A DNA stretch of 64,000 nt, taken from the UHGV virus genome UHGV-1493261, one strand, 5' to 3'. Both the position numbers and the translations under genes were made by a program. This stretch comes from a virus. Positions within the stretch are counted from its first letter, which is position 1, and each line of letters opens with the position of its first letter. Below are positions 1 to 64,000 of the stretch, piece after piece. The notes below the pieces were generated by a model. It had not been told where the DNA came from and ran no database searches. It was given only the letters and a program-made list of their open reading frames with translations.

Positions 1-248
1 GTACGAGCTTCTGGAAGGGCTGGAACTCTTGCACGATGATGTCCAGCATACCCTTGTTACAAGTGGGAACGCTGGCCGACAACGTCACAGGTACAGTGCG
101 CACTTCTGGGTTCCAGAGTTCGGAAACAGAAATTATTGGCGTGACAAAGATGCGACAGCTCGTAAACAAGAGCATCGAGCATGCCAACAACAATCTACTG
201 ATCCCGCGCATCAGGGTCACAAAATATCTCCACAGTAAAGGTGCTATT

Positions 249-761
249 ATGTCCAACGTACAATTTAAGAACGAAAACCCTAATTTCGCGGCGTCCGATA
301 AGTGGCGTCTGACTATCGGAGACCTTGTACTCCTAACCCGTAACATCCATGACTTCAGTATACCAGGGGTGTACTCCGAAGGCATCGATGGTCCGTCTCC
401 TGGCGACGTGTTGGTTTCTATCCCATCAGAGCGTTTAACCTATGATCCCGTCGTATTTACTTTCGTTATCGATGAGGAGTGGAAATCATGGTTACAGATC
501 CACCAATGGATCACCAGCAACGTCGGCAAGGATTTGCCTGTCAGCAAGGACATTACCATTGAATTGCTGGATAACCTCAATCGACCGATTGGCCTCACTC
601 TCGTGCTGGAGGAAGCCCGCCCGACTGCTTTGGACAACGTACTGGTGGACGTAGACGCGGCTGTACCTCAGCTGGTGACGACAGTGACCTTCAAGTTCCA
701 ACAGCTGGTTCCACTATCTGGTGGGAAGGCGATTGATTCTAATCCACGAAATGCGGTATAA
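249..761 (+). CDS. tail tube protein-like (gp19 family); start uncertain
   Basis: Track ORF 36..761 is open in-frame to the window edge. Internal ATG 249 is preceded by AAAGG. From M249 (171 aa) the segment TYDPVVFTFVIDEEWKSWLQIHQW resembles T4 gp19 TFDDWTVTVMNDEAHDARQKFVDW as recalled. Length fits gp19. Confidence 0.45.
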   Translation: MSNVQFKNENPNFAASDKWRLTIGDLVLLTRNIHDFSIPGVYSEGIDGPSPGDVLVSIPSERLTYDPVVFTFVIDEEWKSWLQIHQWITSNVGKDLPVSKDITIELLDNLNRPIGLTLVLEEARPTALDNVLVDVDAAVPQLVTTVTFKFQQLVPLSGGKAIDSNPRNAV

Positions 762-791
762 TTCTATGACATTGACAAGCTGGGATATTTT

Positions 792-1244
792 ATGAAAGAA
801 CAACTACAGACAATGGCTACCGAGGACATCATGAACGAACTGGAGCCGCTGATCACAGTGGACCCAGAAGACATGAACCTTGACCAGATCTCGCTGAAAA
901 TCGGGCGCTCTTGGATGGCTGTACAGCGGCATTATCTGCGCGAGGGGCGTTATCTTGAATTTCTCAACGGGCGCTTCCGCCAGATCGATCTCTATCTGCG
1001 CCGCTACTATGCAGGGGAGTTGCCCCCTAACATCTACGCAGAGCGCCCCCTGAAGGTTCGCCCCCTGAAGTCTGACCTGGATACATGGGTCAAAGCAGAC
1101 GATGACTATGTGGAGTTGTCTGTTCTGTTACAAGAACAAAAAGCAAAAGTCAAGTTCATAGAGACTTGTTTGGATCGCCTGAACAAACTGGGATACGAAG
1201 TGAAAAATGCTATTGAGTGGAGAAAATATATTGATGGTGTATAA
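792..1244 (+). CDS. uvsY: UvsY-like recombination mediator
   Basis: 150 aa. YYAGE and C-terminal KSDLDTWVKADDDY...LQEQ...FIETCLDRLNKLGYEVKNAIEWRK align by eye with T4 UvsY (YYSG ... KSEMKTVLSADKD...LQYW...FCSGALDAIKSRGFAIKHIQDMR). GGGA RBS. Confidence 0.55.
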   Translation: MKEQLQTMATEDIMNELEPLITVDPEDMNLDQISLKIGRSWMAVQRHYLREGRYLEFLNGRFRQIDLYLRRYYAGELPPNIYAERPLKVRPLKSDLDTWVKADDDYVELSVLLQEQKAKVKFIETCLDRLNKLGYEVKNAIEWRKYIDGV

Positions 1245-1259
1245 CGAGGATCACACATA

Positions 1260-2006
1260 ATGGCATCTCTCCAGGATCTACGCAAGCTGAATGACTTCGA
1301 AAACCGTCATTACACATTCCAGCAATACGAACTTCCTCATAAGGAACTGGAGTGTGTTACGACGGAGAACGGTCGTCATTACGTTTCACCGTCTGGTGTT
1401 AAACTGACATCCGTCACGACTATGCTGGGACGCACTGGAGATCATGAATGGCTTGAGTCTTGGAGGAAGAAGCTGGGCGCAGAGGCCGCTGACCTTGAGA
1501 CTATGCGCTGTGCTGACCGAGGGGAGAAGCTGCACCTTGCGTGTGAACTGTATCTAAAGAACCGCCCAATGAAAGAAGTGTTGGAAGCGGCTGGCGAATA
1601 CATGTTCATGTTCAAGCAGCTGTTCCCTTACCTGAACAAGATGACAAAGATCTATGCTCAGGAGATCCCATTATATAGCGAGGTGCTTGGTCTTGCAGGT
1701 CGTGTAGACCTTATCGGGGTTTATGAGGGTAAACCTGCTGTCATCGACTTCAAGACATCGAACACCATGAAGACGCGGGGCATGATCGAGGATTACAGTA
1801 TCCAGCTGTGCTTATATTCGGTCATGTTCCAGCAGATGTTCGGCGTCAAGATCACCCGCCTCATCAACGTGATTGCCAACGAGTCTTCCCCTCTACCAAC
1901 CGTCATTGAGTTCAACCGTGATGACATTCTGACTAAGATGTTTGAGCGTGTTCGTCTGTATCATCGCATGGATAAAGAACAAAACGGAGTCTGGCCGGAT
2001 CACTAA
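1260..2006 (+). CDS. RecB-family PD-(D/E)xK nuclease
   Basis: 248 aa. GRVDLIGV ... AVIDFKTS ... QLCLYSVMF (D, ExK-like and QxxxY motifs). GAGGA RBS. Sits between uvsY and uvsW. Confidence 0.5.
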   Translation: MASLQDLRKLNDFENRHYTFQQYELPHKELECVTTENGRHYVSPSGVKLTSVTTMLGRTGDHEWLESWRKKLGAEAADLETMRCADRGEKLHLACELYLKNRPMKEVLEAAGEYMFMFKQLFPYLNKMTKIYAQEIPLYSEVLGLAGRVDLIGVYEGKPAVIDFKTSNTMKTRGMIEDYSIQLCLYSVMFQQMFGVKITRLINVIANESSPLPTVIEFNRDDILTKMFERVRLYHRMDKEQNGVWPDH

Positions 2007-2034
2007 ATACCCCATAATCCTTGGGAGATTTTGT

Positions 2035-3543
2035 ATGGCAGACATTCAGATTGTTAAGGTTAACGAAGTCCGCATGCGTTGCATCGCAGATCTTTCTATC
2101 AGGGAAGAACTTAATGACTACTTCAAATTCGAAGACCCGAACTTCGTTCCCAACCCCTTCTCTAAATGGGACGGGGTTGTCCGCCTATTTACCAAGTCAT
2201 CTGGTCTAATCGATATCGGTCTGCTGTTTGAGGTATTTAAGTTCTGTAAGAACAACGGATACACCATTGAACTGGATCCGGCACTGAAGTACATTCAGGA
2301 CATCCCAGATGAAGAAATCCGTGACTTCATCGACAGTCTGCATCCAAAGATCCGCACCGAAAATCACGAATATATCGATGCCGAGACTCGTGACTACCAG
2401 TACGACACCATTGCCAAGGCTATGCGTCAAACCAGATGCGTCTGTGAACTGGCTACGAGTGCCGGTAAGTCCTTTATTCTGTATGTCATGGCGCGGTACT
2501 ACAGGCGGCGCAGAGAAGCTCTCGAAAGTCCTCTGAAGACGCTTATCGTGGTGCCGTCAATCCACCTAGTCACTCAGCTGTACGACAACTTCGAAGAGTA
2601 TGCGCATGGCAGTGATTGGAAGCCCGTTGTTAACACCCAGCTGATTTTTGAGGGCGCGACAAAGGATATCAGCAAACCAATCGTCATCAGTACATGGCAA
2701 GGCATTCAAGACCAGCCGAAGGAATGGTTCCACCAGTTCGGTGATATCGTGGTGGACGAAGTGCACACCTCCAAGTCTGAGAAACTGTCTTACATCCTAA
2801 ACAACTGCATCTATGCCGACCAGCGCCTGGGGGTTACAGGTACGCTGGCGAACACCAAAGTTGCCGGGCTTCAGGTGGTGGCTCACTTCGGGGCGTACCA
2901 TAAGATCATCACGGCTCGCGACCTTATCAATCTCGGGTACGCCACTGACATCAAAGTGAAGATGATTCAGCTGAAGCACACTCCGGCGGATGCCGTTGGT
3001 CTGGACGGGGATTATTCCAAGGAAATAGAATACCTTATTACACACCAGTCCCGCAACGAACTGATCGCAAAGATGGCGCTGAATCTGAAAGGAAACGTGG
3101 CCATCATGTTCGAGCGTATTGATGGCCACATGATGGTCGTGTATGATATGCTGAGCGCAGTCAAGCCCAACGTGTTTGTCATCAACGGGGAAGTGAAGAT
3201 CGAAGACCGCCGCCACATACAGAAAGCGATGGAGGACGGAGAGGACATCACCCTGTTAGCATCATACGGAACAATGCAGCAGGGTGTGTCAATCAATAAG
3301 CTGCACCACCTTGTACTGGCACACCCGAGCAAGTCATATATCCGCGTCATACAGACATTGGGTCGTCTGATGCGTCAGCACTCCTCTAAGGACGTTGCGT
3401 GGATATGGGACTTAGTTGATGATGCATCGTATAACGCCAGCACGAACCACGCTCTTAGGCACTCTCATGAGCGTTACAAGTTTTACCTGGCAGAGCGCCA
3501 CCCTGTGGAGTTCATGAAGGTGGCGCTGGGTAATCACGATTAA
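2035..3543 (+). CDS. uvsW: UvsW-like SF2 DNA helicase
   Basis: Start moved to ATG 2035 (GGGAGA RBS) inside track ORF 1942..3543. Walker A ATSAGKS, DEVH box, and C-terminal LHHLVLAHPSKSYIRVIQTLGRLMRQHSSKDVAWIWDLVDD nearly matching T4 UvsW LHHVVLAHGVKSKIIVLQTIGRVLRKHGSKTIATVWDLIDD. Confidence 0.85.
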   Translation: MADIQIVKVNEVRMRCIADLSIREELNDYFKFEDPNFVPNPFSKWDGVVRLFTKSSGLIDIGLLFEVFKFCKNNGYTIELDPALKYIQDIPDEEIRDFIDSLHPKIRTENHEYIDAETRDYQYDTIAKAMRQTRCVCELATSAGKSFILYVMARYYRRRREALESPLKTLIVVPSIHLVTQLYDNFEEYAHGSDWKPVVNTQLIFEGATKDISKPIVISTWQGIQDQPKEWFHQFGDIVVDEVHTSKSEKLSYILNNCIYADQRLGVTGTLANTKVAGLQVVAHFGAYHKIITARDLINLGYATDIKVKMIQLKHTPADAVGLDGDYSKEIEYLITHQSRNELIAKMALNLKGNVAIMFERIDGHMMVVYDMLSAVKPNVFVINGEVKIEDRRHIQKAMEDGEDITLLASYGTMQQGVSINKLHHLVLAHPSKSYIRVIQTLGRLMRQHSSKDVAWIWDLVDDASYNASTNHALRHSHERYKFYLAERHPVEFMKVALGNHD

Positions 3544-3911
3544 TCTTGATTCACATAGGCGGGGGTGGCCTCGCCTTCATCAGATACTACGCCGAACAAT
3601 TTGTCCAGAGAAGCCAGACATTGTGAGTTCAGGTGTTCACTGATCGTATCCTTCAGCATTTGTTCACTACCCAATTTGAATGGCAGAACCTTCGCTTCGA
3701 TGCCGTTTTCAAACGTCACAACGCCGACATACAGACCAACTTTCAGGCCTGTCATCAAGCCAAGGGGGACAAATCGCGGTTCCGATGGTAAGTTCTTGTC
3801 TGACGCCAGCTGTGTCAGATAAACTGGGGTGCTTGTGACAAATTGCCCTGCGGTGAGGATGGCGTCTGGCTTACTGCATCCGACCGCATATAATCCTACG
3901 AACTGTTTCAT
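3540..3911 (-). CDS. hypothetical protein
   Basis: 123-aa minus-strand ORF convergent with uvsW. GAGAG RBS about 9 nt upstream of ATG. Protein-like composition, no recognised motif. Confidence 0.4.
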   Translation of the reverse strand: MKQFVGLYAVGCSKPDAILTAGQFVTSTPVYLTQLASDKNLPSEPRFVPLGLMTGLKVGLYVGVVTFENGIEAKVLPFKLGSEQMLKDTISEHLNSQCLASLDKLFGVVSDEGEATPAYVNQD

Positions 3912-4074
3912 ATATTACTCTCGTGTGTTGGTTAACATGACATACATATTATTTCGCGTGCATGTTTAGACCAAATAAATTAATTTTGCTGTTGAATAAA
4001 AACTGCTTTCTTGTTGAACAATGGCGTGGTATTATACGAGTTGTGAGCGTTAGCGAACAACGAGTATTTGTTTT

Positions 4075-4094
4075 ATGAGCGAAGCGAATAGGAT
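4075..4094 (+). repeat. 20-mer ATGAGCGAAGCGAATAGGAT, copy 1
   Basis: Exact 20-nt match to the reverse complement of 49249-49268. Both copies are directly preceded on the + strand by TATTTGTTTTA. Confidence 0.7.
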
Positions 4095-4101
4095 TAATAA
4101 A

Positions 4102-4140
4102 GATTATTATCTTTAATAAAGGTTATTATCTTTAATAAAG
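4102..4140. repeat. AT-rich tandem direct repeat (2 x 19-20 bp, plus partial third copy)
   Basis: TTATTATCTTTAATAAAG at 4104-4121 and again at 4123-4140; partial copy ATTAATAAAG at 4093-4102. In the 360-bp intergenic region upstream of gp45. Confidence 0.7.
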
Positions 4141-4272
4141 TCCATAAATGCCGAAGGCATTTATTATAACGCGTAGCGCAATTTGCCACTTGTTCTATAA
4201 GCAAAACACAGCGATACTAGATTGCGTCAAACATGACTTGAATCCCCCACTATATTTTGAGGATACATACAA

Positions 4273-4941
4273 ATGCAAGAGATCACTCTCTCCGAACGTA
4301 CACTTCAGTTGCTGGCCAACTTTGAGACCATCAACCCATCTATCGTTCTGACACCGGGCAAGATGCTGCGCAGTATTAATGATTCTTCTACTGTGATCGC
4401 CGTGGCGCAGATCGAAGAAGACTTCCCGTTTGAGTTCCCGATTCTGGACCTGACCAAACTTCTGGCCATCCAGCGCCTACCTTCCTTCAAAGGTGCCAAA
4501 GCCGAATTTCATCAGGACTACATCCTGTTGAAAGGTGAAAGCTCTCAACTGCAGTTCTGGCGCTCCGCCAAAGAACTGACTGTGGTCCCGGCCGACACCA
4601 TCGAACTGCCTTCCGTCGACTTTGAAGCGATCATCACTCCAGAGAAGATGAAAGAACTGACCCGCGCCTGTTCTACCCTCGGACACAAGACTGTGCGCCT
4701 GGTTGCTCAGGGTGGCAAAACACGCCTGGTTGCAACCACCACTACCCTAGACAACTCCAACAACTACACTGTTGAGCTGGGCGAAACCGCACTGCCGGAC
4801 TTCGTAATGCCGCTGGATGTTGCCAACCTGAAAATGATCGAAGGCAACTACACTCTGCGTGCATGTGCTGATCTACAGATGGTGAACTTCCAATCATCCG
4901 ACGCGACGATCAATTACTTCGTCGGCGCACAGATTGAGTAA
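4273..4941 (+). CDS. gp45: sliding clamp (gp45-like)
   Basis: 222 aa, GAGGA RBS. N-terminus LSERTLQLLANFETINPSIVL parallels T4 gp45 LSKDTTALLKNFATINSGIML. Immediately followed by the clamp loader genes. Confidence 0.75.
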   Translation: MQEITLSERTLQLLANFETINPSIVLTPGKMLRSINDSSTVIAVAQIEEDFPFEFPILDLTKLLAIQRLPSFKGAKAEFHQDYILLKGESSQLQFWRSAKELTVVPADTIELPSVDFEAIITPEKMKELTRACSTLGHKTVRLVAQGGKTRLVATTTTLDNSNNYTVELGETALPDFVMPLDVANLKMIEGNYTLRACADLQMVNFQSSDATINYFVGAQIE

Positions 4942-4961
4942 TCAATCTCCAGCCTGATGCT

Positions 4962-5000
4962 ATAATGTGTGGGCGGGGCGTTCCCCGCCTATTTGAAATG
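4962..5000 (+). promoter_or_regulatory. TATAAT / GC hairpin / ATTTGAAAT cassette upstream of gp44
   Basis: TGcTATAAT (4962-4967), hairpin GGGCGGGGCGTTCCCCGCC (4972-4990), TATTTGAAAT (4991-5000), then GAGG RBS and ATG 5022. Confidence 0.5.
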
Positions 5001-5021
5001 ATTCTTCTACACGAGGCTGAA

Positions 5022-6011
5022 ATGTCTAATATCACTATCGTTTCCGACCAGTACGCATGGGAAAACAAGTACCGCCCTGACAACCTGGACGAGATTATCA
5101 TCCCTCAAGACGTCCGCGCTAAAATCCATGGCTACATCACCAGCGGCAACGGCAACATCCCGTCTATGCTGTTCTACTCCCCTCAGCCTGGTACTGGCAA
5201 GACTACCTCTGCTCTGGCCGTGTGTAATGAAATCGGCTGTAAGCAACCACTGATGATCAACGCATCCCTGGACAACAGCATCGACGTTATCCGTGACCGC
5301 GTGATTCAGTACTCTACTGGTGTGAGTGTATTCGGTGGCCGCAAAGTCGTTATTCTCGACGAAGTAGAGCGTCTGTCTATGGCGGCACAGGAGTCGCTGA
5401 AGGGTATTGTGGAGAAAGTCTCCAAGAACTGTTCATTCATCCTGACCACCAACGCCAAGCAACGCGTGAACGAACCTCTGCGCTCTCGTTGCCGTGAAAT
5501 CGACTTTATCTGGAACGAGCAGGAAGCACTGGAAGTTCAGAACAAGTTCTGTTTGCGTTGCGTTGAAATCCTCCGCGCCGAAGGTGTTGAGTTCGTTCCC
5601 CAGGTTCTGGCTGCTATCGTTAAGCGCCATTTCCCCGATAATCGCCGCATTATGGGCACCCTGCAGGATAACGTCACCACCTATGGCAAGATTGACGAAC
5701 GCGCCCTGGCTGTGCTGAAAGCAGGCGATATGGGCACGCTGGTCGGTATGCTGAAGACTGAAGATTGGGCTGGTATGAAGCAATGGGTGACTGACAACCA
5801 GAACTACATCACAGAAGACTTCTATTCTCGCTTCTTCCAATTCTGTGTACCACAGGATAAAGAGAAGCCGACGATGGTTAAGAACGAGTCTATCCCAGAT
5901 CTGGTCTGTGTCTGTGGTCAGTCACAAATCGAACATCGTCAGGTGGGTGATGTGTGGCTTCACGCCGTTTATTTCCTGACCAACGTCATGCTCAACATTA
6001 AGTGGAAGTGA
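5022..6011 (+). CDS. gp44: clamp loader large subunit (gp44-like AAA+ ATPase)
   Basis: Start at ATG 5022 (GAGG RBS) inside track ORF 4965..6011. ENKYRPDNLDEIIIPQD vs T4 EQKYRPSTIDECILPAF; Walker A GTGKTT; ILDE Walker B; SRC-like SRCREI. Confidence 0.85.
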   Translation: MSNITIVSDQYAWENKYRPDNLDEIIIPQDVRAKIHGYITSGNGNIPSMLFYSPQPGTGKTTSALAVCNEIGCKQPLMINASLDNSIDVIRDRVIQYSTGVSVFGGRKVVILDEVERLSMAAQESLKGIVEKVSKNCSFILTTNAKQRVNEPLRSRCREIDFIWNEQEALEVQNKFCLRCVEILRAEGVEFVPQVLAAIVKRHFPDNRRIMGTLQDNVTTYGKIDERALAVLKAGDMGTLVGMLKTEDWAGMKQWVTDNQNYITEDFYSRFFQFCVPQDKEKPTMVKNESIPDLVCVCGQSQIEHRQVGDVWLHAVYFLTNVMLNIKWK

Positions 6012-6015
6012 TACG

Positions 6016-6438
6016 ATGGCCGCTCCTGCACTGTTCGATTTCCGCAACGCGCTCATGGAAACGAAGGAAGATATCCTCCGCACGACTGACCCAGAAGTGT
6101 TGAAGGCATTTGACCCGTTCATGATCCGGCGCTGTTTTGCTCAGAGTAAGGACACACTGGTAACGGCAGAGCAGTTGAATAAACTGCACGCCATCACGCC
6201 ATGGATGCAATGGTCATATGCCTTTTACACCATTCCGGCTCGGAAACGCTACGACAAATGGTCTAAGAAAGGTCCGATTGATCCTGACGTGAAGTTACTC
6301 TCAGAGTACTTCTACATCAGCATGGAGAAGGCATCGGAGTACGTCCGTTTCTTGCCGAAGGAAGTTCTGGCCGAGATACGCGAGAAGATGGGACGTACTG
6401 AGCTGAACGCCAAAGCGAAACCGCGCAAGGCTAAGTAG
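6016..6438 (+). CDS. gp62: clamp loader small subunit (gp62-like)
   Basis: 140 aa directly after gp44. ARKRYDKWSK resembles T4 gp62 RGKRYGKWAK. Synteny 45-44-62-regA. Confidence 0.65.
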   Translation: MAAPALFDFRNALMETKEDILRTTDPEVLKAFDPFMIRRCFAQSKDTLVTAEQLNKLHAITPWMQWSYAFYTIPARKRYDKWSKKGPIDPDVKLLSEYFYISMEKASEYVRFLPKEVLAEIREKMGRTELNAKAKPRKAK

Positions 6439-6467
6439 TTCAAACTATTGTAAAAGGGGAATGAGTC

Positions 6468-6932
6468 ATGGCGCGTAATACGCTAGACATATTGAATATT
6501 TCAGCAGTCAACGATGAGGCCAGCATCGTTGATTGTATGGTTGAAGTTCAATTGAACCAAGATCGGCCAGGTATATTCCTGGGGATCAAGGAAACACTGA
6601 GCCGGATTGGGGTAAACACGCGCCAAGAGCCGAATACTCTGTATCAGACTTGCCATATTCTTCATAAGTGTGGTAAGTATTATATCGTCCACTTTAAGCA
6701 TCTATTTATGCTGGACGGGCATTACAACGGATTTAACCGCGAAGATGTCCTGAGGATGAACCGAATCATCAAGCTGCTGGAGCAGTGGAACATGGTGAAG
6801 GTCATTCATCCCGAGCAGGTCACCGAAGCCGCCGATATGTCACGCATTAAAGTGGTTAAACACGATCAGGTTCCTGAATGGAAGCTGGTCCCAAAATACA
6901 TTATCCGGCCCACAAAGGCCAAAAGCGAATAA
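6468..6932 (+). CDS. regA: RegA-like translational repressor
   Basis: LYQTCHILHKCGKYYIVHFKHLFMLDG and EWKLVPKY match T4 RegA LYQSCHILQKKGLYYIVHFKEMLRMDG and EWKLVPKY. AAGGGGAA RBS. Confidence 0.8.
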   Translation: MARNTLDILNISAVNDEASIVDCMVEVQLNQDRPGIFLGIKETLSRIGVNTRQEPNTLYQTCHILHKCGKYYIVHFKHLFMLDGHYNGFNREDVLRMNRIIKLLEQWNMVKVIHPEQVTEAADMSRIKVVKHDQVPEWKLVPKYIIRPTKAKSE

Positions 6933-6948
6933 CTGGAGTCTCTAAATC

Positions 6949-7821
6949 ATGACAACTACATTTTCTAAGAACGTGAATCTGAATCTGGCTTTCGGTAATG
7001 CAAAGGGCGACGTCACATCGCCTGACTTTGGTAAGATCCGCAATCAGGCGAAACTGGTGCTGGAAGAGACCCGCGAACTGCTGGAAGCGGCGTTCTTTGA
7101 CCATGATGTGAAGGTGGAATTCACTGCAACTCCACGAGTCCTGAAAGAACCTGTTGTTGTCGACATCAAAGGCATTATGCGCCAGATCATGGATGCCCAT
7201 GGCGACATCACAACAGTCAACGACGGTGTGGCTCATATTGCTGGTTTCGACGGTGACGAATGCCTACAGCGCGTGTATGCCTCTAACATGAGCAAGTTCG
7301 TCCGCAATGAAGGTGAAGTTGTTCCAGCGCTGGAGTATTACTACAACAAAGGCTTCCCACGCGAAAGTCTACGCATCGAAGGGGAATTCCCTCAGGCATG
7401 CATCAAAGTGGTGGACACCATCACCGTCGACGGCAAAGAATACCCGGCTGGCAAGTTCCTGAAGAACATGGCAACCTTCAAAGAGCCTGACTTCTCTGAT
7501 ATGTTGACCACCGAGCCTAAGCGCCAGATCACCGAAATCATTCTGACGGGCACGGCTACCCCAGGTCGACTCAGTTCTAACGAACATGCTGGTGTTGCCT
7601 ACGCGCCGTTCGATTTTATTGACGAGATCGTAGGATACACCAAGATGGGCTTCCAGGCGTTCTCTGGTGAAACAATCGAGAGTTATATTCCTGTGTTTGT
7701 TTTCAATGAAGACAACTTCCCAACTCTGCCGTTGATCTGGGGTGAATGGAAAGCCAACGTTCGTATCTATGTGTCCAGCCCAGTACAATCATCTATCACC
7801 CAACTGACCCGTATCGATTAA
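6949..7821 (+). CDS. hypothetical protein; possible N-terminal MazG-like NTP pyrophosphohydrolase motif
   Basis: 290 aa, TGGAG RBS. N-terminal KLVLEETRELLEAAFF resembles the MazG EExxELxEA helix. Remainder unassigned. Confidence 0.5.
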   Translation: MTTTFSKNVNLNLAFGNAKGDVTSPDFGKIRNQAKLVLEETRELLEAAFFDHDVKVEFTATPRVLKEPVVVDIKGIMRQIMDAHGDITTVNDGVAHIAGFDGDECLQRVYASNMSKFVRNEGEVVPALEYYYNKGFPRESLRIEGEFPQACIKVVDTITVDGKEYPAGKFLKNMATFKEPDFSDMLTTEPKRQITEIILTGTATPGRLSSNEHAGVAYAPFDFIDEIVGYTKMGFQAFSGETIESYIPVFVFNEDNFPTLPLIWGEWKANVRIYVSSPVQSSITQLTRID

Positions 7822-7843
7822 GATATACAGTTATTCACTAAAC

Positions 7844-7876
7844 AACAGAGGCTATAATGGCCTCTGTTTTCTTATT
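7844..7876 (+). terminator. rho-independent terminator with TATAATG loop
   Basis: ACAGAGGC / loop TATAATG / GCCTCTGT followed by TTTCTTATTCT, after the stop at 7821. Confidence 0.6.
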
Positions 7877-7889
7877 CTGTGAGGATACC

Positions 7890-9086
7890 ATGAAAGACAA
7901 AGCCCTGGACGTCCCGTACTGCGGTGTCCGCGAAGAAAAGATAAAGTCGGCCAAACCGGTTCTCAGTCCGACCCATACCCGCCTGTCTTACGAATGGATG
8001 CGCGATCGTTATCAGATCCACGTCAAGAAGGACGTCCAGCGCCTTCCTGCTCCTTGGACTGATAATCCCATATTACGCCAGGTTAAATTCTGTAACGTCC
8101 GGAGAGAGCACGACAGGCAGTCTCTCAACCTGATCAATAACATTGTCAAGAACGATGCTCTGGGCATGGCAGACAAGATGTTCAACTGCGTGTTGTTCCG
8201 CATGTTCAACCTCTGGGATCCGATCCAGGCTATCGGCGGCGCGATGACGATCAAAGAATTCGCCAAGATCAACCTCGATGCAACCCGCGAACGACTTCAG
8301 AAGTTCGAGGCCGACGGCGGTAAAGTATTCACCAATGCCTTCAACACGGGCGGTCTGAAGCAATGCCTGGCTTTCCCTGAGATGGTTGTCAACCACAAGG
8401 AGCAGCGCTTCGGTGGGATGATGGTGAATCTGATCTGTAAAGACGGTTCAACCCAGAACATGGATTATAAAGAAGCCAAGGCGATAGCCGAAGCAGAGCC
8501 GGACTTCTACACCATCGAAGGTTGGGAACCGTACATGCCAATGCGTGTCATCCGCTCCCTGAAGGCATTCGTCAACAAGTATCCAAATTATTTCCATGAC
8601 CTGCTGCGCCTTGATACGCCTTTGGAAGTATACCAGCGCATGTACGACGACATCGAAGGGCTTGGTCCATTCCTGGCCTATCAGATCTGGGTTGATTTCA
8701 CGTACATTCCTGGATATCCTTTCAGTGAGAACCACTTCACGGTTGCTGGACCAGGCTGTCGCGCAGGGATTGATCTTCTGTTCCTGAACAAAGACGGTAT
8801 GACCCACGAAGAATGCATCTTCTGGTTGCGGGACAATCAGGACGCAGTTTATGGTCCTCTTGGGTATAACAGGGAAGAATTTTGGTCTGAGGAAGAGCCT
8901 TGGGATCGCCATTTAAATATAATGGCAGGAGAAAATATGTTTTGTGAACTTCAGAAATATACCCGTTGTGTAGAGGCCATACAGCAAGGTAAAAAACCGC
9001 GCGGGAAGGTTGGATACGATGGGGAAGGACGACCTAAAGCGACGACATCTGGTTCTAAAAACCTACTAAATTTATTTAAAAAGTAA
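7890..9086 (+). CDS. hypothetical protein (aromatic-rich, about 399 aa)
   Basis: Start at ATG 7890 (GAGGA RBS) downstream of the terminator hairpin at 7844-7876. Track ORF 7857 begins inside that hairpin. No recognised motif. Confidence 0.55.
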   Translation: MKDKALDVPYCGVREEKIKSAKPVLSPTHTRLSYEWMRDRYQIHVKKDVQRLPAPWTDNPILRQVKFCNVRREHDRQSLNLINNIVKNDALGMADKMFNCVLFRMFNLWDPIQAIGGAMTIKEFAKINLDATRERLQKFEADGGKVFTNAFNTGGLKQCLAFPEMVVNHKEQRFGGMMVNLICKDGSTQNMDYKEAKAIAEAEPDFYTIEGWEPYMPMRVIRSLKAFVNKYPNYFHDLLRLDTPLEVYQRMYDDIEGLGPFLAYQIWVDFTYIPGYPFSENHFTVAGPGCRAGIDLLFLNKDGMTHEECIFWLRDNQDAVYGPLGYNREEFWSEEEPWDRHLNIMAGENMFCELQKYTRCVEAIQQGKKPRGKVGYDGEGRPKATTSGSKNLLNLFKK

Positions 9087-9145
9087 CTTACTTTGTGAGT
9101 TAATAAAGTATATTATAACAGGAACTTTCATTTGGAGTTCCTGTT

Positions 9146-10075
9146 ATGTTTTACGAATTATTGATTTCTAAAGGCGGTAAACCGCATTTTATCAAGAAGT
9201 ATTTGAGGATGATTCAATCTTTCAAATATTCTGATGGTGACTACACTGAATTACACCACATCCTTCCCAAGAGCATGTTCCCTGAATATTCTAAAGATAA
9301 GATCAATTTGGCAAGACTTACTGGCAGGCAACATTATCTTGCCCATGTGTGTTTGGCCTTGGCTTTCCCGAATTCTGATATGGTATATGCTGTTATTTTG
9401 ATGAGCCGTGGGGGTAGGTATACACCAACGGGTATAAAATTTAATTCTCACCTTTACGAAAAGTTAAGGAAAGAATTTGGACAAAGAATATCCAAACTCA
9501 CAAAGGGTGTCTCTAAATGCGTCGGGGCAAACAACCCAATGTATGGGAGAAGAGGAAAGAATAATCCCCAATATAGATATAAGAGAACTCCAGAGCAAGT
9601 CAAGAAAATTACCAAAGGATTGATGAAAATCCATGAAAGGATGGCTTCTGATCCTGAATATAAAAGGCGGGTTTTAGAGAAACGCCGCGCCAACATGGAT
9701 TTAGAACAATTTTCTGAACGTGCCAGGAAAGCTAAACTTGGGGAACTTAATCCAAATCATGGCAAAGATATTACCAACACGTTTACCCCTGAACAACGAC
9801 AGAAACAAATAGAAGGTATTAGAAAAGCCCATTTATCAAAAATGCCCTGGGAGAAACCGCGTTGGTCTGATGAAAAGGACATGTATTGGGCGAAAGCTGA
9901 TAAATTCCTTGAAGCAATGAAAACAATGAAAAGAGCGGAAGCCCTCATGCATGTGTACGGAACAAAGGATTTGAAGGCTTTTAATGCGACAAACAGCATT
10001 ATCGAACGTTTCAATAGAGGGTGGGAACCTTTGAAATGTCCTAAATGGACAGAACGATACGGTTCTTCTGAATAA
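9146..10075 (+). CDS. HNH homing endonuclease with NUMOD-like repeats
   Basis: ELHHILPKSMFPEY...NLARLTGRQHYLAHV (HNH motif); NPMYGRRGKNNPQY and NPNHGK repeats. Visibly AT-rich codons compared with flanking genes. Free-standing between conserved genes. Confidence 0.8.
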   Translation: MFYELLISKGGKPHFIKKYLRMIQSFKYSDGDYTELHHILPKSMFPEYSKDKINLARLTGRQHYLAHVCLALAFPNSDMVYAVILMSRGGRYTPTGIKFNSHLYEKLRKEFGQRISKLTKGVSKCVGANNPMYGRRGKNNPQYRYKRTPEQVKKITKGLMKIHERMASDPEYKRRVLEKRRANMDLEQFSERARKAKLGELNPNHGKDITNTFTPEQRQKQIEGIRKAHLSKMPWEKPRWSDEKDMYWAKADKFLEAMKTMKRAEALMHVYGTKDLKAFNATNSIIERFNRGWEPLKCPKWTERYGSSE

Positions 10076-10138
10076 AGATTCCCTTTACTTCGTTCTTCAA
10101 TAACTCAATCCAGCGTATATTGACCTCACTTAAACGAA

Positions 10139-10178
10139 GCGCCCTGGCAAACGGGGCGCACATTTGAACTGAAACAGG
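10139..10178 (+). promoter_or_regulatory. GC hairpin / ATTTGAA cassette
   Basis: Hairpin GCGCCC-loop-GGGCGC (10139-10159) then ACATTTGAACTGAAAC and GGAAGATTACATCATG 10190. Confidence 0.4.
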
Positions 10179-10189
10179 AAGATTACATC

Positions 10190-12208
10190 ATGTCAGATTT
10201 TAAGTCCTTCGCAGTAGCTGTCAACAATAACGTGCTGGCCATGTCAGCAACTGGTCTGTTCATGACCAACATCGATAAAGATGCTCTGTGGGATCTGTAT
10301 CTGTCTTCTTTCCCTGCTGGCACTAACCCGCTTTATCGTGAGCGTACCGAGCACGACTGCACCTGCTGTAAACAATTCATCCGTAACATTGGCGGTGTGG
10401 TCACCATCGACTCCGACCTGAACGTGATCTCTATCTGGGATAACATTCAGCTGGGTAACGAATACGACGTTGTCTCTGCGGCGCTGTCAGCGTATGTTAA
10501 GCAGCACGCAATCGTCGACGTGTACTTCAACGACACCAAGAAAGTTGGTGTTGAGTCGAATCACGAAATGAAAGACGGTATTGTCCGCACCTACAACCAC
10601 TTCCACACCGACCTGCTGGGTAGCTATGTTCTGCGGGCAGATACCATCGCTTCTAAGAAGGGTGAAATCCGCCAGGCGATTGAAGTGTTTGAGCGCGGCC
10701 TGCGCGAACTGTCTCTGGAATCGGCTGAAATCGTCCTGGAACTGATCGATCAGAATTCTCTGTATCGCGGTGAAGAGCACAAAGCGGCAGTGCAGGCGTT
10801 CGTGGTGAACAAGACCATGTACGAACAAACTGCAGAAGAGAAACGCGCTCTGTGGGCTTGGCGCACTGGCTACCGTGCAAACGGTCATACCCCTCACGGC
10901 ATTCGTAATACCGTGATTGGCTCTCTGCTGGTAGACCTCAATGAAGGCCGGGATCTGGAAACCGCCGTGAAGTCCTTTGAAGCCAAAGTCGCTCCGACGA
11001 ACTACAAGCGCCCGACTGCGCTGGTGACAAAGTCGATGATCGAAAACGCGCAGAAAGAAGTCGAAGCGCTGGGTCTGACTGATTCGCTGGGTCGCCGTTA
11101 TGCCGTGTATGACGATCTGACCATCAACAACGTTCTGTTCGCCGATCTGGCAGCGCAGAAGAAGATGGACCCGTTTGCTCAACTGGCGTCTGAAGTGAAG
11201 ACTCCGACCAAGTCCCTGGATAAGGTTGAAGAGATCACCATCGACGACTTCCTGGCCAACGTGTTGCCAAAGGCGCATTCCATGGAAGTGCTGGTTGAGA
11301 ACTCTCACATTGGCAACCTGATGTCTCTGATCGCTCCGGCGAACCCAGATGCACCTAACCTGTTCAAGTGGAACAACGGCTTCAGCTGGTCATACAACGG
11401 TGAAGTGGCAGACTCCATCAAAGAGCGCGTGAAGACCGCTGGTGGCAACGTTGACAGCTTCCTCCGTGTGTCACTGGCTTGGCATAACAACGACGACCTG
11501 GATCTGAGCCTGAACGATCCTCTTCACAACCACGTGTACTTCCGCAACCGTCGTTCGTCAACAGGTGCAACCCTGGACATCGATATGAACGGTATGGATG
11601 GCATTGACCCAAATCGCCGTCCGGTGGAGAACATCTTCTTCAGCGATGAACGCAAGCTACGTGACGGGAATTATGAGTTCTATGTCACCAACTACAACAA
11701 GCGTGAAACCTGTGACGTTGGCTTCGAAATCGAAGTCGAATACAAAGGCCAGACCAAGCGCTTCTCACATCCTGGTCTGGGTAACAAAGATCGCACGTTG
11801 GCTGTTGTGGTTCAGGTTCGCGCTGGTCAGGTAGTAGACATCCGTTCCACCCTGAAAGACGACGAACGCTCTCAGGAAATCTGGGGTATCAAGACTGCTA
11901 CCTTCCAGAAAGTACAGCTGGTCCTGAATTCACCAAACCATTGGGACGGCGAGCAGACGGGCAACAAGCACGTGTTCTTCATCCTGGAAGGTTGCGCCAA
12001 CCCTGTGGGCACCCGTGGCTTCTACAACGAATATCTGAAGCCGGAACTGGATAAACACCGCAAGGTTTTTGAAATGTTAGGTGGTAAGATTAAAGTACAG
12101 CCAAGCACTGAGCAGCTGTCCGGTCTGGGCTTCTCTACCACCCAACGCAACCACGTGTTCGTGAAGGTGAGCGGCTCGTTCAACCGCACTGTGAAAGTTG
12201 TGTTCTAA
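10190..12208 (+). CDS. hypothetical protein (672 aa)
   Basis: Long ORF with strong initiation context GGAAGATTACATCATG and upstream GC hairpin plus ATTTGAA element. No GHKL motifs, so not rIIA-like. Function unknown. Confidence 0.7.
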   Translation: MSDFKSFAVAVNNNVLAMSATGLFMTNIDKDALWDLYLSSFPAGTNPLYRERTEHDCTCCKQFIRNIGGVVTIDSDLNVISIWDNIQLGNEYDVVSAALSAYVKQHAIVDVYFNDTKKVGVESNHEMKDGIVRTYNHFHTDLLGSYVLRADTIASKKGEIRQAIEVFERGLRELSLESAEIVLELIDQNSLYRGEEHKAAVQAFVVNKTMYEQTAEEKRALWAWRTGYRANGHTPHGIRNTVIGSLLVDLNEGRDLETAVKSFEAKVAPTNYKRPTALVTKSMIENAQKEVEALGLTDSLGRRYAVYDDLTINNVLFADLAAQKKMDPFAQLASEVKTPTKSLDKVEEITIDDFLANVLPKAHSMEVLVENSHIGNLMSLIAPANPDAPNLFKWNNGFSWSYNGEVADSIKERVKTAGGNVDSFLRVSLAWHNNDDLDLSLNDPLHNHVYFRNRRSSTGATLDIDMNGMDGIDPNRRPVENIFFSDERKLRDGNYEFYVTNYNKRETCDVGFEIEVEYKGQTKRFSHPGLGNKDRTLAVVVQVRAGQVVDIRSTLKDDERSQEIWGIKTATFQKVQLVLNSPNHWDGEQTGNKHVFFILEGCANPVGTRGFYNEYLKPELDKHRKVFEMLGGKIKVQPSTEQLSGLGFSTTQRNHVFVKVSGSFNRTVKVVF

Positions 12209-12252
12209 ACCTGATTTGAAATTGTGTCCCATTCATCATTGAGGATAGTAAA

Positions 12253-12624
12253 ATGTTTGATAAAGTAACCCGTCTGAAACTGCGCTTCGAGTCTAACAAA
12301 GGTCTGCTGTCTGTTGAGCAGGTCTGGGACCTGAGCCTGACCGCTCTGAACGAAATGGCGAAAAGCCTGAGCCGTCAGGTGAAGGCAGCGGAAACCGATG
12401 AAGAAGATTTCATTGGCACCAAAAGCAACGTTGACTCCGAACTGCAGCTGCGCTTCGACGTTGTCAAGCACATCATCGGCGTTAAGCTGAAAGAACGTGA
12501 CGACAGCAGAGACGCGGCAGAGCGTAAGGCGAACAACCAGGTTATCCTGGAGCTGATCCAGCGTAAGAAACAGCAAGAGCTGGAAAGCAAATCTGTTGAA
12601 GAACTGGAAGCGCTGCTGAAATAA
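12253..12624 (+). CDS. hypothetical coiled-coil protein
   Basis: 123 aa, GAGGA RBS, followed by a rho-independent terminator at 12647-12675. The overlapping minus ORF 12205..13050 looks antisense. Confidence 0.55.
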   Translation: MFDKVTRLKLRFESNKGLLSVEQVWDLSLTALNEMAKSLSRQVKAAETDEEDFIGTKSNVDSELQLRFDVVKHIIGVKLKERDDSRDAAERKANNQVILELIQRKKQQELESKSVEELEALLK

Positions 12625-12646
12625 CCCTGTTGGCCTCGGCCTGAGC

Positions 12647-12675
12647 AACCCCGCCATGTGCGGGGTTTCTTTTGG
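12647..12675 (+). terminator. rho-independent terminator
   Basis: CCCCGC / loop CATGT / GCGGGG then TTTCTTTTGG, after the stop at 12624. Confidence 0.6.
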
Positions 12676-12684
12676 ACAAAGAAT

Positions 12685-13059
12685 ATGAAACCTGTTATAT
12701 GTGATTACTGTGGCCTCCCAGCCGAATTCGTCGGTGGTGATGTTCTCTACCCTCATCGCCCTGACCTCCGTAATCTGAAGTTCTGGGTTTGCACCCCGTG
12801 TGATGCCCGTGTCGGTTGCCATGCCCATGGCGGCGGCAGACAACCTTTGGGAAGGATGGCGAATGCCGCTCTCCGTGCCGAGAAGCAAAATGCCCATAGA
12901 TCGTTTGACCCATTGTGGAAAAGCGGAGAGAGGAGCAGGAGCGACGCTTACAGTTGGCTGGCGCATAAGCTGGGGATAAAGAAGCGTGAGTGTCATATTG
13001 GTTTGTTCGATATCGACATGTGCCGTAAAGTAGTGGAGGTCTGTAAACAAATATCATAG
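12685..13059 (+). CDS. zinc-finger protein (Cys-rich)
   Basis: Start at ATG 12685 inside track ORF 12658. CDYCG...CTPCDARVGCH Cys/His cluster. Weak RBS. Confidence 0.45.
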   Translation: MKPVICDYCGLPAEFVGGDVLYPHRPDLRNLKFWVCTPCDARVGCHAHGGGRQPLGRMANAALRAEKQNAHRSFDPLWKSGERSRSDAYSWLAHKLGIKKRECHIGLFDIDMCRKVVEVCKQIS

Positions 13060-13067
13060 GATAACAC

Positions 13068-13940
13068 ATGACAAATCGTACTGGCATAAAACTCACTCCT
13101 GAAGTCCTGAAGTCACATATCGCTGAGGTGATTTACGAAGACCGCGAAGTCGGCGGTCACCGGGCTATCACTTGTCATTTCAAGATGGATAACGGCTTCG
13201 TCGTTCACGGCACCAAGCCCAGCACATCCATAGACCCGGCCAACTTCGATGAAGCCCTGGGCAAAGAGATTTCCTACAATAACACCTTCGACCAGCTGTG
13301 GCAGCTGGAGGCGTACCGGGCGCTTGTTGAACAAGATCTGTTGGCCAAAGCCACGGAAACGGCAGAGATACAGATCGATCAATACGCTGTTGAACGTAGC
13401 GCCCTCTGTCCGGCCTATCACCTCGGCTTCAATGTGATGGTTCAGGAAGTGATGTTCAAAGCGGAAAATGGTGAGCGCTTCTTGGCATCTTTCGTTTGTG
13501 GGCCGGATGACATGGAACTTGTTGTTGAATCTCACAACGCCAAATCTCGTAAGGCTGTTAGTGATTTCCTGCGCGCCAACTCCAAACTCGATCTCACTTA
13601 TTCGCCATTGGTTCTGCGCATCGCCAAGATTTGTCATGAAGCCAACCGCGCATACTGCAAGTCTATTGGTGACGACTCTCAACTGCCTTGGGAACAATCT
13701 CCGGCCTGGCAGCGTGAGAGCGCTTGCAAAGGTGTTATCTTCCATCTCACTGGTGATCGTAAGCCCAGCGAATCGCATGAGAGATGGATGGCGGAGAAGG
13801 AGTCTGAGGGATGGGTGTATGGCCCAGTCAAAGACCCTCAGACCAAGCAACACCCTTGCATGGTTCCGTATGGAGAACTCCCGGTACAACAACGCTCCAA
13901 AGATTATATTTTCAAATCCATTGTAGACTCCTTTAAATAA
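13068..13940 (+). CDS. RyR-domain protein
   Basis: C-terminal HERWMAEKESEGWVYGPVKDPQTKQHPCMVPYGELPVQQRSKD matches the ryanodine-receptor (RyR) repeat pattern (W..GW.YG...D...K.HP.L.PY..L). N-terminal 200 aa unassigned. Confidence 0.6.
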   Translation: MTNRTGIKLTPEVLKSHIAEVIYEDREVGGHRAITCHFKMDNGFVVHGTKPSTSIDPANFDEALGKEISYNNTFDQLWQLEAYRALVEQDLLAKATETAEIQIDQYAVERSALCPAYHLGFNVMVQEVMFKAENGERFLASFVCGPDDMELVVESHNAKSRKAVSDFLRANSKLDLTYSPLVLRIAKICHEANRAYCKSIGDDSQLPWEQSPAWQRESACKGVIFHLTGDRKPSESHERWMAEKESEGWVYGPVKDPQTKQHPCMVPYGELPVQQRSKDYIFKSIVDSFK

Positions 13941-13974
13941 GCTCTGAATAATATTTCAACCTGTCAATAATATA

Positions 13975-14010
13975 ATGCCCGGTTATATTCAATCGGGCAT
14001 TTTTATTATA
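13975..14010 (+). terminator. rho-independent terminator
   Basis: ATGCCCG / 12-nt loop / CGGGCAT then TTTTATTAT. Preceded by TATAAT at 13971-13976. Confidence 0.55.
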
Positions 14011-14090
14011 TTAATTGGCATCAATACCGCCTGTCGTAATATAATAGTCCCATGTTGAAATAGTTGGGAAATATAACTCACGAGAGCCTG

Positions 14091-14267
14091 ATGACCGACA
14101 ACAAATTAAAACGCGCCGGACTTGATTGTCTTGACAATTCATTCCGCCCCAGTGATGTTCTGGTCGCCCAAATGGAAAACAACCGGGATTTCATTGAAAC
14201 TATGCTGGAGAACGCCGACGCGAACTCCAAACACTCCAAAGCCCAAAAAGGTCAAAACGATGATTGA
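14091..14267 (+). CDS. small hypothetical protein (58 aa)
   Basis: ATG 14091 after GAGAG; charged helical peptide; stop overlaps the start of the vWA gene by 8 nt. Below the 60-aa cut-off from this start. Confidence 0.3.
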   Translation: MTDNKLKRAGLDCLDNSFRPSDVLVAQMENNRDFIETMLENADANSKHSKAQKGQNDD

Positions 14268-16461
14268 GTCATTAACATTTAAGAATGCGGTTGCGACCGT
14301 CGCGCCGTCTAACCATGTAATCGTTGTGGATATCTCCGGTTCCATGTATCGTTCACTTCCAGAAGTCCGTAAGCATCTGAAGGAGAACCTGCCTTCCCTG
14401 GTGAAACCCGAAGATACTGTGAGCATCCTTTACTTTTCATCTCGCGGTGATTTCGGAACGGTATTTGCCGGACGTCAGATCGGTGTCGCATCTGACCTGA
14501 GCGAGCTGAATAAGCTGATCGACCGTTTCCTGCAACCATCCGGCTGTACTGGTTTTGTTGAGCCATTGAAACTGGCGATGGATACTGCGCGCGGCCTGAA
14601 GAAACCCGGCTACGTCAACAACCTGGCATTCATGACCGATGGTTATGACAACTGCTGGCGCTCCAATGAAATCCTGGATACCGCCGAAAAACTTCCTTCC
14701 GCGTTCGACAACGTTACATTCATCGAATACGGCTGGCACTGTAACCGTGAACTGCTGGCGCAGATGGCCGAACGCTCTGGTGCAACCCACGTTTTCGCCG
14801 AAGGTCAGACTGAATATCAGACCGAGCTGGAAAACGTGCTGAAGTCATCAGTGCCGAAGGTGAAAGTTGATGTCCCAGTCATCTACACCCATGCCATCTA
14901 CGTCGAAAACGGTGTGGCAACAGTACTGGCGGTGCAGGACGATGACGCTCACCCGGTCGGTTATGTGAGCATCCCTGAGAGCGTCACCAAGCTGTGGGTT
15001 GTAAACCCTAACATGATCGACCAGATGGATAGCCTGACGGACATCCAGGCGGCATACGTGCTGGCGTTCTACGGCGTACACACTATGGACGCAGATCTGG
15101 TTTGGGCTGCGCTGAAGAAGACGGGCGACGTTCGCTTCATCAAACAGTACAGCAACTGCTTCACCAAGCAGGACTACTCCAACATCAAGAACGATCTGAC
15201 CCAGGCCATCGTTGATGACCAGCTGCGCGGCGTTGACGGTATTGACTATGACCTGGTTCCAGCTGAAGATGCGACCACCGTCGTTGATGTGCTGACGTAC
15301 CTGGCTGAAGCTGGTGTGCCTGTTGCTACCAAGCATCCGATGTTCTCCTATAAGAGTATCGGGCGCGGTACGGTTCAGAAAACCGACGACACCGAAGACA
15401 AGCTGGCAGAACAGATCGCGAATGCTCAGTCCAAAGAAGAGCGTAAAGCCCTGGCTCTCAAGCTGGCAGAACACGAAGAGTGGAACCCGACGTTCGAACC
15501 TACCAACGACCTGGGTGTTGTGCCAATCAGCGATTTGGTCTATAATTCCGAACGCCCGAACATCAGTGTGCGTACAATTCAACACGGTACTGTGGCTGTG
15601 CCTGAATTCGCACAGAAGAAGTTTGGCCTGCCTGAAGAACTGGATACTTTCCAGTGGCGCAACTACACCATCGTCAAAGATGGTATCATCAACGTGAAGA
15701 CCCTGCCGTTCAAGGCTGATATCGAAGTTGTACAGAAGCTGATCGAAATGGGCGTCCACGTGTTTGGTGGTCCGGAAGTGTTCATCTTGAACCTGGAAAG
15801 CGTACCGCTGGTCAACCGCGCCATGGTCAAGAACATCAGTGCTGCTCAGTTCTTTGCGGATAATGTCCGTCTGGAAGCCCTGAAAGGCAAGCAGAAGGTG
15901 CTGAAGTTCTATCGAGACGCCCTGGTTGGTAAGGGTAACGCCAAAGGCCTGGCAGTACAGTACGGCGCTGAGGCGGCCGAGTTCCTGTCCTCCTATGGCA
16001 TCCGCGATTACGGCTTCTCACCGAAGACTGAGACCAAAGAGTCTACCGACTTCTACATGAGCCGTGAGCTGAACGTGAAGATCGCTGGCGCTTCTTCTCT
16101 ACCGTCTATCGCAGCGGTACAGAAGAAGATAGCCGAGAACAAGAAACTCAATGCTGGTGACTTGTTCATCGCCAATGCGCTGAAGGAGTACGAAGCATTC
16201 GTGAAGTCTCCTATGATCACTGCCGTGCCTGAAGCCTTACAGAAACATCTGATCGAAAACTGGATCGACGCTGCTGCCAAGGCGGCCATCACCGAAGTCC
16301 GTGCTCTGAACAAGACGCTGTCTAAAGTGGTGTATGGTATCGTTGCTGGTCATGGCTGGTTCACCGACCTCGACCTGGAAGAGTCCACCATGGAAGTTGA
16401 AGTGGATGGGGTGAAGTACAAGGTCACTGCCGAACTGGCAGAGAAAGAAATCAAAATCTAA
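14260..16461 (+). CDS. vWA-domain protein (MIDAS motif), 733 aa
   Basis: Start at ATG 14260 (AAAGG RBS) inside track ORF 14122. N-terminal VIVVDISGSM...ILYFSSRGD...FMTDG fits a von Willebrand A fold with DxSxS MIDAS. About 500 aa C-terminal unassigned. Confidence 0.7.
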   Translation: MIESLTFKNAVATVAPSNHVIVVDISGSMYRSLPEVRKHLKENLPSLVKPEDTVSILYFSSRGDFGTVFAGRQIGVASDLSELNKLIDRFLQPSGCTGFVEPLKLAMDTARGLKKPGYVNNLAFMTDGYDNCWRSNEILDTAEKLPSAFDNVTFIEYGWHCNRELLAQMAERSGATHVFAEGQTEYQTELENVLKSSVPKVKVDVPVIYTHAIYVENGVATVLAVQDDDAHPVGYVSIPESVTKLWVVNPNMIDQMDSLTDIQAAYVLAFYGVHTMDADLVWAALKKTGDVRFIKQYSNCFTKQDYSNIKNDLTQAIVDDQLRGVDGIDYDLVPAEDATTVVDVLTYLAEAGVPVATKHPMFSYKSIGRGTVQKTDDTEDKLAEQIANAQSKEERKALALKLAEHEEWNPTFEPTNDLGVVPISDLVYNSERPNISVRTIQHGTVAVPEFAQKKFGLPEELDTFQWRNYTIVKDGIINVKTLPFKADIEVVQKLIEMGVHVFGGPEVFILNLESVPLVNRAMVKNISAAQFFADNVRLEALKGKQKVLKFYRDALVGKGNAKGLAVQYGAEAAEFLSSYGIRDYGFSPKTETKESTDFYMSRELNVKIAGASSLPSIAAVQKKIAENKKLNAGDLFIANALKEYEAFVKSPMITAVPEALQKHLIENWIDAAAKAAITEVRALNKTLSKVVYGIVAGHGWFTDLDLEESTMEVEVDGVKYKVTAELAEKEIKI

Positions 16462-16465
16462 TCCA

Positions 16466-16493
16466 ACGGGCGGGTTGCCCCGCCTTTCTTTGG
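16466..16493 (+). terminator. GC hairpin with T-tract between vWA and ACP-like genes
   Basis: GGGCGGG / TTG / CCCCGCC then TTTCTTTGGG. Same hairpin family as the cassettes at 4972 and 17206. Confidence 0.45.
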
Positions 16494-16503
16494 GAGAAGT
16501 AGC

Positions 16504-16830
16504 ATGAGCAGTAAACCAACATATGTTGAAGTCATGCGTCATCTGGCTCAGTACGCCACTGACAATTTGAACTTAGATGCAGATGAGGTGAAATACCCAG
16601 ACGTCAAGAAAATGATTGACGGCGAAGTTGTCATAGACGATGCGTTGGACAAGTTTGCAGGCCTCCGCACCAAGAAAGATCTGGGTGGTGACGAACTCGA
16701 TACCATCGAAATCGTGATGGACCTGGAAGAAGAGTTCAACGTCGAAATCGACGACGGTTGGCTAGGTAGTAAAGGCGATGACCCGACCATGGGTGAACTC
16801 GCTGAACTCGTGGTTGCCCTGCGCAAATAA
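16504..16830 (+). CDS. acyl-carrier-protein-like protein lacking the phosphopantetheine serine
   Basis: DLGGDELDTIEIVMDLEEEFNVEID aligns with E. coli ACP [25 protein letters not shown] but has DELD in place of DSLD. GGGAGA RBS. Terminator at 16837-16866. Confidence 0.6.
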   Translation: MSSKPTYVEVMRHLAQYATDNLNLDADEVKYPDVKKMIDGEVVIDDALDKFAGLRTKKDLGGDELDTIEIVMDLEEEFNVEIDDGWLGSKGDDPTMGELAELVVALRK

Positions 16831-16836
16831 CAGAAG

Positions 16837-16866
16837 TCCCCAACAAACGTTGGGGATTTTTACTTT
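16837..16866 (+). terminator. rho-independent terminator
   Basis: TCCCCAAC / AAAC / GTTGGGGA then TTTTTACTTTT, after the ACP-like gene. Confidence 0.65.
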
Positions 16867-16872
16867 TAGGGG

Positions 16873-16902
16873 GTTTACTTCCTCTAAGGAATGTCCTATT
16901 AT
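16873..16902 (+). promoter_or_regulatory. sigma70/T4-early-like promoter (GTTTAC-N18-TATTAT)
   Basis: GTTTAC at 16873-16878, TATTAT at 16897-16902, upstream of gene 16954. Confidence 0.45.
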
Positions 16903-16953
16903 TCAATAACTGGCGAACGATGGGTTCACCGGGTTGAAAGGTAAGATTATATC

Positions 16954-17193
16954 ATGAAGAACAAAATGGTCGAAACTTCAGTAGAGATTGATCGCAATTG
17001 GGGATTGCTCCGCGCTAAAGGGTTCCGTCGTGTGTATGCGACCAAAGAAGTCTACGCACAGCGCCGTGACGTTATCATCAGCAAGAAAGGCAAAGAGTGG
17101 GTTGCTGAAGAAGTTGATGTCGAGACAGGCATCGTAGGAAAGGTAAAGGCCAAGGCCGTGATCCTCTTCGCTCTTCTGAAGCACATCAGTTAA
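16954..17193 (+). CDS. small basic hypothetical protein
   Basis: 79 aa. Initiation context AAGATTATATCATG. Upstream GTTTAC-N18-TATTAT promoter-like element. Confidence 0.5.
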   Translation: MKNKMVETSVEIDRNWGLLRAKGFRRVYATKEVYAQRRDVIISKKGKEWVAEEVDVETGIVGKVKAKAVILFALLKHIS

Positions 17194-17196
17194 TTC

Positions 17197-17240
17197 TATA
17201 ACTTTGGGCGGGGTATGATTACCCCGTCTATTTGAAATGC
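17197..17240 (+). promoter_or_regulatory. TATAAC / GC hairpin / ATTTGAAAT cassette
   Basis: TATAAC (17197-17202), hairpin GGGCGGGGTATGATTACCCCGTC (17206-17228), TATTTGAAATG (17229-17239), then AGGAACTATACCATG. Confidence 0.5.
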
Positions 17241-17252
17241 AGGAACTATACC

Positions 17253-17759
17253 ATGACCGATCAACAAATTCAAGATTTATTTTACCTCGTCCATGATAAG
17301 TCCCACATCATGCGCCCCGGTACTGTTTCCCCTGCCGTCCGTGATCTGGTGCAAGAATTGCGCGAACCACAGACGACCACACTTTATCGCGGGTTGCCTA
17401 AAGAGGACGTTGCGCGTTTAGAGATGATGTTTGAACGAGGCGACATGTTCCAGACATGGGATTCTTGCCTTAGCTTCAGTGAACTGAAGCATGTGGCCAA
17501 AAAATTTTCTAAATCGTACGGAACCCAAGCTGTTGCCCGCATTTGTTACAAACATCGAAACAGACTCCCGGAGGGGCTTAATGTCTATGGTTCTCTAGAA
17601 AAATTTGTGAACAAAGGCGATGAATCAGAAATGGATATGCTGGACTTGGCGTCCATGGAGAAAGAATGGATATTCTGCCAGCCTCGCGTCATACCAGTTT
17701 CAAGAAAAATGGCAACAGACGGGACGATGGTTTTTACCGTATCACTTGTTACTCTATAA
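17253..17759 (+). CDS. hypothetical protein
   Basis: Start at ATG 17253 with context AGGAACTATACCATG. Track start 17232 is a TTG inside the ATTTGAAAT element. 168 aa. Confidence 0.55.
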   Translation: MTDQQIQDLFYLVHDKSHIMRPGTVSPAVRDLVQELREPQTTTLYRGLPKEDVARLEMMFERGDMFQTWDSCLSFSELKHVAKKFSKSYGTQAVARICYKHRNRLPEGLNVYGSLEKFVNKGDESEMDMLDLASMEKEWIFCQPRVIPVSRKMATDGTMVFTVSLVTL

Positions 17760-17760
17760 C
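17732..17760 (+). promoter_or_regulatory. promoter-like element (TTTTAC-N17-TATAAC)
   Basis: TTTTAC 17732-17737 and TATAAC 17755-17760 with 17-nt spacer, inside the 3' end of gene 17253..17759, 5 nt before hairpin 17765-17786. Confidence 0.4.
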
Positions 17761-17764
17761 CCAC

Positions 17765-17796
17765 GGCGGGGTATGATTACCCCGCCCATTTGAAAC
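17765..17796 (+). promoter_or_regulatory. GC hairpin / ATTTGAAAC cassette
   Basis: Hairpin GGCGGGGTATGATTACCCCGCC (17765-17786) and CATTTGAAAC (17787-17796), then GAGACTATATCATG. Confidence 0.5.
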
Positions 17797-17810
17797 CAAG
17801 AGACTATATC

Positions 17811-18185
17811 ATGAAAAAGTTAATCCTCGCTGTTGCCCTGCTGGGCGCTTCCTTTGCTGCTGTTTCCGCTCCTCCTGTCATTACCGGGGTGTCTACCAAC
17901 GGTGTTTATGCTTTCAAGGCGTATGGTCAAGACCTCGTTCTGTATAAGAACGGGAAGATGATTGAGCGCTGCGTATCAGAAGACGTGAATCGTGGGATCG
18001 ACAATCAGGGTAGCCCATACGTCCTGGACATCTATGCCTGCTCCAACGGGACGAAGTCCTTTGGTGTCAAGACCTTTGGCAACGTCGCCGTCGGCGGCTG
18101 GGGCTTCATGATCGAAACCCGCAACCACCAACCGGTCAAGACCATGCAAGAAGAGTTCTTGATCTCTGTCGGGGGTACGTTATGA
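17811..18185 (+). CDS. exported small protein (signal peptide)
   Basis: Start at ATG 17811 (GAGACTATATCATG). MKKLILAVALLGASFAAVSA then PPV: typical Sec signal peptide with AxA site. Two Cys in mature part. Confidence 0.55.
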   Translation: MKKLILAVALLGASFAAVSAPPVITGVSTNGVYAFKAYGQDLVLYKNGKMIERCVSEDVNRGIDNQGSPYVLDIYACSNGTKSFGVKTFGNVAVGGWGFMIETRNHQPVKTMQEEFLISVGGTL

Positions 18186-18469
18186 CACCATCAGAGAGAA
18201 GTTCTATCAAGGAGATGATCAGAGACAAGGCGTGTGTTGGCCATACTCAGTCAGAGAACATCTTGCGCCTGATGGTAATAAAGAACGATATCGATAACAG
18301 CCGATTCCAAACAGCGTTGTATGGCATGCTGGAGTTTATATCGCGGTCATCTGATCTTGGCACGGTCCGATATCTTGATGATCTAACCAAGCTGTTGAAC
18401 ACGGGCGGGGAAACTTTCGACACCGCTCGTATCCTGATTGACGGTGGACCTGAAGAAGACGAGGTATAA
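18182..18469 (+). CDS. hypothetical protein
   Basis: 95 aa. ATGA start/stop overlap with the upstream gene. Confidence 0.45.
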   Translation: MTPSERSSIKEMIRDKACVGHTQSENILRLMVIKNDIDNSRFQTALYGMLEFISRSSDLGTVRYLDDLTKLLNTGGETFDTARILIDGGPEEDEV

Positions 18470-18470
18470 T

Positions 18471-18629
18471 TTGGATAAAGAATTGGTTTGGGAAATTGTG
18501 AAGGGTGTCCTAGTGATAATTGCGGTGGTTTTCATCTTGGGTGGGAACTTCTTCTATTGGTTATTCCGATCCGACCAGAAACGTCGCGAACGCAAGGAGA
18601 AAGAGAGAAAGGATCGATGGATGCGCTAA
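18471..18629 (+). CDS. small single-pass membrane protein (TTG start, tentative)
   Basis: In-frame TTG 18471 is 8 nt after GACGAGG. Peptide VWEIVKGVLVIIAVVFILGGNFFYWLF followed by a basic tail. Under 60 aa from this start. Confidence 0.3.
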   Translation: MDKELVWEIVKGVLVIIAVVFILGGNFFYWLFRSDQKRRERKEKERKDRWMR

Positions 18630-18661
18630 CTAAGGGATAACCCTATATCCCGAGGTGTGTC

Positions 18662-19111
18662 ATGTTCCTTACATCCTTTATTGACTGGTTGAACATCATT
18701 AACGGCCTGAGGATCCCTGTTGGGAACCTCGGGCTTTCTCGTTCTTCTATGCCGCAAATCGATGCCGACAAACAAGAAGATTTTCACAAATATCTTGAAG
18801 ACAACGGCGTGTCCATAGATGCTGCGCAAGTGCCCATCAAAATGCTTCGTCTTACCCAGAACGAAATCAACAAGATGAAGGTCTGGAAGATTATGAAGCA
18901 GATCAGAAATAAGAAACCTATGGGTCGAGTTTGGGTGTCTTCTGACAATTACGTTGTTGACGGTTCTCACCGATTTGTCGCTGCGTTGAACATGGACGGC
19001 AAACAGCGCATGAAGGTCTACAAAGTTGATTTACCAGCGATGGAATTTGTTAAACTCGCTAAACAGTTTCAGGGTGTGCGATACAGAACGGTCAGCGATA
19101 CCCGTTTCTGA
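18662..19111 (+). CDS. ParB/Srx-like nuclease domain protein
   Basis: VPIKMLRLTQ ... YVVDGSHRFVAALN matches the ParB N-terminal domain (DGxHR) signature. GAGGTG RBS. Confidence 0.5.
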   Translation: MFLTSFIDWLNIINGLRIPVGNLGLSRSSMPQIDADKQEDFHKYLEDNGVSIDAAQVPIKMLRLTQNEINKMKVWKIMKQIRNKKPMGRVWVSSDNYVVDGSHRFVAALNMDGKQRMKVYKVDLPAMEFVKLAKQFQGVRYRTVSDTRF

Positions 19112-19190
19112 ATACGATAGTTTATTGAATCCCTTTACTCATCATGGTGAGCCGCCTATCATTTCATCCAATGAAATAAGGAGAATCACC

Positions 19191-19877
19191 ATGAAACGTT
19201 TAATCCTCGGGGTTGTGCTGGCTGGTCTGGCATTACCCGCCGCTGCCAAGCTGAACTCCACAGGTGATAAACTGTGGTCCGACCTTTCCTATTGTGCTGG
19301 GTTCTCCCAGGCGGTTGCTATCGACAAGTCTGGTTCCATAGAGAACTTCGCTGAACTCTGGAACACAGGCAACGTCTCCACCGCTGTCATCAATGCCGGA
19401 ATTGAGTTCAACCGTTACAAACAGGGAGCCTATAACCTCAAGGGCTACCTCAATGACGACGAATTTAACCGTGGAGGCATGGAGGCTGGCGATTTGATCA
19501 TGACTGGGCGTATGGGCACCCAAGGCCGAATGACCGTAAGACAGTGCCGTTCGCTCCCTTCTCCGGCATTACAGAAGGGTGTGCAGATAGGCCGCCGTCA
19601 CCTGAACCTCATCAACGATGGCAACCAGTGCATCAAAGTATTCGAATACAGCGCTACGCAGACCTCTGATCGCGTCCTGAAGAAGGAATGGCGCACTCGC
19701 GCTCTCGGTCTCAGAGCCTGGCTGGTTGAGAACGATTATTACTTTGAAGACAGGGTTCAGAACGGTCTGAAAGACCTGGCCACGAATCTGAGCGTGAACC
19801 TTGATGATCCTCGCATGTCGCGCGAACTCCAGCAGACTCGTGTTGACTGCGACAATATGATGAAGGAGAACGAGTGA
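19191..19877 (+). CDS. exported protein (signal peptide)
   Basis: Start at ATG 19191 (AAGGAG RBS) inside track ORF 19026. MKRLILGVVLAGLALPAAA then KL signal peptide. Confidence 0.55.
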   Translation: MKRLILGVVLAGLALPAAAKLNSTGDKLWSDLSYCAGFSQAVAIDKSGSIENFAELWNTGNVSTAVINAGIEFNRYKQGAYNLKGYLNDDEFNRGGMEAGDLIMTGRMGTQGRMTVRQCRSLPSPALQKGVQIGRRHLNLINDGNQCIKVFEYSATQTSDRVLKKEWRTRALGLRAWLVENDYYFEDRVQNGLKDLATNLSVNLDDPRMSRELQQTRVDCDNMMKENE

Positions 19878-20203
19878 TGAAATGTAAAATCCTGCTCTTG
19901 TTGGTACTGATAGCCGGGTGTGTAAACGCCGCGCCACCGTCCAAACTGAACACATGTGTGGCATGGATGGAGACGTATCAGCAGTTCCACCCAGATGACA
20001 AAGATACATCTATCCTCTTGTCTGACTTCGAGGGAGAGCTGAAGCGCCTTGATCTGTTCAGTGTTGATCAGATAGAGAATGCGCTGGATCTTCCCATGAT
20101 GCTGACTGCGGCTGACAACAGTTCACAAACGAAGAAAGACCTGATGTATTGCCGGGGGATTGCCCAGGACTTTGTCGGATTTCAAAATAAAGTTTCGGGT
20201 TAA
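19877..20203 (+). CDS. lipoprotein (lipobox LIAGC)
   Basis: ATG 19877 overlaps the upstream stop (TGATG), AAGGAG RBS. MKCKILLLLVLIAGC: signal peptide ending in a lipobox cysteine. Confidence 0.55.
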   Translation: MKCKILLLLVLIAGCVNAAPPSKLNTCVAWMETYQQFHPDDKDTSILLSDFEGELKRLDLFSVDQIENALDLPMMLTAADNSSQTKKDLMYCRGIAQDFVGFQNKVSG

Positions 20204-20243
20204 AATTTTAGCTCTACATTGTGAACTGAAGGAATACACTGTG

Positions 20244-21110
20244 ATGCTCCTGACCAAAACAATCGCTGCAGCGATTATCGAAAAGAATAAGGCTTTTGCC
20301 CCCAACGCAGCCAAAGTTATGTTGGTACACGAAGACGCTCGCGTGATCTTCGCCGAGAAGTTCGAGATGGGCGCGAAGTTCTGGTATGCCGACAACTTAC
20401 GTGAGAGCAAACTTCAGGGTATCATCCACAAACTGACTCTGGTCGCCAAGCGTAATGACCAGGGTGACTGGGTCGGCGTTTCTGACTTCAGTACGAAGAT
20501 CACCCCAAAGGCTCCACTTTCTCGTCAAGAGCGCATTCTGGAAGCCCAGGAAAAGCTGCGTGCGGCTCGGAGTACCCCAAAGGCGAAACCAGATGCAAGC
20601 CCTGTCATCAAGCCAGCGGTTGTTCCTAAGTCCAAATACCTCCCGCCCGTGAGTCAAAAGGCTGTGGAGCAATTGGTTGAGAAGCGCAAGGGTGACGTTG
20701 TGATGAAGTCTGACTCTTCAGTGGAGCCGTTCAAGCCGGATCCAGCAGAAGTACAGGCGCTGGCAGAAAAGGTAAAGAATTCACAATTCATTTCCCTGCG
20801 TGAACTTGAACCGCCTACTCGCCGTCGTATCGCCAACGAGCTGTTTGTGTCGTTCAGGTCGGATGGCAAGATCGTCCTGTGCAAAGCCCTGCGCGATGCA
20901 ATCCCTTGGACAACTCTGAACATGATGGTCACTCGCGACTTCAAGCGTTTTGGTATCATGCAAGGCAAGGACTACAACGTGAACCAGAGTGGGACTTATG
21001 TTAATCGCGCCATGTGTGACAAACTGACCTTCCCAGAAGATACTGGAACGATCCGTGTCGTTCTGAATTGGGACGACAAGCTGAACATGTATGTTGGCGA
21101 TTTCCAATAA
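20244..21110 (+). CDS. hypothetical protein
   Basis: Start at ATG 20244 (AAGGAA RBS) inside track ORF 20160. 288 aa, Pro/Lys-rich linker in the middle. Confidence 0.5.
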   Translation: MLLTKTIAAAIIEKNKAFAPNAAKVMLVHEDARVIFAEKFEMGAKFWYADNLRESKLQGIIHKLTLVAKRNDQGDWVGVSDFSTKITPKAPLSRQERILEAQEKLRAARSTPKAKPDASPVIKPAVVPKSKYLPPVSQKAVEQLVEKRKGDVVMKSDSSVEPFKPDPAEVQALAEKVKNSQFISLRELEPPTRRRIANELFVSFRSDGKIVLCKALRDAIPWTTLNMMVTRDFKRFGIMQGKDYNVNQSGTYVNRAMCDKLTFPEDTGTIRVVLNWDDKLNMYVGDFQ

Positions 21111-21121
21111 TCAATAACCTC

Positions 21122-21160
21122 GGGCGGCTTATCATAAAGCTGCCCTTTCATTTGAGTGAC
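21122..21160 (+). promoter_or_regulatory. GC hairpin / ATTTGAG cassette
   Basis: Hairpin GGGCGGCTTATCATAAAGCTGCCC (21122-21145) and TTCATTTGAGTG, then ACTATATCATG 21167. Confidence 0.4.
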
Positions 21161-21166
21161 TATATC

Positions 21167-21829
21167 ATGGAAAAACTTTATTCTATTATCGTCGGTCCTG
21201 ATCCTGACGGATTATTCTTCGCCCCGTTGTCTTATATTGCCCACGCCCGTATCGGCAGCCATTACGCATATTGCACACGTGGCCACGACGGTTCCAATAT
21301 CCTCCATTATAGCCGCCTGAACGATTTCCTGGCACTTCAACCAGAAGATGTTGTGCTGGCGCGTCGCGTGTTCATCGACTTCAACGCTATGCACAACAAC
21401 GAAATTGACGCTCGCTATCATGCCATGCGTTCTATGGAAGGGGGAGACTGCATTTATCGTATCGACCATTTTAGTGAGTTTACCCAATCTATTGATTGGT
21501 TCGTTTCAGAAAAGACGTTGGGTGAAAGAATCGTCACAACTCCGTGGGCACATGCGGAACAACTTCGTGTGTCTACCGATGCGTACAAAGAAGTCGACAA
21601 TCTGTGCAACAAGTTCCGCATCTCTGTGACCTGTAATCAAGACCCGGGCGAAGAGATACAATGGACAGCCGAGTCTCCTCATTTCAGTGGCCTGGTGATG
21701 ACGGCCGAAACCCGTTCCCGTGCTGTTGTCCAGTTAGTACTCTGGGCGTTCTACCAGCGCACCCCGTTCTCATACATGGGACAGAAAGAGATTGATGAAC
21801 TCCTGAAGTCTCACGCGGTGGAGGTGTGA
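21167..21829 (+). CDS. hypothetical protein
   Basis: Start at ATG 21167 with context GACTATATCATG, preceded by a GC hairpin and ATTTGAG element. 220 aa. Confidence 0.5.
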   Translation: MEKLYSIIVGPDPDGLFFAPLSYIAHARIGSHYAYCTRGHDGSNILHYSRLNDFLALQPEDVVLARRVFIDFNAMHNNEIDARYHAMRSMEGGDCIYRIDHFSEFTQSIDWFVSEKTLGERIVTTPWAHAEQLRVSTDAYKEVDNLCNKFRISVTCNQDPGEEIQWTAESPHFSGLVMTAETRSRAVVQLVLWAFYQRTPFSYMGQKEIDELLKSHAVEV

Positions 21830-21830
21830 T

Positions 21831-22268
21831 ATGGCTGGCGTATGGTGTGATGTCTTGCTGGTTCGTTACAGCGTAAATGGGAGCACGCAAGTGTGTTCTG
21901 CTTTCTATCCGGTCCCGTTCTCTTCCGGTGGCCTGACGGTTCAGCGAGTTCTTGATATTGAGGCAGATCTGAACACGAAGCCATATATCGGTGATACACA
22001 AGTGTTGGGATACGATCTTCTGAACGAAATGTTGATCGATGAAGATCGTGTAGAAACCATTGTTAGCCGTCAAGAAATGGAGGTCTTGATGAAACCGGAA
22101 GGCACCGAAAAGACTGAAGTTCAAACGATGTCTGTGCCTGTCGCGCCAACACAGGAACGCCTTGATGCCATTGCTGGATTATTCACGTATGGATTTTGTG
22201 ATGATCGCATGGCTCGTGGTATCTATGCCGCCGCACTGGGCGTTGAGAAACAAACGGAGCAAATATGA
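21831..22268 (+). CDS. hypothetical protein
   Basis: 145 aa, GGAGG RBS. Confidence 0.45.
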   Translation: MAGVWCDVLLVRYSVNGSTQVCSAFYPVPFSSGGLTVQRVLDIEADLNTKPYIGDTQVLGYDLLNEMLIDEDRVETIVSRQEMEVLMKPEGTEKTEVQTMSVPVAPTQERLDAIAGLFTYGFCDDRMARGIYAAALGVEKQTEQI

Positions 22269-22534
22269 GCACAAAGACTGTAATCGTGTGGGGAGTCGGT
22301 ATGGGGCGTTGTTGTCCTCACAAGACGATCACATTCACACAGGATGACCGTGTAGAAATCTCTCGCATCGAGACAGCCGAAGCACCTGTTGGGGATTCAA
22401 TGATCAGAACTCCGGTGTCCCGTGTGCAGGTATTGCGCCCAGTAGTTGAGGTCATTTGCGAAGATTGCGGACAGCGCGGCACCATGATGTTGGAAGAGAA
22501 TTCTGATGAAGAAATCGTGGTGAAAGGCTATTAA
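22265..22534 (+). CDS. small Cys-containing hypothetical protein
   Basis: 89 aa. ATGA overlap with the upstream gene. CC...CEDC pattern suggests a possible zinc ribbon. Confidence 0.4.
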   Translation: MSTKTVIVWGVGMGRCCPHKTITFTQDDRVEISRIETAEAPVGDSMIRTPVSRVQVLRPVVEVICEDCGQRGTMMLEENSDEEIVVKGY

Positions 22535-22624
22535 TTCCGCTTTATTCAATATGTTTTGTTAGTTAAACTGTAGTCCTCTTGTAGTGAACATGAAAGTAAA
22601 CATTAACCCAACGGAGAAATCCAG

Positions 22625-22903
22625 ATGAATCGTACTGAATTTGTTGCCCACATTGCTTCGACCCAGAATATCACCAAAGGCGAAGCGGAGAAAGTGGTGG
22701 CATCCTTTATCGACGGTGTTAAAACTGCAGTTGCTGCAGGCGCATCTGTACAGCTGGTCGGCTTCGGTGCGTTCGAAGTGAAACACCAAGAAGCGCGTGA
22801 AGGTCGCAACCCTCTGAACGGCCAGACCATTCAGATCGCGGCGAAAAACGTTGTGAAATTCAAAGTGGGCGAAGGTCTGAAGAACGCTGCCAACGGCAAG
22901 TAA
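22625..22903 (+). CDS. HU/IHF-family DNA-binding protein
   Basis: 92 aa. ITKGEAEKVV...VQLVGFGAFEVKHQEAREGRNPLNGQTIQIAAKNVVKFKVGEGLK closely parallels E. coli HU ([45 protein letters not shown]). Terminator at 22953-22985. Confidence 0.85.
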   Translation: MNRTEFVAHIASTQNITKGEAEKVVASFIDGVKTAVAAGASVQLVGFGAFEVKHQEAREGRNPLNGQTIQIAAKNVVKFKVGEGLKNAANGK

Positions 22904-22952
22904 TTCTATCTGACGCGCGGCCAGGCTCTGCAATCAGGGCATGGCAAAAGAG

Positions 22953-22985
22953 AAAGCCGGAGTACAATGCTCCGGCTTTTTCGTT
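22953..22985 (+). terminator. rho-independent terminator
   Basis: GCCGGAG / TACAATG / CTCCGGC then TTTTTCGTT, after the HU-like gene. Confidence 0.65.
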
Positions 22986-23031
22986 CTTGGGGATCGGGTA
23001 AACTATAGGCAAATCCCATAGGAGGAAGAAA

Positions 23032-24750
23032 GTGACAGCATTCAACCAATATACCAAGGCGCTTGACGGCGTCGGACCAGTCAGCATAGACCGCATCAAG
23101 TCTCTTGCCACTGAGTTCTTCCCGTATGACACCGCCAACCCCGGCCAGATGGAATGCATCGTTGAAGCCATTGATGCCCTTGTGAATAAGAAATTCAAAC
23201 ACGTGATCATCGAGGCTCCGACTGGTGTAGGTAAATCCCTCATCGGCACTACCATCCATAACGTGCTTCGCCATTTGGTTCTTGAGCACAACCCGTATGG
23301 TCAGTTCCGCACGTCTATCACGACGCCGACCAAAGGTTTACAGGATCAGTATGCAGCAGAGAAAGCCGTGGCGATAGACATCCTGAAGGGCAAGAAGAAC
23401 TACCGTTGCCACATCAGTCCCGACCTATACTACAACGCCATTCAGTGCCGTATGGCATGCCGTGATGGCCACTGTAGTAAGAATCGTTGCCCATATGTTC
23501 AGGCGCGTCGACAGTGGACCGACGTCTCCTCCTTGCGCTGCACCAACGCCGCCATGATGGTGGAGATGTGCACGACGATCTGTATGAAGCCGGAAAACCG
23601 CGCCGATATGCTGATCCTTGACGAGTGTCATAAGATGCCCTCTACGCTCCTAGAGCATACTATCATGGAATACAACACAAAGGCTGTGGAAGGGCTGCTT
23701 ACGATCCCCGAGGGAGTGCCTATCGTGGAGACCATCAAGGATATCATCATCCGCACAGAGAACTATGAATTGGGCAAGCTGTATTCCCTGTCTGGTGAGA
23801 TGCATGCGATATTTGATGAACTGCACGGCAAGGTTGAAGCCCTGTTGGAAACTCTTGAGGAACTGGTAGAGGACGAGCGCCTGACTGAAGCCCAGGTGAT
23901 GAAGCTGTCTGATATTATTGATACTCTTCACAACCTCAGCGACTACTGTGGTATCATGGGGCAGACCAACGCCAGCACTTTCATCGTACAGGAGAAGGAC
24001 AAGGGTATGATTCAGTTCAAGCCTGTCATCGCCTCTGATGTATCCCAGTTCGGTCTGTTCCGCAAGGGTGACTACCACGTCCACATGTCGGCGACCATTT
24101 GTGGGATTGACTCGTACGCCCGGTCACTGGGTATCCGTGAGGGTGAGTACCACAAGATACAGATCGGCAACCCTATCCCGATTGAGAACCGGAAAGTCAA
24201 CTACATGCCCATCATGAAGATGACGGCGAACATGGGTGACTACGAGATGAAGAAGCTGGCTGAATACGTGGATGAGATTATCGCGTTCCACCCTGGACAG
24301 TCTGGCATCATTCACACAGTCAGTTATGACCGCGCCCTGGCTCTACAGAAGTTCAGTAAGTACCGGAATATGATTCACGTTCCTCGTACTCGTAAGGCTC
24401 TGATGGACATCATGGAACACGCGTTCAGGACGAAGACGCCTTGTGTCATCGCCAGTCCGGCCATGGAAGAGGGGTATGACTTCAAAGGCGATTATAGTCG
24501 ATTTCAGATCTTGATCAAGGTGCCATACGATTACCTTGGTGATCCTCTGGTGGCCCACGTCAACAGTGTGGACCCATCGGCGTACTTCAGGATGGCGGTA
24601 CTGCGTATCGTTCAGATGTGTGGGCGTTCTGTCAGGGGCGTGAATGACTGGGCTGCGACATACATCCTTGATTCTTCTTTTGAATCACTGATGATGCGCA
24701 ACCCAGAGTTCTTCCCCGCTTGGTTCACTGATGCCGTGTTTGAGGTTTAG
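23032..24750 (+). CDS. DinG/XPD-like Fe-S helicase
   Basis: GTG start after AGGAGGAA. Walker A EAPTGVGKS, DECH box (LILDECH), four-Cys cluster (C...C...C...C) between motifs. Confidence 0.7.
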   Translation: MTAFNQYTKALDGVGPVSIDRIKSLATEFFPYDTANPGQMECIVEAIDALVNKKFKHVIIEAPTGVGKSLIGTTIHNVLRHLVLEHNPYGQFRTSITTPTKGLQDQYAAEKAVAIDILKGKKNYRCHISPDLYYNAIQCRMACRDGHCSKNRCPYVQARRQWTDVSSLRCTNAAMMVEMCTTICMKPENRADMLILDECHKMPSTLLEHTIMEYNTKAVEGLLTIPEGVPIVETIKDIIIRTENYELGKLYSLSGEMHAIFDELHGKVEALLETLEELVEDERLTEAQVMKLSDIIDTLHNLSDYCGIMGQTNASTFIVQEKDKGMIQFKPVIASDVSQFGLFRKGDYHVHMSATICGIDSYARSLGIREGEYHKIQIGNPIPIENRKVNYMPIMKMTANMGDYEMKKLAEYVDEIIAFHPGQSGIIHTVSYDRALALQKFSKYRNMIHVPRTRKALMDIMEHAFRTKTPCVIASPAMEEGYDFKGDYSRFQILIKVPYDYLGDPLVAHVNSVDPSAYFRMAVLRIVQMCGRSVRGVNDWAATYILDSSFESLMMRNPEFFPAWFTDAVFEV

Positions 24751-25514
24751 TAACCCGCAACGAAGGACAGATGGCACTTGACATTCGGTTCCAACGACGT
24801 CACAGAAACCGTCATATTGTCCGTATCTTGGCTGAAGTCAATGGTGGCGAGAGGTTTGGTCTGAATATGGTTATAGACACTGTAGATCAGATCCTCGCCA
24901 CGATACCCTACCTTCCCATCGGTGTCTTGCCAATGACCCAGTGTCTCATCGTAGACATGCACTCTGAACTCGATCATATGGAAGAGTGCCTTGGGGATGT
25001 CCTTGAGTACGCTGGTGCCAACCACGGGAATCTCTATACTGGAATCATTGGAGTTCCCTTCATAGACCGAAGCCCATGCAAAGGTAGGATCACCCCCAGC
25101 AACAGGGGTTCGCTTCCAGTATTGGAATTCTGGGTTGCCCGAAGCGTTCTTCTGAAGTAGAATGACCTCACCACCTTTGAAGTTCGAGGTATCGATGTCG
25201 CCTCGCTGAAGTTCATCTGCTGGAGATCCAATAAATTTCCAACCTTCGCGATCCAGTAAAGACTTATAATAGTCGGTGAACACGTTGCTGTCTTCTGCAT
25301 CGTTGATGGCATCTTTGAGACCTTGGCCTGTCACCATCTCGTTGAGCTTCAACCACATGTTCTTGACAGCAGACGCTGCTGCGACTTGTCCAGCAGTCCC
25401 ACCTGCAGCATAATCATAGATGATATCTTCTGACTTGATAGCATCATAGATAGAGAGGAGCAATTGCTCAATCTGCGGGGCGGTGAGACTGAAACGATAT
25501 GCGCGGGGTGCCAT
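24747..25514 (-). CDS. late-expressed virion structural protein (unassigned)
   Basis: Start at minus ATG 25514 (AGAGGA RBS) inside track ORF ending 25673. Exact TATAAATA late promoter 35 nt upstream on the - strand. 256 aa, Gly/Ser/Thr-rich. Confidence 0.55.
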   Translation of the reverse strand: MAPRAYRFSLTAPQIEQLLLSIYDAIKSEDIIYDYAAGGTAGQVAAASAVKNMWLKLNEMVTGQGLKDAINDAEDSNVFTDYYKSLLDREGWKFIGSPADELQRGDIDTSNFKGGEVILLQKNASGNPEFQYWKRTPVAGGDPTFAWASVYEGNSNDSSIEIPVVGTSVLKDIPKALFHMIEFRVHVYDETLGHWQDTDGKVGYRGEDLIYSVYNHIQTKPLATIDFSQDTDNMTVSVTSLEPNVKCHLSFVAGY

Positions 25515-25549
25515 AGTTTCATTCCTCTTTCTATAAAACCAGTTTGGGA

Positions 25550-25557
25550 TATTTATA
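25550..25557 (-). promoter_or_regulatory. T4-type late promoter TATAAATA
   Basis: Exact TATAAATA on the - strand, 35 nt upstream of the ATG at 25514. Confidence 0.6.
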
Positions 25558-25559
25558 TC

Positions 25560-26087
25560 ATGATAGAAATTTATTCTGACGGGGGTTCTAACCCGAAGAC
25601 CAACCAGGCCGCAGGCTGGGCATTTGTCATCAGGCCAATAACGGGTATGCAATGGAAGGTGTTCTTCGGCCATCTACCTCCCCCGTCCACCAACAATATC
25701 GCCGAGTTGTTGGGCGTGACCAACGCATTGAAGCTACTGTGGGCATTCTCAGGAAAGGGTGAGCGCAGAATACCAAAGGCAACAATTTGGTCTGACAGCC
25801 AATACACCATCAAGAGTGTCACCGAATGGCGAACGAAGTGGGAGTATCAGGGGTTCCCAGAAAAGAACGTTGAACTCATCAAAGATCTGTTCAGAATCTA
25901 TGATCTCGTTTGTTCAATCTGTGAAGTTGAACTAAAATGGGTTAAGGGTCATGCGGGGCACGAAGGCAACGAACTTGCCGATGACTGGGCCACAGCAGCC
26001 AAAAACGACAGCAACTTCCTGATTGAGAATGACAATATCTCGGTGAAGAAGGTTGTTGGATCTTTTGATGAATTTATCGGTATCTGA
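25560..26087 (+). CDS. RNase HI-type ribonuclease H
   Basis: Start at ATG 25560 inside track ORF 25464. IEIYSDGG...WSDSQY...WVKGHAGHEGNELADDWA match E. coli RnhA motifs (TDGS, TDSQY, VKGHAGHPENERCDELA). Confidence 0.85.
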   Translation: MIEIYSDGGSNPKTNQAAGWAFVIRPITGMQWKVFFGHLPPPSTNNIAELLGVTNALKLLWAFSGKGERRIPKATIWSDSQYTIKSVTEWRTKWEYQGFPEKNVELIKDLFRIYDLVCSICEVELKWVKGHAGHEGNELADDWATAAKNDSNFLIENDNISVKKVVGSFDEFIGI

Positions 26088-26098
26088 GGGCTATCATA

Positions 26099-26890
26099 AT
26101 GGGAATGAACTTCGTGGACAGAGGGGAGAATGTCGTCAAATATTTCACAGACGAAGATAACGAGCGTGTCATCAGCATCCTGCGTGATTGGATCCCTGCT
26201 CGTAAGAAGGCTCTGGCTGAAGGCACCAGGCTTCCAAAGATCCCCAACTATGTTGCTCTACAGGTCCAGCGCATCATCACCAAGATGAGCACCCGCTACA
26301 ACTATCGCGACTATCCCTTCCGTGAAGACATGGTCTCTGAAGCAATAGTCAACATATTGCGCTACCTCCACACATTTGACGTCGAACACATTGGAAAGAA
26401 AGGGAAGATCAACTTCTTCTCTTGGGTGACCATGTGTGCTGATCGATCATTTGCTCGTAAACTGAACATCGAAGAAGAGCACACGTACATTAAATTGCGC
26501 TCATTTGAAGAGGCGGGTGGGTTCGCAGGCCTGGCAGACGACCCCGACTTCCAACAAGAGATCTTTGTTGACGCGACAGGGATTGGTATGGACTTCCGTG
26601 AGCGTATCGGCAACTTTGAGAACAAAAAGGACGCTCAAAGACAGAAGGAGCGAGAGAAGGTGGAGGCAGCTCGTCTCGCAGAATCGAATAAAAAGATTGC
26701 GAAAGGCATACTTCAATACATGGCGCAGGCTAAGAATACGGTAACAGCGCAGGCCGAAGACAATTCAGATCAGGACTTTGGCAAAACCCAATTCAATCTG
26801 GAAGATGATATCTGTGCGATGGAACCAGATTGGGAAGCCCTCAAACAAAGATTAGAAGAACGGGAGAAAAAGAATAATGGCGATTGCTAA
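26099..26890 (+). CDS. gp55: late sigma factor (gp55-like), tentative
   Basis: 263 aa immediately upstream of gp47/gp46, as in T4. Weak resemblance to the gp55 core (F..Y...M...LH.FD spacing). Exact TATAAATA late promoters in the window make a gp55-type factor plausible. Confidence 0.45.
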   Translation: MGMNFVDRGENVVKYFTDEDNERVISILRDWIPARKKALAEGTRLPKIPNYVALQVQRIITKMSTRYNYRDYPFREDMVSEAIVNILRYLHTFDVEHIGKKGKINFFSWVTMCADRSFARKLNIEEEHTYIKLRSFEEAGGFAGLADDPDFQQEIFVDATGIGMDFRERIGNFENKKDAQRQKEREKVEAARLAESNKKIAKGILQYMAQAKNTVTAQAEDNSDQDFGKTQFNLEDDICAMEPDWEALKQRLEEREKKNNGDC

Positions 26891-27992
26891 AATCGGCGAT
26901 CTGCATATCGGGAGCCGTAATGGTTCCCGTTACGTTCGCGACTTCATCAAGAACTACCTCATCAATTATTTCATCCCTGAACTTGCCGACTCTGATATCA
27001 AAGAGGTCTGGCAGTTCGGTGATACGTTTGATGTCCGCAAATTCATGTACGGTCGTGACAAAGACTGGCTGAAGGATGAACTCACCCCTGCGTTGAAAGC
27101 GGCTGGTATCAAGTGGAATGGCATCGTGGGCAACCATGACATCACCCTGGAAGAGTCCAACCGCATCAACTGGCCATCCTACCTGAACGAACTCGACCCG
27201 GATGTGTACTGCTATTACAGCGAACCGACCGAAGTGATGATCGAGGGTGTCAAGACTCTGCTGCTGCCTTGGATCAACAAGGAGAACTATGATGCGTCTA
27301 TTAAAGCGATACAGGATACAGACGCCGAGTACTGTTTTGCGCATCTGGAGCTGGCGGGGTTCAAAATGTACCAGTCTTCTACTTGTGATCACGGTCAGAT
27401 CGACGTTGCGCTGCTTTCCAAGTTTACCAGGGTCGACACGGGGCATTTCCATACCCGTTCGATGGAAGGTAACATTCAATATATTGGGACTCCGTATCAC
27501 CTGAACTGGGAAGACTACAAAGACGGGACCAATCGTGGCTTCTATGTAGACGACATGCGTGGTGGTGAGATCTTTATCCCGAACGCCGAGCACCAGACGC
27601 TGTTCCGCTATGTGGAATATGATTACACCAAGTTGTCCTCTGATGAAGAAGGTAATTGGATCGACCCGGAATGGTTGAACACAGGCTTGGGTATTGAAGG
27701 GCAAATCGTTAAGGTTATTGTACAGAACCGTGACAATGCTAAGCATTATGAAAAGTTCTGTGATGCCATGAAGCGATGCAAGTGTATTGACTACAACTTC
27801 ATCGACCGGACGATTACTGTTGCTGCCGAGAAGGTTGAGGTCACCGAAGAGATGGTGGCGACCGATGCGGTGGAAGTCCTGAAGAAGGATATCCGCGCCG
27901 GGAACAACATTCAGCGCCCCGACAACGTCTGTAAACTGGCAGAGCACTTCTATAATGCTGCCCAACAACGCCTGAACAAACTGGATGCATAA
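26877..27992 (+). CDS. gp47: Mre11-like nuclease (gp47-like, SbcD family)
   Basis: Metallophosphatase motifs GDLHIG, GDTFD, GNHD. GGAGAA RBS. Followed directly by the Rad50-like gene. Confidence 0.85.
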   Translation: MAIAKIGDLHIGSRNGSRYVRDFIKNYLINYFIPELADSDIKEVWQFGDTFDVRKFMYGRDKDWLKDELTPALKAAGIKWNGIVGNHDITLEESNRINWPSYLNELDPDVYCYYSEPTEVMIEGVKTLLLPWINKENYDASIKAIQDTDAEYCFAHLELAGFKMYQSSTCDHGQIDVALLSKFTRVDTGHFHTRSMEGNIQYIGTPYHLNWEDYKDGTNRGFYVDDMRGGEIFIPNAEHQTLFRYVEYDYTKLSSDEEGNWIDPEWLNTGLGIEGQIVKVIVQNRDNAKHYEKFCDAMKRCKCIDYNFIDRTITVAAEKVEVTEEMVATDAVEVLKKDIRAGNNIQRPDNVCKLAEHFYNAAQQRLNKLDA

Positions 27993-30330
27993 CATGACTC
28001 AGAGCACAGATATCTTGACCAAATTTGGTAATCTTTTGAAGGAAGCCGACGCCCCGGTCGAGGTTGAAGTCCCATTTGAAGTGCGTAACGTTGTTACACA
28101 CAAACTGACCTTCCGCAAAGGCCGCGCCAAGAACTTCCGCTCCATCGGCAATCAGTTCATGGAGATTGATTATCAGCGCAACCCGGCCACCCTTGTCACT
28201 TCTGATGACAACGGCGCGGGTAAATCCACTATGCTGGTATGGCTGCTGTTTTTCGTACTGTACAACGACACGTACAGTAAGAAGGAGAAGAAGGCAGGCC
28301 TGGTTAACTCACAAAGCCGCAAGGAATGTGTGGGTGAGGTGGAGTTTGCCTGCCGTGGTAGCGAATGGAAGGTTCGCCGTGGCATTAAACCTGACTTTGT
28401 TGAAGTCTACCAGATGGTGGACGGCAAGTGGTTGAAGATCGATAACGAAGCAGCCAAGGCCGACATGAACAAGTACATCGTGAACCTCATCGGTGTAGAC
28501 CAGAAGATGTTTGAGAACTCTCTGGTGCTGGGTAAAGAGAAGTTCATTCCGTTTACGGAGATGTACACTGCCGACCGTCGCGCCATGGTGGAGACAATTT
28601 GGGACTTGGGCTTCTTCAGCCTGATGAACGAAGATGTCAAGGCCGCCATCAAAAAGGCAAATGCAACGCTGGACTCCATATCTAACGAATGCGCACTGAA
28701 GGTTATTGACCACACCAACAAGAAGACGCAGCTTCAGCAGATCGAGCAATCCAACGCCCTGATCCAACAGCAGTCGGCCGATATCCTTGTACAGCAACAG
28801 GAAGCCCTGAATTCCCTGGATGCTGACATCGCTTCCCAGAACGAAGAGCGCACCCGCCTCACTGCGGTTGAGTTAGAAGCCACCCAGGAAATGAAGACGG
28901 TAGAAAACCGCCTGCATGATGAATCCATGGTGGAGATCGAGGCTGTCAAGAAAGACTTTGATACCAAGATCCAGGCGGTGAAGGACGCCGCGCAGGACAA
29001 GGCTGACGATTATGAGCGCATCGAAGTGTCTACTGCGGAGCATGATCTTCAGGTCTTGCGTGACCGCGCCTTTACAGTGGCCGAACGCAAGAACACCCTG
29101 CTGACCGAGCGCAACACAAACCTGGACGCTCTGAACGCTGCTATTCAGCGCCGCCAGCAGGGTGAGAACTTCCGCATCAAGTTCCAGACCGAAATGGATG
29201 GCCACCAGTCGGCCATCAAGCGCTTCCACGACATGGGGACTTGCCCAACATGTACCCAACTGGTGTCTGATGACACCAAGGCGCGGATTGAGAGTGAGTA
29301 CAATCCTCAGATCCAGGAACTACAGTCGAAGTTAGATCAACTGGACAAAGTTACCGCCGATATCAATGTCCTGATCGATGACCACAAAGCCCAGGACGAC
29401 AAGTTGGTTGCTGACATTGCTGTGTTGGATGCTGAACTGGATGCAATGCGCAAGCAGGCCGACGAAATCGTTGACAACATCAAGCAGCTGCGCCGTGATA
29501 TTCAAGGTTTTCATGATGCCGCCACGATTGAGTGTAATTCGCTGAACCGTGAATGCCAACAGAAGATCCTTGACATCCGTAAGGCACTGAACGTTCGTTT
29601 TGAAGACATCACTGCGTCACTACAACAAACGCGAGAGAATGCCGTCAGCGGGATTAAAGCCGTCGATGATAAGATCGCCGAGCTGAAAGCCCGTCGTGCT
29701 CCTCTCGTGGCGTCTATTGCCGATCTGGAGCGTAAACTGGCTGTACAGCCAACACCTACCACCGACCTAGAGAACTCTATCGCTGCGTTGGAGGGTGAAC
29801 TGGAGGATCTATACCAGCGCCGCGAGGATGCCGACCAGGAACTCCAGGACTTACAGCACCTGCTGTTCTTCTTGAAAGATGACCAGACCAAGGCGCGTAT
29901 CATCGCCCTGTATCTGCCATTCCTCAATAGCAAGATCAACGAGTATCTTGAAGCCCTCAACATGTTCTTGGACATCGTTGTTGACGATACCTTTGAGATC
30001 ACCATGAGCGCAGCAGGCCGCAAAGGACAGAGTATCTTCTCCCTGTCTACTGGTCAGCGCAGTCGTCTGAACCTGGCTGTGACATTAGCCCTGCGCGATG
30101 TGGCTAACCTCAAGGCGTCTGTACAATGTAACCTGTTCGTGCTGGACGAGATCCTTGAGAACATGAGCGAGCGCGGGGTGCAGGAATCGGTTGAGATGTT
30201 GAAGCATAAGTTCGGCGGGAACAACCTGTTTGTCATCAGCCAGCGTGAGCAGGAGTTCCAGGAATACTTCCAACACAATATTCGCTATGGCCTGCGCAAC
30301 GGCCTGACCGAAGTTATCAAGAAGGATTGA
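27985..30330 (+). CDS. gp46: Rad50-like ATPase (gp46-like, SbcC family)
   Basis: Walker A DDNGAGKST, long coiled coils, CPTC zinc hook, signature LSTGQRSRLNLA, Walker B FVLDE. Alternative start at ATG 27994. Confidence 0.85.
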   Translation: MHNMTQSTDILTKFGNLLKEADAPVEVEVPFEVRNVVTHKLTFRKGRAKNFRSIGNQFMEIDYQRNPATLVTSDDNGAGKSTMLVWLLFFVLYNDTYSKKEKKAGLVNSQSRKECVGEVEFACRGSEWKVRRGIKPDFVEVYQMVDGKWLKIDNEAAKADMNKYIVNLIGVDQKMFENSLVLGKEKFIPFTEMYTADRRAMVETIWDLGFFSLMNEDVKAAIKKANATLDSISNECALKVIDHTNKKTQLQQIEQSNALIQQQSADILVQQQEALNSLDADIASQNEERTRLTAVELEATQEMKTVENRLHDESMVEIEAVKKDFDTKIQAVKDAAQDKADDYERIEVSTAEHDLQVLRDRAFTVAERKNTLLTERNTNLDALNAAIQRRQQGENFRIKFQTEMDGHQSAIKRFHDMGTCPTCTQLVSDDTKARIESEYNPQIQELQSKLDQLDKVTADINVLIDDHKAQDDKLVADIAVLDAELDAMRKQADEIVDNIKQLRRDIQGFHDAATIECNSLNRECQQKILDIRKALNVRFEDITASLQQTRENAVSGIKAVDDKIAELKARRAPLVASIADLERKLAVQPTPTTDLENSIAALEGELEDLYQRREDADQELQDLQHLLFFLKDDQTKARIIALYLPFLNSKINEYLEALNMFLDIVVDDTFEITMSAAGRKGQSIFSLSTGQRSRLNLAVTLALRDVANLKASVQCNLFVLDEILENMSERGVQESVEMLKHKFGGNNLFVISQREQEFQEYFQHNIRYGLRNGLTEVIKKD

Positions 30331-30332
30331 TC

Positions 30333-30497
30333 ATGAACTACGAACAAATTAAACTCGCAATCCTGGTCTTTGCATGCATCATTGACATCGTTGCGTTTTC
30401 TCGTGAAGTCGAAAGGAAAAACTACCTGAAAGCACTGGGGTATCTCGGGTTCTCTGTCTGGTTCTGTTATCTACTTGCAGGTCAAATCCTGAAATGA
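30333..30497 (+). CDS. small membrane peptide (54 aa)
   Basis: ATG 30333 just after the gp46 stop. MNYEQIKLAILVFACIIDIVAF...LGFSVWFCYLLAGQILK: two hydrophobic segments. Stop overlaps the next ATG as ATGA. Not in track (under 60 aa). Confidence 0.4.
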   Translation: MNYEQIKLAILVFACIIDIVAFSREVERKNYLKALGYLGFSVWFCYLLAGQILK

Positions 30498-30823
30498 AAG
30501 TCGTCCACTTCAAGAAGGAGCCATATGACGTCTACATTGGTCGGCCTGGTAAATGGGGGAACCCGTTTGAGGTCAAAGACCATGGACGAGGCGTCTGTAT
30601 CGAACTGTTTGAGGACGACCTGTATGTGCGCCTGATTGAAGGGGATATCACTGAGGATGAACTCCTTGATCTTGACGGGAAGGTATTGGGGTGCTGGTGT
30701 AAGCCGCGCCCCTGTCACGGAGATGTTTACGTCAAAGTCATTGGTCGTATTAAACTATTCCGCAAGCTGGGTAAATCCTTTACCGAACACCTGAGACAAA
30801 CGTATGTCAGAAAACAAAGATGA
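30494..30823 (+). CDS. DUF4326-like protein
   Basis: GRPGKWGNPF ... LGCWCKPRPCHGD matches the DUF4326 signature (WGNPF ... CWC.P..CHGD). Confidence 0.55.
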   Translation: MKVVHFKKEPYDVYIGRPGKWGNPFEVKDHGRGVCIELFEDDLYVRLIEGDITEDELLDLDGKVLGCWCKPRPCHGDVYVKVIGRIKLFRKLGKSFTEHLRQTYVRKQR

Positions 30824-31088
30824 AATTCAGGAATCCTGTGACATTGCTGTGGAGATATGGAATCGCAGGAATCCTCATTACCAAGTGACCGTCACTCTGA
30901 ATCGTTATCTTGAGCAGGGCGGCCTGATTGTGGTTGATGCTGTACTCGCTTTCAACAAGTACCAAGATATGCAGATCCTGGACGGCAACTTTACCGTCGC
31001 GACCAAGACGGCATGGGATGACCCTCTACAGTTCGTCTATGGCTGGCTGGAGTGTATCGAGGAATCCTACCACCTCATCTACGAATGA
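30804..31088 (+). CDS. hypothetical protein
   Basis: 94 aa. Overlaps the upstream gene by 20 nt. Terminator at 31095-31129. Confidence 0.45.
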   Translation: MSENKDEIQESCDIAVEIWNRRNPHYQVTVTLNRYLEQGGLIVVDAVLAFNKYQDMQILDGNFTVATKTAWDDPLQFVYGWLECIEESYHLIYE

Positions 31089-31094
31089 GGCTGA

Positions 31095-31129
31095 AGGGCA
31101 CTAAATATCACGTGCCCTTTATCTTTTAA
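31095..31129 (+). terminator. rho-independent terminator
   Basis: AGGGCAC / 10-nt loop / GTGCCCT then TTATCTTTT. Confidence 0.55.
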
Positions 31130-31184
31130 CCCCTGTCAGGAGGCTCAATCGAGCTGCAAGTCGACAAACATAAGGAACGCCATC

Positions 31185-31799
31185 ATGACGATGACAACGT
31201 TGAAGGCCATGGCCTTGTCCGTGACCTTTACCATTGCCAGCGGGAATGTGCACGCTTCCCAAAATACAAGTCAATGTGGTTATAATTTCTCCGAGCAACA
31301 ACTTAATACGATGGCAACCGCCTATCACGTAGGCAAGACACAAGATCTTGGCTACACTCTGGCCGCCATATCTTGGCGAGAGAGCCGCGCTGGTGAAGAT
31401 GTAGTGTCAATGCGATACGGCCTCAAGGCGGCCAACATGGGAGCCTTTCAGAACAAGGTGAAGACAGTTGGTGATCGCGAAGGTTGTAAGAATCGCAAGT
31501 GCTATGCCAATGTCGCCATAAAGTTGCTGACCGACCAAGAATATGCCGCGCAAGCCGCCCTCGATGAGATGCAGTTCTGGCTGACCTATCACAATCAGAA
31601 TATCCGCAAATCCCTCTCCTCTTACAATGCTGGCTTCGCCCGTAATCCTGCATCGAACGCTTATGCTGCCGACGTCGTGAAGAAAGCTAAATATCTTCAG
31701 AAATGTGTGTCTTTCGAAGGCCGGACCATCTCCGAGGTAGATCCTCAGGTGATCGCCATGAACAAGCACACAATAGAGAAACTGAAGAGGACAAGATAA
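31185..31799 (+). CDS. exported protein, possible lytic transglycosylase-like
   Basis: Signal peptide MTMTTLKAMALSVTFTIASGNVHA. ISWRESRAG ... GAFQ ... SYNAG loosely resemble SLT motifs (ES...GA.GLMQ, AYNAG). AAGGAA RBS. Confidence 0.45.
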   Translation: MTMTTLKAMALSVTFTIASGNVHASQNTSQCGYNFSEQQLNTMATAYHVGKTQDLGYTLAAISWRESRAGEDVVSMRYGLKAANMGAFQNKVKTVGDREGCKNRKCYANVAIKLLTDQEYAAQAALDEMQFWLTYHNQNIRKSLSSYNAGFARNPASNAYAADVVKKAKYLQKCVSFEGRTISEVDPQVIAMNKHTIEKLKRTR

Positions 31800-32437
31800 T
31801 GAACATCACTCCATCTCAGGCCGGATATGAACATATCTTGGTCTTCATTGCTCTACAGGGTGCGAAGGAAGGCATCATCGTATCCGAGTACTCAGGCACG
31901 GTTCGCCTTGCTGATTATGTCGCACCGGAGGCATTTATCAAGAAGTGTATTGACGCATGGTGCCTCTATGCCCTCAGCACATACCCTGCTCCTCCTGATG
32001 GCGAGCTGTTGTTTACTGTACCGACTCCAGCTGCTGGCGATACGGACGCGATCTTTGCCGATATGCTGGCCAAGGGGTATCTGGTGTATGACCTCACCCA
32101 CGATGTCTACTCCTTTACTTCGCTGAACACCGTGTTTGGATTCACCATCACATCTGAAGCCAACATCCCTGACTGGGGTATCTTGGCATGGGGTGTTGAC
32201 GGCCTGGGTGCAACCTACGCATCTTCTGACGTCGGTGCAGTTCTGATTGATGAGGGTGTCACCATGGAGCAGTACCTTGCCCAGTTCCCTCAGCACAATA
32301 TCACAGGCAGCGACATCATTTTGGTCCAGCCTGGCGCTATCGCTCTCCCCCGTTTGGTGGGTGGATGGAATCCTCGGCTGAAGGACATCATCGCAGGTAT
32401 TCGATCCCACATTCCGGTTGTGAATCCGACGCCGTAA
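31799..32437 (+). CDS. hypothetical protein
   Basis: Start at ATG 31799 (GAGGA RBS, TAATG overlap) inside track ORF 31703. 212 aa. Confidence 0.5.
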   Translation: MNITPSQAGYEHILVFIALQGAKEGIIVSEYSGTVRLADYVAPEAFIKKCIDAWCLYALSTYPAPPDGELLFTVPTPAAGDTDAIFADMLAKGYLVYDLTHDVYSFTSLNTVFGFTITSEANIPDWGILAWGVDGLGATYASSDVGAVLIDEGVTMEQYLAQFPQHNITGSDIILVQPGAIALPRLVGGWNPRLKDIIAGIRSHIPVVNPTP

Positions 32438-32451
32438 AAATAATTCAATAA

Positions 32452-32478
32452 AAGGGGCTTTCGCCCCTTTACTTCTTC
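32452..32478 (+). terminator. rho-independent terminator
   Basis: AAGGGGC / TTTC / GCCCCTT then TACTTCTTC. Confidence 0.6.
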
Positions 32479-32544
32479 AATATCCTTCCCTATACTTCAT
32501 TCCATAAGCAGTACGACACCAACTTGAAAAGCAGGAACTATATC

Positions 32545-32862
32545 ATGACACAACTCAAGAACTTCACAGCCGATGACATGTTTGCCTTCCAGGGTGCTGA
32601 GCACTTTGCTGACGGCTCCGTACCTCGCATCTACTACTTCTCCGACGAAGAGATGGAAGCGTTCTTCGACCTGATGGAAAAGGACTACGAACCAGGCGAC
32701 TTCGTTTATATCATCCATCACGCTGAAGGACTGACCTTGGGTTGGACGGCCAACAACGAACCAGAAGAAGTAAACTTCCCTGAAGGTATCATGTCAGAGC
32801 GCGTCGAATATCTACTGGAAGCCCTGGACCCCACACCCTCCCGCTCTGGGCGATGTCTGTAG
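32545..32862 (+). CDS. hypothetical acidic protein
   Basis: Start at ATG 32545 with context AGGAACTATATCATG. 5' leader homologous to that of gene 46262. Confidence 0.5.
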   Translation: MTQLKNFTADDMFAFQGAEHFADGSVPRIYYFSDEEMEAFFDLMEKDYEPGDFVYIIHHAEGLTLGWTANNEPEEVNFPEGIMSERVEYLLEALDPTPSRSGRCL

Positions 32863-32954
32863 CCCAAGTTCAAAAATAAGATAAGGGGGCTGACGCTCCC
32901 TTTTGGTTTCGCTAATTAGAAGAAACCGCCGTTAATTCAGTCAGGAGATATAAA

Positions 32955-35669
32955 ATGTCAAAGCTAAGTTTCCTCCAGTTCATGCAGGAAAGAGATCAGT
33001 TGGACGAAGCGTTCAACTCCGCTCCGTATGAGCTGACTATGGGTAAGAAGAACGCAGGCGATGTGTTCTTCACCTTCGTCGACGAAGATGAAAAGGAATA
33101 CCGTATTCAGTTCTATACCCCTCAGGGGCTGGGCAAGAGCGTTCGTCAGGTTTTCATCGGTCAGAAGCGCGGCTCCGTCTATCCTGACGCCATCGCTCGC
33201 TTCAAGAACCCAATGCGCGTTATCGCTTCCATGATCGAAGCGACCAAACAATTCATGGCGACTCCTCTGGGCAAGACCATCGATGGCTTTGCTGTCAACT
33301 TCTCGAAGAAAGCGCTGGATCGCGGTATGACCCTAATTCCTAAGATCATCCGCCAGTCCGGCCTGAAACAAAAACTGAATGTCATGGACCTGACCTACGC
33401 GCCTGTCCCTGACCGTGGTTATGTGTGGCTGGTCCGCAAGGGTAAAGATCCGGCTCAGGTATTCGACGGTCCGAAGATGCAGGGTATCACCTGGGATGAT
33501 CCAGACAAGGTCGGCGACGTTCCGGTTCAGAATAATACTTCGGATGTGGGAGTTGGGGCTGGTTCTTCTGAAATCGAAGTCAACCGCGAGTGGTACAACA
33601 GCTCGGACACTGGTCTGGAGTTGAAGAGCGGGCGAGACCCGATTCGTGGAAACTACGTCCGCCTGATAAGCGGTTCGAAAGAAGTAGCCGCATTCTATGG
33701 TTATGATTTTGACAAATATCCAGACGGGACTGAGGTATCTTGGAATATGAAGCGCGGCTTCACCAACCAAGACTTGGTCGGTGCGTCCATGACCAAACAG
33801 AAGAAAGGCATGTACGATCAGTACACTTTCAAGAAAGGTGCTCAGATAATTCTGGTGGTGGACGTTGACACCAGCAATGACACCAGCAATGACACCAGCA
33901 ATGACAACGGTTGGAAACTCACAAAAGCCGATGCCACTCAACCAATGTTAGTATGGGCGGGGAAAGAAAAAGGTCGCTTAGTCACGGCAAATATCGCTCC
34001 CCACTACAATGAGCCGGGCGTGTATGTTGGCGCATACATGAATGAGAAACCTGTGCGTGGGCAAAGTGCTGATTTCATTGCTCGTCAGTTGAAATTACCA
34101 CAAGTCCCTATCAGTATCCTGAATGATTTCACCACGGCGTCCACAAAATTTTGGAAAGGTTCTCAGCAGAAGTCCGCGCCAGCTGACTCTAACACCACAA
34201 TCGGGGCAACCAGTATCGATCAATTGCGTGACAGCGGTTTCATCGCTCGTGTTCTGGGTATCATTGATGCCAACATTGACCAGAAAGCAAGCCATCTCCC
34301 AGGGGAAAGCATTAAGAAGATCGGACAGGCACGTTATCAAACTAAAGGTGGTCTGGTGATCATCGTCAGCTTCGATTCAGTCGATGGCAAGAATCTGACC
34401 TACAACGTGTTCTCTGAAATCGAAACTCAGCCTGGTGTCATCTCTGGCGATGCTCGTCTGGTGGCAAACAAAATCATGGAAACGATCACACACGTGGCCA
34501 AACATCAGTACACTGGCAAATGGGAAATTAGCGCAGTGCCAACAAGCGCTCCATACCCTATCAAAGCCATTCGCCGTTCTCGGGGCTGGGGTTATGTGGA
34601 AACCGCAAACTGGACTCTGAAAGTGTCCGACGCTGTCCTGAATCGTGTGAAGCCAGGGAACACTGCTCTGCTGGAACTCATCAAAGAACCTCCTCGTGGC
34701 AAGCACCTGCTGGTAATCATCCCAGAGAAGGGCGACAAGACCCTGATGCTGAAAGATCGTATTAGCGGGGCCATCTATGGTTCTATCGACCTGAATGCCC
34801 AGGGTGCTGATATGGTCAACTCTGGAACCCTGAAGATGCCACGCAACGCCATGGTGTTTGGCGAGACTGTCAACGGTATGTCTATCACTTGGTCTGGAAT
34901 CAATTTCCCGAAAACTGGGAAGTATGATGGTGCTGTATTGACCACGAATGTGACCTATTACTACGACAAAGGAAAAGTCGCGTTCACACCGATGATCTCC
35001 CAGAAAGGGCGGCTGCTGAACAATCCGAAGACATATGAACTTCCTTTGAATAAAGACATTGTTCAGGCATTGATCGATGAAATTTCTTCTAAAATGGAAA
35101 TGATATCTCGGAATATGCAAACTCTGAAAAGCACGTCGCATAATCCGAAACAAGTATTTTTGGACGACATTTCTGTTGACAACAACGGTTCAGTCCTTTG
35201 GCGCGGGTACGACATGGCGGATCGCCGCACTAATGATTTTATGTTGGGTATCCTGTCCAAAGAAACCGAGAGACTGGAGAAAGAGTCGAGTACTGCGAAG
35301 AAGACTGGTGCCGACCTTGCGGCATACGCCGACTCCATCCGCGACAACGCACCAAAAGGTCGCGACCTGGATTGGCAGATCTATGCAAGCCGTGATGGTC
35401 AGACTCTGAACGTGGACTGGGATATCACCTTCCGCCGCAACACAACTGAAGGGGCATATCGCGAGTTCAAAGCTCAGATTGACCGCGCCAACCAGTACCT
35501 GCAGACTCTGTACCGGGATGCGAAGTCCAAGGGTTACAACCCGACTGAACCAAACCTGATGACTCTGGCTAGCGCCCAGCAGTCTGACCAGTGGTCACAA
35601 GACAACGGGGAAAGCGCATACAGCGAGTACGAGCAGTCCCTGGGTGGAAACATGCAGATCAAGATCTGA
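32955..35669 (+). CDS. large hypothetical protein (904 aa) with internal DTSN tandem repeat
   Basis: AGGAGA RBS. No recognised catalytic motif. Perfect 12-nt x3 DNA repeat at 33867-33902 encoding (DTSN)3. Confidence 0.7.
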   Translation: MSKLSFLQFMQERDQLDEAFNSAPYELTMGKKNAGDVFFTFVDEDEKEYRIQFYTPQGLGKSVRQVFIGQKRGSVYPDAIARFKNPMRVIASMIEATKQFMATPLGKTIDGFAVNFSKKALDRGMTLIPKIIRQSGLKQKLNVMDLTYAPVPDRGYVWLVRKGKDPAQVFDGPKMQGITWDDPDKVGDVPVQNNTSDVGVGAGSSEIEVNREWYNSSDTGLELKSGRDPIRGNYVRLISGSKEVAAFYGYDFDKYPDGTEVSWNMKRGFTNQDLVGASMTKQKKGMYDQYTFKKGAQIILVVDVDTSNDTSNDTSNDNGWKLTKADATQPMLVWAGKEKGRLVTANIAPHYNEPGVYVGAYMNEKPVRGQSADFIARQLKLPQVPISILNDFTTASTKFWKGSQQKSAPADSNTTIGATSIDQLRDSGFIARVLGIIDANIDQKASHLPGESIKKIGQARYQTKGGLVIIVSFDSVDGKNLTYNVFSEIETQPGVISGDARLVANKIMETITHVAKHQYTGKWEISAVPTSAPYPIKAIRRSRGWGYVETANWTLKVSDAVLNRVKPGNTALLELIKEPPRGKHLLVIIPEKGDKTLMLKDRISGAIYGSIDLNAQGADMVNSGTLKMPRNAMVFGETVNGMSITWSGINFPKTGKYDGAVLTTNVTYYYDKGKVAFTPMISQKGRLLNNPKTYELPLNKDIVQALIDEISSKMEMISRNMQTLKSTSHNPKQVFLDDISVDNNGSVLWRGYDMADRRTNDFMLGILSKETERLEKESSTAKKTGADLAAYADSIRDNAPKGRDLDWQIYASRDGQTLNVDWDITFRRNTTEGAYREFKAQIDRANQYLQTLYRDAKSKGYNPTEPNLMTLASAQQSDQWSQDNGESAYSEYEQSLGGNMQIKI
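33867..33902 (+). repeat. perfect 12-nt x3 in-frame tandem repeat (GACACCAGCAAT)
   Basis: Encodes DTSN-DTSN-DTSN inside the 904-aa ORF. Confidence 0.8.
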
Positions 35670-35676
35670 TCATCGA

Positions 35677-35694
35677 AAGCCCCTTCGGGGGCTT
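35677..35694 (+). terminator. terminator-like hairpin abutting late promoter
   Basis: AAGCCCC / TTCG / GGGGCTT directly followed by ATAAATAA (TATAAATA at 35694-35701). Confidence 0.45.
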
Positions 35695-35701
35695 ATAAAT
35701 A
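35694..35701 (+). promoter_or_regulatory. T4-type late promoter TATAAATA
   Basis: Exact TATAAATA on the + strand, 25 nt upstream of ATG 35726, abutting the terminator hairpin of the 904-aa gene. Confidence 0.5.
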
Positions 35702-35725
35702 ACTGAAATCCCCGAGGAGATTAAG

Positions 35726-36031
35726 ATGAAACCGTTTATCGAATATTTTAAAGAACAAGCCGCTAAACCTCAGACCCATGCTGGTGTCCAGGGTAAGACC
35801 GTATCCATCACCAAGCAAGCTGACGGCACCCAGTGGTGTTCCGGCGCTACCGTGACCCAGATCACTCCTGACAATCAGGCGGATGTCTACAACCTGGAGT
35901 TAACCAACGGCAACACCATCAAGGTGAAGCTGACCCCAGACCAGACTCACGGTATCTCCCAAGGTCAGGAAGTCGTTGCTGTCCATGACGGTTTCGAATT
36001 CTTCTTTGGCAAGCCTGCCGACAAAGACTAA
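35726..36031 (+). CDS. hypothetical protein, probably late-expressed
   Basis: 101 aa, GAGGAG RBS. Exact TATAAATA on the + strand 25 nt upstream. Confidence 0.5.
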   Translation: MKPFIEYFKEQAAKPQTHAGVQGKTVSITKQADGTQWCSGATVTQITPDNQADVYNLELTNGNTIKVKLTPDQTHGISQGQEVVAVHDGFEFFFGKPADKD

Positions 36032-36061
36032 GTGAAACCATCAAGATGACTCTTGATCATA

Positions 36062-36093
36062 ATCCCCCTAAATACAGGGGGATTTCTTTTTCT
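36062..36093 (+). terminator. rho-independent terminator
   Basis: ATCCCCC / loop / GGGGGAT then TTCTTTTTCTG, between stop 36031 and ATG 36106. Confidence 0.6.
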
Positions 36094-36105
36094 GAGGACA
36101 ACATC

Positions 36106-36459
36106 ATGGTCAATGCGAGTATTTTCATCAACCGTGGACTGCTTGCTATAGCCCACTCTCATGCCTTGCACTTCGTTACAACGTCCTATGCCAAGCACAA
36201 GGCACTCGGGGAGTTCTACGGGGATCTAGAGGACTTGCTGGACACGTTTACCGAAGCATACATCGGTGCAGGTGGTCAGTATGTTCCATCATTCGAGAAT
36301 ATCAAATTGTACAACCCAGACCCTATCTCCTATATTAACAGTGTGGTGATAGACGTCGATGGCATCTACAAGCAGTGTGACTCCCACCTTCAGAGCACTC
36401 TTGACGATATCAAGACACTGTGCTATCAGACGATCTACAAACTGAAGCAGCTGTCGTAA
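36106..36459 (+). CDS. hypothetical protein, possible ferritin/Dps-like helical fold
   Basis: Start at ATG 36106 (GAGGACAACATCATG) downstream of the terminator at 36062-36093. HSHALHFVTTSYAKHKALGEFYGDLEDLLDTFTEAYIGAGG loosely resembles Dps helix A/B. Confidence 0.45.
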   Translation: MVNASIFINRGLLAIAHSHALHFVTTSYAKHKALGEFYGDLEDLLDTFTEAYIGAGGQYVPSFENIKLYNPDPISYINSVVIDVDGIYKQCDSHLQSTLDDIKTLCYQTIYKLKQLS

Positions 36460-36516
36460 GTCAATACGAAATAAAGGCATATAATTTTGCTCATTATTCA
36501 CCAAAAGGAAAGGACA

Positions 36517-37128
36517 ATGAGCAAAATCTTTATCCCGTCACACCGCGAAGGATGTGAAATCGCGGCCAACTACCTGCGCGGTCGCATGAACTGCGGCGCT
36601 GTCTTCATCGAGCCAAATTCGTTTGACAACAAAGAATCACCTGATGCCATCGGGTTCCGTTCCGGCGGTTGCTCTATCCTGATGGAAGTGAAGGTGTCTC
36701 GCTCTGATTTCCTTACCGACAAGAAGAAGCCTCATCGCATGGATCCGACGACGGGCATGGGCGCATACCGCTTTTATGTCTGCCCTCAGGACGTGATCAG
36801 GGTTGAAGACCTACCACCGAAGTGGGGGCTGTTCTACTTCACACCCCGCAAGTCCCTGATGCCAGTTCATGTGCCAGACATGCGGTACTCTTTATTGTCA
36901 TCACCAGATCATTATCAGAAGTACCTTGATGAACAGATCAAGAGAGGAAGAACCGTTACTCGGCATATGCGCAGCTACATGGAACTCCTCGAAGGCTTCG
37001 CCCACTTTGAGCGCAACACTGCCGGGGAGCAGAATATCCTGTATGGGGCTTGGCGCCAACTGTGTATAGCTCAAAGTCGTGGTGTAGACTATACTGTGAC
37101 CGAAGTGTTCCAGAGGCCGAAGATCTAA
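36517..37128 (+). CDS. hypothetical protein, possible PD-(D/E)xK nuclease
   Basis: Start at ATG 36517 (AAGGAAAGGA RBS). PDAIGFRSGGCSILMEVKVS gives a D...E.K arrangement. Stop overlaps the HNH gene start (TAATG). Confidence 0.45.
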   Translation: MSKIFIPSHREGCEIAANYLRGRMNCGAVFIEPNSFDNKESPDAIGFRSGGCSILMEVKVSRSDFLTDKKKPHRMDPTTGMGAYRFYVCPQDVIRVEDLPPKWGLFYFTPRKSLMPVHVPDMRYSLLSSPDHYQKYLDEQIKRGRTVTRHMRSYMELLEGFAHFERNTAGEQNILYGAWRQLCIAQSRGVDYTVTEVFQRPKI

Positions 37129-37784
37129 TGAACTATCAAAAAATTCATGACGCTATAATAACCAGAGCCAGGGATAGAATTTTAACTGGTTACAAGGAAA
37201 AACACCACGTCATCCCTCTATCTCTTGGTGGTGAAGACAGGAACTACAATAAAGTTTCTCTCACAGCATCTGAACATTATATTATTCATCTTCTGTTGGC
37301 AAAAATTCACGGCGGGGTAATGGTCAGCGCATTTAAAAAGATGCGCCACTTGACCTCTAATCCTCCAAACAATAAAGAATTTGCCGCCAGGAGGGAATTG
37401 TTGTGTACGACAGCCGGAGAGAAAGCGAAAGATCCACAAAAACGGAAAAATCATTCTCTGAAAATGAAGGGTAGAAACCATACAGAATCTACCAAATTGT
37501 CAATATCTAATTCCATGACTGGGGAGAATAACCCAATGAAGGGGATACCTGCATGGAGGAATCCGACCAACATCAGCCGAGGAACCCATAAAAATTGGTT
37601 GGCGGCTGGAGAAATTTATGACTTGTACATCACAGGGAAATTTTTAAGAGTTATCGACCTCTTCAATGCTTGCAAATTGCCGACATCATACGGAACGGTT
37701 TCCACCATAAAAACAAAATTGGAATTGGGTTGGAAACCAAGGAAAGACGCGGATTGGTTGCAATTCTATGAGGAACACAAATGA
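37128..37784 (+). CDS. HNH homing endonuclease
   Basis: Start at ATG 37128 inside track ORF 37050. HHVIPLSLGG...N...SEHYIIHLL (HNH); GENNPMKG NUMOD-like. AT-rich codons. Inserted immediately upstream of the primase gene. Confidence 0.75.
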   Translation: MNYQKIHDAIITRARDRILTGYKEKHHVIPLSLGGEDRNYNKVSLTASEHYIIHLLLAKIHGGVMVSAFKKMRHLTSNPPNNKEFAARRELLCTTAGEKAKDPQKRKNHSLKMKGRNHTESTKLSISNSMTGENNPMKGIPAWRNPTNISRGTHKNWLAAGEIYDLYITGKFLRVIDLFNACKLPTSYGTVSTIKTKLELGWKPRKDADWLQFYEEHK

Positions 37785-38839
37785 AATTTCTCGACGAACA
37801 ATTCATAAATTACGTTGCTCCCAGACTCGATAAATTCAAGTGGGAACGTGTTGGGTCTGTCGCAAATTTTAGATGCCCGCTTTGTGGAGATTCTCTCAAA
37901 AGTGCTAATAAGCGACGCGGTTATTTTTTCTTCGATCGAGATAATGATTGCTTTCGGTTCAAATGTCATAATTGCCATAACATGAATGGCTGGTCATTTG
38001 AGTTCTGGCTGAAGAAGTTCGACGAACGCCTCTCAACAGAGTACAACATGGAGAAGTTCCGTCTGCTGGGTGATACTTCGGGCAGACCACTTCCTTCCCT
38101 GAAGCCGTTGCCAAAGCTGACACAGACCGCCCGTATTGGCTCAGTGGCGGCAAAACGCGACGAGAGCCTCCTCGGCAATATGCTACGACTTGATCTGCTA
38201 CCGCCTGACCATAAGGCTCGACAGTACGTACAGTGGCGTGGACTGCCGGATAGCACTTTGTCCCTCCTGTATTACACACAGCACTTCCGCCAGGATCTAC
38301 TCCAGTTCGAAACGAACCCTGAGAAGCAGCTGAAAATTCCCGATGACGAGCGCCTGGTAATCCCATTCTGGACTCAGGATGGTCGCATGAAGATCGTTCA
38401 GGGGCGTGCATTCGACAAGAATGCGACACTGCGCTACGCAACAGTCAAGCCCAAGGATGAAGACACTAAGGTCTATGGTGAAGACCGGGTGAACATTCAC
38501 AAAACCAAGCTGGTTGTGGAAGGTCCGATTGACAGCCTGTTCCTACCCAACTGTCTTGCATCGGCCGACGCTGATCTACTGAGCGTGAAGGGTGACATTT
38601 ATATCCCTGATAATCAGTACCGGAACCCGCAGGTATGTGATGGCATTCAGAAGATGATAGATAAAGGTGTCAAGGTCGTCCTCTTCCCGCCGAATATTCC
38701 GTGGAAGGACATCAATGATATGGTCATGCCTTCGAAGGGTAACATGGCCATACGAGACCTCCTGAAGCTGATCGCCCAGAACGTCTACCAGGGGATGGCT
38801 GCATCACTGCAATTTGCTGAACTGAGGAAAGTGAGATGA
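37781..38839 (+). CDS. gp61: DNA primase (gp61-like)
   Basis: FRCPLCGDS zinc ribbon; LVIPFW, KVYGEDRV, VEGPIDSLF match T4 gp61 (RCPVCGDS, LVIPIYN, KIYGVERV, LEGPIDSLF). GAGGAA RBS. Confidence 0.85.
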   Translation: MKFLDEQFINYVAPRLDKFKWERVGSVANFRCPLCGDSLKSANKRRGYFFFDRDNDCFRFKCHNCHNMNGWSFEFWLKKFDERLSTEYNMEKFRLLGDTSGRPLPSLKPLPKLTQTARIGSVAAKRDESLLGNMLRLDLLPPDHKARQYVQWRGLPDSTLSLLYYTQHFRQDLLQFETNPEKQLKIPDDERLVIPFWTQDGRMKIVQGRAFDKNATLRYATVKPKDEDTKVYGEDRVNIHKTKLVVEGPIDSLFLPNCLASADADLLSVKGDIYIPDNQYRNPQVCDGIQKMIDKGVKVVLFPPNIPWKDINDMVMPSKGNMAIRDLLKLIAQNVYQGMAASLQFAELRKVR

Positions 38840-39042
38840 CATTAGAAGAACTGAACAAACTGGACGACGGGGAGATCGTGCGGGGGTACTTGAAATCTCG
38901 TGAGGGGTATGTCCTATCTGGGGAAGAGTCTCCGAGTTTCATCCACGGCTGGAAGAATGGTCAGGTGGACTTCCATGGGGTTCCCATCAGTGCTGAGCAG
39001 GCCGAATTGGCTCGCGAGTTTGTAAGATTTCGCCCGAACTAA
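38836..39042 (+). CDS. hypothetical protein
   Basis: 68 aa. ATGA overlap with primase. Terminator at 39071-39095. Confidence 0.4.
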   Translation: MTLEELNKLDDGEIVRGYLKSREGYVLSGEESPSFIHGWKNGQVDFHGVPISAEQAELAREFVRFRPN

Positions 39043-39070
39043 AACTTTTTACTTCACATTACTTCCCTCC

Positions 39071-39095
39071 AGGCCTCGTCGAATGAGGCCTTTTA
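39071..39095 (+). terminator. rho-independent terminator
   Basis: AGGCCTC / GTCGAAT / GAGGCCT then TTTTAAAAT. Confidence 0.6.
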
Positions 39096-39133
39096 AAATA
39101 CTTCAAAAATATTTTAAAAAATTATTGAAAAGA

Positions 39134-39166
39134 CTTTACTATTCAATAATAGCGCACTATTATAAT
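39134..39166 (+). promoter_or_regulatory. sigma70/T4-early-like promoter (CTTTAC-N18-TATTATAAT) with A/T-rich UP region
   Basis: AAAATATTTTAAAAAATTATTGAAAAG then CTTTAC (39134-39139) and TATTATAAT (39158-39166), followed by GC hairpin 39175-39191. Confidence 0.5.
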
Positions 39167-39235
39167 TCACATAGGGCGGTAACACACCGCCGAATGAAAG
39201 TGAAACGCACCAACTACATTATGAGGAATTACATC

Positions 39236-39724
39236 ATGGCTACTACCAAAACTCTGATCACCAACGGCACCATCTCTTTCGAACTGAACACCGAAGTTGC
39301 TAAAGTTGAAATGTTCCGCATAGCTCAGGCAGCTGGCTTCACTGGTGGCAAAACTTCCTTCATGAACCTACTGAACGGTAAAGTGAAAGCGACTAACGGC
39401 TTCACCCTGGTAGAGCAGGTTGTGGTTGATAAAGCTGTGGTTGCTAAGACTGCCGACAAAGTTGGTATGCTGAAAAGCCTGGGCCACGACATCCGCATTG
39501 TCGAAGCAAACACCGAAACTTACGGCACCATCGTAGTCGGTAAAGGTCGCATCCAGCTGAACCCGCTGAACAACGGTTCCTTCTCTGTGATGGTCTTCCC
39601 TAAGAAGGGCTACGACAACACCGACATCGTGAAAGCTGCTGGTGGCGAAGCAAAAGCTCAGTACGTCAAAATGGGTAAACTGAGCGCCGACGCAGTTGAA
39701 GCTCTGGTGAGCAAACTGGCGTAA
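39236..39724 (+). CDS. hypothetical protein with strong expression signals
   Basis: Start at ATG 39236 with context GAGGAATTACATCATG. Upstream CTTTAC-N18-TATTAT promoter, A/T-rich UP region and GC hairpin. 162 aa, Ala/Gly/Val/Lys-rich. Confidence 0.55.
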   Translation: MATTKTLITNGTISFELNTEVAKVEMFRIAQAAGFTGGKTSFMNLLNGKVKATNGFTLVEQVVVDKAVVAKTADKVGMLKSLGHDIRIVEANTETYGTIVVGKGRIQLNPLNNGSFSVMVFPKKGYDNTDIVKAAGGEAKAQYVKMGKLSADAVEALVSKLA

Positions 39725-39732
39725 CCGGTGAC

Positions 39733-39765
39733 GGGGGAGGTGACTCCCCTCCTTTCAGGTTTTTG
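39733..39765 (+). terminator. rho-independent terminator (GGGGGAGG-GTGA-CTCCCC hairpin)
   Basis: Hairpin immediately after stop 39724, then CCTTTCAGGTTTTTGG. Near-identical hairpin at 62672-62689. Confidence 0.55.
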
Positions 39766-39778
39766 GTAGGAGACCATC

Positions 39779-39967
39779 ATGTCACAAGCAATTATCCACC
39801 CCTCTTCAGGCGCTCTCTGGGTAGCCAGCCGCATTCCTAACAAAGTCTTCCCTCAGTTCCAAGAGGAGCTAGAGCAAGCGATGTTGTCCGTGTTGGAAAA
39901 ATACGGATACGACACTGAAGTTCGTGCTTCCTTTGGTGAAATCATGCCCGTGGTGGTGACCCGATGA
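39779..39967 (+). CDS. small hypothetical protein
   Basis: 62 aa, GGAGA RBS, follows the terminator at 39733-39765. Confidence 0.35.
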   Translation: MSQAIIHPSSGALWVASRIPNKVFPQFQEELEQAMLSVLEKYGYDTEVRASFGEIMPVVVTR

Positions 39968-40164
39968 AACTGACTCTAGATCAGTTGGCCAGAGCCTCTT
40001 GCGCCCATCTCAAAGAAGTGACGGGTAAAGTATGGACACCATCCGTAATCACTTCTGCTGGGATGATCATGCTAACATCTGAGTCTTCCGTTCTGACTCT
40101 GTTTTATAGGGAACGAGAAGGTAGTTGGGCAGCTCGGCCTAGTGACAAAACCAAAGAAGAGTGA
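39964..40164 (+). CDS. small hypothetical protein
   Basis: 66 aa. ATGA overlap with the upstream ORF. Confidence 0.35.
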   Translation: MKLTLDQLARASCAHLKEVTGKVWTPSVITSAGMIMLTSESSVLTLFYREREGSWAARPSDKTKEE

Positions 40165-40275
40165 ATCCGCTGTTGGTGCTTATAACGCCATGAAGCGTGA
40201 CTTTGGTCCGATGATAGCCAAGTACAACACCATGCTGGAATCTATGTAGTCTCAACCCCTATGAGAGGAAACAAA

Positions 40276-40578
40276 ATGTTACACGGCAGCGAACAATCAA
40301 CCAAGATCGCAAAAGATGCAGCTCAGCAATTGGAAGCCCATACCTCCAAGGAATGGAAGGTCGTGGGTAACTCATTCTCTCAAATCACTCTGATGAACGG
40401 GAACGTCTACGTCGACCACCTGATTTCTACTGGTGCTTGGCGAGCAGGGATTCAGGATTTCTGGATCGAAGACCTCGCTGGCGAGTACCTGAGTTCTCCG
40501 ATTGAGGCTTATGACAGCCTGAAAGTCGCTGTCAAAGAACATCTGAAAGAACTTCAAGAAGTTTCAGACAGTCTGTAG
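40276..40578 (+). CDS. hypothetical protein
   Basis: Start at ATG 40276 (GAGGAA RBS) inside track ORF 40261. 100 aa. Confidence 0.45.
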   Translation: MLHGSEQSTKIAKDAAQQLEAHTSKEWKVVGNSFSQITLMNGNVYVDHLISTGAWRAGIQDFWIEDLAGEYLSSPIEAYDSLKVAVKEHLKELQEVSDSL

Positions 40579-40643
40579 TACCGCAATTCCTCAAGTTCAC
40601 TTTCACTTTAAATACCTCTGCATTCATTGTGGAGGTATTTCTT

Positions 40644-41438
40644 ATGGCCATTCTAAAACTTGGCAACCGTGGCACTGAAGTGAAGGCACTTCAGAATAGC
40701 CTCAACAAAATCGGCTTCACCCTCGTCGCTGATGGTATCTTTGGCAAGGCAACAGAGAACGCTGTCAAGACTGTTCAGGCGGGTGCGGGGCTTGTCATTG
40801 ATGGTATCGTGGGTCCAAAGACCTCCTATGCTATTCGCAACGCCGGAGACGCCCATCAGGATCATCTAACTGAGTCAGACCTGATTGATGCTGCTAACGA
40901 TCTGGGTGTTGACCTCGCCTCTGTCAAGGCGGTGAATCAGGTTGAGTCACGCGGTACGGGCTTCACCAAGTCAGGTAAGATCAAGACATTGTTTGAGCGC
41001 CACATCATGTATAAGAAGCTGACGGCGAAGTTCGGGCAGGCTCGGGCGAATGCCATGGGACATATGTACCCGACGTTGGTCAGCCCTTCCGCAGGCGGGT
41101 ACACGGGTGGCGACGCGGAGTTGGATCGACTTCATGCAGCGATCAACATCGACGAGGATTGTGCGTACGAGAGTGCCTCATACGGCCTCTTTCAGATCAT
41201 GGGCTTCAACTGCCAGGTCTGTGGGTATGCCAACGCCAAGGAGATGTTCAACGACTTCCTGACAGGCGAACGCGCTCATTTGATGGCATTCGTGAAGTTC
41301 ATCAAGGCTGACGCCAAGCTCTGGCAGGCTCTGAAGGACAAGAACTGGGCTGAGTTTGCGCGGCGCTATAATGGTCCGGCATATGCCAAGAACCAGTACG
41401 ACACGAAGCTCGCTGCTGCATACCGCAGCTTCAGTTAA
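40644..41438 (+). CDS. endolysin: peptidoglycan-binding domain plus N-acetylmuramidase-like domain
   Basis: Start at ATG 40644 (GGAGG RBS). N-terminal LKLGNRGTEVKALQNSLNKIGF...DGIFGKATENAVK...DGIVGPKT (PG_binding_1 repeat). C-terminal VNQVESRGTGF ... YGLFQIMGFN muramidase-like motif. Terminator at 41443-41470. Confidence 0.7.
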   Translation: MAILKLGNRGTEVKALQNSLNKIGFTLVADGIFGKATENAVKTVQAGAGLVIDGIVGPKTSYAIRNAGDAHQDHLTESDLIDAANDLGVDLASVKAVNQVESRGTGFTKSGKIKTLFERHIMYKKLTAKFGQARANAMGHMYPTLVSPSAGGYTGGDAELDRLHAAINIDEDCAYESASYGLFQIMGFNCQVCGYANAKEMFNDFLTGERAHLMAFVKFIKADAKLWQALKDKNWAEFARRYNGPAYAKNQYDTKLAAAYRSFS

Positions 41439-41442
41439 CTCA

Positions 41443-41470
41443 AAGGCCGGAAACGGCCTTTTCTTTATCC
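41443..41470 (+). terminator. rho-independent terminator
   Basis: AAGGCCG / GAAA / CGGCCTT then TTCTTTATCC, after the endolysin gene. Confidence 0.65.
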
Positions 41471-41539
41471 AATCCTCAGGTATGCTGGGTTGTCACCTTA
41501 ATTAGAGGTGATGACACCCTGAGATATAGGAAGGTTCCC

Positions 41540-42382
41540 ATGCAATCTGCCACCAAAGTTGTAAGTAAGAAGCCAGCGGGCAAGACCAAGTCAGCACGTA
41601 AGAAGGAGACAATCCAGAAAGAAGATGACTGGATGAAGTTCTCTAAAGGTGACTTCAGAATCGCTCCGTTCAATGGCCTCTCAGAAAATCAGAACCTCGC
41701 GTATCAATCTGCTCTTGAAGAAAACCTCACCATCGCAATCGGTCCGGCAGGCACAGGTAAATCGTACTGTGGTGCCTCAGCCGCCGCCAAGCTCCTGATC
41801 GATAAAGTAGTCAGCAAGATCGTCATCACGCGCTCTCCGCTACCAACAGGCCAGACTGCAGGCTTCCGCCCTGGCGACACATACGAAAAGCTGATGCCAT
41901 ATCTGATGCCCCTGATTCAGACGCTGAAGAAGGTGCTGAAGACTGACACAGGTAGCGACGGTTTCTTCAACTATCTGTGGGAGAAGCGGATCATTGAGAT
42001 CCAGGATCTGGAGACCATCAAGGGGATGACCTTCGACGACACCTTCCTGATCATTGAAGAAGCGCAGGAATGTGATATGGAGCAACTGAAGAACCTACTG
42101 ACCCGCGCATCCGACTCGACTTACATCTTTGTCAACGGTGACATCAAACAGTCTAACAAGCGCCTGCGTGAAAGCGCCCTGGAAAAGTACGTCAGTTCCT
42201 TCCGCGACTTCAACACCAAGCTGGAGGCCGGAACCCTGAAGATCGATGGTGTTGGCGTCGGTGATGAGTACCCTGAATGGGTTCAACCGTTCAGTATCAT
42301 CGAGTTCGACAAGTCTGACCGCAACGGGCGCGGCGACTTCACCCGCCTGATGCTGGAAGTCAACGATCTGTACGACATTTAA
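41540..42382 (+). CDS. phoH: PhoH-like ATPase
   Basis: Walker A GPAGTGKS, PhoH-like GFRPGD...EKL, IIEEAQ Walker B-like. Confidence 0.8.
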   Translation: MQSATKVVSKKPAGKTKSARKKETIQKEDDWMKFSKGDFRIAPFNGLSENQNLAYQSALEENLTIAIGPAGTGKSYCGASAAAKLLIDKVVSKIVITRSPLPTGQTAGFRPGDTYEKLMPYLMPLIQTLKKVLKTDTGSDGFFNYLWEKRIIEIQDLETIKGMTFDDTFLIIEEAQECDMEQLKNLLTRASDSTYIFVNGDIKQSNKRLRESALEKYVSSFRDFNTKLEAGTLKIDGVGVGDEYPEWVQPFSIIEFDKSDRNGRGDFTRLMLEVNDLYDI

Positions 42383-42465
42383 GTAACTCGCCAACCCTCC
42401 CCGCCGCCTTCAATCTACGAGGGCGGCGTATAATAAAACCTGCGTAAACAAACCCGAGGAACACC

Positions 42466-44748
42466 ATGATTAACGTTATAAAACGTGACGGATCTTCTGT
42501 CCCATTTGATATTGAGAAACTACACGCAGTCGTAGACCGCGCATGTGATGGCTTGCCTGGTGTATCAATGTCAGAGGTGATCGCTGCATCGAAGATTCAG
42601 TTCACCGACAACATGAGAACAGATCGCATTCAGGATATCCTCATCCAGGCTGCAGCTTCACTGATCTCTGTAGAGAAACCCAACTACCAGTATGTGGCCG
42701 CTCGCCTGAAGTCATATGATCTGCGCAAGGCTGTCTATGGCCAGTACAAGCCGCCTCACCTGCTGGATATCTTCGTCAAGAACATCAAACAGCGCGTGTA
42801 TGATCGTGAGTTCCTTGATCTCTACACGACCGAAGAGTTCAACGAACTGAACGATGTTATCAACCACAAACGTGACAAGAACTTCACCTGGGCGGCCATG
42901 GGTCAGCTGACAGAGAAGTATCTGCTGCGTGACCGTTCCAAGAAGGACAGCAAGATCTTCTACGAAACCCCTCAGGTCATGTACATGGGCATCGCCATGG
43001 CGTTGTTCTCTAACTGGGACAGAGACAGCCGCCTGGAAATGGTTAAGAAGTTCTATGAATATGCCAGCACAGGCAAGTTCAGTCTTCCAACCCCGATTAT
43101 GGCAGGCGTTCGTACTCCTACCCGTCAGTTCAGTTCCTGCGTGTTAATCAAGACTGATGACACCCTGAACTCTATCAACGCAACAGCCAAGACCATCGTT
43201 GACTATGTGTCCAAACGTGCGGGTATCGGCTTCGACGTCGGGGCTATCCGTGGGATTGGTAGTCCTATTCGCGGCGGAGAAATGGTTCACACAGGCCTGA
43301 TCCCGTTCATCAAGTACCTCACTGGCGCACTGAAGTCGTGCTCTCAGGGCGGCATTCGTGGTGGTGCGGCAACAGCATACATCCCTCTGTGGCATTACCA
43401 GTTCGATGACGTCGTTGTTCTGAAGAACAACCGTGGTACTGAAGAAAACCGCGAACGCCGTATCGACTATGGCATTCAGATCAACCGCGTGATGTTTGAG
43501 CGCCTGGTTGCCAAGCAGCCTCTGTATCTGTTCGACCCGAAAGACAACCGCGAAATGTATGAAGCATACTTCGCTGACGTTGACAAGTTCCGTACTCTGT
43601 ATGAGAACATGATCAAGGCCGCTGATGCTGGTTTGGTTCGTGCTAAAAAGTTGCAGGCAGAAGAGGTGTTCCAGATGCTGTTAGACCAGCGTTCAGACAC
43701 AGGCCGCATCTACATCGCATTTGTCGATCACATGAATGAATACAGTCCATTCAACCTAGACACGATTTATTCTTCAAATCTTTGTTTAGAAATCGCCCTG
43801 CCGACCCGTGAGTTTGAGCAGTACAACGATGAAAACGGGCGCGTGGCTCTGTGCACCCTGGCTTCCTTCAACCTGACAGCGTTCGAAGATCCTACGGAAA
43901 TGGAAGACGTGGCGTTCGTGTTGGTGTCTGCGCTGGACATGCTGTTGGAATATCAGGACTATCCAGCGATTCAGGCTCGTAAAGCTGTTGAAGACTATCG
44001 TCCTCTGGGTGTTGGTATCGTGAACGTGGCTCACTTCCTGGCCAAGAACTTCACGGGTTATGGCTCACCAGCTGGTCTTGAAATGCTGGATGCGTGGATG
44101 GCACACCTGCACTTCTATCTGGTCAAGGCGTCCAACCGTCTGGCTATGAAGTTCGGTGCTTGCAAACGCAGAACCATCCACAATAATGGGCAGGTCACCG
44201 CCGACCTTCAGCCGCTTCCACTTGATATCCTACCAAATGGCAAGAAGCCGGAAGGGATGGCATACGGGCTGGATTGGGATGAGTTGAAGGATAATCTGAA
44301 GACCTATGGTATCCGCAACGCCACTCTGCTGGCAGTAGCCCCTACCGAAAGCTCCTCACAGGTCCTCAACGCAACGAACGGTATTGAGCCACCGAAGGGC
44401 TTGGTGAGCATCAAGGGTAGCAAGGACGGCACTTATAAGCAGGTCGTCCCGGACGTTGAGACCCTTGGACCGATGTATGACCTCAAGTGGGACCTGGACT
44501 GTATTGAGTACCTGAAGACCGCTGCTGTCATCCAGCGCTGGGTTGACCAGTCCATCAGTACCAACACGTGGTATGACCCAGAGAAGTACCCTGACAGCAA
44601 GATCCCTCGCGCCAAGATGATGCAGGATATCCTGTCGTTCTATATGTGGGGTGGCAAGACTCTGTATTACAACACAAACAAGGACGCCAAGGAAGACGAA
44701 GAGCTGAAGCAGGCTGAGGAAACTCAGTGCGATAGCTGTGTTGTATAA
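42466..44748 (+). CDS. nrdA: ribonucleotide reductase large subunit (class Ia NrdA)
   Basis: 760 aa. N-terminal ATP-cone (VIKRDGS...FD..K), active-site region NLCLEI and C-terminal Cys pair CDSC. Length and layout as E. coli NrdA. Confidence 0.9.
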   Translation: MINVIKRDGSSVPFDIEKLHAVVDRACDGLPGVSMSEVIAASKIQFTDNMRTDRIQDILIQAAASLISVEKPNYQYVAARLKSYDLRKAVYGQYKPPHLLDIFVKNIKQRVYDREFLDLYTTEEFNELNDVINHKRDKNFTWAAMGQLTEKYLLRDRSKKDSKIFYETPQVMYMGIAMALFSNWDRDSRLEMVKKFYEYASTGKFSLPTPIMAGVRTPTRQFSSCVLIKTDDTLNSINATAKTIVDYVSKRAGIGFDVGAIRGIGSPIRGGEMVHTGLIPFIKYLTGALKSCSQGGIRGGAATAYIPLWHYQFDDVVVLKNNRGTEENRERRIDYGIQINRVMFERLVAKQPLYLFDPKDNREMYEAYFADVDKFRTLYENMIKAADAGLVRAKKLQAEEVFQMLLDQRSDTGRIYIAFVDHMNEYSPFNLDTIYSSNLCLEIALPTREFEQYNDENGRVALCTLASFNLTAFEDPTEMEDVAFVLVSALDMLLEYQDYPAIQARKAVEDYRPLGVGIVNVAHFLAKNFTGYGSPAGLEMLDAWMAHLHFYLVKASNRLAMKFGACKRRTIHNNGQVTADLQPLPLDILPNGKKPEGMAYGLDWDELKDNLKTYGIRNATLLAVAPTESSSQVLNATNGIEPPKGLVSIKGSKDGTYKQVVPDVETLGPMYDLKWDLDCIEYLKTAAVIQRWVDQSISTNTWYDPEKYPDSKIPRAKMMQDILSFYMWGGKTLYYNTNKDAKEDEELKQAEETQCDSCVV

Positions 44749-44780
44749 ATTGGTCTAAACCTACTACCGTTATATCATCA

Positions 44781-44806
44781 GGGGTGAGAGATCACCCCTT
44801 ATTAAT
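44781..44806 (+). terminator. terminator-like hairpin after nrdA
   Basis: GGGGTGA / GAGA / TCACCCC then TTATTAATC. Confidence 0.45.
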
Positions 44807-44818
44807 CAGGAAAGAAAC

Positions 44819-45922
44819 ATGAGCGAACAGAAACAATTCTCCGTATTCGACCCAAGCTCGGACAACACTGGTCTACCGTTCTTCGGTGACCCAGTGAGCA
44901 TCCAGCGTTACGATGTCGTGGCCTGGCCATTCGTACAGAAGTGGTATGAGAAAGGTCTCAGTCAATTCTGGCGTCCTGAAGAGGTGGACATCACCAAGGA
45001 CAAGGCAGACTTCGCTACTCTGAACGAAGCAGAGAAACATGTCTACTTCAGCAACCTGAAGCGCCAGACCATGCTGGACTCTATCCAGGGTGCGGCTCCG
45101 TTCGAGGCGTTTGGTCCATGGGCGTCTACCCCTGAAATGCAGTTTGCTGTCCTTGAATGGACGCGCCAGGAAGCCATTCACTCTTTATCGTACACCCACA
45201 TTTTGCGCAATACTGTGAACGATCCAGGTATCGTGTTTGACCACGTACTGGATGTTGTGGAGATCGTGGACTGTGCTCACCAGATCAGTGTGTACTACGA
45301 TGACATGGTACAGTACAGTGGCATGCGTATGGCCGGACGCATCTTCACCCGAGAAGATCTGATGAATGCCAAACGCGCATTCTGGCGTGCTCTGTTTGCT
45401 GCCAACACACTGGAAGGCATCCGCTTCTACGTGTCCTTTGCATGCTCTTGGGCATTCACACAGTTCCAGAAGAAGATGGAAGGCAATGCCAAAATCATTC
45501 GACAGATCGCCCGTGATGAGCAGGATCACCTGATCCTGACCCAGACGCTGCTAAACCGCCTGCCTGGTATGGACCCCGACTTTGCAATCATCCGTGAGGA
45601 ACTGCGTGGTGAGATGACCCAGATGTTCCTGGACGTGGTCCATCAGGAGAAGGAGTGGGCGAACTACCTATTCAAAGACGGTTCCATCCTGGGGCTGAAC
45701 GCCAAGATCCTTCATCAGATGGTAGACTGGCTGGCAACCCACCGGATGGGCGCTATCGGGCACCCATATCCCGGTGAACCTCGCAAGGAGAACCCAGTCC
45801 CATGGATTAATGACTGGCTAGATAATAAGGCAATGCAGTACGCGTTGCAGGAAGCGGAAGCTCCTGATTATCTGATGGGTGTACTGACTGGTTCGGTATC
45901 CGATGGCCTCAAATTCGCTTAA
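44819..45922 (+). CDS. nrdB: ribonucleotide reductase small subunit (NrdB)
   Basis: 367 aa. Iron-ligand helices (EAIHS..Y, EGIRFY, DEQDH), as in class Ia R2. Confidence 0.9.
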   Translation: MSEQKQFSVFDPSSDNTGLPFFGDPVSIQRYDVVAWPFVQKWYEKGLSQFWRPEEVDITKDKADFATLNEAEKHVYFSNLKRQTMLDSIQGAAPFEAFGPWASTPEMQFAVLEWTRQEAIHSLSYTHILRNTVNDPGIVFDHVLDVVEIVDCAHQISVYYDDMVQYSGMRMAGRIFTREDLMNAKRAFWRALFAANTLEGIRFYVSFACSWAFTQFQKKMEGNAKIIRQIARDEQDHLILTQTLLNRLPGMDPDFAIIREELRGEMTQMFLDVVHQEKEWANYLFKDGSILGLNAKILHQMVDWLATHRMGAIGHPYPGEPRKENPVPWINDWLDNKAMQYALQEAEAPDYLMGVLTGSVSDGLKFA

Positions 45923-45931
45923 AGGTGAGAA

Positions 45932-46156
45932 ATGATTACGATCTATTCCAAACAAGGTTGCGCTCAGTGTGTAACAGCCGAAAATCTGTGCAAAATGAAA
46001 GGGCTGGAACACAAGATCCTCAAGCTGGACAAAGATTACCGGCTGGAAGAACTTCAGCAGTTGACGGGTAAGCCGCGCGTGTCGATGCCTGTAATCGTCC
46101 TCGCTGACCAGACCGTGACCGACGTTAATGGACTCGCCGCCAGCCTTAAACGCTGA
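45932..46156 (+). CDS. nrdC: glutaredoxin-like NrdC
   Basis: 74 aa. MITIYSKQGCAQC with CxxC active site. Directly downstream of nrdB. Terminator at 46163-46190. Confidence 0.7.
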   Translation: MITIYSKQGCAQCVTAENLCKMKGLEHKILKLDKDYRLEELQQLTGKPRVSMPVIVLADQTVTDVNGLAASLKR

Positions 46157-46162
46157 CAAGCC

Positions 46163-46190
46163 AAAGCCCCTCATTGAGGGGCTTTACTTC
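46163..46190 (+). terminator. rho-independent terminator
   Basis: AGCCCCTC / ATT / GAGGGGCT then TTACTTC, after nrdC. TATAAT at 46191-46196 follows. Confidence 0.6.
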
Positions 46191-46261
46191 TATAATCCCT
46201 GCGCTTATACTTCCCAGTAATTCATTGGCATTCGCCACAAATTGAAAGCGGGAACTATATC

Positions 46262-46723
46262 ATGACAAACAAAGTACTCACCAACCCACTGCACAACTTC
46301 GGTTACATTCAACTCCCTCTGGTGATCGACACCCTGTACGCCGACGACAAAGAAGAGATCTGCTGGTCACCCACCGCACTGATTGAACGCGAAATCTTCA
46401 AGTCTGTTGTTGATGTCATGTTCCGTATCGGTCGCAATGGACCTCTGGTCTACCTCGGCAAGGTGACTGAGTTGAAGACAAGCCACAACGAACGCTTCCT
46501 TCGTATCGATACAACGGGGTGCTCTCAGCAGGACTTCAACACACTACGTAACTATGTACTGATCAACCGTCCGGTCAGCCAGCACCGCCCGTACCTGACG
46601 TCAATGCACATCGACAATTTCATCACCGACGTGCACCTCCGCGCCGAAACCCTTCATGAAGAGGAAACAGGCCGAGCTATCGACACAGTCTTAAATATGG
46701 TTGTGATCACCCTGGCGGAGTAG
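46262..46723 (+). CDS. hypothetical protein
   Basis: 153 aa. Initiation context GGGAACTATATCATG. Confidence 0.5.
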   Translation: MTNKVLTNPLHNFGYIQLPLVIDTLYADDKEEICWSPTALIEREIFKSVVDVMFRIGRNGPLVYLGKVTELKTSHNERFLRIDTTGCSQQDFNTLRNYVLINRPVSQHRPYLTSMHIDNFITDVHLRAETLHEEETGRAIDTVLNMVVITLAE

Positions 46724-46728
46724 TCCTC

Positions 46729-47079
46729 ATGCAAGATTACAAAGAGCTGAGCATGCAGCTGGCAGTCCCCATACCCGACAAAGATTTATACCAGAACCTG
46801 CATCATCTGATGTCTGAAGGACACATGCTGTCATTGCAGTCTGAGGATGGAACTCAGATCGGTTATGCCACCAGTTGCGTGGTCTACGACAAACCAGGAG
46901 ACGAAGAGCGCGGACAGGTCAGTGTGGGTTCCAGATTTGTGTTGAACAAGAAGCTGGAGGGATCAGTGGTTGACGTCAGGCCGATGATTATCCTCTACCA
47001 CTTCAACGGTAAAGAGATGTTCAGGTTATTGAGCCACTTCATGTTAGTCGTGGCTCCGGCATTCAGGACGAAATTCTAA
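46729..47079 (+). CDS. hypothetical protein
   Basis: 116 aa, GGAG RBS. Converges on the gp25-like gene. Confidence 0.45.
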   Translation: MQDYKELSMQLAVPIPDKDLYQNLHHLMSEGHMLSLQSEDGTQIGYATSCVVYDKPGDEERGQVSVGSRFVLNKKLEGSVVDVRPMIILYHFNGKEMFRLLSHFMLVVAPAFRTKF

Positions 47080-47456
47080 TTCGTCCTTTTCAACCACACG
47101 GTGTCTGTTATTGGATCTGGATTGTTGACCACATAGAATGTGATGGTAACGCCCAGAGAATGGTAATCCTCTGACAGACTCACCGTGACTTCTTCTACCT
47201 CTGCTCTGGGTTCATACAGGGCGATAGCGTCCTCTACTTTGTTCCTCACGTCTACCTGGATAGTCGGTGTCGTGTTTTCGCCCAGCAGCCCATAAAGCCC
47301 CGCGCCGATCCCAGGATAAGTAGGCCAATCCCCAACCGAAGACATGACGATATTCCGCACGGATTGTAAGACAGCATACACACCTGATTTCATGGTGACA
47401 TCTTTGGTCACCGGATGCATGCCGAACTTCAGATCGACATCTTTATACTCTTTCAT
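47076..47456 (-). CDS. gp25: baseplate wedge protein (gp25-like, GPW family)
   Basis: 126 aa. GDWPTYPGIGAGLYGLLGENTTP...ALYEPRAEVEEV...FYVVNNPDPI parallels T4 gp25 (GSRPFDPEFGCDLSDQLFENMTP...RNYEPRIDKLAV...FSVIDNPDDI). GAGAGGA RBS. Confidence 0.75.
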   Translation of the reverse strand: MKEYKDVDLKFGMHPVTKDVTMKSGVYAVLQSVRNIVMSSVGDWPTYPGIGAGLYGLLGENTTPTIQVDVRNKVEDAIALYEPRAEVEEVTVSLSEDYHSLGVTITFYVVNNPDPITDTVWLKRTN

Positions 47457-47529
47457 TTCGCGATCCTCTCAGGATGCCTATAAGGAGCAGAGAGACGTGC
47501 TGCCCCTCTGCCACCAAACTTATACCAAC

Positions 47530-49140
47530 TTACTCTTTGGTGCCGAAATTACCACCATTGTCTTTTAATTCTGCCTTGATGTCAATCTCACCCGGACCCG
47601 TAGGGGATGCAGGGGTTGCACCTGACAGAGAAGAAGCGCGACCAGCACCTTCGGCATATATGATGTTACCATTGATCGTCTGAGCGACAGTCAGTTTGTC
47701 AGCGATTATCTCAGTCGTTAGAATCTTAGGAACCTTCAATGTCCCGCCGACCTCCAGAGTCTCGCAGATAATGCGCAGAATATTCTGCGCTTGCATTTCC
47801 GCTAGGTCACTGAATTTCATCAGCGCTGTGCCCGCAACCACATTTGAGTAGTTGTTGGAATGCAAATGATAGACCTCACCTGTCTTGCGCTGAACTTCAG
47901 TTCCTTTGACCGTCAGGTTGTGGTCCCCGCCGACATAATAACGCTTGTTGAACATCGTCAGGTCATAGTGGTCTTTGACGGACTTGTTGACCACATCACC
48001 ATCCGGCAACATTTGCTTGTAAGACCCAGACTTATGCATCCAATGAAGACGTTCACCACCAGGGGTGTCATCCACTTCCATAATATGCCCAGCTCGGGAC
48101 ACCATGACGTTATTGTACGGGTATTTGGAGCCACCCGCAGCCGGAACTATGGTCTCTCCAGTGTTGTCAATATCCCGCACTCGCCCAGTGGGAGCCGGAG
48201 TCGGTTGTTCCTTTGGAGTACGATCTGGGATAGGTTCTGACCATTTACCATTCTGCTGAGCAGGCAAGGCTGTGGCTGTGTTAGCAGGACCAGGCCAACG
48301 ATACCCCAAGACCGAAGAACGTCTGAAACGACTGACCTTCACTGAATCGGATTGGTTGCCACCAATACACCAGACATAGTTTTCATCGAACTTCTGTACA
48401 AACGCCACGTGTCCAAATGTAGGGTTGTTACCACGCCGGAAGACTACGATAGCACCATATTGTGGTGCTGACAGTGGAGTGCCCCATGTAAGGTAAGATC
48501 GGGCAAGAGCGGAGCGTGTAGACGTGTATCCAGCCTGTATCATAACCCAACCCACGAACGCCGCACACCACGACACTTCATCTTCAGAAGCACCAAGGGA
48601 GGTTGTCTTGTGATATTCTATAATGCGCGGGTTGTTGTTGAACTTTCCGGCATACTCCTTGATACCCAATTCGCCACGAGCGATTGTCATCCACTTCTCT
48701 GGATCATACCCACCAACAGGTGGTTGTGGATCTGGTTGTGGTTCGTCTTCTTGTTTCACAGGAACGTCAGTGACAGCGTTGTACGCCTGACGTTCTACAG
48801 ATTGAACGACCTGCCCGAGAGCCAGCGGGTTTGTGTCGGCGCCATCAGTAGGGCTTGAACCAGTCCAAGTCCAGGTGATGCGTAAATTCTGGTATGCTTC
48901 GTCAAGGGCGAACCCCATAACCTCAGTGCCAGGAATGATACCCGTTGGAGACCAACCTAAACCAGCAGAGGAGGCATTTGAAGCAGGCATCAGTACCTTC
49001 GCCCATGGGAGTTTGTCTGTAGGCAGGAGGACGGGATCGTCGGTGTGTACGCCATATATGCGGACGGCGACGCGCCCGTTTTGGTCTGGATCGTTGACAT
49101 CTTCAACGGTGCCGTAAAACCATCTCATATTGTCTAACAT
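47530..49140 (-). CDS. gp5: baseplate hub / tail-associated lysozyme-like protein (gp5-like)
   Basis: 536 aa. N-terminal OB-like FYGTVEDVNDPDQNGRVAVRIYGVH; central peptidase/lysozyme-like block (EYAGKFNNNPRIIEYH...SWCAAFVGWV...GHVAFV); C-terminal repetitive region. CATAAATA 35 nt upstream of ATG on the - strand. Confidence 0.75.
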   Translation of the reverse strand: MLDNMRWFYGTVEDVNDPDQNGRVAVRIYGVHTDDPVLLPTDKLPWAKVLMPASNASSAGLGWSPTGIIPGTEVMGFALDEAYQNLRITWTWTGSSPTDGADTNPLALGQVVQSVERQAYNAVTDVPVKQEDEPQPDPQPPVGGYDPEKWMTIARGELGIKEYAGKFNNNPRIIEYHKTTSLGASEDEVSWCAAFVGWVMIQAGYTSTRSALARSYLTWGTPLSAPQYGAIVVFRRGNNPTFGHVAFVQKFDENYVWCIGGNQSDSVKVSRFRRSSVLGYRWPGPANTATALPAQQNGKWSEPIPDRTPKEQPTPAPTGRVRDIDNTGETIVPAAGGSKYPYNNVMVSRAGHIMEVDDTPGGERLHWMHKSGSYKQMLPDGDVVNKSVKDHYDLTMFNKRYYVGGDHNLTVKGTEVQRKTGEVYHLHSNNYSNVVAGTALMKFSDLAEMQAQNILRIICETLEVGGTLKVPKILTTEIIADKLTVAQTINGNIIYAEGAGRASSLSGATPASPTGPGEIDIKAELKDNGGNFGTKE

Positions 49141-49174
49141 ATTGAGTTCCGGTTGTCAAACAAGGATTTGAAGG

Positions 49175-49182
49175 TATTTATG
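49175..49182 (-). promoter_or_regulatory. late promoter-like CATAAATA
   Basis: 7/8 match to TATAAATA on the - strand, again exactly 35 nt upstream of the gp5-like ATG at 49140. Confidence 0.45.
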
Positions 49183-49248
49183 CGCAGCTGATTTTGCCTT
49201 ATATACTATAGGAAGCTCTGCTTCCGTTCATTTTATTTGTTTTATTCG

Positions 49249-49268
49249 ATCCTATTCGCTTCGCTCAT
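49249..49268 (-). repeat. 20-mer ATGAGCGAAGCGAATAGGAT, copy 2 (inverted)
   Basis: Reverse complement of 4075-4094, located in the 510-bp intergenic region between the gp5-like and zinc-ribbon genes. Confidence 0.7.
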
Positions 49269-49486
49269 CAAACCGCCCTATGCGGGCAGCACCATTCCAA
49301 TGCCATGGAGGCATAAGGGCGAGGCAATAACTGTACACCCCAGAACACTCCTTGAAAAATGGTATTTTACTGACAATCTGATTCAAAACAAACAAACACC
49401 AACAAATGACTCGGGAACAAGCCCATTATAGCAATTTCAGGTAAAGAGAGTGCGTGTTAACCGATTTTACAGTTAAGCCAATAAAA

Positions 49487-49504
49487 ATCCCGCCGAAGCG
49501 GGAT
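49487..49504 (-). terminator. rho-independent terminator (minus-strand orientation)
   Basis: ATCCCGC / CGAA / GCGGGAT with A-run 49483-49487 on the + strand, i.e. U-run on the - strand downstream of the minus gene ending 49653. Confidence 0.55.
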
Positions 49505-49652
49505 TACTGTTTCTTAGACAACCTGACCTTGAGGGCTTCGGTTAACAAGTCAAGATGCCATGGCATCGACTCGTTGATTTCAAATATGCTATAGCCGTGT
49601 AACTTCAATTCATCACACATCACGAAGTAGGATAATAAATCAGTTTCAAACA

Positions 49653-50459
49653 TTAAATGAAAATTTCATTAATACTATTGAATTCGATTTTGTGCTCCTT
49701 ACCACATTTCGGACACTTGATCGAACTCTTGTAGTGGATGCGCGGTATTTTGTGGAAGAAGTTCTTCGTAATGCTGTCAATAACATCTGATTCGATGTTA
49801 TCCTTCACCCACTCAACAAACGCTTCTTTCACACGGCGGCGCTCAGTAGCCTCTTCCGGAGTGATTCCGATTTCTTCAGGATTCTCAACCTTCCACACCT
49901 GACCGTCATCATCGTACAGACAGTCGATAAAGGTGGCCAGCATCATCTCAACGCTTGCAGCATCAGACAGTGCCGTAGCGTCCGAGAAGGAAGGTTGGCG
50001 CATCTTGAGGTGATATCCACCTGGCAAGTCAAACGTCTCCCGGAAGCCGTCCTGAGCAATGCATTTGACGTTGTTCAACGGGATAGGTAGAGTCAGTTCC
50101 TGCTCACAGGGAACCATCTGACGCTTTTCTTGACCATCTCCCAGATCGATCGTTTCTTCAATCTGATTATTGCACTTATAACGAATCTTCATCAATTCAC
50201 CGATGGAGATCATGCGCATGCGGATGAACACTTCCTCAACAACGCCGATTGGCAGTTTACTGAAAGGTGCGCCTGCATTTACACACTCGCTAAAGAGACT
50301 CTCCATCATGGCCGCGCGTTCTTCAATCGGCGTTTGCGGATCTGACACCTGAAGTAATAAAGTTTGTTGCCCCGCAGTAAAGGCGCGATATTTGATCACA
50401 GTAGGCCAAAAGTCGCTTTTATATGTCTTTTCTGTTCTGGGCAATGATGGTAAATTCAT
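49653..50459 (-). CDS. hypothetical protein with C-terminal zinc ribbon; possible baseplate hub component by position
   Basis: Start at minus ATG 50459 (GGAGAT RBS) inside track ORF ending 50573. C-terminal CPKCGKEHKIEF. Adjacent to gp5/gp25 on the same strand. Terminator at 49487-49504. Confidence 0.45.
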   Translation of the reverse strand: MNLPSLPRTEKTYKSDFWPTVIKYRAFTAGQQTLLLQVSDPQTPIEERAAMMESLFSECVNAGAPFSKLPIGVVEEVFIRMRMISIGELMKIRYKCNNQIEETIDLGDGQEKRQMVPCEQELTLPIPLNNVKCIAQDGFRETFDLPGGYHLKMRQPSFSDATALSDAASVEMMLATFIDCLYDDDGQVWKVENPEEIGITPEEATERRRVKEAFVEWVKDNIESDVIDSITKNFFHKIPRIHYKSSIKCPKCGKEHKIEFNSINEIFI

Positions 50460-50508
50460 AATGTATCTCCACGGTATATTGTAAGAGTAATTATAACGAG
50501 GAATGAAA

Positions 50509-51033
50509 ATGCGCGGATTTTGTTTTAGTGAAATAGGCAAAGAACTGTCTATACAATATCCCGATCCCAACACAGACTTCTTTATCTTCCTGACCGATTA
50601 TGCCAAGAAAGAGAATATCCTCCATGTGGCAATGAAACACGAAGATTATAAGTTCTGTCGGCTGGGTGTCAAAGACCTGCTGCGTTATGGTCTACAAGTG
50701 GTCATCGTAGACCCATACTACAGCCCTATCGACGATGAAGAAGTTCTACCCGTATATGTTCACCGCAACATCAATACATTGGACAAGCATTATCCAGATT
50801 GTATTGTCATCGGCGAACTCATCTCGTATTATCATCGTGTGCGAAAGCTAGAACAGATTAAAAGTTATTTTCAAGAGGGTGTTGGTCAATATAAGATGAA
50901 TGCCCTTAGTAGTGGATGGATGGTGCTGTCTTCAGCAGGCAGTGCTGACTATATTAAGATGCGTGTCTACCAATACGTTGTGGAGCGCGATTATGAACTG
51001 GAGAAAAGTAATGCAAAACGAAAAACCCGTTGA
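50509..51033 (+). CDS. hypothetical protein
   Basis: ATG 50509 is 6 nt after GAGGAA. Divergent from the minus gene at 50459 across a 49-bp promoter region containing TTATAAC. Confidence 0.45.
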   Translation: MRGFCFSEIGKELSIQYPDPNTDFFIFLTDYAKKENILHVAMKHEDYKFCRLGVKDLLRYGLQVVIVDPYYSPIDDEEVLPVYVHRNINTLDKHYPDCIVIGELISYYHRVRKLEQIKSYFQEGVGQYKMNALSSGWMVLSSAGSADYIKMRVYQYVVERDYELEKSNAKRKTR

Positions 51034-51502
51034 ACGTGCTCCGATTGAGGAAGTACAACAACACGTCCTGGACCTTATGAAACACACAGTTTCTGATGCC
51101 GAAGGTAAAGTGCCGGATGAGTTCATCGGTGCGTTCGATCAGGTGGCTTTCGATACCGAAGGAGTTCCTTTGATCCAGACGATCGCTGGTATGGTTTTGT
51201 TTGAACCAAAAGCAGTAGAAAATGGCGTAATCGTCTACTCAGCCAACATCGGTGTGGACGGTGAGTCCCTGTCTCTCGAAGTTAGCAACATTGCTAAGTA
51301 CCTGATCAAGTGTGGTTATGATCTGCAGGTTGTGTCAGCCCACTACATCGATCCTCAGGGGCAGATCTCCTACGGTGATGAAGCGCGCAAAGTGAAACGC
51401 CACATTGACACTACCGTGATCCTGCAGAGTATCCAACAGATGCAGAAGAACCTGGACCACCCTGGTCTGATCCTGCCTGATAGCAAAATCATCACCCGTT
51501 AA
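51011..51502 (+). CDS. hypothetical protein
   Basis: Start at ATG 51011 (GGAGAA RBS) inside track ORF 50900. 163 aa, acidic. Confidence 0.45.
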   Translation: MQNEKPVERAPIEEVQQHVLDLMKHTVSDAEGKVPDEFIGAFDQVAFDTEGVPLIQTIAGMVLFEPKAVENGVIVYSANIGVDGESLSLEVSNIAKYLIKCGYDLQVVSAHYIDPQGQISYGDEARKVKRHIDTTVILQSIQQMQKNLDHPGLILPDSKIITR

Positions 51503-51553
51503 CCCGGCGTAAATAGCCCATACACCAATGAAACTTCGTTATGGGCTATTTAC

Positions 51554-52144
51554 ATGAAATATTGCGGAATCGACTACTCCTATGGCTGTCCATCCCTGTG
51601 CTTCTGGGATGATAAAGACCCTCTTGATTTTGATCATCTGCGCTTCTACGCATATTATACTGTGGAGAAGTACTGCACTCAGATTCGTCAGAACATCCTT
51701 ATCATGAAGCAACCGAAGTGGGAGACCCCAGAAGAACGCTTCTATAACATCTGTAAATGGGCTGAGGCTGTCCTGTTGACTGAGAAGCCGGATGCGATCA
51801 CTCTTGAAGGGTATGCTATGGGCAACTCTAAGAACTCCAACAACATATGCCAGACCGCAGAGAATACCTCTCTGTTGAAGCAAGCCCTGCGCCGTAACAA
51901 TTTCGACTTCCAGATCGTGACGCCATCCCATGTGAAGAAGATGTTCACCGACAAGGGCAACGCGGATAAACACGCCATGATCGCTCACTTCGAGTCACTG
52001 TTCAATGTTAGCATGCGCGGTATAATGGATATGTTGGAAGTTAAGGATCCTAAGCCAATCGATGACCTCGTGGATTCGTTTGCGATAATGGCTTGTGGCT
52101 CTTACTTCATTGAGAATAATCCAGACTTCAACAGAGGTGTATGA
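51554..52144 (+). CDS. RuvC-like Holliday junction resolvase (tentative)
   Basis: N-terminal CGIDYSYG (RuvC GIDPG-like Asp), central ITLEGYA (Glu), C-terminal DDLVDSFAIMA (RuvC DxxDAxA-like). Confidence 0.5.
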   Translation: MKYCGIDYSYGCPSLCFWDDKDPLDFDHLRFYAYYTVEKYCTQIRQNILIMKQPKWETPEERFYNICKWAEAVLLTEKPDAITLEGYAMGNSKNSNNICQTAENTSLLKQALRRNNFDFQIVTPSHVKKMFTDKGNADKHAMIAHFESLFNVSMRGIMDMLEVKDPKPIDDLVDSFAIMACGSYFIENNPDFNRGV

Positions 52145-52455
52145 TGGTCGATTATTGGTTGTTGGCGAACTTCCTGACGTTCGCCTTGTTGTTAGTGGTT
52201 GTCTTGGTCTGGGTGAAGTCGTTCTTCACTCTGGTTCATGCGTATGTGTACCAGATCAACTTCTACACACTGTCCCCACATCGTGACACGAACGTTCGTG
52301 CCGATCAACAGGCCGAGGCTATCCTCTCATATCAGTTCATCCACATGCGCGATAAAATGATCAAGCGTGTAGTGTTTTCTACAGTGATGTTGCTGGTTAT
52401 CATTATGGTACGTTTCGTGCTGACAACCGTGGGGGTGTTCCATGCCGCTGTATGA
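52141..52455 (+). CDS. small membrane protein (two predicted TM helices)
   Basis: ATGA overlap with the upstream stop. LLANFLTFALLLVVVLVWV and VVFSTVMLLVIIMVRFVLTTV hydrophobic segments. Confidence 0.45.
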   Translation: MMVDYWLLANFLTFALLLVVVLVWVKSFFTLVHAYVYQINFYTLSPHRDTNVRADQQAEAILSYQFIHMRDKMIKRVVFSTVMLLVIIMVRFVLTTVGVFHAAV

Positions 52456-52687
52456 TTATCAATGCAAGGGCTGTGGTAACGAGGTGACACTGCGTAAATC
52501 TATTGCAGATCGCCATGAGCCTGAATCCAACCCCTGCACTGAGTGCGGAGGGGAGATTAAAATGATCGTGGGTGCTCCCAAGATTGTCTCTGGGGTGAAG
52601 GGACCACAATCAGCTCCAGACGGCTTCAAGGACGTCTTGCGTACGATAAAGAAGGGTTCGGGTAAGGGGAACACAATCGATGTCTGA
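52442..52687 (+). CDS. FmdB-family zinc-ribbon protein
   Basis: MPLYDYQCKGCG ... CTECGG: CxxC...CxxC zinc ribbon with the FmdB-like MP.Y.Y.C N-terminus. Confidence 0.5.
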   Translation: MPLYDYQCKGCGNEVTLRKSIADRHEPESNPCTECGGEIKMIVGAPKIVSGVKGPQSAPDGFKDVLRTIKKGSGKGNTIDV

Positions 52688-52925
52688 CGAAAAACAGCCA
52701 GCGCTTGTGATGACACCAGAATTATTTTCTGAAATCGTCCTACTACGCGCCGCCCAAACCAAGGATAGTATCCTTGAGACTCTGGCAGCTGTCTGTGAAG
52801 AGAACGACATAGACGAGACCAAAGTCAAAAAGATGATTACAGCACCATTGTTGTCACGACTGACAGCTGAGTGCTCCGATGCGCGCCTGATCAAAGACGC
52901 GCTAAAGTCCAAGAAATTAGTGTAG
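52680..52925 (+). CDS. hypothetical protein
   Basis: 81 aa, overlaps the upstream ORF by 8 nt. Confidence 0.4.
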   Translation: MSDEKQPALVMTPELFSEIVLLRAAQTKDSILETLAAVCEENDIDETKVKKMITAPLLSRLTAECSDARLIKDALKSKKLV

Positions 52926-52932
52926 GTCTATT

Positions 52933-53172
52933 ATGAGCAAAGAATCAATTTACAGCGCAATGAAAGCTGCCGAGTTTCTTCCTGGCGCAATGCGCTGGCG
53001 TGTGGGTAGCCTGAACGAGAATGCTGACCAGACGGATCGTATTCGTTACGTTACCCCTGATGGTCGCTCATATGTCGTTGAGTATCACACGCACGACGAA
53101 GGCAAGAAGACGTTTTCGGACGTGTTCGACATTATTGAAATTGACCCAGCAAATCAAGTGCTTAAAGGTTAA
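52933..53172 (+). CDS. hypothetical protein
   Basis: 79 aa. Followed by the long gp32 leader. Confidence 0.4.
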   Translation: MSKESIYSAMKAAEFLPGAMRWRVGSLNENADQTDRIRYVTPDGRSYVVEYHTHDEGKKTFSDVFDIIEIDPANQVLKG

Positions 53173-53271
53173 TTCAATGTAAAATCGGGGTATAATTACC
53201 CCGCTTTGTAGTAAACTGAAAATACATGCAACAGAATAGCCCTGAGGGGCGGAAATAGAGGAAATTAAGAA

Positions 53272-54288
53272 ATGGGTAATTTATTCGAACGTCTGAAAGC
53301 GTCCCGTGGTCAGCAAACTGAAGCAATGCAGGCGCGTCTTGCACAGCAAGGCCAGAAATCCGGTTTCCAGAAGGATCCTCGCATCTGGAAATGGACTTGG
53401 AACAAAGATGGTATCTCCGAGAACATCATCCGCTTCCTGCCAGTCCCGCTGGTAGATCTCAAGGCACAGGAAGAAGGAACGATCGATAAAGATCAGATCC
53501 TCACCCCTTGTGCCATGATCATGAAGCATCAGTTCCAGGGACCTGGTGGTTGGTACATTGAGAACTCACCTCAGACGTTCGGCAACGACGATCCGGTGCG
53601 CGACCATGACCGTCCGCTGTGGGCGCAGCAGAAAGAAACAAACGACGAAAAGCTGAAGGACATCCTGAAGAAACGTCTGCCCGACACCAAATACTACGCT
53701 AACATCCTGGTGATTAAAGATGTCAACGTACCGGAAAACAACGGCAAGGTCTTCCTGCTGGAATTTGGTAACGCCATCAAGAAAATCCTGGATCAGGCAC
53801 AGAATCCTAAGTTCCCAACCGACCCTAAATTCGATCCGTTCGATCTGTGGGAAGGTGCCAACCTGAACCTGAAGCTCTTTGGCGAGCAGAAGAAGTTTGG
53901 GAACTGGGAAGGTCTGGTGGCAAACTTCAGTAAGGTGGTGTGGGAGAACCCTGCCCCGCTGAGTGATGACGAAGCGTATATGGAAGACGTCTGGTCTCGC
54001 GAGCACAGCCTGTTTGAATTCTTCAATCCGGCTAACTTCAAAGACTACGACACCCTGGAAAAGCGCCTGCGCAAAGTTCTGGCAATCCCTGATGACCAGC
54101 CTCTGGTTGAAGGTGGTGCAGCCACGATGGCTCATGCTCCTAGCACCCAGACTACACATCAGCCAACTGCTCAAGACAGCCTGAAACAGCAACAGGCCGC
54201 GCCGTCGCAGGCTCAGACTCAGTCTCAACCAGATGCCAGAAACACGGCTTCCATTGACGACTTCGAGCGGTATCTCAAGTCTAACTGA
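53272..54288 (+). CDS. gp32: single-stranded DNA-binding protein (gp32-like)
   Basis: IRFLPVP, ANILVIKDVNVPENNGKVFLLEFG and WEGANLNLK parallel T4 gp32 ([40 protein letters not shown]). Acidic C-terminal tail. 100-nt leader with hairpin. Confidence 0.85.
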   Translation: MGNLFERLKASRGQQTEAMQARLAQQGQKSGFQKDPRIWKWTWNKDGISENIIRFLPVPLVDLKAQEEGTIDKDQILTPCAMIMKHQFQGPGGWYIENSPQTFGNDDPVRDHDRPLWAQQKETNDEKLKDILKKRLPDTKYYANILVIKDVNVPENNGKVFLLEFGNAIKKILDQAQNPKFPTDPKFDPFDLWEGANLNLKLFGEQKKFGNWEGLVANFSKVVWENPAPLSDDEAYMEDVWSREHSLFEFFNPANFKDYDTLEKRLRKVLAIPDDQPLVEGGAATMAHAPSTQTTHQPTAQDSLKQQQAAPSQAQTQSQPDARNTASIDDFERYLKSN

Positions 54289-54293
54289 TCAAC

Positions 54294-54320
54294 AAGCCAT
54301 CTTCGGATGGCTTTTTATTT
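54294..54320. terminator. bidirectional rho-independent terminator
   Basis: AAGCCATC / TTCG / GATGGCTT then TTTATTTT, between the convergent gp32 (+) and late gene (-). Confidence 0.65.
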
Positions 54321-55259
54321 TCCCATCACGTCTTTCAATATCCCCAACAGGCTTGTCTTCTCCGTCGCCGTCAGGTTATCGTTGCCCATGATGTCGCGAG
54401 AGATACCCACCGAGATGCGCTCGAAGTCCTGTATACTGATCCCAGCCAGGTTGTTTACAAGTTTGTCAAGCTGTTTGTAAGCCAGGAGAGCCTCTCCTGT
54501 GAAGTTCCCTTCTTTCACCTTGCGATAAAGCTGTCCAGCTTTTGAGGCCGCAGTTTCCCAGTCACCACTGGTAAGAGCGTCAGCAATGCCGAGAGGAAGA
54601 AAATCGCTGGAAAGGCTGCGTGTTTCATATTCTGTCTCCGAAAGCACTTTGTTGTAAGAGAAAGAAATGTTGTACTGGTTGAACTGGTCTGTGGCGCCTT
54701 TATCCAGCTCAATAGAACTGAAATTTATTGGGTGAGCCTCGACGATGTAGACGCGGTGGACCACTTGATCTTCGGTGTCAAGCTGTTCAATGCATATGTC
54801 AGTCACGAAGTCTTCGTAATATCCCATTTTGGTGGTGTGTGGATCAAAGATCAGACTCTTCCACTTGTCCATCACAGACTTCTCATAATAGTCATTGGCT
54901 AATAAGAATGACAAGTCGAGGTCGACGTTGGACTTGTTGTTCGGCATCTTGATGTGATTACCGTTGTTTGTCATTGGAGTGGTGTCGATACCAACCCCTG
55001 GCAATGAGGCAACCATACACATCATCTGAAGGGAACGGGACGTCTGGTTTGTCCCTCCAAAGAAAGCGTTTACAATACGGGCTGACTGCTTAAACAAGTC
55101 ACCAAAAGATGAATTGGTTCTGTACGCCTTTCCGTCATTAGCCAGAGTGGCATTGGAGTCAAAGATCCCTGGTGGTAGAGGGATGGTCACTCTGAAGCGG
55201 TTCTTGCGCGACAAGCCCCGCTGTAATATCTGTGTGATAAAATTGCGATAGTCTTCCAC
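54315..55259 (-). CDS. late structural protein, tail-tube/baseplate-tube-like (gp19/gp48/gp54 family), tentative
   Basis: GTG start 55259 after GGAG. Exact TATAAATA 35 nt upstream on the - strand. N-terminal RKNRFRVTIPLPPGI resembles the tube-protein N-terminus (RPNLFQVEI...ALPAGI in T4 gp19). Confidence 0.5.
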   Translation of the reverse strand: MEDYRNFITQILQRGLSRKNRFRVTIPLPPGIFDSNATLANDGKAYRTNSSFGDLFKQSARIVNAFFGGTNQTSRSLQMMCMVASLPGVGIDTTPMTNNGNHIKMPNNKSNVDLDLSFLLANDYYEKSVMDKWKSLIFDPHTTKMGYYEDFVTDICIEQLDTEDQVVHRVYIVEAHPINFSSIELDKGATDQFNQYNISFSYNKVLSETEYETRSLSSDFLPLGIADALTSGDWETAASKAGQLYRKVKEGNFTGEALLAYKQLDKLVNNLAGISIQDFERISVGISRDIMGNDNLTATEKTSLLGILKDVMGK

Positions 55260-55293
55260 GGTGAGGACTCCACTTAAATAAAATAACTGTTAT

Positions 55294-55301
55294 TATTTAT
55301 A
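55294..55301 (-). promoter_or_regulatory. T4-type late promoter TATAAATA
   Basis: Exact TATAAATA on the - strand, 35 nt upstream of the GTG start at 55259. Confidence 0.6.
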
Positions 55302-55312
55302 GGAGTTGACAA

Positions 55313-56017
55313 ATGGCAAAGAATGCAGCTGGCGAAGAAGATCCGTTGCTGTTTCCGGCCGAGATGGACGCCCCCGAGCTGGTCAAGCGTTACATCCGCA
55401 AGTACCGTCAACACTTCGGTCCAGAGGCGAAGCGTAACATCCGCCGTTCACATGTGTGGTTCATGGAGCGTGTGTCTAAGGACGCCAACCTGAGTCCCAA
55501 CCATATGAAACAGGCATTCGCTGATCATAAACGTCCGGTACAAGGTGTGCGGTATATAGTCGGGCGTATGTTCTATTTCAAATATGATGCTCTGACGAAG
55601 AATGAACTACCCTACTGGGATATGTACCCTCTGGTGTTCTTCTTCAACTTTGTCAAGGGTGATGGTATCACCTTTGGAGAGAAGGGTGTGACATACCTCT
55701 GGGGGCTCAACATGCACTACCTGCCACCGAAGCTCAGGCTGTTGGTGTTTGAGGATCTGATCAAGTTGCGTAACGAACGGGCATACCGCTCAAAGACGCG
55801 TCTGAAGCTCACCTGGGAAGCCCTGAAGCGCTTCGCCAACCATCCGCTGTACAATCACTGTGTGAAGCTGTACCGTGCCGATCAGTTCCGTTCACAGCTT
55901 TACGAGATTGAGCCACAGTACTGGGAGATCGTTCTCTTCATGCGCACTGCCCGCTTCCAGAAACAGAGCCAGATGTCTGTGTGGAAAGATGCACGTCGTA
56001 TGCATAAGAAGAAATAG
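55313..56017 (+). CDS. hypothetical basic protein
   Basis: 234 aa, AGGAG RBS. Divergent from the late gene at 55259. Confidence 0.5.
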   Translation: MAKNAAGEEDPLLFPAEMDAPELVKRYIRKYRQHFGPEAKRNIRRSHVWFMERVSKDANLSPNHMKQAFADHKRPVQGVRYIVGRMFYFKYDALTKNELPYWDMYPLVFFFNFVKGDGITFGEKGVTYLWGLNMHYLPPKLRLLVFEDLIKLRNERAYRSKTRLKLTWEALKRFANHPLYNHCVKLYRADQFRSQLYEIEPQYWEIVLFMRTARFQKQSQMSVWKDARRMHKKK

Positions 56018-56079
56018 TTCTATAACCCGTTCCGAGGGATAATTCGTGAACAGGTAATCCTAAATGATGAGGCTATAAC

Positions 56080-56829
56080 ATGTCACAAATTTATCGTATG
56101 TTCGGGTTAGAGTTTACCCCAGCTCGCCTTGATATGAAACTCCCAAATTTTGAAAAGAGTGGATTCGAAGTCGGTTGTGTTCTGGGTTTCGACCGAAACG
56201 GCAGATCCGTTCGTGAACAAAATATTTTCGATGTTCTGGGTGTGAAACCGGACAGTGAAACAGCAATCCGCTTCGAAGAGGACATCCGTTTTGGTCATTC
56301 CGACCTGTACGATTATGTCCGTGATGTGATCGCTGGTTATGAACACGCTAAAGCACACATGAAGATGGCCACCGATGCATGCCTGAAACTGGCGCATTGT
56401 CTGTACTTCTTTGGTCGTAAACATCAGAATCTCGATATGGTATTCCCATCGGAACTACTTGAACGCTTCTCTGAAACCGAATTCCTGCTGAAGCAAGCCG
56501 ACGGAGTTGCTGTCAAATCTAGTGAAGTATTCAAATACCCGATAAATCTGGTGTCTGGACATCTGCTGGTAGGGCGTGATCAGGTCGACCTGGCGATTCA
56601 TCCGGATATGGAGTATGATCAGAACTCCTGTCGTGCCATCCACAACTACGTAGGTGTCATTCTAGAAAACTTGTACTCAGCCATGGAAGAAGTGATGGCA
56701 GCAGAACAACAGGAAGATGTGATTCGTCGTATCCGCGAAGATATCGAAGGGAAGGTGAAACAGGATGTTCTGGTGGGATATCTACCAGAGCATTTCCCTG
56801 AAGTTCCAAACTTCTATCTGTCCAAATAA
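56080..56829 (+). CDS. hypothetical protein
   Basis: 249 aa. TATAAC immediately before the ATG; GAGG RBS. Confidence 0.5.
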   Translation: MSQIYRMFGLEFTPARLDMKLPNFEKSGFEVGCVLGFDRNGRSVREQNIFDVLGVKPDSETAIRFEEDIRFGHSDLYDYVRDVIAGYEHAKAHMKMATDACLKLAHCLYFFGRKHQNLDMVFPSELLERFSETEFLLKQADGVAVKSSEVFKYPINLVSGHLLVGRDQVDLAIHPDMEYDQNSCRAIHNYVGVILENLYSAMEEVMAAEQQEDVIRRIREDIEGKVKQDVLVGYLPEHFPEVPNFYLSK

Positions 56830-56849
56830 CTCCACTGTGAGAGGTGTGT

Positions 56850-57125
56850 ATGAAACGTTATCTGAAGCTGACGACTGTCCTTGAGTCGATCATAGAATAT
56901 TTCATCATGCAACACCTCCGCGCTGACAACATGCATTTAGACGGTTGCCTGACGTATGACCACAAGATCATTGTCCATTCTGTTGAAGTGGTGGATGATG
57001 ATCTGATGATTGCAAATGTAGAACACTGTCTGTTTGATGAGTCGGTTGATGCGTACTGCCAACCACGGTTCGCAAAAGTCGAGCTAACAAATTGTTGGCC
57101 GCCGGAAATGGTTTTTCTATATTGA
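56850..57125 (+). CDS. hypothetical protein
   Basis: Start at ATG 56850 (GAGAGG RBS) inside track ORF 56844. 91 aa. Confidence 0.4.
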   Translation: MKRYLKLTTVLESIIEYFIMQHLRADNMHLDGCLTYDHKIIVHSVEVVDDDLMIANVEHCLFDESVDAYCQPRFAKVELTNCWPPEMVFLY

Positions 57126-57216
57126 CGTAGAAAGTTAATATTCACGCAAGTTCGCGCTCCGCTTGGTCGCGCACCTTATAACACTAAGGTGTTAACTTTC
57201 TTTTCAATAAAAAGTA

Positions 57217-57244
57217 GTTTACATCTATGAAAATGCAGTATATT
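57217..57244 (+). promoter_or_regulatory. sigma70/T4-early-like promoter (GTTTAC-N16-TATATT)
   Basis: GTTTAC at 57217-57222, TATATT at 57239-57244, A-rich stretch AATAAAAAGTA upstream. About 70 nt upstream of gene 57315. Confidence 0.5.
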
Positions 57245-57314
57245 ATGTTCTCACTACACAGTCAGAACAACAATATGCCGCGGATACGGTCTTAATAACG
57301 AAAGGGTTTTTATT

Positions 57315-58154
57315 ATGTCATATATTCTTCATGTGGATTCTGGAACCAAAATTGAAATTGAAGGCAAAGACGTTGCGGCTATCCAGGCTGAAATCAAAGA
57401 AGCAGGTCTGATCATCGGAAACGTTACCCTGCGCCGTATGGTTGAAGGTGTTCTTCAGGCTGCCAACGGCTTCGAACTGATTGAAGGTCTGAGCGCCGAA
57501 GAGAAGGAAGAAACTCAGCAGGCTCTGGCGCAAGCCCAAGAGCAAGCCCAAGCTGAAGTATCCCTGAAAGTCGCTGAAACCGTTGATGCTGAAGCACCGA
57601 TCTCTGCCGATGCATGTGAAGCCCCAGTAGTGTCCGACGCCCCGGTAGACGCGGTTAAAGATGCAGTCAACGCGGCGCTGGAAGAAGGCAATCAGCCGTC
57701 CGACGCGAAAATCGGTTCCTTAGCGTCTTCTATGCTGAAAGAAGCATCGAAGGGTAAGACCCTGACCCCGCAGGCAGCGCTGGTAGAGCGTAAACGCCGT
57801 CACACCAAACGTGAGGAAATGGTTGACTTGGCTCGCGCTTCTAATCACGGTCCGGTCTTGGCGGCGATTGAAGCTGGTGTTGTCCCCGGTGTGTTCCTGA
57901 GCTATGTGAACCCAGACATGCGTTGGTTCCAGTTCCCGGTCACCGAACTGGCTAACCCTGAAAACCTTCACGCCCGCACCAATACGTATGTCGACGTTGC
58001 GCCTATCGTTTCCGGTGGCTGGGGCTTCAGTCTGTACGTGAACGGCAAGTCCTTCACCAAACGTCAGAAGATCAAAGAGTCTGATGCTGAGTCTCTGGTT
58101 AAGGCGATTAATGAATGGCTTCCACAGGCTCTGGCTGAAGCGAAAGCTGTGTAA
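57315..58154 (+). CDS. hypothetical protein with acidic Ala/Glu-rich linker
   Basis: 279 aa, AAAGGG RBS. Own GTTTAC-N16-TATATT promoter with A-rich upstream region at 57217-57244. Terminator at 58186-58217. Confidence 0.55.
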   Translation: MSYILHVDSGTKIEIEGKDVAAIQAEIKEAGLIIGNVTLRRMVEGVLQAANGFELIEGLSAEEKEETQQALAQAQEQAQAEVSLKVAETVDAEAPISADACEAPVVSDAPVDAVKDAVNAALEEGNQPSDAKIGSLASSMLKEASKGKTLTPQAALVERKRRHTKREEMVDLARASNHGPVLAAIEAGVVPGVFLSYVNPDMRWFQFPVTELANPENLHARTNTYVDVAPIVSGGWGFSLYVNGKSFTKRQKIKESDAESLVKAINEWLPQALAEAKAV

Positions 58155-58185
58155 ATTTAAGTTCAGAAACTGTTCAATAGATGAA

Positions 58186-58217
58186 GGGCTGCTATAATAG
58201 CAGCTCCTTTTGTTTTA
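58186..58217 (+). terminator. rho-independent terminator with ATAAT loop
   Basis: GGGCTGCT / ATAAT / AGCAGCTC then CTTTTGTTTTAT. TATAAT spans the stem-loop junction. Confidence 0.55.
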
Positions 58218-58229
58218 TCGGAGCAGTTT

Positions 58230-58889
58230 ATGTCCTACTCCCTGAAGGGGCTGATGAAGCGCCCCGTCCACACATTCTTTAAACCACCCGTCGTAAAGGG
58301 GATCTACCCAGCACGAGGGCAAATCTACTACGTCAAAGGCTCCAATGGTAGCGGTAAATCCACTGTGCCGTCTCAGCTGGCGGAGAGGGATCCTCAGGCG
58401 TATGTCGTGACCCATAACGGCAAGGTAATGCTGACTGTCTGTCCTTCGTTCAACGTGGTCTGTATCGGTAAATATGACAAGTCGAAGTCCAAGGGGGTTG
58501 ATTCCCTGAAGGACACTGAGCAGATGTTGTTCGCGTTGTCTATTGCTGACCAACCAGAATACTTGAAATATGATGTGATTTTCGAAGGTATCATTCCATC
58601 CACATTATTGAGTTCTTGGATCCCCCGTCTGACACGCCCACCACGTGAATTGGTTGTGCTCTTTATGGACACTCCTCTTGAAACGTGTATCACCCGCGTT
58701 AAATCACGTAACGGCGGTGTGGACTTCAATGAAAGTCTGGTGGTCGAGAAGTGGGAGAGAGTTCATGACCATCGTCAACGACATAAAGACTTGTTCCCTA
58801 CGGTGGCTGCGGGTATGATGAAGTCTCACGGCCTAACAGTAGACCAGGCTGTGATGGCATTCCTCTGTCGTGATTTTGGGAGTATCTGA
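58230..58889 (+). CDS. P-loop NTPase / putative kinase
   Basis: Walker A GSNGSGKST; hydrophobic strand then EG (VIFEG). Immediately upstream of and overlapping the TS-fold gene. Confidence 0.55.
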   Translation: MSYSLKGLMKRPVHTFFKPPVVKGIYPARGQIYYVKGSNGSGKSTVPSQLAERDPQAYVVTHNGKVMLTVCPSFNVVCIGKYDKSKSKGVDSLKDTEQMLFALSIADQPEYLKYDVIFEGIIPSTLLSSWIPRLTRPPRELVVLFMDTPLETCITRVKSRNGGVDFNESLVVEKWERVHDHRQRHKDLFPTVAAGMMKSHGLTVDQAVMAFLCRDFGSI

Positions 58890-59935
58890 TGGAAATCAAA
58901 GCAATAAACAACAATGACATGCTGAAACAGGCTGTCTTGGCTATCCGTGAATTCGGGATCGAATCTGATCCTGGTAATGCTGAAATCAATACTGATAGCA
59001 CCCGCTTCCTTGATGGCGTGACCATAACCGTCGCCGACATCCGTGACCGCTGGCTATCCGTTGAAGGTCGTAACTCATCGGCTATCGCCGCCATCGGCGA
59101 GACCTTCTGGGTTCTGTCCGGGCGCGATGACGTTCGCTTCCTGTCCCGCGTGTTGCCCCGCGCCGCCAACTTTTCCGACAACGGCCACACATGGCGAGCT
59201 GCTTATGGTCCGCGTCTGTACGCTCATGGTCAGCTGGATAGCGTTATCAACCGCCTGCGCAAGAATCCAAACACTCGCCAGGCGTACCTCACCATCTATG
59301 ATCCGGCTCTGGATTCAGATGCTGGTCTGGCGAAGTTCAGTGAGAGTGGCGAAGCAAAGACCAAGGACATGGTGTGTAACCTGGCTCTGTTGTTCGCCAT
59401 CGTTGAAGGTCGCCTGAACCTGACGGTTATCAATCGCTCACAGGATGTTCTGTGGGGTATGAGTTCAATCAACTTCATTGAGTTCTCTATTCTTCAGGAA
59501 GTGATTGCTCGGGTGTTGGATGTTGACGTCGGCCAGTACAAGCTCTTCTCCAACAATCTTCATTACTACAACAATGAAGTCAGCCAGAAGCAGCTGGGCA
59601 AGATCACGAAGGACACCAAAGTAGAAGCTGGGTTCATCAACTCCATGATCCACTTCACGAACGTGACCAACCAGAACCATATCCGCGATCTGTTCACTGG
59701 CGTGCTTGTTCATTGTGACTTCGGTAGCCCTTGGGAAACTGTTGTTGCCTTCCTGAAGGAGTATGATGCGGATCGCGGTCTGATTGTGCAGATGGCATAC
59801 TGCCTGCACTGCAAATTGAATAACAAGCTCATTAACCTGGACCTGATTCAGGATCATGGATTGAACACCGCGCTCACCCATTCTCCGGTTGACCGCAAGA
59901 TCGTTGATCCTAAGTTCCTGGAAGGTGTAGTATGA
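58889..59935 (+). CDS. thymidylate synthase-fold enzyme (TS or pyrimidine hydroxymethylase)
   Basis: NPNTRQAYLTIYDP (TS NPxSRR..xxxWNP-like) and MVCNLALLFAIVEGRLNLTVINRSQDVLWGMSSINFIEFSILQEVIA paralleling TS PPCHALCQFYV...[25 protein letters not shown]. 348 aa, longer than ThyA or T4 gp42. Confidence 0.75.
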   Translation: MEIKAINNNDMLKQAVLAIREFGIESDPGNAEINTDSTRFLDGVTITVADIRDRWLSVEGRNSSAIAAIGETFWVLSGRDDVRFLSRVLPRAANFSDNGHTWRAAYGPRLYAHGQLDSVINRLRKNPNTRQAYLTIYDPALDSDAGLAKFSESGEAKTKDMVCNLALLFAIVEGRLNLTVINRSQDVLWGMSSINFIEFSILQEVIARVLDVDVGQYKLFSNNLHYYNNEVSQKQLGKITKDTKVEAGFINSMIHFTNVTNQNHIRDLFTGVLVHCDFGSPWETVVAFLKEYDADRGLIVQMAYCLHCKLNNKLINLDLIQDHGLNTALTHSPVDRKIVDPKFLEGVV

Positions 59936-60501
59936 TGTACCCAAATCTTGAATTCTTTACGGGGCGCAAGCGTTCCGGTAAGGACTTCTGTTTGGAGTCC
60001 CTCATCAGATATCACCAACTACAGGGTGATATGGACATCCAGCGCCTTTCGTTCTCAGATGAACTGCGCCGGGTTGCCAACTTCATCTATCCATGGCTGC
60101 CAGCGGAGGTAGAGGATGCCGTGAAGGACGTTCCTTACGACCACCCTGATAACCCCAAGGGCTTAACCCCACGGCAGATCTGGCTTCATCTAGGCAGCGA
60201 TACGGGCTTACGTTACGTACAACCCGATCTGTTCCTGGCGTTCTTCAAGCGCTTCCAGCTTCCTCTGGTAGAGCAGAACCCCCACGTCCATTATATCGTG
60301 AGCGATCTGCGTACCCCTCAGGAATATGAATGGGCGCTGAGTACGAAATGTCCTATCACCCGTATTTCAAAGGCCGATCGTGCTGGTATCATAGAGGACG
60401 ATATAGAGGCTTTCATTGACCAAATGAAAGTGGACTACGAATTCCTCAATCCATTTGATGGTTGGGAACCGTTCGTTAAATTCTACGGAGAACGTAAATG
60501 A
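59932..60501 (+). CDS. deoxynucleoside monophosphate kinase (gp1-like)
   Basis: N-terminal FFTGRKRSGKDF matches T4 gp1 FLSGVKRSGKDT. 189 aa. ATGA overlap with the upstream gene. Confidence 0.6.
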   Translation: MMYPNLEFFTGRKRSGKDFCLESLIRYHQLQGDMDIQRLSFSDELRRVANFIYPWLPAEVEDAVKDVPYDHPDNPKGLTPRQIWLHLGSDTGLRYVQPDLFLAFFKRFQLPLVEQNPHVHYIVSDLRTPQEYEWALSTKCPITRISKADRAGIIEDDIEAFIDQMKVDYEFLNPFDGWEPFVKFYGERK

Positions 60502-61052
60502 TCACAGCAGGGCATATCAAAAGCCTGCTCGAACTCCAAAAGGCCACTAACGTGGCCTACTTTGGGGAAGAGTGGAAGAATGTATGGAGTCAGAACGCAG
60601 TTATCAACTCCATCTATCGTGAGTGGGCAGAGTTCCTTGATGAAACCACCCGTGACTGGAAGGTCTATGGCAACGACATCGGGTTTGACCATACGAACGC
60701 AGTTTATGAACTGGTGGACGTGGTACACTTCATGTTGTGCTTCATCCTTGTGGACCGCACCAAAGGTGAGATCGAAGAAGAATTTGAAGTCCTGAGTAAT
60801 CGCGAATTCACCCCATCTGCTTTGGGTGTTGTAGGGCATCGCAATGTTACGTACCGCCTTGGGCAATTCATGAACGATCCTTGCGTTGAGACTCTCATGT
60901 TCTTCCTGTCGTCTGCGTGTTCTTATATGGAGATCGACATTGAGACTTACATACTGGCGCACAAACGCAAGAACGATCGCAATCGTCTGCGTGCTTCTGG
61001 TGGTGCGGATTACGACAAGTCCGCAGAAACCCCTCTGACCCTGGAGTTCTAA
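60498..61052 (+). CDS. dCTPase/dUTPase-like all-alpha NTP pyrophosphatase (gp56-like)
   Basis: YELVDVVHFMLCF matches T4 gp56 FELVDIFHFVLNMF. EWAEFLDE acidic helix typical of MazG-like enzymes. Confidence 0.5.
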   Translation: MITAGHIKSLLELQKATNVAYFGEEWKNVWSQNAVINSIYREWAEFLDETTRDWKVYGNDIGFDHTNAVYELVDVVHFMLCFILVDRTKGEIEEEFEVLSNREFTPSALGVVGHRNVTYRLGQFMNDPCVETLMFFLSSACSYMEIDIETYILAHKRKNDRNRLRASGGADYDKSAETPLTLEF

Positions 61053-61594
61053 TGTTTACAGTCGTCGTTTCATACCATGCGGAGAACGCTGCTCAGGCAT
61101 CCTCCAAATTCGCCGAGCACATCATCGGCGGCGGCCATAATGTATTCCTTACCGAATACAACAGGCCTGTTAAACCGGGCGACGGTCTTTCGGCGACTGT
61201 TACGCATAAGATCGCCAGCGAGCAACCAGAGTCTCTGTTCAGAATGATCGAAGAGTATGCCAGTGGTGGCATCAAGATACCAGATGAACTGGTAGACGTT
61301 TATTTTGAAGGCTCGATCTATTATATCCACGCTATGCCAAAGGATGTAACCATTGAACAGATGATGTATATCCTGAATATAGCACTGAACACTGCGTGCA
61401 TCAACCGCACGAACTACAACAATCTGCGCAATATGTACCTAACCGACCGACATAATGAAGCACCGTCACCTATTGAGACGATGTCCCTGAAGAGCATCCA
61501 AGAGGCGGTTAACATTTTGTCCCAGAAGGTTATGGGTGTAGACTTACTAACGACGATTAACAACAAAGAGGAAGTGAAATGGCCAGTTCATTAA
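61052..61594 (+). CDS. hypothetical protein
   Basis: 180 aa. TAATG overlap with the upstream gene. Overlaps the uvsX start by 16 nt. Confidence 0.45.
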   Translation: MFTVVVSYHAENAAQASSKFAEHIIGGGHNVFLTEYNRPVKPGDGLSATVTHKIASEQPESLFRMIEEYASGGIKIPDELVDVYFEGSIYYIHAMPKDVTIEQMMYILNIALNTACINRTNYNNLRNMYLTDRHNEAPSPIETMSLKSIQEAVNILSQKVMGVDLLTTINNKEEVKWPVH

Positions 61595-62664
61595 TGGACC
61601 GCATGCTGAAGGTTGCTAAGAAACACGATGACCAGGCTTCAGTGCTGTCCCAATCAGACGCTCTGGAACCGTCTATCATCTGTTCTACTGGTATTCCCCT
61701 GATCGACATCGCATGGTCTGGGCGTATTGACGGCGGCCTGATCTCCGGTATCAAGATGATGGTGGGTGATTCCCGTACCTTCAAAACGATGTTCGGTCTG
61801 GTGGACGTCAAGGCGTACATGGACAAGTTCCCTGACGCTATCTGTGTATTTGCTGACTCGGAAAAGGGTGCCAACGCCGATTACTGGACCTCTATGGGCA
61901 TTGACATGGACCGCGTCCTGTACGTACCGATCGACAACGTTGAACAGACCAAGATCCGCTTGCTGCAGATCCTACAGGAAGTCAAGAAAGGCGACCATGT
62001 TATAATCTTCATCGACTCTATCAGCCAACTTCCCTCCACCAAGGAAGTTGAAGATGCGATCAAAGGGAACGACACTCAAGACATGACCCGCGCCCGTGCC
62101 CTCAACAGCTTCTGGCGTGTCATGACTCCCGAAATCAACAGCAAAAATCTCGTGTGTGTTTGGATCAACTCCTATTACGATGAGATCGGCAACCAATATG
62201 CCGAGCCTAACATCAAAGGTGGCAAACAGGGCTTCTTATCCTCCAACTTGATCTGGTTTATCACCCGTTCTCAGGTGAAGGAAGACAAAGATCTGCTGGG
62301 CTGGAACTTCAACATAAGCATCATGAAAGGTCGCCATGTCAAAGAGAAAGCCAAGCTCCCTGTGACGGTACTGTACAACGGTGGTATTGATCGCTGGAGC
62401 GGCCTGCTTGAGATCGCTCGTGCTCTGGGTTATGTTGATATGCCGTCTTCCGGCTGGTATGTGCGTACAGCCAAGGGTGGTTTCGATCCTGAGAAGGAAA
62501 AGAAATATCAGAAGCGTCAGATGGGTGATGATTTCTGGTATCCGCTGCTGGAGAATGTCAACTTCGCCGATGACGTGAAGAAAATGTTCGGTGTTTCTAA
62601 CGGTACTGTTATGCCTGCTAACATGCTGGAGCAAATGGACCATGTTATTAACACAAGCGAATAA
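61579..62664 (+). CDS. uvsX: UvsX-like RecA-family recombinase
   Basis: GDSRTFKT (T4 GPSKSFKS), VIIFIDSISQLPSTKEVEDA (T4 VVVFIDSLGNLASKKETEDA), DMTRARALNSFWR, VKEKAKLP. GAGGAAG RBS. Confidence 0.9.
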   Translation: MASSLMDRMLKVAKKHDDQASVLSQSDALEPSIICSTGIPLIDIAWSGRIDGGLISGIKMMVGDSRTFKTMFGLVDVKAYMDKFPDAICVFADSEKGANADYWTSMGIDMDRVLYVPIDNVEQTKIRLLQILQEVKKGDHVIIFIDSISQLPSTKEVEDAIKGNDTQDMTRARALNSFWRVMTPEINSKNLVCVWINSYYDEIGNQYAEPNIKGGKQGFLSSNLIWFITRSQVKEDKDLLGWNFNISIMKGRHVKEKAKLPVTVLYNGGIDRWSGLLEIARALGYVDMPSSGWYVRTAKGGFDPEKEKKYQKRQMGDDFWYPLLENVNFADDVKKMFGVSNGTVMPANMLEQMDHVINTSE

Positions 62665-62971
62665 CAGTGGAGGGGGAGGAGACTCCCCCAATAACTACAC
62701 AATCATCGACCCTGGTGCTGATCAGCTGGCGATTATCAAGATCACTTCTGGCAAATTCCGTGGAGTTCAATTCCGGTTCGGCAAGGTGGCCATCAACGAA
62801 GTGGACGGCGAACCCCGCCTGTCTTTCGTGACTGATATATTGAAGAAACCATTGCGTCTGATGTTTGTGAATTTGAAAGAAAATGACTTGTTCACTGAGG
62901 TGTCAGGGGATATCCTTGTAGATCTCATGCAGCGTAATGCTCAGGAATATAATAAATTTTTGGTGGGGTAG
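62642..62971 (+). CDS. hypothetical protein (ambiguous; may instead be leader of the helicase gene)
   Basis: ATG 62642 overlaps the uvsX 3' end. Would encode 109 aa with a Gly-rich N-terminus whose codons form the GC hairpin at 62672-62689. Sits where T4 gene 40 lies between uvsX and 41. Confidence 0.25.
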   Translation: MLLTQANNSGGGGDSPNNYTIIDPGADQLAIIKITSGKFRGVQFRFGKVAINEVDGEPRLSFVTDILKKPLRLMFVNLKENDLFTEVSGDILVDLMQRNAQEYNKFLVG

Positions 62972-62977
62972 TGGCCA

Positions 62978-64000
62978 ATGTTACTCGAATCTGTCGTGCT
63001 TTCACAGTTGATTTACAATGAAGATTACCAAAGAAAGATCCTGCCGTACCTGAAAGCCGATTATTTTGACAACGAAGGCGAAAAGGTCATCTTTGGTCTG
63101 ATTGACAGTTATACCTCAGAGTACAATGCCCGCCCGTCTGTCGAAGCACTATCTATAATTCTTGAACGGACAAAGCTGAACGAATATGTGTTTGACCAGG
63201 CGGTATCTGCCCTGGAGAACATCAACGACAACACCTTCAATGAAGAGTGGCTGGCGAAGGAAACCGAGGCTTGGGCGCGGCAAAAGGCCGTACACAACGC
63301 AATCAAGACCGCCGTCAACATCTACGGTGACGAGAAGCGCAAGGACGAGATGAACAACATCCCGACCATGTTGCAGGAAGCCCTGGCGATCCGGTTTGAT
63401 TCATACCTCGGTCACATCTATTGGGAGATGGCGGCAGAGCAGTATGACCACATGAACTCCAACGAGGCCAAGATCCCGTTCGCAGTTGAGATATTCAATA
63501 AGGCGACACGTGGTGGCGTTGGTAAGAAGACACTGAACATCGTAACAGGCGCGATCAACGCAGGTAAGACCACAACGCTGATTGACCTGACCGCAGGGTA
63601 CTCGGAGCAGGGGCTGAACGTCTTTGTCTTCACCCTTGAAGTGGCTGAGAACGTCTGGCGACACCGCCTTGATGCCCGTATCATGCGTCGCGACTTTGAG
63701 TCTTTAGAGAAACTCACAAGGCACGAGTATATTGCAACGATAGAGAAGCTCCGCAGTCGCCAAGATGGTGCGCCCAAGGGTGATATCGTCATCAAGGAAT
63801 ATCCTTCCGGTACTGGACACACAGGTTTATTCCGCCGCGATATCCTTGAGTACATCCAGGCAACTGGTCGTGCTCCCGATGTTATCGTTATTGACTATCT
63901 TGGCGAAGCTGCTTCCTCGCGCCTGCCTGCCCACCTGATGCAGAACACGAACGTCTATTACACGTCTGTGGCTCGTGAGTTTCGTGCGCTGGGATTTGAG
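62978..64000 (+). CDS. gp41: replicative DNA helicase (gp41-like, DnaB family), 3' truncated by window
   Basis: Open to window end (341 codons). GAINAGKTT Walker A, VIDYLG Walker B-like, overall layout matching T4 gp41. Not in the ORF track because no stop is reached. Confidence 0.85.
   Translation, partial: MLLESVVLSQLIYNEDYQRKILPYLKADYFDNEGEKVIFGLIDSYTSEYNARPSVEALSIILERTKLNEYVFDQAVSALENINDNTFNEEWLAKETEAWARQKAVHNAIKTAVNIYGDEKRKDEMNNIPTMLQEALAIRFDSYLGHIYWEMAAEQYDHMNSNEAKIPFAVEIFNKATRGGVGKKTLNIVTGAINAGKTTTLIDLTAGYSEQGLNVFVFTLEVAENVWRHRLDARIMRRDFESLEKLTRHEYIATIEKLRSRQDGAPKGDIVIKEYPSGTGHTGLFRRDILEYIQATGRAPDVIVIDYLGEAASSRLPAHLMQNTNVYYTSVAREFRALGFE

Follow-up and report, generated by a model that had tools for sequence, protein, structure and literature searches.

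The gene unit and its surroundings

The window analyzed here, a 64-kb (64,000-nucleotide) stretch of the virus genome UHGV-1493261, is from an Ackermannviridae (Kuttervirus-like) phage and not from a T4-like one. Its plus strand contains a unit composed, in order, of a small open reading frame (ORF), a gene encoding a 733-aa protein with a von Willebrand A (vWA) domain, a GC hairpin, and a gene encoding a 108-aa protein resembling acyl carrier protein (ACP), the whole being bounded by terminators. Upstream, the preceding unit is closed by a terminator-like hairpin with an 11-bp stem and a T-run (13974..14001), and Salmonella phage Maynard has an annotated terminator at the corresponding position. 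Next lies a tentative sigma-70-like promoter candidate (14015..14042; TTGGCA, 16 nt, TAATAT) which matches at 9 of 12 positions; sites of this kind are not clearly more frequent in the region than expected from shuffled sequence. The small ORF (14091..14267) encodes 58 aa from an ATG at 14091 and is annotated as Maynard_86. Its stop and the start of the vWA gene overlap by 8 nt, which suggests translational coupling, and both the ORF and the overlap are kept in Kuttervirus-like relatives and missing from distant vWA-carrying phages.

The vWA gene (phrog_2426) extends from an ATG at 14260 to a stop at 16461 and is directly followed by the hairpin GGGCGGG-TTGC-CCCGCC and then TTTCTTT (16468..16485). 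The ACP-like gene (phrog_4154; ATG at 16504, stop at 16830) is preceded by a Shine-Dalgarno sequence, GGGAG (16492..16496), which direct reading places 7 nt before the ATG. Both ORFs have the extents given in the first-pass annotation of the window (14260-16461 and 16504-16830), and the strong terminator noted there downstream of the pair is likewise present: an intrinsic terminator (16837..16868) with a stem of up to 13 bp followed by AUUUUUACUUUU, in which the hairpin (16837-16856) and U-run have a predicted energy of -18.5 kcal/mol (z = -3.46), with 0 of 200 shuffles as stable. According to the annotation of phage Maynard, the ACP-like gene lies in a neighborhood of early or replication genes. 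The initial placement of the pair in an accessory block does not hold within the Ackermannviridae, about 270 sequenced members of which have the pair.

The hairpin between the two genes has a 6-7 bp GC stem. Its position is kept among relatives, the stem is retained via compensatory, both-sided changes, and single-sequence folds recover it in every relative; in L164 and L169 the stem occurs without the following T-run. Annotated as a terminator in phage Maynard, it is probably a leaky terminator or a stabilizer of the mRNA 3' end. The first-pass annotation located it correctly between the genes, but its assignment to a hairpin family repeated in the window was rejected, as only 1 match was found at 3 mismatches or fewer.

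A vWA protein of a widespread phage family

The presence of an N-terminal vWA domain with a MIDAS, first read from the sequence, is borne out by a match to PF00092 (VWA) over residues 20-184 (34 bits against a cut-off of 23.8) and by a Rossmann-like alpha/beta fold. The domain proper spans about residues 17-195 (14308..14844). All five MIDAS residues (D24, S26, and S28 in D24-I-S26-G-S28, together with T97 and D127) are present and, among 52 homologs with identities as low as 32%, are either invariant or kept in at least 90%. Judged from these residues, the intact MIDAS implies that the protein would bind an acidic ligand in a metal-dependent manner. The vWA domain and a beta-sandwich (about residues 1-250) are followed by about 480 aa of helical and beta domains, for which no named relative was found in searches of Pfam (with 52 members), NCBIfam, PADLOC, PDB profiles, and BFVD by Foldseek.

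For the part with the vWA domain and the beta-sandwich, the closest known proteins are ArnB and the Sec23-Sec24 trunk, ITIH heavy chains, and PDB entry 4fx5, at identities of only 11-18% over the aligned parts. No zinc finger, FHA partner, or AAA+ (MoxR/CobS-type) gene lies near the vWA gene, and the locus differs from MoxR/CobS-type systems (CobT, BchD, NorD, CoxE) in having no adjacent or fused AAA+ ATPase gene. Specifically, no AAA+/MoxR gene was found among the neighbors in the window or in phage Maynard, and VWA_CoxE is matched by only 3 of the 52 family members, at E values of at least 0.21.

The family, phrog_2426, comprises 504 phage records and includes RB43/KP15/Miller-type T4-like phages as well as jumbo contigs; no neighbor of the vWA gene is common to more than 12 of 60 distant loci. 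Consistent with the first-pass annotation, the protein is without a characterized T4-core homolog. The first-pass annotation did not recognize the pair from T4; the vWA protein does occur in T4-like phages of the RB43/KP15/Miller type, in which the ACP-like gene is absent. One record labels the vWA gene product a tail protein, a label that nothing else found supports. In a virion proteome the vWA and ACP-like proteins were recovered once each, and both are therefore read as non-structural.

An ACP-like protein lacking the attachment serine

By sequence and predicted fold, the 108-aa protein is ACP-like. It belongs to phrog_4154 over its full length, scores 23.7 bits with PF00550 (PP-binding), for which the cut-off is 20.8, and matches 95 solved ACP sequences at E values of 1 or less, the best at 7.6e-07. 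In the three alignments examined, with Plasmodium and Bacillus subtilis ACPs, its DELD is aligned with DSLD, and direct reading from DLGGDELD to VEID finds 17 of 25 residues identical to E. coli AcpP. The position of the phosphopantetheine-accepting serine is thus occupied, as first proposed, by a glutamate, Glu64 (codon GAA, 16693..16695), and the only serines in the protein are S2, S3, and S89. Going by its sequence, the protein cannot be phosphopantetheinylated at the canonical site. The predicted structure (AlphaFold, AF2; pLDDT 75, pTM 0.68, with three of five models below 50) contains helices at residues 33-39, 44-52, 64-78, and 96-106 plus an extra N-terminal helix at 7-21. Its top Foldseek matches in the PDB are ACPs only, with target-normalized TM-scores of 0.6-0.7 and with probabilities of up to 0.99 but E-values of 0.1-1, so that confidence is moderate; the proposed ACP fold is upheld at this level.

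The N-terminal helix is followed by a segment of variable sequence (about residues 24-47), then by helix II (63-78), and then by a loop specific to the family (W86-G88-D92-D93-P94-T95-G97-E98-L99). Like AcpP it is small, acidic (pI 4.2 versus 4.05), and helical, and its helix II keeps the D-x-L-D frame and the equivalents of E41, V43-M44, E47-E49, and F50. It differs from AcpP in having Glu or Asp for the attachment serine in all members, an extra N-terminal helix of about 25 residues, a conserved W-G-x-DDPT-GEL loop in place of the helix III region, and no lipid or polyketide enzymes encoded near its gene. Similarly, the canonical ACPs of other phages (phrog_5934 and those of many IMG/VR contigs) share with it helix II and the form of small stand-alone ACP-fold genes, but, unlike the Ackermannviridae family, in which DSLD never occurs, they mostly keep DSLD and could in principle be loaded. 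Elsewhere among viral contigs, DELD (L106 and L134) or DALD (L108) was seen in only a few. The protein is already labeled 'acyl carrier protein' in GenBank, in PHROGs, and in two papers; no paper on the Ser-to-Glu change, or on the function of either protein, was found in the literature.

Conservation and rate of change

The ACP-like gene is present in 272 phage records, exclusively from Ackermannviridae. At the attachment position, Glu or Asp and never Ser occurs in all three sets compared: 21 close homologs, 14 divergent members with identities as low as about 23% (among them those of Serratia phage 3M and Erwinia phage Bue1), and 23 distinct copies of the locus. Helix II is conserved as D63-x-L65-D66-x-I68-E69-x-V71-M72-x-L74-E75-E76-E77-F78, and six of these residues (D63, L65, I68, E69, M72, and E75) do not vary at all in the divergent set. 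The N-terminal helix (Y7, V10, L14, A18, N21, L22) and the W86..L99 loop, both missing from canonical ACPs, are invariant in the 21-member set; 3M and Bue1 have lost the DDPT loop and keep DELD-x-IE-x-x-MELE. A profile search of 1.8 billion representative proteins returned nearest relatives (P0144-P0152) that all carry D[E/D]L. Ser-bearing ACPs appeared only at E > 1e-10, outside the family; no family member examined keeps the serine, and the view that these are ordinary carrier proteins is therefore not supported.

Outside helix II and the family-specific loop the protein diverges quickly, and its gene does so much faster than the adjacent vWA gene. Specifically, P0149 and P0152 share 37 and 34% identity with the ACP-like protein of the window, compared with 77 and 71% for the vWA proteins encoded beside them, and at L005 the vWA protein is 96%, the downstream p79 99%, and the ACP-like protein only 78% identical. 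Such fast divergence beside slow neighbors is a typical pattern for host-interaction genes. The variable segment is a mosaic.

Because the attachment serine is always replaced by Glu or Asp, the ACP-like protein probably works by binding other proteins. The best available explanation, to which we assign a probability of roughly 0.4, is that it is a carrier-dead ACP-fold protein that binds its partners via helix II, most likely as a decoy for host ACP clients.

Linkage to the vWA gene

In the main competing explanation, the partner would instead be the neighboring gene product. In this unlikely arrangement the ACP-like protein would be dedicated to the vWA protein, with Glu64 (or Asp), exposed at the N-terminus of helix II where an ACP normally inserts Ser36 into enzymes, completing the metal coordination of the MIDAS, as Glu/Asp ligands do in integrin I-domains, anthrax toxin receptors, and the Rea1 MIDAS domain. 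Such a role accords with the intact and conserved MIDAS, and with the substituted residue always being one of the two carboxylates, E or D, that serve as MIDAS ligands. The genes are, moreover, located within one terminator-bounded unit, and in nearly all Ackermannviridae 38-44 nt separate the vWA gene from the ACP-like gene downstream, even where copies of the latter are only 34-51% identical.

Against a dedicated partnership stands the distribution of the two families, the vWA protein occurring in 504 phage records and the ACP-like protein in 272. When 80 viral loci around vWA homologs (+/-10 kb) were searched with profiles of the ACP-like protein and E. coli ACP, an ACP-like gene was found in Ackermannviridae-type loci only, and none lay within 10 kb of the vWA gene in RB43/KP15-type, Thanatos-1, or jumbo-phage loci. 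L034 has a 68% identical vWA gene and no ACP-like gene nearby, and in Serratia phage 3M the two genes are split by 882 nt containing further coding sequence. Because the vWA gene of RB43/KP15/Miller-type phages is not accompanied by an ACP-like gene, the pairing is lineage-specific and not obligatory, and the expected co-conservation of the pair does not extend beyond the Ackermannviridae; about 230 other phage records have the vWA family without any ACP-like gene, which speaks for independence of the two proteins. The conserved intergenic hairpin, a terminator by annotation, lies between the two genes, and similarity of the vWA proteins is no guide to the allelic type of the variable segment. 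Similarly, no vWA neighbor was seen beside bacterial D[ED]LD ACP-like genes on the contigs examined, which are short. Adjacency within one syntenic virus family is in any case weak functional evidence, and the tight linkage within the Ackermannviridae fits a vWA partner and a host decoy equally well.

Candidate functions

Few bacterial proteins are as highly connected as ACP, which takes part in the synthesis of fatty acids, lipid A, lipoate, and biotin and binds MukB, SpoT, and IscS; its apo form is toxic via PlsB. Earlier work by the group behind the helix II study cited below reportedly found that the interaction with SpoT needs functional ACP. SpoT, MukB, and the fatty-acid enzymes dock on helix II (L42-V43-M44), and an unmodifiable ACP mutant, S36T, is listed in the same study (PMC3340395). 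The ATPase of MukB is stimulated equally by apo- and holo-AcpP (PMC8602292), and MukBEF is targeted by gp5.9 of phage T7 (PMC7617805).

Within this framework, the decoy reading holds that Ackermannviridae would keep the ACP-like protein under selection for protein binding and not for acyl carriage. Its helix II, the docking surface of a real ACP, would occupy one or more host ACP-binding proteins, and the acidic side chain may replace the negative charge of the phosphodiester at Ser36. A client so occupied would receive no acyl chain or cofactor, making the protein a decoy or competitive inhibitor during infection. Candidate targets would be clients that accept unmodified ACP, such as MukB and PlsB; what recommends MukBEF is its dependence on AcpP together with its acceptance of the apo form. 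The 733-aa vWA protein would then be a separate, widespread phage protein. Several considerations temper this reading. Some ACP clients may not accept the Glu variant, and docking on ACP clients could be prevented by the additional N-terminal helix and by the loop that stands in for helix III. Helix II is conserved in all ACPs, so its conservation does not single out host clients. In addition, the best sequence matches in the PDB are Plasmodium and Bacillus ACPs and not enterobacterial AcpP, and there is therefore no signal of specific host mimicry. A more specific proposition, that a phage ACP mimic jams a host client (MukBEF, PlsB, or SpoT) or that its carboxylate plugs the vWA MIDAS metal, is doubtful.

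The likeness to ACP may also be a matter of fold only. The highly acidic protein would in that case be, for example, a nucleic-acid mimic or an inhibitor of host defense or DNA-binding proteins, and would bind targets other than ACP clients via the N-terminal helix and the W-G-x-DDPT-GEL loop, a role that appears quite unlikely. With 27 of 108 residues acidic, a low pI, fast divergence, a mosaic variable segment, a gene among early or replication genes, and two invariant elements absent from canonical ACPs, the protein has features suited to such a role. Comparable in being small, very acidic, fast-evolving products of early regions that occupy the binding site of a host molecule are, we infer, T7 Ocr and gp5.9; these mimic DNA, whereas the ACP-like protein, in its candidate role, would mimic a host cofactor-carrier protein. 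However, across the deepest divergences (3M and Bue1) it is helix II that is best conserved and not the family-specific parts, and a scan of the PADLOC library of host defense systems gave no meaningful match (the only hit having E = 0.015).

That the protein is still a carrier, loaded non-canonically (at another residue or by a phage enzyme), or a decaying, functionless remnant of a captured ACP is very improbable: databases do annotate an acyl carrier protein, and phages do acquire real ACPs, canonical Ser-bearing genes being common in other viral contigs, but there is no conserved Ser, Thr, or Cys near the attachment site (S2, S3, and S89 being variable), no phosphopantetheinyl-transferase, fatty-acid, or polyketide gene was seen within +/-9 kb in phage Maynard or among 8 neighboring ORFs of the window, all 10 NCBIfam ACP equivalog models fall below cut-off (the best, TIGR00517, widely so at 36.4 bits against 70.45), and decay is at odds with an intact ORF and good ribosome-binding site in 272 genomes and with motifs invariant at about 30% overall identity.

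Significance

The widespread 'acyl carrier protein' label, which marks these genes as auxiliary metabolic genes, is corrected by the present analysis, in that their products, going by the substituted residue, cannot be carriers. A carrier-dead viral look-alike of ACP, conserved across about 270 phage genomes that include some employed in Salmonella/E. coli biocontrol, points to an unrecognized interference with host metabolism or chromosome handling, and would provide a natural probe for ACP functions that are independent of the prosthetic group. The intact MIDAS of the 504-record vWA family, in turn, invites a search for its ligand. If a host client is indeed jammed, or the MIDAS plugged, the ACP-like protein would represent a new class of viral host-takeover or adaptor protein, and would suggest a function for the wider, undescribed group of D[E/D]LD 'pseudo-ACPs,' some of which are exported bacterial proteins.

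A family of acyl carrier-like proteins without the attachment serine

Two open reading frames were found on the + strand as the first-pass annotation had placed them, one at 14260-16461 encoding a 733-aa protein with a von Willebrand A (vWA) domain, and one at 16504-16830 encoding a 108-aa protein resembling acyl carrier proteins (ACPs). The smaller product scores above threshold against the Pfam PP-binding model (23.7 bits; threshold 20.8), is a full-length member of phrog_4154, labeled "acyl carrier protein" by PHROGs, and retrieves 95 ACP sequences (E <= 1) when PDB sequences are searched with phmmer; the curated NCBIfam ACP models were all missed widely (36 bits versus a cut-off of 70). 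In the printed phmmer alignments, its DELD motif aligns with the DSLD of real ACPs, such that Glu64 takes the place of the phosphopantetheine-accepting serine, and none of the three serines in the protein lies near the attachment site. When read directly against E. coli AcpP, the stretch from DLG to EI shares 17 of its 25 residues, among them the equivalents of E41, V43, M44, E47-E49 and F50. The two proteins are equally acidic (pI 4.19 for the phage protein versus 4.05 for AcpP). An AlphaFold model of moderate confidence (pLDDT 75), built from 21 homologs, predicts an extra N-terminal helix (residues 7-21) followed by an ACP-like bundle, for which Foldseek returned only ACPs from the PDB (TM 0.6-0.7 on the target). 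The claim of an ACP helix II carrying Glu for the attachment Ser is thus confirmed by Pfam, PHROGs and PDB-sequence alignments, and the structure prediction suggested as a check likewise points to an ACP fold. The protein belongs to the ACP fold superfamily, yet the feature that defines a functional ACP is missing from it.

Among 21 cluster representatives (58-94% identity), the attachment position is occupied by Glu, or by Asp in two, and by Ser in none. Glu is kept in Serratia phage 3M (FDELD; 28% identity) and Erwinia phage Bue1 (MDELD; 23% identity), the metagenomic relatives P0144-P0152 read D[E/D]L, and 23 distinct locus copies divide into 16 with Glu and 7 with Asp. Close and divergent members alike therefore carry Glu or Asp, never Ser, and the search for serine-bearing homologs, proposed as a challenge to the original reading, leaves that reading standing. 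Judged from these alignments, the change is a trait of the family and no accident. In the deep divergent set D63, L65, I68, E69, M72 and E75, the frame of helix II, are invariant; in the 21-sequence set invariance extends to an N-terminal helix motif and to the loop W86-G88-D92-D93-P94-T95-G97-E98-L99, both absent from canonical ACPs. The analysis shows a protein barred from being a canonical carrier, while the ACP docking helix stays under selection.

Databases and two papers name the protein plainly "acyl carrier protein", and our literature search found no paper noting the serine substitution or proposing a function for the family; it is best filed as a stand-alone viral pseudo-ACP. At the level of sequence, a profile search showed that D[E/D]LD variants of ACPs are not rare: 27 of 181 aligned domains from the best 150 matches carry Glu and 17 carry Asp at the attachment position, a count biased by the Glu in the query profile. 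Many of the D[E/D]LD matches come from bacteria and have signal peptides of lipoprotein type. Among the bacterial ACP-like proteins in which Asp or Glu replaces Ser are P0192, P0209, P0223, P0235, P0237, P0249, P0272, P0274 and P0289; many such proteins bear N-terminal lipoprotein-type or signal sequences (e.g., '...LTGCATAP', '...LLAGCGVY'), and those with signals would be exported pseudo-ACPs incapable of phosphopantetheinylation. No vWA gene lies near them in the few short contexts retrieved (L170-L173). Small stand-alone ACP genes with canonical DSLD are common in unrelated viral contigs (loci L104-L163), a few others having DELD (L106, 5842-6243; L134, 5830-6147) or DALD (L108, 5917-6150).

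Genomic setting of the two genes

By DNA similarity the window falls within the Ackermannviridae, its top match being Escherichia phage vB_EcoM-ZQ1 (92.8% nucleotide identity) among 224 matching records, chiefly Salmonella, Escherichia, Dickeya and Klebsiella phages of 150-160 kb. In the annotated Kuttervirus relative, Salmonella phage Maynard, the counterparts are Maynard_87 ("vWFA domain containing protein") and Maynard_88 ("acyl carrier protein"), placed between a clamp-loader/RegA block and a helicase/RNase H block. Given these matches, the genome is not T4-like in the strict sense, although replication genes of T4 type are present in it.

A terminator-like hairpin (13974-14001, +) precedes the transcription unit, followed by a weak candidate sigma-70-like site (14015-14042, +) and a 58-aa ORF (14091-14267, +) whose final 8 nt run into the start of the vWA gene (ATGATTGA). 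This ORF, with the conserved motif AGVD-LD--F-PS-VL--QIE-NREFIE-ML...GNNDD, and the same overlap are kept in Kuttervirus-like relatives and not in distant vWA phages; RB43-type phages have an unrelated ORF of ~115 aa in its place upstream of the vWA gene. Immediately 3' of the vWA stop lies a GC hairpin of 6-7 bp (16468-16485, +), whose position is fixed in relatives while both sides of the stem change (GGCGGG/CCCGCC, GCCGGG/CCCGGC, GGGGGC/GCCCCC, GCCCCC/GGGGGC). Every relative's version folds at -14 to -19 kcal/mol, most are followed by a T-run (absent in L164 and L169), and the element may serve either as a leaky terminator or to stabilise the 3' end. Its supposed membership of a hairpin family used elsewhere was not borne out, there being no repeated copy within the window. 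A good ribosome-binding site by sequence reading (GGGAG, +) precedes the ACP-like ATG, and the unit is closed, as originally described, by a strong terminator (hairpin 16837-16856, +, and U-run; z = -3.46).

Farther upstream, the 672-aa protein of 10190-12208 (phrog_1735) is syntenic and conserved across Ackermannviridae (52-97% identity) and drew no match from Pfam, NCBIfam or PADLOC. A 133-aa DUF3268 zinc-finger protein (12658-13059; E = 1.2e-37) is kept in most relatives, and a DUF3268 gene is likewise present, ~8 kb away, in L067, a distant vWA locus. The 290-aa protein of 13068-13940 has a Phage_gp49_66 domain at its N-terminus and a RyR (ryanodine-receptor repeat) domain at its C-terminus, and copies at this position in relatives are either ~97% or only ~40-48% identical; in L164, a metagenomic relative, phosphoribosyltransferase and NAPRTase genes (NAD salvage-type; 1027-3542) are inserted between the RyR-domain and vWA genes. 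Downstream, a 175-aa protein (17232-17759) aligns with the C-terminal part (positions 1265-1425 of 1480) of the profile phrog_832, 'RNA polymerase ADP-ribosylase' (E = 1e-15), and behaves as a variable accessory gene, since only some relatives (L009, L014, L017, L031) possess it.

The vWA protein and its linkage to the ACP-like protein

The vWA protein (phrog_2426) yields a confident AlphaFold model (pLDDT 87.7), and the residues of its metal site, or MIDAS (D24, S26, S28, T97, D127), are intact and conserved. Beyond ~residue 250 the model predicts a helical domain, a beta domain (412-511), long helices (528-696) and a terminal hairpin; as the first-pass annotation had held, this large part has no assignable relative, with no named match in Pfam (52 members), NCBIfam, PADLOC, a PDB sequence profile or BFVD. 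An AAA+ partner gene was not found near the vWA gene. A Vi01-like virion proteome yielded each of the two proteins a single time, and they are therefore probably non-structural.

The ACP-like gene was detected by tblastn in 272 phage records, and among the matches listed all are 139-161 kb phages of enterobacterial hosts, except one weak Pseudomonas match (HRDY3, 314 kb); these hosts and sizes are consistent with Ackermannviridae. The vWA protein occurs in 504 records, comprising Ackermannviridae and ~230 others, among them RB43, Miller, KP15-like Klebsiella and Enterobacter T4-likes, Shewanella phage Thanatos-1, and Rhizobium and Ralstonia phages, and in metagenomes its family extends to 300-500 kb contigs at 33-36% identity. 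Across 80 viral loci searched around vWA homologs, the ACP-like gene was present in Ackermannviridae-type loci only, and no other window gene recurred in the distant loci, bar two isolated matches. In the IMG/VR contig L034 (144,974 bp), a vWA gene (10001-12199) 68% identical to that of the window sits in a completely different neighborhood; behind it come a 285-aa ORF and an HNH-like ORF, and no ACP-like gene was found nearby, which suggests that the vWA gene alone moved horizontally between phage lineages. Since the wider family and L034 do without the ACP-like gene, we conclude that the vWA protein has no need of its neighbor.

The ACP-like proteins P0146, P0149 and P0152 are 34-51% identical to that of the window and are encoded 38-42 nt downstream of vWA genes with 71-77% identity; the ACP-like gene therefore evolves much faster than its vWA neighbor yet keeps its place. 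In close relatives, residues ~24-47 (16573-16644) exist as at least two alleles that differ strongly, 'DADEVKYPDVKKMIDGEVVIDD' and 'DLWRDDDKRKLLDDVAAQNED', and the form does not follow the similarity of flanking genes (in L005, vWA 96%, the downstream gene p79 99%, and the ACP-like protein 78% identity), suggesting that this stretch alone is subject to recombination or diversifying selection. The link between the two proteins is positional only.

Proposed role

ACP docks on fatty-acid enzymes, SpoT and MukB through its helix II, notably through L42-V43-M44 and the acidic residues that flank it (PMC3340395). Apo- and holo-AcpP stimulate the MukB ATPase equally (PMC8602292), and MukBEF is inhibited by T7 gp5.9 (PMC7617805). 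The phage protein would be a non-loadable ACP look-alike occupying ACP-binding sites. A host-directed decoy is the most likely of the readings (probability roughly 0.4), because the vWA family is independent of the ACP-like protein, because the latter evolves fast and mosaically, as host-interaction genes do, because its deepest conservation lies in helix II, and because at least one host client takes unmodified ACP. That Glu/Asp64 instead supplies a carboxylate ligand to the MIDAS site of the adjoining vWA protein would account for the residue chosen and for the constant order of the genes, but this main rival loses weight because the vWA family is more widely distributed, because a conserved hairpin and occasionally further sequence lie between the genes, and because co-variation between the proteins is lacking. 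A generic acidic inhibitor is somewhat less probable again, and a non-canonical carrier or gene remnant is very improbable. Of the first-pass annotation, the observations (ORFs, ACP fold, lost serine) stand, and the interpretation as a decoy or adaptor for host ACP-binding proteins, or a partner of the vWA protein, is partly supported. The finding of a pseudo-ACP corrects the annotation in ~270 genomes, and makes the protein a testable candidate for host interaction.

Follow-up and report, generated by a model that had tools for sequence, protein, structure and literature searches.

Candidate terminator, promoter and ribosome-site cassettes in an Agtrevirus-like phage of the Ackermannviridae

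The closest described systems are the PeSLs of the T4-like phages RB49/phi1, T4/PST and KVP40/nt-1 (Arbiol 2010, PMC2839356; Comeau 2014, PMC4122927), each of which unites promoter, Shine-Dalgarno sequence and start codon with a GC-rich stem-loop terminator in one small intergenic element. For the phages considered here, a "Viunalikevirus" regulatory motif, TTCAAT[N14]TATAAT, has already been published (quoted in PMC7283392; original in Arch Virol 2012). The CBA120 paper described the early and middle promoters of ViI-like phages as not identifiable, homologues of MotA and AsiA were reported absent from these phages (PMC3184105), and the words promoter, transcription, terminator and regulatory are all absent from a 2024 review of the family (PMC11721090). 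The literature searched contained no transcriptomes, start-site maps, or transcript 5' or 3' ends for Ackermannviridae.

Here we analyzed a 64-kb window (the whole stretch of DNA under study, 64,000 nt) from an Agtrevirus-like Ackermannviridae (ViI-like) phage with 96-97% identity to ZQ1 and AV101. Motif densities were compared among the window, Vi01, FKP10, Kamild and the whole AV101 genome, and syntenic 50-kb stretches of three other genera were used for the cross-genus comparison. Rfam, searched at gathering thresholds over the whole window, gave no match, and a protein-based search of IMG/VR for neighbors of orf168 returned three loci only. A first-pass annotation had described one recurring intergenic arrangement, consisting of a TATAAY hexamer, a GC-rich hairpin, a ATTTGAAA box and a near-invariant initiation context. 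The observation was partly confirmed and its interpretation partly supported: phage-specific expression modules that join a promoter, a GC-rich hairpin and a conserved initiation region are supported by our results, in a different geometry at the two focal cassettes.

Modules and promoter motif in the window

The sequences quoted in that annotation were all found where it had placed them, and the elements recur far above chance, but as separable modules rather than as a single fixed cassette. The same arrangement had been claimed for at least eight + strand genes; modules do recur in front of them, but the full set of hairpin, ATTTGAAA and ACTATAyCATG occurs only at 17194-17255 and 17752-17813 (cassettes A and B respectively, together the focal cassettes; Table 1). 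The gp44 site is without the initiation consensus, the sites at 32522 and 46240 are without an adjoining hairpin, and at 16466 a hairpin resembling a terminator is followed by an ordinary ribosome site, with neither the ATTTGAAA box nor the initiation consensus with ACTATATC. Because elements are missing at several sites and TATAAY is inconsistent, we describe a mosaic of recurring modules rather than one arrangement in eight copies. The hairpins at 17205 and 17765, thought to be identical, in fact differ (GGGCGGGGTATGATTACCCCGTC and GGCGGGGTATGATTACCCCGCC respectively).

Table 1. Promoter, hairpin and leader elements in the window, with orf168
Feature	Position	Strand	Remarks
gp44 promoter ATCAAT-N14-TATAAT	4941..4966	+	conserved in Kamild and Vi01
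gp44 hairpin GTGGGCGGGG-cgtt-CCCCGCCTAT	4969..4998	+	begins 2 nt after -10; 3' end overlaps TATTTGAAA
TTCACT-N13-TATAAT, -10 in loop of canonical terminator	7834..7878	+	stem 7844-7868, then TTCTTATTCT; z = -4.6
TTCAAT-N14-TATATT, leader hairpin 10139-10159, ACATTTGAACTGAAACAGGAAGATTACATCATG	10096..10192	+	z = -3.9
Three tandem M-type motifs	13963..14045	+	first: TATATT in loop of terminator 13974-14001
Hairpin GGGCGGGTTGCCCCGCC, TTTCTTTGGGAG, ATG	16468..16506	+	terminator scan positive; fold z = -0.9
Leader module TTGAAAGGTAAGATTATATCATG of gene 16954-17193	16934..16956	+	early-type promoter TTTACT-N17-TATTAT 16874-16902
Cassette A, -30 box TTCTAT(AAC)	17194..17202	+	14 nt upstream of TATGAT; relatives TTCTAT or ATCAAT at same distance
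Cassette A, GC-rich hairpin	17205..17230	+	11 bp, two G-U pairs, loop TGAT; -18.8 kcal/mol, z = -3.4
Cassette A, proposed -10 TATGAT in loop	17214..17219	+	from geometry; relatives keep TAnnnT
Cassette A, leader ATTTGAAATGCAGGAACTATACCATG	17230..17255	+	ATTTGAAA box, AGGA Shine-Dalgarno, spacer ACTATACC, orf168 ATG
orf168, between cassettes A and B	17253..17759	+	phrog_832 "RNA polymerase ADP-ribosylase", 5.8e-15
Cassette B, degenerate -30 box CTCTAT	17752..17757	+	overlaps orf168 stop; 14 nt upstream of TATGAT 17772
Cassette B, hairpin GGCGGGGTA-tgat-TACCCCGCC	17765..17786	+	TATGAT 17772-17777 in loop; exact pattern match
Cassette B, leader ATTTGAAACCAAGAGACTATATCATG	17788..17813	+	ends at ATG of lipoprotein-like gene 17811-18185
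ATCAAT-N14-TATCAT, -10 in loop of terminator 21122-21145, then TTTCATTTGAGTGACTATATCATG	21110..21169	+	
Early-type cassette (PeSL layout)	32454..32547	+	hairpin GGGGCtttcGCCCC 32454-32467; TTTACT-N17-TATACT 32468-32496; 25-nt spacer; leader module ACTTGAAAAGCAGGAACTATATCATG 32522-32547
TTCAAT-N13-TATAAT 39142-39166, hairpin 39174-39191, leader ending GGAATTACATCATG	39142..39238	+	
nrdA promoter	42402..42434	+	TTCAAT 42409-42414 in loop/5' arm of hairpin 42402-42428; TATAAT 42429-42434
Second early-type cassette	46166..46264	+	hairpin 46166-46182; TTTACT-N17-TATACT 46183-46211; leader AATTGAAAGCGGGAACTATATCATG 46240-46264
TTCAAT-N12-TATAAT, -10 in loop of CGGGGTATAATTACCCCG	53173..53203	+	before gp32-like gene 53272-54288 (AV101 annotation)
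TTCAAT-N14-TATAAT, -10 in loop of terminator 58183-58209	58173..58232	+	then TTTTGTTTTA, ATG 58230

The candidate promoter is a family-specific motif, TTCAAT(AAy)-N13-15-TAnnAT, with its box centered at about -30 (about -32 to -27). The pattern WTCWAT-N14-TATNAT, expected 0.11 +/- 0.35 times, has seven matches in the window, every one of them on the + strand, and the matches are intergenic and in sense to the next gene, as described for the Viunalikevirus/Ackermannviridae motif. In four genera its sense density is 1.7-2.4 per kb upstream of genes and 0.05-0.16 per kb in coding sequence, a ratio of 15-25 (Fisher 2e-6 to 2e-16) that is inflated in part by the AT-rich composition of intergenic DNA; sense copies outnumber antisense copies about 3-fold. 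A scan of the window for canonical sigma-70 promoters found 25 sites (20.2 expected), and since these are not enriched, we rejected a promoter of the usual host type at the focal cassettes. TTGAAA-N8/9-TATATC was likewise rejected as a promoter, its spacing being far too short and its start site falling within the ORF.

The hexamers are conserved across genera. Gene 10190 has TTCAAT and TATATT upstream of it in all four genera, with a different 14-15 nt spacer between them in each. Hexamers in loops stay TAnnAT, reading TATGAT or TATTAT at the focal cassette and TATCAT, TATTAT or TATAAT at 21130, where the stems differ between genera. At the focal cassettes, a TTCTAT or ATCAAT box lies 13-14 nt upstream of a loop TAnnnT (TATGAT, TATTAT or TATCTT) in every relative sampled. 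Cassette A departs from TTCAAT-N14-TATAAT by one mismatch per hexamer, and the box of cassette B is poor (two mismatches to TTCAAT). The element at 7834..7878, which precedes a 5-hmdU DNA kinase gene (ATG at ~7890; Pfam PF18723), has an identical arrangement in four genera, and the nrdA promoter, with TATAAT directly after the stem, is conserved in FKP10 and Kamild.

These elements have a TAnnnT -10 without a canonical -35, as T4-type middle promoters do. The MotA box, (a/t)3TGCTT(t/c)A, is absent, and TTCAAT(AA) resembles it in position only. In AV101, the TTCAAT class precedes the rIIA, gp44, nrdA, ligase, uvsY and hmdU-kinase genes, the TTTACT class precedes small ORFs of unassigned function, and CTAAATA precedes structural genes; these types of downstream gene suggest that the promoters may form temporal classes.

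Hairpins, leaders and gene junctions

The GC-rich hairpins have predicted energies of -14.6 to -19.7 kcal/mol, and the fold-energy check proposed in the first-pass annotation bore out eight of the nine (z = -2.2 to -4.6), the hairpin at 16466 being not significant (z = -0.9). That of cassette B reaches -19.6 kcal/mol (z = -4.5) and that of gp44 (start at 5022; geometry class c) -19.7 kcal/mol (z = -2.2), and GGCGGGG..CCCCGCC occurs twice with none expected. The hairpins sit in discrete registers relative to the -10. The focal stems span -9 to +16, and both focal -10 hexamers (TATGAT) are in the loop, a placement that we found in 45 unique cassettes from at least 13 loci, where unrelated stems have a common register. 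Of 103 hairpins upstream of genes and in sense orientation, 17 have TAnnnT in the loop; the count is 4 of 114 for antisense hairpins and 31 of 721 in coding sequence. The box accompanies eight of the 17 (~1-3% expected). The composite profile is enriched in G upstream of the -10, in C downstream of it and in T from +15 to +18.

The annotation had offered terminators as an alternative identity for the hairpins. This fits the sister hairpins at 7844, 13974, 16468 and 21122, which are followed by T-tracts (at least five T in the 8 nt after the stem) and were scored as intrinsic terminators, but the focal pair was not called. The focal hairpins do have the GC-rich stem of at least 5 bp and the short loop of an intrinsic terminator. 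However, the sequences behind them (TATTTGAA at 17205 and CATTTGAA at 17765) offer a run of only three U (UAUUUG and CAUUUG), and it is because of this that stem A went uncalled. Across its 16 variants, the focal cassette has 95% of cells paired, and stem changes exchange GC for GU or AU; covariation in these variants is not significant (69 of 500 shuffles reach the observed value), with only one pair type fully compensated. The stem of the 10139-10159 hairpin is conserved across four genera and its loop is variable. The hairpins are predicted to have terminator activity, and that of cassette A is proposed to act on transcripts from gene 16954-17193.

The leader follows the pattern TTGAA-N-AGGAACTATATCATG(AC), which is restricted to the family and also occurs behind T4-early-like promoters. 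A scan of 2.9 million viral contigs gave only 44 matches, nearly all on contigs of 152-164 kb. In the window, ACTATATCATG is present in exactly four copies, all at + strand gene starts (17803, 21159, 32537 and 46254), and with up to two mismatches it has 28 matches (14.7 +/- 3.8 expected; 0 of 100 shuffles reach 28). Taken alone, ATTTGAAA has 12 matches in the window against 6.3 expected, a number reached by 6 of 100 shuffles, and as it is not significant by itself it was rejected as a stand-alone motif. In the complete AV101 genome, of which sequence upstream of genes makes up 8%, all five copies of GGAACTAT and six of the ten copies of ACTATATC are upstream of genes; the outcome that the annotation had named as refuting it, a motif as frequent inside coding sequence as in front of genes, is therefore not what is seen. 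All module genes have a Shine-Dalgarno sequence (AGGA or GAGA) 8 nt before the ATG. The leader of cassette A is unpaired in the MFE fold, and ATTTGAAA is invariant among the 16 variants of this cassette. In Kamild, the GAGACTATATCATG of the cassette B leader follows denV without any hairpin.

Cassette A was found in 246 phage records, followed by denV, orf168 (ADP-ribosylase-like), orf92 or a lipoprotein gene. The presence of orf168 varies among relatives: in Vi01, Kamild and FKP10 it is missing or has denV in its place. Four of six module genes, but three of 46 others, have a homology breakpoint no more than 15 nt from the ATG (p = 0.0017). The leader at 32522-32547 precedes at least six different genes in relatives, with homology ending just past the ATG. 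Across genera, the boxes, stems and ribosome site are kept, and the spacers, loops and downstream gene change.

Proposed mechanism and alternative explanations

We think it probable that the cassettes are PeSL-like composites of terminator, promoter and ribosome site, compressed into about 60 nt, which insulate genes and mediate their exchange. This explanation draws directly on the motif enrichment, the fixed geometry, the conservation of boxes, stems and leader across genera, and the gene replacement at the cassettes. The hairpin and its T-rich tail (yATTTGA.., TTTCATTTGA, TTTTGTTTT) would form a first module that terminates or attenuates transcripts from the upstream gene. The second, TTCAAT(AAy)-N13-15-TAnnAT, would be a promoter interleaved with the hairpin, so that terminator and promoter would fit into ~35 bp. 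With the -10 in the loop, as at the focal cassettes and at no fewer than 13 loci per genome, RNA would start where the 3' arm ends, ~7 nt beyond the hexamer, and as such transcripts would be without the 5' arm, they would be unable to terminate themselves. Since the -30 box is too near the -10 for a normal sigma-70 -35, it is probably read by a phage factor; its position, about -30, is that of the T4 MotA box. The promoter activity, the start site and the factor are candidates predicted from the DNA. The third module, the unstructured leader TTGAA-N2-5-AGGA-ACTATATC-ATG(AC), would provide a standard translation initiation region, common also to the cassettes with T4-early-like promoters (hairpin and TTTACT-N17-TATACT). 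Because the same unit of 25-60 nt recurs, it may serve as a patch of homology for recombination, through which genes would be swapped with junctions at the ATG.

The leader (ATTTGAAA ... AGGAACTATATCATG) may also be chiefly an operator for an RNA-binding regulator, such as the RegA homologue encoded at 6468-6932 or an endoribonuclease, which would co-regulate early and middle mRNAs post-transcriptionally. In T4, RegA targets the initiation regions of a set of early mRNAs and represses them, and this phage encodes a RegA, but the window homologues of its classical targets (gp45, gp44 and regA) are without the ACTATATCATG context, and the leader motif is unlike the AU-rich sites of T4 RegA. The invariance of ATTTGAAA and ACTATAyCATG where neighboring leader positions vary would suit an operator, as would the independence of the module from promoter class and hairpin and its extension into coding sequence (ATGAC), although gene conversion between cassettes could also maintain such conservation. 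We regard an operator role as rather doubtful, and it may hold in addition to the composite-cassette explanation.

It is unlikely that TATAAC (17197 and 17755) is the -10 of the focal cassettes, with transcription beginning from the 5' arm and the hairpin acting as a 5'-terminal stem-loop that stabilizes the mRNA. This order of -10, hairpin and leader was the one originally proposed, and it fits the geometry of gp44 (4941-5024) and of 39142-39238, where TATAAT (4961 and 39161) lies 2-8 nt before the hairpin and has a box 13-14 nt upstream; the focal cassettes show clear homology to the gp44 hairpin with TATTTGAAAT, and Vi01 reads TATAAT at the position of TATAAC. Most relatives, however, read TATAAA there, and FKP10 and L046 AATAAC. 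TATAAC itself is without the near-obligatory final T, and 13-15 nt upstream of it is TGAAGC, within the upstream coding region, with no TTCAAT-like box. At the focal cassettes, TATAAY makes up the 3' portion of the -30 box; in every relative these bases match wTCwAT, the box consensus, at a spacing of N13-14 to the conserved hexamer in the loop.

Alternatively, the hairpins could be only intrinsic terminators or 3'-end stabilizers, with the motifs as by-products of AT-rich DNA, the similarity of cassettes due to recent duplication and the genes expressed by read-through. The canonical T-tracts of several hairpins, the compositional part of the upstream enrichment and the close relationship within the cassette A/B family (88% mean column identity) agree with such an origin. 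It would leave unexplained the fixed spacing of box and hexamer in four genera whose spacers and loops have diverged, the strand asymmetry of the loop hexamer, the frequency of the box in front of it, the one register of unrelated stems, and the occurrence of the motif without any terminator at 36460 and 14020, and we consider it quite improbable. That the inverted repeat instead acts as a DNA hairpin or cruciform, offering a single-stranded -10 to RNA polymerase in the style of the phage N4 virion polymerase, is very improbable: many loci do have an inverted repeat of 9-11 bp whose loop holds precisely the -10, but the stems vary through G-U (G-T) pairs (including the Kamild stem), which suits RNA and not DNA, T-tracts follow them as in RNA terminators, the promoter motif also occurs in other registers and without a hairpin, and no N4-like polymerase is known from Ackermannviridae.

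The explanation of the cassettes as insulating composites would give a testable transcription map, with three promoter classes, a compact terminator/promoter design and a standard ribosome site, for a family whose members find wide use in biocontrol and in phage therapy. It would account for the passage of accessory genes from one genus to another with the start codon as the exact junction, and as natural insulated expression units the cassettes could guide phage engineering. Only tentatively do we extend it to the whole of the Ackermannviridae, as a genome-wide design in which promoters of a MotA-independent class (-30 box TTCAAT, N14) are nested in their own terminators, with the -10 in the hairpin loop at a dozen loci or more. 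If so, one inverted repeat would insulate a gene from its upstream neighbor and restart transcription 7 nt later, a phage factor steering host polymerase to the -30 box would be a second, independent form of sigma appropriation, and cassette and leader together would be the recombination patch through which accessory genes, among them denV and the ADP-ribosylase-like gene, move between genera of the family.

Comparison with known systems

The T7 gene 10 leader, to which the initiation region had been likened, is comparable in generic terms, being short, unstructured and A/U-rich with a good initiation context, but no specific support emerged: a similarity to the epsilon enhancer was not found, and a promoter for a phage RNA polymerase is absent. 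In the T4 genes e, soc, 49 and I-TevI, a promoter is nested in a hairpin, and the structure forms in read-through RNA only. The focal cassettes are similar in that the proposed start site is within the inverted repeat and the hairpin would be present only in transcripts from upstream. They differ in that the hairpin leaves the ribosome site free and would terminate transcription, not block translation. A direct analogue of the T4 arrangement is at 36460-36526, where a hairpin sequesters the start codon.

With T4 middle promoters and the PmSLs of Vibrio phage nt-1, the cassettes share a sigma-70-type -10 (TAnnnT), a phage-specific box near -30 in place of a -35, and downstream genes of replication and nucleotide metabolism (gp44, nrdA, uvsY, ligase, rIIA and gp32-like); the nt-1 PmSLs also combine the box promoter with a stem-loop. 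The box itself is different, and ViI-like phages reportedly have neither MotA nor AsiA.

Like PeSLs, the cassettes are repeated through non-structural regions at the junctions of insertions, deletions and gene replacements between related phages, and have a GC-rich stem-loop by a promoter in a short intergenic region that ends in a Shine-Dalgarno sequence and a start codon. The cassettes at 32454-32547 and 46166-46264 have the exact PeSL layout, and their TTTACT-N17-TATACT matches the T4/PST consensus TTTACW-N17-TAYWAT. The focal cassettes, from a different phage family, differ in three respects: a TTCAAT-type box at N13-15 (TTCTAT/CTCTAT at N14) replaces the -35 at N17, the stem-loop shares sequence with the promoter, holding the -10 in its loop, instead of lying just upstream, and a strongly conserved leader (TTGAA..AGGAACTATATCATG) is added. 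For RB49 PeSLs, terminator activity and mini-circle formation were demonstrated experimentally, whereas the cassettes in the window are known from sequence.

The Viunalikevirus motif TTCAAT[N14]TATAAT is the same motif at the same kind of sites, and its perfect copies have served as a genus marker (PMC7283392). Relative to the motif as it appears in the literature searched, where perfect copies alone are listed, its association with hairpins, the placement of the -10 in their loops, the degenerate copies (the focal cassettes among them), the shared leader and the link to gene exchange are additions of the present analysis.

Repeated elements and their setting

By megablast, positions 16000-22000 of the window match 275 phage records, every one from a large myovirus infecting enterobacteria, with Escherichia phages vB_EcoM-ZQ1 (96.9%) and AV101 (96.5%) as the top matches. 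AV101 is classified in the Ackermannviridae, Aglimvirinae, and gene names were transferred from its annotation (gp45, gp44, gp62, RegA, gp55, gp46/47, primase, nrdAB, and others). The window has a G+C content of about 49% along its entire length and carries nearly all of its genes on the + strand. Gene calls are heuristic; the kinase gene, for example, truly starts at about 7890, not 7857. This gene (7890-9086) has a strong Pfam match to the 5-hmdU DNA kinase helical domain (PF18723, 1.1e-78), which implies thymidine hypermodification by the phage and could influence the reading of T-rich promoter boxes.

All strings quoted in the first-pass annotation were found where it had placed them. ACTATATCATG occurs in exactly four copies in the window, each at a + strand start codon, and near-matches lie at additional starts; the total is 28 matches (14.7 expected; reached by no shuffle). 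The GGCGGGG...CCCCGCC hairpin has two matches against 0 expected, and ATTTGAAA alone shows no significant excess in the window. Fold energies bore out eight of nine proposed hairpins (-15.8 to -19.7 kcal/mol, z -2.2 to -4.6), that at 16466 being not significant, and the ribosome site is unpaired in the folds of the hairpin sites. For AV101, whose complete genome was pieced together from four loci, unbiased k-mer counts (upstream regions versus genome) gave five upstream-enriched groups: CTAAATA(C); TTCAATAA; ACTATATC/GGAACTAT, with 5/5 genome copies upstream of genes; TATAAT/TATAAC/TATACTTC; and GGCGGGG. In a complete genome, then, the elements exist and sit close to genes, so the refuting outcome named in the first-pass annotation, a frequency upstream of genes no higher than inside coding sequence, did not occur. 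The proposal that one arrangement precedes at least eight genes holds in part: the full form is confined to two focal sites, cassettes A (17194-17255) and B (17752-17813), and subsets of its modules occur at the others. The repeated feature is real and looks functional.

A candidate middle-type promoter

The study of phage CBA120 did not succeed in finding early or middle promoters and reported the absence of MotA, AsiA, Alt, and ModA (PMC3184105), and we found no 5' or 3' end mapping for Ackermannviridae in the literature searched. Scanning the window for TTCAAT-N13-15-TAnnnT (at most two mismatches), i.e., a box at about -30 and a -10 hexamer, returned 14 intergenic + strand sites; the degenerate exact pattern WTCWAT-N14-TATNAT gave seven matches, all on the + strand, against 0.11 expected, and the canonical sigma-70 pattern was not enriched in the window scan. 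Motif density is 1.7-2.4 per kb in upstream-sense DNA versus 0.05-0.16 per kb in coding DNA, an enrichment that is partly compositional and is seen in the window, Vi01 (Kuttervirus), FKP10 (Taipeivirus), Kamild (Limestonevirus), and whole AV101; sense motifs exceed antisense ones about 3-fold. The averaged profile weakly extends the box to TTCAATAAy.

At the focal cassettes, TATAAY had been taken as the -10. Judging from its context, TATAAC is rather the tail of the box (TTCTATAAC), and the candidate -10 lies in the hairpin loop. Relatives have TATAAA, TATAAT, or AATAAC at this position, mostly missing the final T needed by a -10; read as a box, the same position gives TTCTAT or ATCAAT at N13-14, and the loop hexamer is always TAnnnT (TATGAT, TATTAT, or TATCTT). 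These variants favor the box reading, with the loop hexamer as the -10.

Sitting at about -30 with N14, the box could not make a normal -35 contact; its position resembles that of the MotA box in T4 middle promoters. Genes behind the TTCAAT class in AV101 are those for rIIA, gp44, nrdA, ligase, uvsY, and hmdU kinase; small ORFs of unknown function follow the TTTACT class, and structural genes follow CTAAATA. From the box position and these downstream genes, we infer that the TTCAAT class is most likely a middle-type, factor-dependent promoter. The N13-15 scan missed a site with N12, so the spacing tolerance is wider than assumed. The AT-rich spacer with tandem motifs may represent a cluster of promoters or some other control region. 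CTAAATAC(C), a late-type motif of Ackermannviridae, is located 30-50 nt ahead of AV101 structural genes and has two occurrences in the window.

Positions of motifs, hairpin registers, and neighboring features in the window
Feature	Position	Arrangement	Gene
Cassette A motif	17194, 17214	TTCTAT-14 nt-TATGAT	orf168
Cassette B motif	17752, 17772	CTCTAT-14 nt-TATGAT; box poor	lipoprotein-like gene
Register (a)	42402-42434	box in loop, stem end at -1	nrdA
Register (b)	7853, 13984, 17214, 17772, 21130, 58193; also 53191 (N12)	-10 in loop, 5' arm -9 to +1, 3' arm end +14 to +16	
Register (c)	4961; 39161	stem begins 2-8 nt past -10	gp44 (4961)
Register (d)	10139	hairpin further down leader	
N12 site	53173-53203	TTCAAT-N12-TATAAT, -10 in loop of CGGGGTATAATTACCCCG	gp32-like ssDNA-binding protein (53272-54288)
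AT-rich spacer	13332-14260	variable between genera; three tandem TTCAAT-type motifs (13963, 13988, 14020); strong terminator (13974-14001)	
Late-type motif	2003-2010		uvsW (2035)
Late-type motif	36068-36075	in loop of CCCCC/GGGGG hairpin	36106
Start-codon hairpin	36460-36526	GTCAAT-N14-TATAAT, directly then TTTTGCTCATT, pairing with AATGAGCAAAA (contains start codon), about -16 kcal/mol	36517-37128
Putative replacement	9023-10095	stops at TTCAAT box at 10096 or no more than about 30 nt from it	9146-10075

Hairpins around the candidate promoter

Folding the DNA around each upstream-sense motif gave a few discrete hairpin registers. Among stems of at least 7 bp, TAnnnT lies in the loop in 17/103 upstream-sense hairpins, compared with 4/114 on the opposite strand and 31/721 in coding DNA; 8 of the 17 are accompanied by a box that deviates at no more than one position. 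Searching specifically for register (b) gave 45 unique cassettes at 13 or more different loci, with unrelated stems. The averaged profile has G-rich sequence immediately ahead of the -10, C-rich sequence behind it, and a T-rich stretch from +15 to +18, and so has the appearance of a terminator wrapped around the -10. That the hairpins are terminators, the alternative raised in the first-pass annotation, agrees with the terminator scan at 7844, 13974, 16468, and 21122; the scan did not recover the focal hairpins, because just three T follow the stem.

Across four genera, orthologous cassettes keep their boxes while the remaining sequence drifts. Ahead of gene 10190, all four share TTCAAT and TATATT, and each has a different spacer; the leader keeps its stem, varies in the loop, and holds ACATTTGAACTGAAACAGGAAGAyTAyATCATG unchanged. 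The loop at 21130 carries TATCAT, TATTAT, TATAAT, or TATCAT, and the stems differ, that of Kamild including G-U pairs; at 7853 the entire unit is constant. The 16 variants of cassettes A and B retain pairing in 95% of stem cells, and their changes (GC to GU, UA to UG, one AU) fit an RNA structure; covariation among them is not significant (reached by 69/500 shuffles).

We propose that the hairpin would form in transcripts arriving from upstream, which would stop or pause at its T-rich tail, and that polymerase would be directed to the TTCAAT box and loop -10, starting where the 3' arm ends, about 7 nt past the hexamer. RNA begun there would thus lack the 5' arm, be unable to terminate itself, and carry a 25-30 nt unstructured leader with a standard ribosome site. 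The same logic is visible at 36460-36526, where the predicted start lies inside the 5' arm, so that the start codon would be sequestered in read-through RNA alone. Vi01 and FKP10 have TTTGCCCATT / AATGGGCAAA at this hairpin, with a compensatory T>C and A>G. In T4 genes e and soc, likewise, only read-through RNA is translationally blocked by a hairpin.

Leader module and gene exchange

Alignment of start regions defined a leader module, TTGAA(A/C)-N2-5-(A/G)GGA-ACTATATC-ATG, then often AC, that precedes 5-11 genes per 50-64 kb in each genus and is independent of promoter type. Sites 32522 and 46240, listed earlier without a hairpin, lie behind a GGGGC-loop-GCCCC hairpin directly abutting TTTACT-N17-TATACT, a unit found only in intergenic DNA. 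Its layout is that published for PeSLs, the promoter-early stem-loops of T4-like phages, and its promoter matches their T4/PST consensus, TTTACW-N17-TAYWAT (PMC4122927). TTGAA-N2-5-AGGAACTAYAYCATG occurs in just 44 stretches among 2.9 million viral contigs, nearly all on contigs of 152-164 kb, so the module is specific to Ackermannviridae. We read it as a standard initiation region; it is possibly an operator for RegA or another RNA-binding protein, although homologues of classical RegA targets in the window lack it. The Kamild homologue of gene 31185-31799 is annotated 'endoribonuclease RegB family protein'; in the window this gene matches phrog_600 (unknown function) and, weakly and below threshold, SLT only. 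Should the gene prove RegB-like, cleavage might spare the cassettes' ribosome sites, which read AGGAAC (non-GGAG).

Cassette A occurs in 246 phage records, always after the same 79-codon gene and before differing ones: denV (Vi01, Kamild), orf168 (window, some Kuttervirus), orf92 (others), or the lipoprotein gene (FKP10). In the window, cassettes A and B are direct repeats flanking orf168 (17253-17759), whose presence varies among relatives. Its product has no Pfam match and resembles the C-terminal part of phrog_832, 'RNA polymerase ADP-ribosylase' (5.8e-15); ViI-like phages are described as lacking Alt/ModA (PMC3184105). In relatives, no fewer than six different genes follow the early-type leader of gene 32545. 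Compared between the window and three other genera, nucleotide homology ended no more than 15 nt past the ATG while the leader remained homologous in 4/6 module genes versus 3/46 other + strand genes (Fisher p = 0.0017), a behavior also described for PeSLs. Segment 9023-10095 is probably another replacement bounded by a cassette: nucleotide homology to its gene is absent from Vi01 and FKP10 and only partial in Kamild. The leader of this gene has a long hairpin over the ribosome site (AACAGGAACT..AGTTCCTGTT-ATG).

The promoter motif had been reported before as a genus marker, so novelty appears limited to the composite architecture and its connection with gene shuffling. The feature is most aptly classed as an Ackermannviridae form of the PeSL cassettes and their middle-promoter counterpart in Vibrio phage nt-1 (PmSL), from which it differs in promoter class, in terminator-promoter overlap, and in its family-specific leader.

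Follow-up and report, generated by a model that had tools for sequence, protein, structure and literature searches.

Predicted periplasmic proteins and a solo ParB/sulfiredoxin-fold protein lie side by side in the replication-gene arm of a Vi01-like Ackermannviridae phage

The window analysed here is a stretch of 64,000 nucleotides of the virus genome UHGV-1493261, and between positions 17811 and 20203 it carries genes A to F, all on the + strand. A megablast search with the window matched 275 phage records, in keeping with the phage context read originally from the letters alone, and the genome belongs to a Vi01-like phage of the Ackermannviridae, the stretch sharing 98% identity with the Escherichia phages ZQ1 and AV101; a T4 relationship in the narrow sense is not borne out. 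The five open reading frames first noticed are real and lie where they had been located, with gene boundaries identical in the annotations of AV101, Marshall and vB_CECAV_050, and they are kept in hundreds of Ackermannviridae genomes. The flanking genes are those for clamp-loader, RegA, NAMPT, HU, helicase, RNase H and gp55.

Gene A (17811..18185) encodes a protein of 124 amino acids with two Cys, predicted from its N-terminus MKKLILAVALLGASFAAVSA to be exported by Sec, and matches phrog_5474 (E=9e-52); no Pfam, NCBIfam, PDB or PADLOC match to it was found. In Klebsiella phages its cleavage site is canonical (AQA|D or AHA|D), and in the window the aligned site reads VSA|PP, so given the Pro at +1 cleavage may occur after SFA instead. 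Gene B (18182..18469), which was absent from the original list, encodes an acidic cytoplasmic protein of 95 amino acids (phrog_4458, pI 4.6) with no hydrophobic segment or signal sequence, and is fast-evolving, with an ortholog identity of 26-99% and a dN/dS of 0.14-0.26 where measurable. Gene C (18471..18629) has a TTG start with GAGG 6 nt upstream and encodes a single-pass membrane peptide of 52 amino acids; Marshall and AV101 likewise have it annotated as membrane protein, and it matches phrog_14464 'membrane protein' (E=4e-22). It has a single hydrophobic segment (KD19 2.66), an N-out/C-in topology is predicted from the very basic tail behind this, and its start codon varies at the same position, being ATG in locus L009 and GTG in locus L013. 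A is found in 11 and C in 9 of the 25 related loci; both come and go between close relatives and are accessory genes, seemingly dispensable.

Gene D (18662..19111) encodes a basic protein of 149 amino acids (pI 9.9) containing the sequence VVDGSHRF, and the ParB/Srx-like domain proposed for it is confirmed by structure as an alpha+beta fold of the ParB/Srx type. Its invariant residues are R27, MPQ30-32, LxQNExNK64-71, DGSHR100-104, R142 and S145; the D100-G101-S102-H103-R104 motif does not vary among 25 sequences with identities as low as 39% and is also kept in the Vibrio and Pseudomonas phage orthologs. A loss of catalytic Arg/His residues had been named as grounds for giving up the ParB-like assignment, and since His103 and Arg104 are invariant the assignment stands. 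The window protein has no Pfam match, and none of 25 D homologs reaches the gathering score for ParBc (PF02195), ParBc_2 (PF08857) or ddrB-ParB (PF18763), the best scores coming from one member each (E=0.073 for ddrB-ParB and E=0.081 for ParBc_2). D-like domains lie inside a 3,867-aa 'PLxRFG protein' of Klebsiella phage ZX1, adjoining a tail-fibre-domain gene, and inside a 4,514-aa protein of Ralstonia phage Eline, and no significant Pfam match links D to ddrB-ParB by way of these very large phage proteins. The label 'cytidyltransferase' carried by D in PQ306799 was rejected, and probably derives from a viral fusion of a D-like with a cytidyltransferase-like domain.

A partition ParB of the plasmid or chromosome type is a very improbable identity for D, as is a DNA-binding regulator with sequence specificity. 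Although ParB, Noc and KorB are among its structural neighbours and it weakly matches phrog_1033 'ParB-like partition protein' (E=0.0016), D has no HTH or C-terminal dimerisation domain, nor any room for them, as its 149 residues barely exceed the aligned 80-100-residue ParB/Srx core. No Pfam ParBc match reaches threshold, the motif is DGSHR and not GERRxRA, no parA is annotated nearby, and the phage family is virulent. Rather, D has a complete nucleotide-phosphate-binding motif (DGSHR), its acidic/amide motif (QNE) is conserved, and it would be a solo enzyme that binds or hydrolyses an NTP, or nicks DNA, in the host cytoplasm. Like the ParB modules of phage polyvalent proteins, it may travel in the virion and act as soon as infection begins; Iyer et al. 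2017 (PMC5512222) describe phage ParB domains, both solo and polyvalent, as head-packaged early effectors. The Sajous1 ortholog of D, gp192 as assigned by synteny, gave 11 spectra in CsCl-purified virions, in a table that also holds RegB (31 spectra), SSB and glutaredoxin and whose authors warn that low counts may be contamination (PMC10892097 Table 6); gp193 and gp194, orthologous to E and F, do not figure in its list of detected proteins. No T4-type late promoter was seen upstream of D. The family to which D belongs is a well-defined clade of phage ParB/Srx domains that Pfam does not cover, linking solo proteins of large myoviruses with modules of very large podophage proteins, and its members may arrive with the DNA.

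Gene E (19191..19877) has an AAGGAG Shine-Dalgarno sequence and encodes a protein of 228 amino acids with the N-terminus MKRLILGVVLAGLALPAAA|K, called 'i-spanin' in Marshall and predicted to be Sec-exported to the periplasm. The uncharged run is only 16 residues long and ends at a P-A-x-A|K signal-peptidase-I site; the P16-A17-x-A19 site is invariant, the h-region spans only 10-13 residues, distant homologs included, and all variants obey the −3/−1 rule, the distant homologs having ASA|A, ANA|G or AWS|E. Judged by this signal anatomy, E carries a cleavable signal peptide and no membrane anchor. The protein has four invariant Cys (C35, C119, C147, C220) and probably two domains, and in Serratia-phage-type loci E is a 126-aa form of the N-domain only, with the two corresponding Cys. 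The dN/dS of E is 0.035-0.066, against 0.13-0.27 for B and the downstream neighbour G288, a pattern that points to strong purifying selection and not to an arms race. A search among 1.84 billion representatives returned only 11 matches, so the family is too shallow for AlphaFold2, and the model obtained from 22 sequences (pLDDT 41.8) is too poor for a fold search.

In the intergenic gap between D and E a consensus scan finds a sigma-70-like promoter candidate (19134..19162, + strand; TTTACT-17 nt-TATCAT), which may well act as the promoter of E. Its −35 element TTTACT is conserved and its −10 element is TATCAT or TACTAT in the Kuttervirus, Agtrevirus and Klebsiella-phage loci, with a spacer that varies; across the window the pattern has 4 matches on the + strand and 0 on the − strand, where 0.64 are expected per strand. 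The T4-type late promoter TATAAATA occurs at three sites in the window, none of them near the cluster.

Gene F (19877..20203) encodes a protein of 108 amino acids (MKCKILLLLVLIAGC, pI 4.4), annotated as 'o-spanin / Rz-like spanin' and matching phrog_3843 (E=1.5e-54). Its start overlaps the stop of E by 1 nt (TGATG) and its AAGGAG Shine-Dalgarno sequence lies within the conserved KENE codons of E; the overlap is 1 or 4 nt in 23/23 loci checked. Here F has the lipoprotein form, with the lipobox LIAGC (pattern used, [LVI][ASTVI][GAS]C) and Val at +2, and a mature domain of 94 residues with 4 Pro and 2 invariant Cys (C27, C92) near the domain ends. Among 46 full-length ortholog cluster representatives only 7 have the lipobox, the other 39 having a signal-peptidase-I-type signal peptide on the same mature domain with both Cys kept, and at 19 of 23 syntenic loci the lipobox is likewise missing from a retained mature domain. 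This distribution indicates that the lipoprotein state is a minority and derived one. The genome has just two lipoprotein candidates, F and a weaker one outside the window, and an earlier view of F as the sole one was withdrawn. Downstream, 20244..21145 (+ strand) holds G288, whose conserved product is a cytoplasmic protein of 288 amino acids (phrog_3828), and, at 21122-21145, a terminator-like hairpin that probably ends the E-F transcription unit.

E and F form a core that is present in 25/25 related loci examined, and appear to be a translationally coupled pair of Sec-exported, disulfide-bonded proteins. Coupled translation would yield the two together, with transcription probably driven by a sigma-70-type promoter of their own, and after export by Sec each would fold with disulfides in the periplasm, where the two most likely form a complex. 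In this phage the lipid anchor would hold F to the outer membrane at its inner leaflet, and in most relatives it would be soluble. The polymorphism of the lipobox, which leaves one and the same domain either lipid-anchored or soluble, amounts to a natural experiment on anchoring.

Signal peptides were called on the n/h/c-region anatomy, the −3/−1 rule and the keeping of the cleavage motif across orthologs; by these manual rules and conservation A and E have Sec signal peptides and F a lipoprotein signal peptide, and the exported, lipoprotein and membrane topologies of the original prediction hold. A crude whole-genome scan of AV101 (157 kb) finds Sec-type N-termini on only ~4 soluble-protein genes. 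Three of these are A, E and F, all within the 2.4 kb, a density of exported proteins that exceeds chance. The 'cluster' originally described thus stands as a concentration of exported proteins but not as one functional cluster, for D is kept without E/F and A and C are variably present. In Vibrio phages K364 and YC and Pseudomonas phage Cygsa01, D sits beside the helicase gene with no E/F, and among the lineages sampled, conservation of the D-E-F trio is confined to the enterobacterial and closely related ones. D-E-F as a single functional unit was rejected, because more distant Ackermannviridae keep D alone; with A and C accessory, the cluster is better seen as a juxtaposition than as a system. 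Relatives have other envelope genes at neighbouring positions, and so the site seems to be a hot spot for such genes. Sajous1, for instance, has genes for a LysM protein, an SPFH lipoprotein and a product annotated as 'putative superinfection exclusion protein', locus L008 has one for a Band_7 lipoprotein, and locus L007 one for an extra secreted protein. On balance we favour, with some reserve, reading the region as independent neighbouring genes in the early/middle (replication-gene) arm, among them the D enzyme and the periplasmic E/F pair, with E/F expressed early and D perhaps delivered in the virion. In PHROG (E<=10), Pfam, NCBIfam and PADLOC the proteins matched only their own families, the PDB gave no more than chance-level matches to A, D, E and F by sequence or by profile, and the literature yielded no experimental work on lysis or exclusion genes or on temporal transcription in Ackermannviridae. 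The present evidence does not point to a new kind of system.

E/F already have a published name, which is purely bioinformatic and did not enter the original prediction. SpaninDB (Kongari 2018) gives the orthologs in Salmonella phage Marshall (gp94/gp95, 98% identical to E/F) as a separated two-component spanin pair, and PHROG 3843 is labelled 'Rz-like spanin'. That E and F are a genuine i-spanin and o-spanin, bridging and fusing the inner and outer membranes at lysis, is nonetheless quite unlikely. The genes are adjacent and overlapping and E has an N-terminal hydrophobic segment, but in every ortholog that segment is the 10-13-residue h-region with its invariant signal-peptidase-I site, and on a rule-based judgement it is not the N-terminal type II (N-in, C-out) inner-membrane anchor of an i-spanin. 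The good lipobox and outer-membrane sorting residue of F, and its being one of only two lipoprotein candidates, would suit an o-spanin in this window but not in the family, where 39/46 clusters lack the lipobox, including the phiMAM1 and Bue1 proteins named 'Rz-like spanin' by NCBI. With only 4 prolines and 2 conserved Cys, mature F is probably a folded domain, and not the short proline-rich or unstructured one seen in Rz1, a feature that is itself not universal among o-spanins. The Marshall pair is an extreme outlier in Kongari's tables, with 300 periplasmic residues, an i-spanin of 35% helix and 0 coiled coils and an o-spanin of 56% helix, although >120 i-spanins in that survey also have no coiled-coil predictions, and CBA120, PhaxI, ECML-4, Vi01, SFP10, Maynard, SJ2, SJ3, AG3 and RC-2014 are all listed there as spanin-less. 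Neither linkage to lysis genes nor late expression is apparent, the endolysin-type gene (PG-binding/DUF3380-like) being ~20 kb away in AV101 with no late promoter near E/F, but since T4-like phages scatter their lysis genes (Kongari 2018) linkage to holin or endolysin is a weak criterion. It is the signal peptide of E, the rarity of the F lipobox and the ten spanin-less Ackermannviridae of the source paper on which canonical spanin membership fails. No published test of E/F complementing lambda Rz/Rz1, or of outer-membrane disruption by them, was found in the literature. By way of PHROGs, Pharokka and RefSeq the names 'i-spanin' and 'Rz-like spanin' now stand in hundreds of genomes of Ackermannviridae, among which phage-therapy candidates are numerous, and as they go back to one topology-based call in Marshall, applied even to lipobox-less orthologs, they should be treated as unsupported.

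As a predicted periplasmic pair of which F would be soluble in most relatives, E/F are not canonical inner- and outer-membrane spanin subunits. They may yet have a role in lysis, given that F is one of two lipoprotein candidates and that the family has no recognised spanin; of the 91 phages that Kongari et al. class as 'spanin-less', 10 are enterobacterial Ackermannviridae. E/F might then be a non-canonical lysis module, a soluble periplasmic pair that disrupts the outer membrane with no membrane anchor of its own or, like T4 RI, regulates lysis timing by binding the periplasmic domain of a holin. For the enterobacterial Ackermannviridae such a module would supply what is lacking, it would fit a strongly constrained periplasmic core present in all 25 loci, and the family does encode rIIA/rIIB, but the promoter-like element is of the sigma-70 type with no late promoter nearby, and neither RI nor disruptin nor any lysis family is similar to E/F. 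Nor is a complementary distribution of E/F and spanins apparent, since Vibrio phage YC is without E/F and a whole-genome scan of it found no ordinary spanin pair either. This module is improbable, and marginally more so is its specific form, in which a disulfide-bonded soluble periplasmic heterodimer, optionally lipid-tethered, does or controls the outer-membrane step of lysis without spanning the periplasm from one membrane to the other, as a hitherto unrecognised kind of phage envelope module.

The strong sequence conservation of E/F suggests a conserved target, which could be a phage component or a host envelope component. That they act on a conserved periplasmic or outer-membrane component of the host for the phage's own replication, in a way unrelated to exclusion, is rather unlikely but less so than the lysis readings. 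This reading would suit the strong purifying selection, which holds in phages that infect Salmonella, Escherichia, Klebsiella, Dickeya and Serratia, and the absence of E/F from the Vibrio and Pseudomonas relatives examined would fit an Enterobacterales-specific target; against this, no search returned a target and the pattern fits a conserved phage target equally well. The most likely role for the periplasmic pair would be an early one, in protection from superinfection as with T4 Spackle and Imm or in conditioning of the envelope, a view held with low confidence. Superinfection exclusion or receptor masking, as originally proposed for such exported proteins, may apply to E/F and A, although no search pointed to it directly and none of the three proteins resembles Imm, Sp, Llp or an exclusion family in PADLOC or PHROG. 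E/F are at any rate a cheap candidate either for the outer-membrane breach of 'spanin-less' phages or for a Spackle-like exclusion.

Set against known systems, D has its kin throughout the ParB/sulfiredoxin superfamily, in pNOB8 ParB-N (5k5d), sulfiredoxin (6ky4, 1xw3), the serine kinases SerK/SbnI (5x0b, 5ujd), PadC, KorB and Noc, and in the solo or polyvalent-protein ParB domains of phages (DdrB-like; Iyer 2017). It differs from them in having its own N-terminal conserved segment (N14, P19, G21, R27, MPQ) and C-terminal RTxSD motif; it has neither an HTH nor a ParA partner, and neither a methylase nor a peptidase is fused to it. The E/F pair resembles lambda Rz/Rz1, T4 PseT.3/PseT.2 and the Marshall pair in its adjacent overlapping genes, the hydrophobic N-terminus of E and, here, the lipobox of F, and like two-component spanins its products are predicted to be periplasmic and contain Cys. 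Unlike spanins, E would have a cleavable signal peptide in place of a type II anchor and no predicted coiled coil, F is predicted to be helical, is not proline-rich and has no anchor in most orthologs, both periplasmic domains are long, with 206 and 94 residues, and the genes lie outside a lysis cassette with no late promoter nearby. Among exclusion proteins, Spackle is a small, disulfide-containing, helical periplasmic protein. The mature domain of F appears to be of the Spackle class, with two invariant Cys and 56% predicted helix (Kongari's table). At E<=10 PHROG, Pfam, NCBIfam and PADLOC give no homology to the known exclusion families (T4 Imm and Sp, T5 Llp, Cor), and E/F differ from these in having no detectable sequence similarity and in being a two-protein module; what they have in common with Spackle (Sp), Imm, Llp and Cor is that all are small exported, lipo- or membrane proteins encoded among the early genes of virulent phages.

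The block consists of six plus-strand genes, here called A (17811-18185, exported), B (18182-18469), C (18471-18629, a 52-aa membrane peptide), D (18662-19111, a 149-aa ParB/sulfiredoxin (Srx)-fold protein), E (19191-19877) and F (19877-20203, a lipobox form). All of the reading frames originally predicted hold up, with sensible Shine-Dalgarno sequences and identical boundaries in independent annotations, as does the TTG start of C, with GAGG lying 6 nt before it and relatives having ATG or GTG in its place; the acidic cytoplasmic protein B is a sixth gene missing from that list. The 4 kb around these genes is 98% identical in Escherichia phages vB_EcoM-ZQ1 and AV101 and 92-97% identical in other Ackermannviridae (275 matching phage records in total), and the GC content of about 49% shows no local anomaly around the block. 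In AV101 the block sits within the replication/early-middle arm, with clamp loader, RegA, PRPP synthetase, NAMPT, a vWA protein and an acyl carrier protein upstream and an HU-like protein, helicase, RNase H and gp55 downstream. In a crude scan of the whole AV101 genome, Sec-type N-termini turned up on only about four soluble-protein genes, three of them being A, E and F, and so the local concentration of exported proteins is real. The sole further soluble candidate from that scan lies at 31185-31799 (+) in the window, is annotated in AV101 as 'Vs.1 conserved hypothetical protein', has a signal peptide ending ...SGNVHA/SQ (the slash marking the putative cleavage site, here and below), and contains a segment AISWRESRAG that recalls lytic transglycosylase motifs.

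Across 25 related loci (viral contigs, annotated phage records and two contigs with distant homologs) D, E and F occur in that order in 25/25, B is found in most and is highly divergent, and A, C and an upstream ADP-ribosyltransferase-like gene (17253-17759) were detected in 11, 9 and 5 respectively. A and C are accessory genes, missing from many close relatives, and no annotated homologs of either were found. From one gene to the next in a single genome, identity to the window changes abruptly, for example from E 100% and F 93% to D 84% and B 68% at one locus (L009), and from D 99% and E 96% to F 70% and B 52% at another (L013); as seen over 17000-22500 against L009-L027, the block is therefore mosaic, with frequent recombination inside it. 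In Vibrio phages K364 and YC and Pseudomonas phage Cygsa01, D keeps all its motifs and adjoins the same helicase gene, and these phages have no E/F-like exported proteins, which makes D an older and independent gene; among the genomes examined E and F are restricted to phages of Enterobacterales and closely related contigs.

The accessory proteins have recognisable envelope features. A has a clear signal peptide, ending AQA/D or AHA/D in the Klebsiella-phage versions, and at the aligned site in the window (VSA/PP) a proline stands at +1, so that cleavage may fall a few residues earlier; C, a single-pass peptide, has a predicted cytoplasmic tail that is strongly basic. In relatives, the position immediately after the E/F block holds further envelope genes, namely a 'putative superinfection exclusion protein' gene, a LysM protein and an SPFH/Band-7 lipoprotein in Sajous1 (L033, 15448-17070), a membrane protein and a Band_7 lipoprotein with an LTGC lipobox in L008 (7028-8028), and another secreted protein of 110 aa in L007 (2745-3077). 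None of these extra genes is in the window, and with such genes at nearby positions in relatives this genome arm seems to collect accessory envelope genes. Directly upstream of the block, 14122-16830 (+) encodes a large vWA-domain-like protein, named 'tail protein' by one record and 'hypothetical' by others, and after it an acyl carrier protein of 108 aa that has a match to the phosphopantetheine site, a pairing that is unusual for a phage. The 168-aa protein at 17253-17759 (+) has a match to the C-terminal portion of phrog_832 'RNA polymerase ADP-ribosylase' (E=1e-15), and its candidate R-S-ExE motifs (LYRG, LSFS, EKEW) resemble those of T4 Alt/ModA/ModB.

The D family is barely detectable by sequence methods: Pfam and NCBIfam searches with D gave zero matches, phrog_1033 'ParB-like partition protein' matched at E=0.0016, and ddrB-ParB and ParBc_2 matches in single homologs reached E of about 0.07-0.08 at best. 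The alignment nevertheless has invariant R27, M30-P31-Q32, L64-x-Q66-N67-E68-x-N70-K71, D100-G-S-H-R104, R142 and S145, and the conserved Arg and His on which the original prediction had made its nuclease-domain reading depend are both present (His103 and Arg104). Assignment of D to a phage-specific clade of the ParB/Srx superfamily is solid. A partition ParB is ruled out, because D, basic (pI 9.9) and little bigger than the aligned ParB/Srx core, has neither the HTH nor the dimerisation domain. The family occurs in 421 phage records by tblastn, and D is strongly constrained (dN/dS 0.02-0.10). D-like domains also lie within a 3,867-aa 'PLxRFG protein' of Klebsiella phage ZX1, just after a tail-fibre-domain gene, and within a 4,514-aa protein of Ralstonia phage Eline, and the BFVD neighbours of D range from solo proteins of 121-195 aa to fusions as long as about 1,300 aa. 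In one such neighbour the D-like domain is joined to a cytidyltransferase-like domain, and the label 'cytidyltransferase' given to D in PQ306799.1 (phage vB_CECAV_050) was probably transferred from that fusion partner. Solo and 'polyvalent-protein' phage ParB domains have been described as head-packaged early effectors, probably NTP-regulated DNases (Iyer et al., PMC5512222). Sajous1 gp192, the ortholog of D by synteny, gave 11 spectra in CsCl-purified virions, and the E and F orthologs gp193/gp194 are absent from the listed detected virion proteins (PMC10892097). The same table also lists RegB, SSB and glutaredoxin (PMC10892097), and so the virion evidence for D is weak; the records rabagast and dinky name D 'putative structural protein'.

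The spanin label carried by E and F can be traced to phage Marshall, whose gp94/gp95 share 98% identity with E and F, bear the annotations i-spanin and o-spanin, and appear in SpaninDB as a 'separated' two-component spanin (Kongari et al. 2018); PHROG 3843, the family of F, is likewise labelled 'Rz-like spanin'. Spanins were called in that survey through a manual protocol that drew on gene linkage and membrane-localisation signals, and not by experiment; the Marshall pair is the longest in it (300 periplasmic residues), with 35% helix and no coiled coil in its 'i-spanin' and 56% helix in its 'o-spanin' (Kongari et al. 2018). Its Table 10 lists as spanin-less CBA120, PhaxI, ECML-4, Vi01, SFP10, Maynard, SJ2, SJ3, phiSboM-AG3 and Dickeya RC-2014 (Kongari et al. 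2018). In the records searched Maynard and phiSboM-AG3 are shown as Ackermannviridae, and homologs of the E/F region are present in PhaxI, SFP10 and Dickeya phages. All ten of the listed phages we take to be Ackermannviridae.

The E N-terminus reads MKRLILGVVLAGLALPAAA/KL, and in 22 orthologs P16, A17 and A19 are invariant and the h-region is variable. Small residues occupy −3 and −1 in each of the site variants LPATA/K, LPVVA/K, IPASA/K and LPAHA/G, and three distant homologs have FHASA/A, STANA/G and TSAWS/E after h-regions of 10-12 residues. By its residue pattern this anatomy is that of a predicted cleaved Sec signal peptide and not of a membrane anchor of about 20 residues. For F, the lipobox is found in only 7/46 full-length 90%-identity cluster representatives, the remaining 39 having unrelated plain signal peptides (such as VHA/A, VVA/T, VLA/A, ALA/V, AQA/A, ASA/Q and ARA/D), and all 46 share the mature domain xPxSKLNxCxAW...YCR with two invariant Cys. 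A near-identical relative has LMAGS in place of LMAGC, and the phiMAM1 and Bue1 proteins bear the NCBI name 'Rz-like spanin' yet have no lipobox Cys. The F signal peptide (19877-19930; orthologs L007-L029) is hypervariable, with at least six unrelated types of 17-29 residues, one of them the lipobox type, and may reflect cassette-like recombination or relaxed constraint; the E C-terminus immediately upstream is nearly invariant, and the mature F domain is 60-99% identical across enterobacterial-phage orthologs and 30-47% in the most distant. As a canonical spanin E/F thus fails on the defining topology, E being unanchored and the lipid anchor of F not conserved. That the propagated spanin annotation is not supported is the most useful result of this analysis. 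Nor is F the sole lipoprotein candidate in these genomes: a family-conserved protein of about 190-216 aa without a C-terminal membrane segment (AV101 113876-114526, outside the window by about 2.3 kb at its start; YC 95624-96196; BLASTP E=1e-13 between them) has the N-terminus ...LLFTSC/R or ...LLMSC/R and, encoded on the opposite strand, lies beside the gp3 tail-completion and UvsY genes.

E and F overlap by 1 nt (TGATG) in the window and by 1 or 4 nt in 23/23 loci checked, and the F Shine-Dalgarno AAGGAG sits in the conserved C-terminal KENE codons of E, which points to coupled translation and from which we infer a stoichiometric E-F complex. E has four invariant Cys, and Serratia-phage-type genomes encode a 126-aa E with the first two Cys only, after which F still comes next; E may accordingly consist of an N-domain (C35-C119) pairing with F and a dispensable, putatively helical C-domain (C147-C220). 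Mature E is neutral and mature F acidic. E is among the most constrained genes of the block (dN/dS 0.035-0.066, against 0.13-0.27 for B and the 288-aa product of the next gene downstream of F), which counts against its being an arms-race target. A sigma-70-like element, TTTACT-17 nt-TATCAT (19134-19162, +), lies in the D-E gap, preceded by ATTGAA, its hexamers conserved between genera and its spacer drifting. A second, TTTACT-17-TATTAT (16874-16902, +), lies in an intergenic gap, and the pattern occurs four times on the plus strand of the window and not on the minus strand. A terminator-like hairpin follows the next gene downstream of F, and no T4-type late promoter was found near E/F. The E family gave 11 matches among 1.84 billion representative proteins, those traced lying in Ackermannviridae-like contigs, and E and F had zero matches to PDB sequences and annotated families.

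Overall E and F would be exported early and would assemble in the periplasm into a complex stabilised by disulfides, which in the window phage the F lipid would hold at the outer membrane and which would act on a conserved partner. E/F might alternatively have a non-canonical lysis role, the Ackermannviridae being a family without a known spanin; a scan of Vibrio phage YC, which lacks E/F, found no ordinary spanin pair either, which is uninformative here. Of the roles considered for the periplasmic complex, superinfection protection of the infected cell or envelope conditioning would be the most likely. This comes close to the original prediction, in which phage-encoded periplasmic proteins and lipoproteins typically mediate superinfection exclusion or receptor masking, and of which the observation is confirmed and the interpretation borne out in part only; a specific exclusion function, as judged from topology, timing signals and conservation only, seems a tentative and rather doubtful proposition. 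On present evidence there is no new kind of system here, and the role proposed for E/F is modelled on T4 Spackle/Imm.
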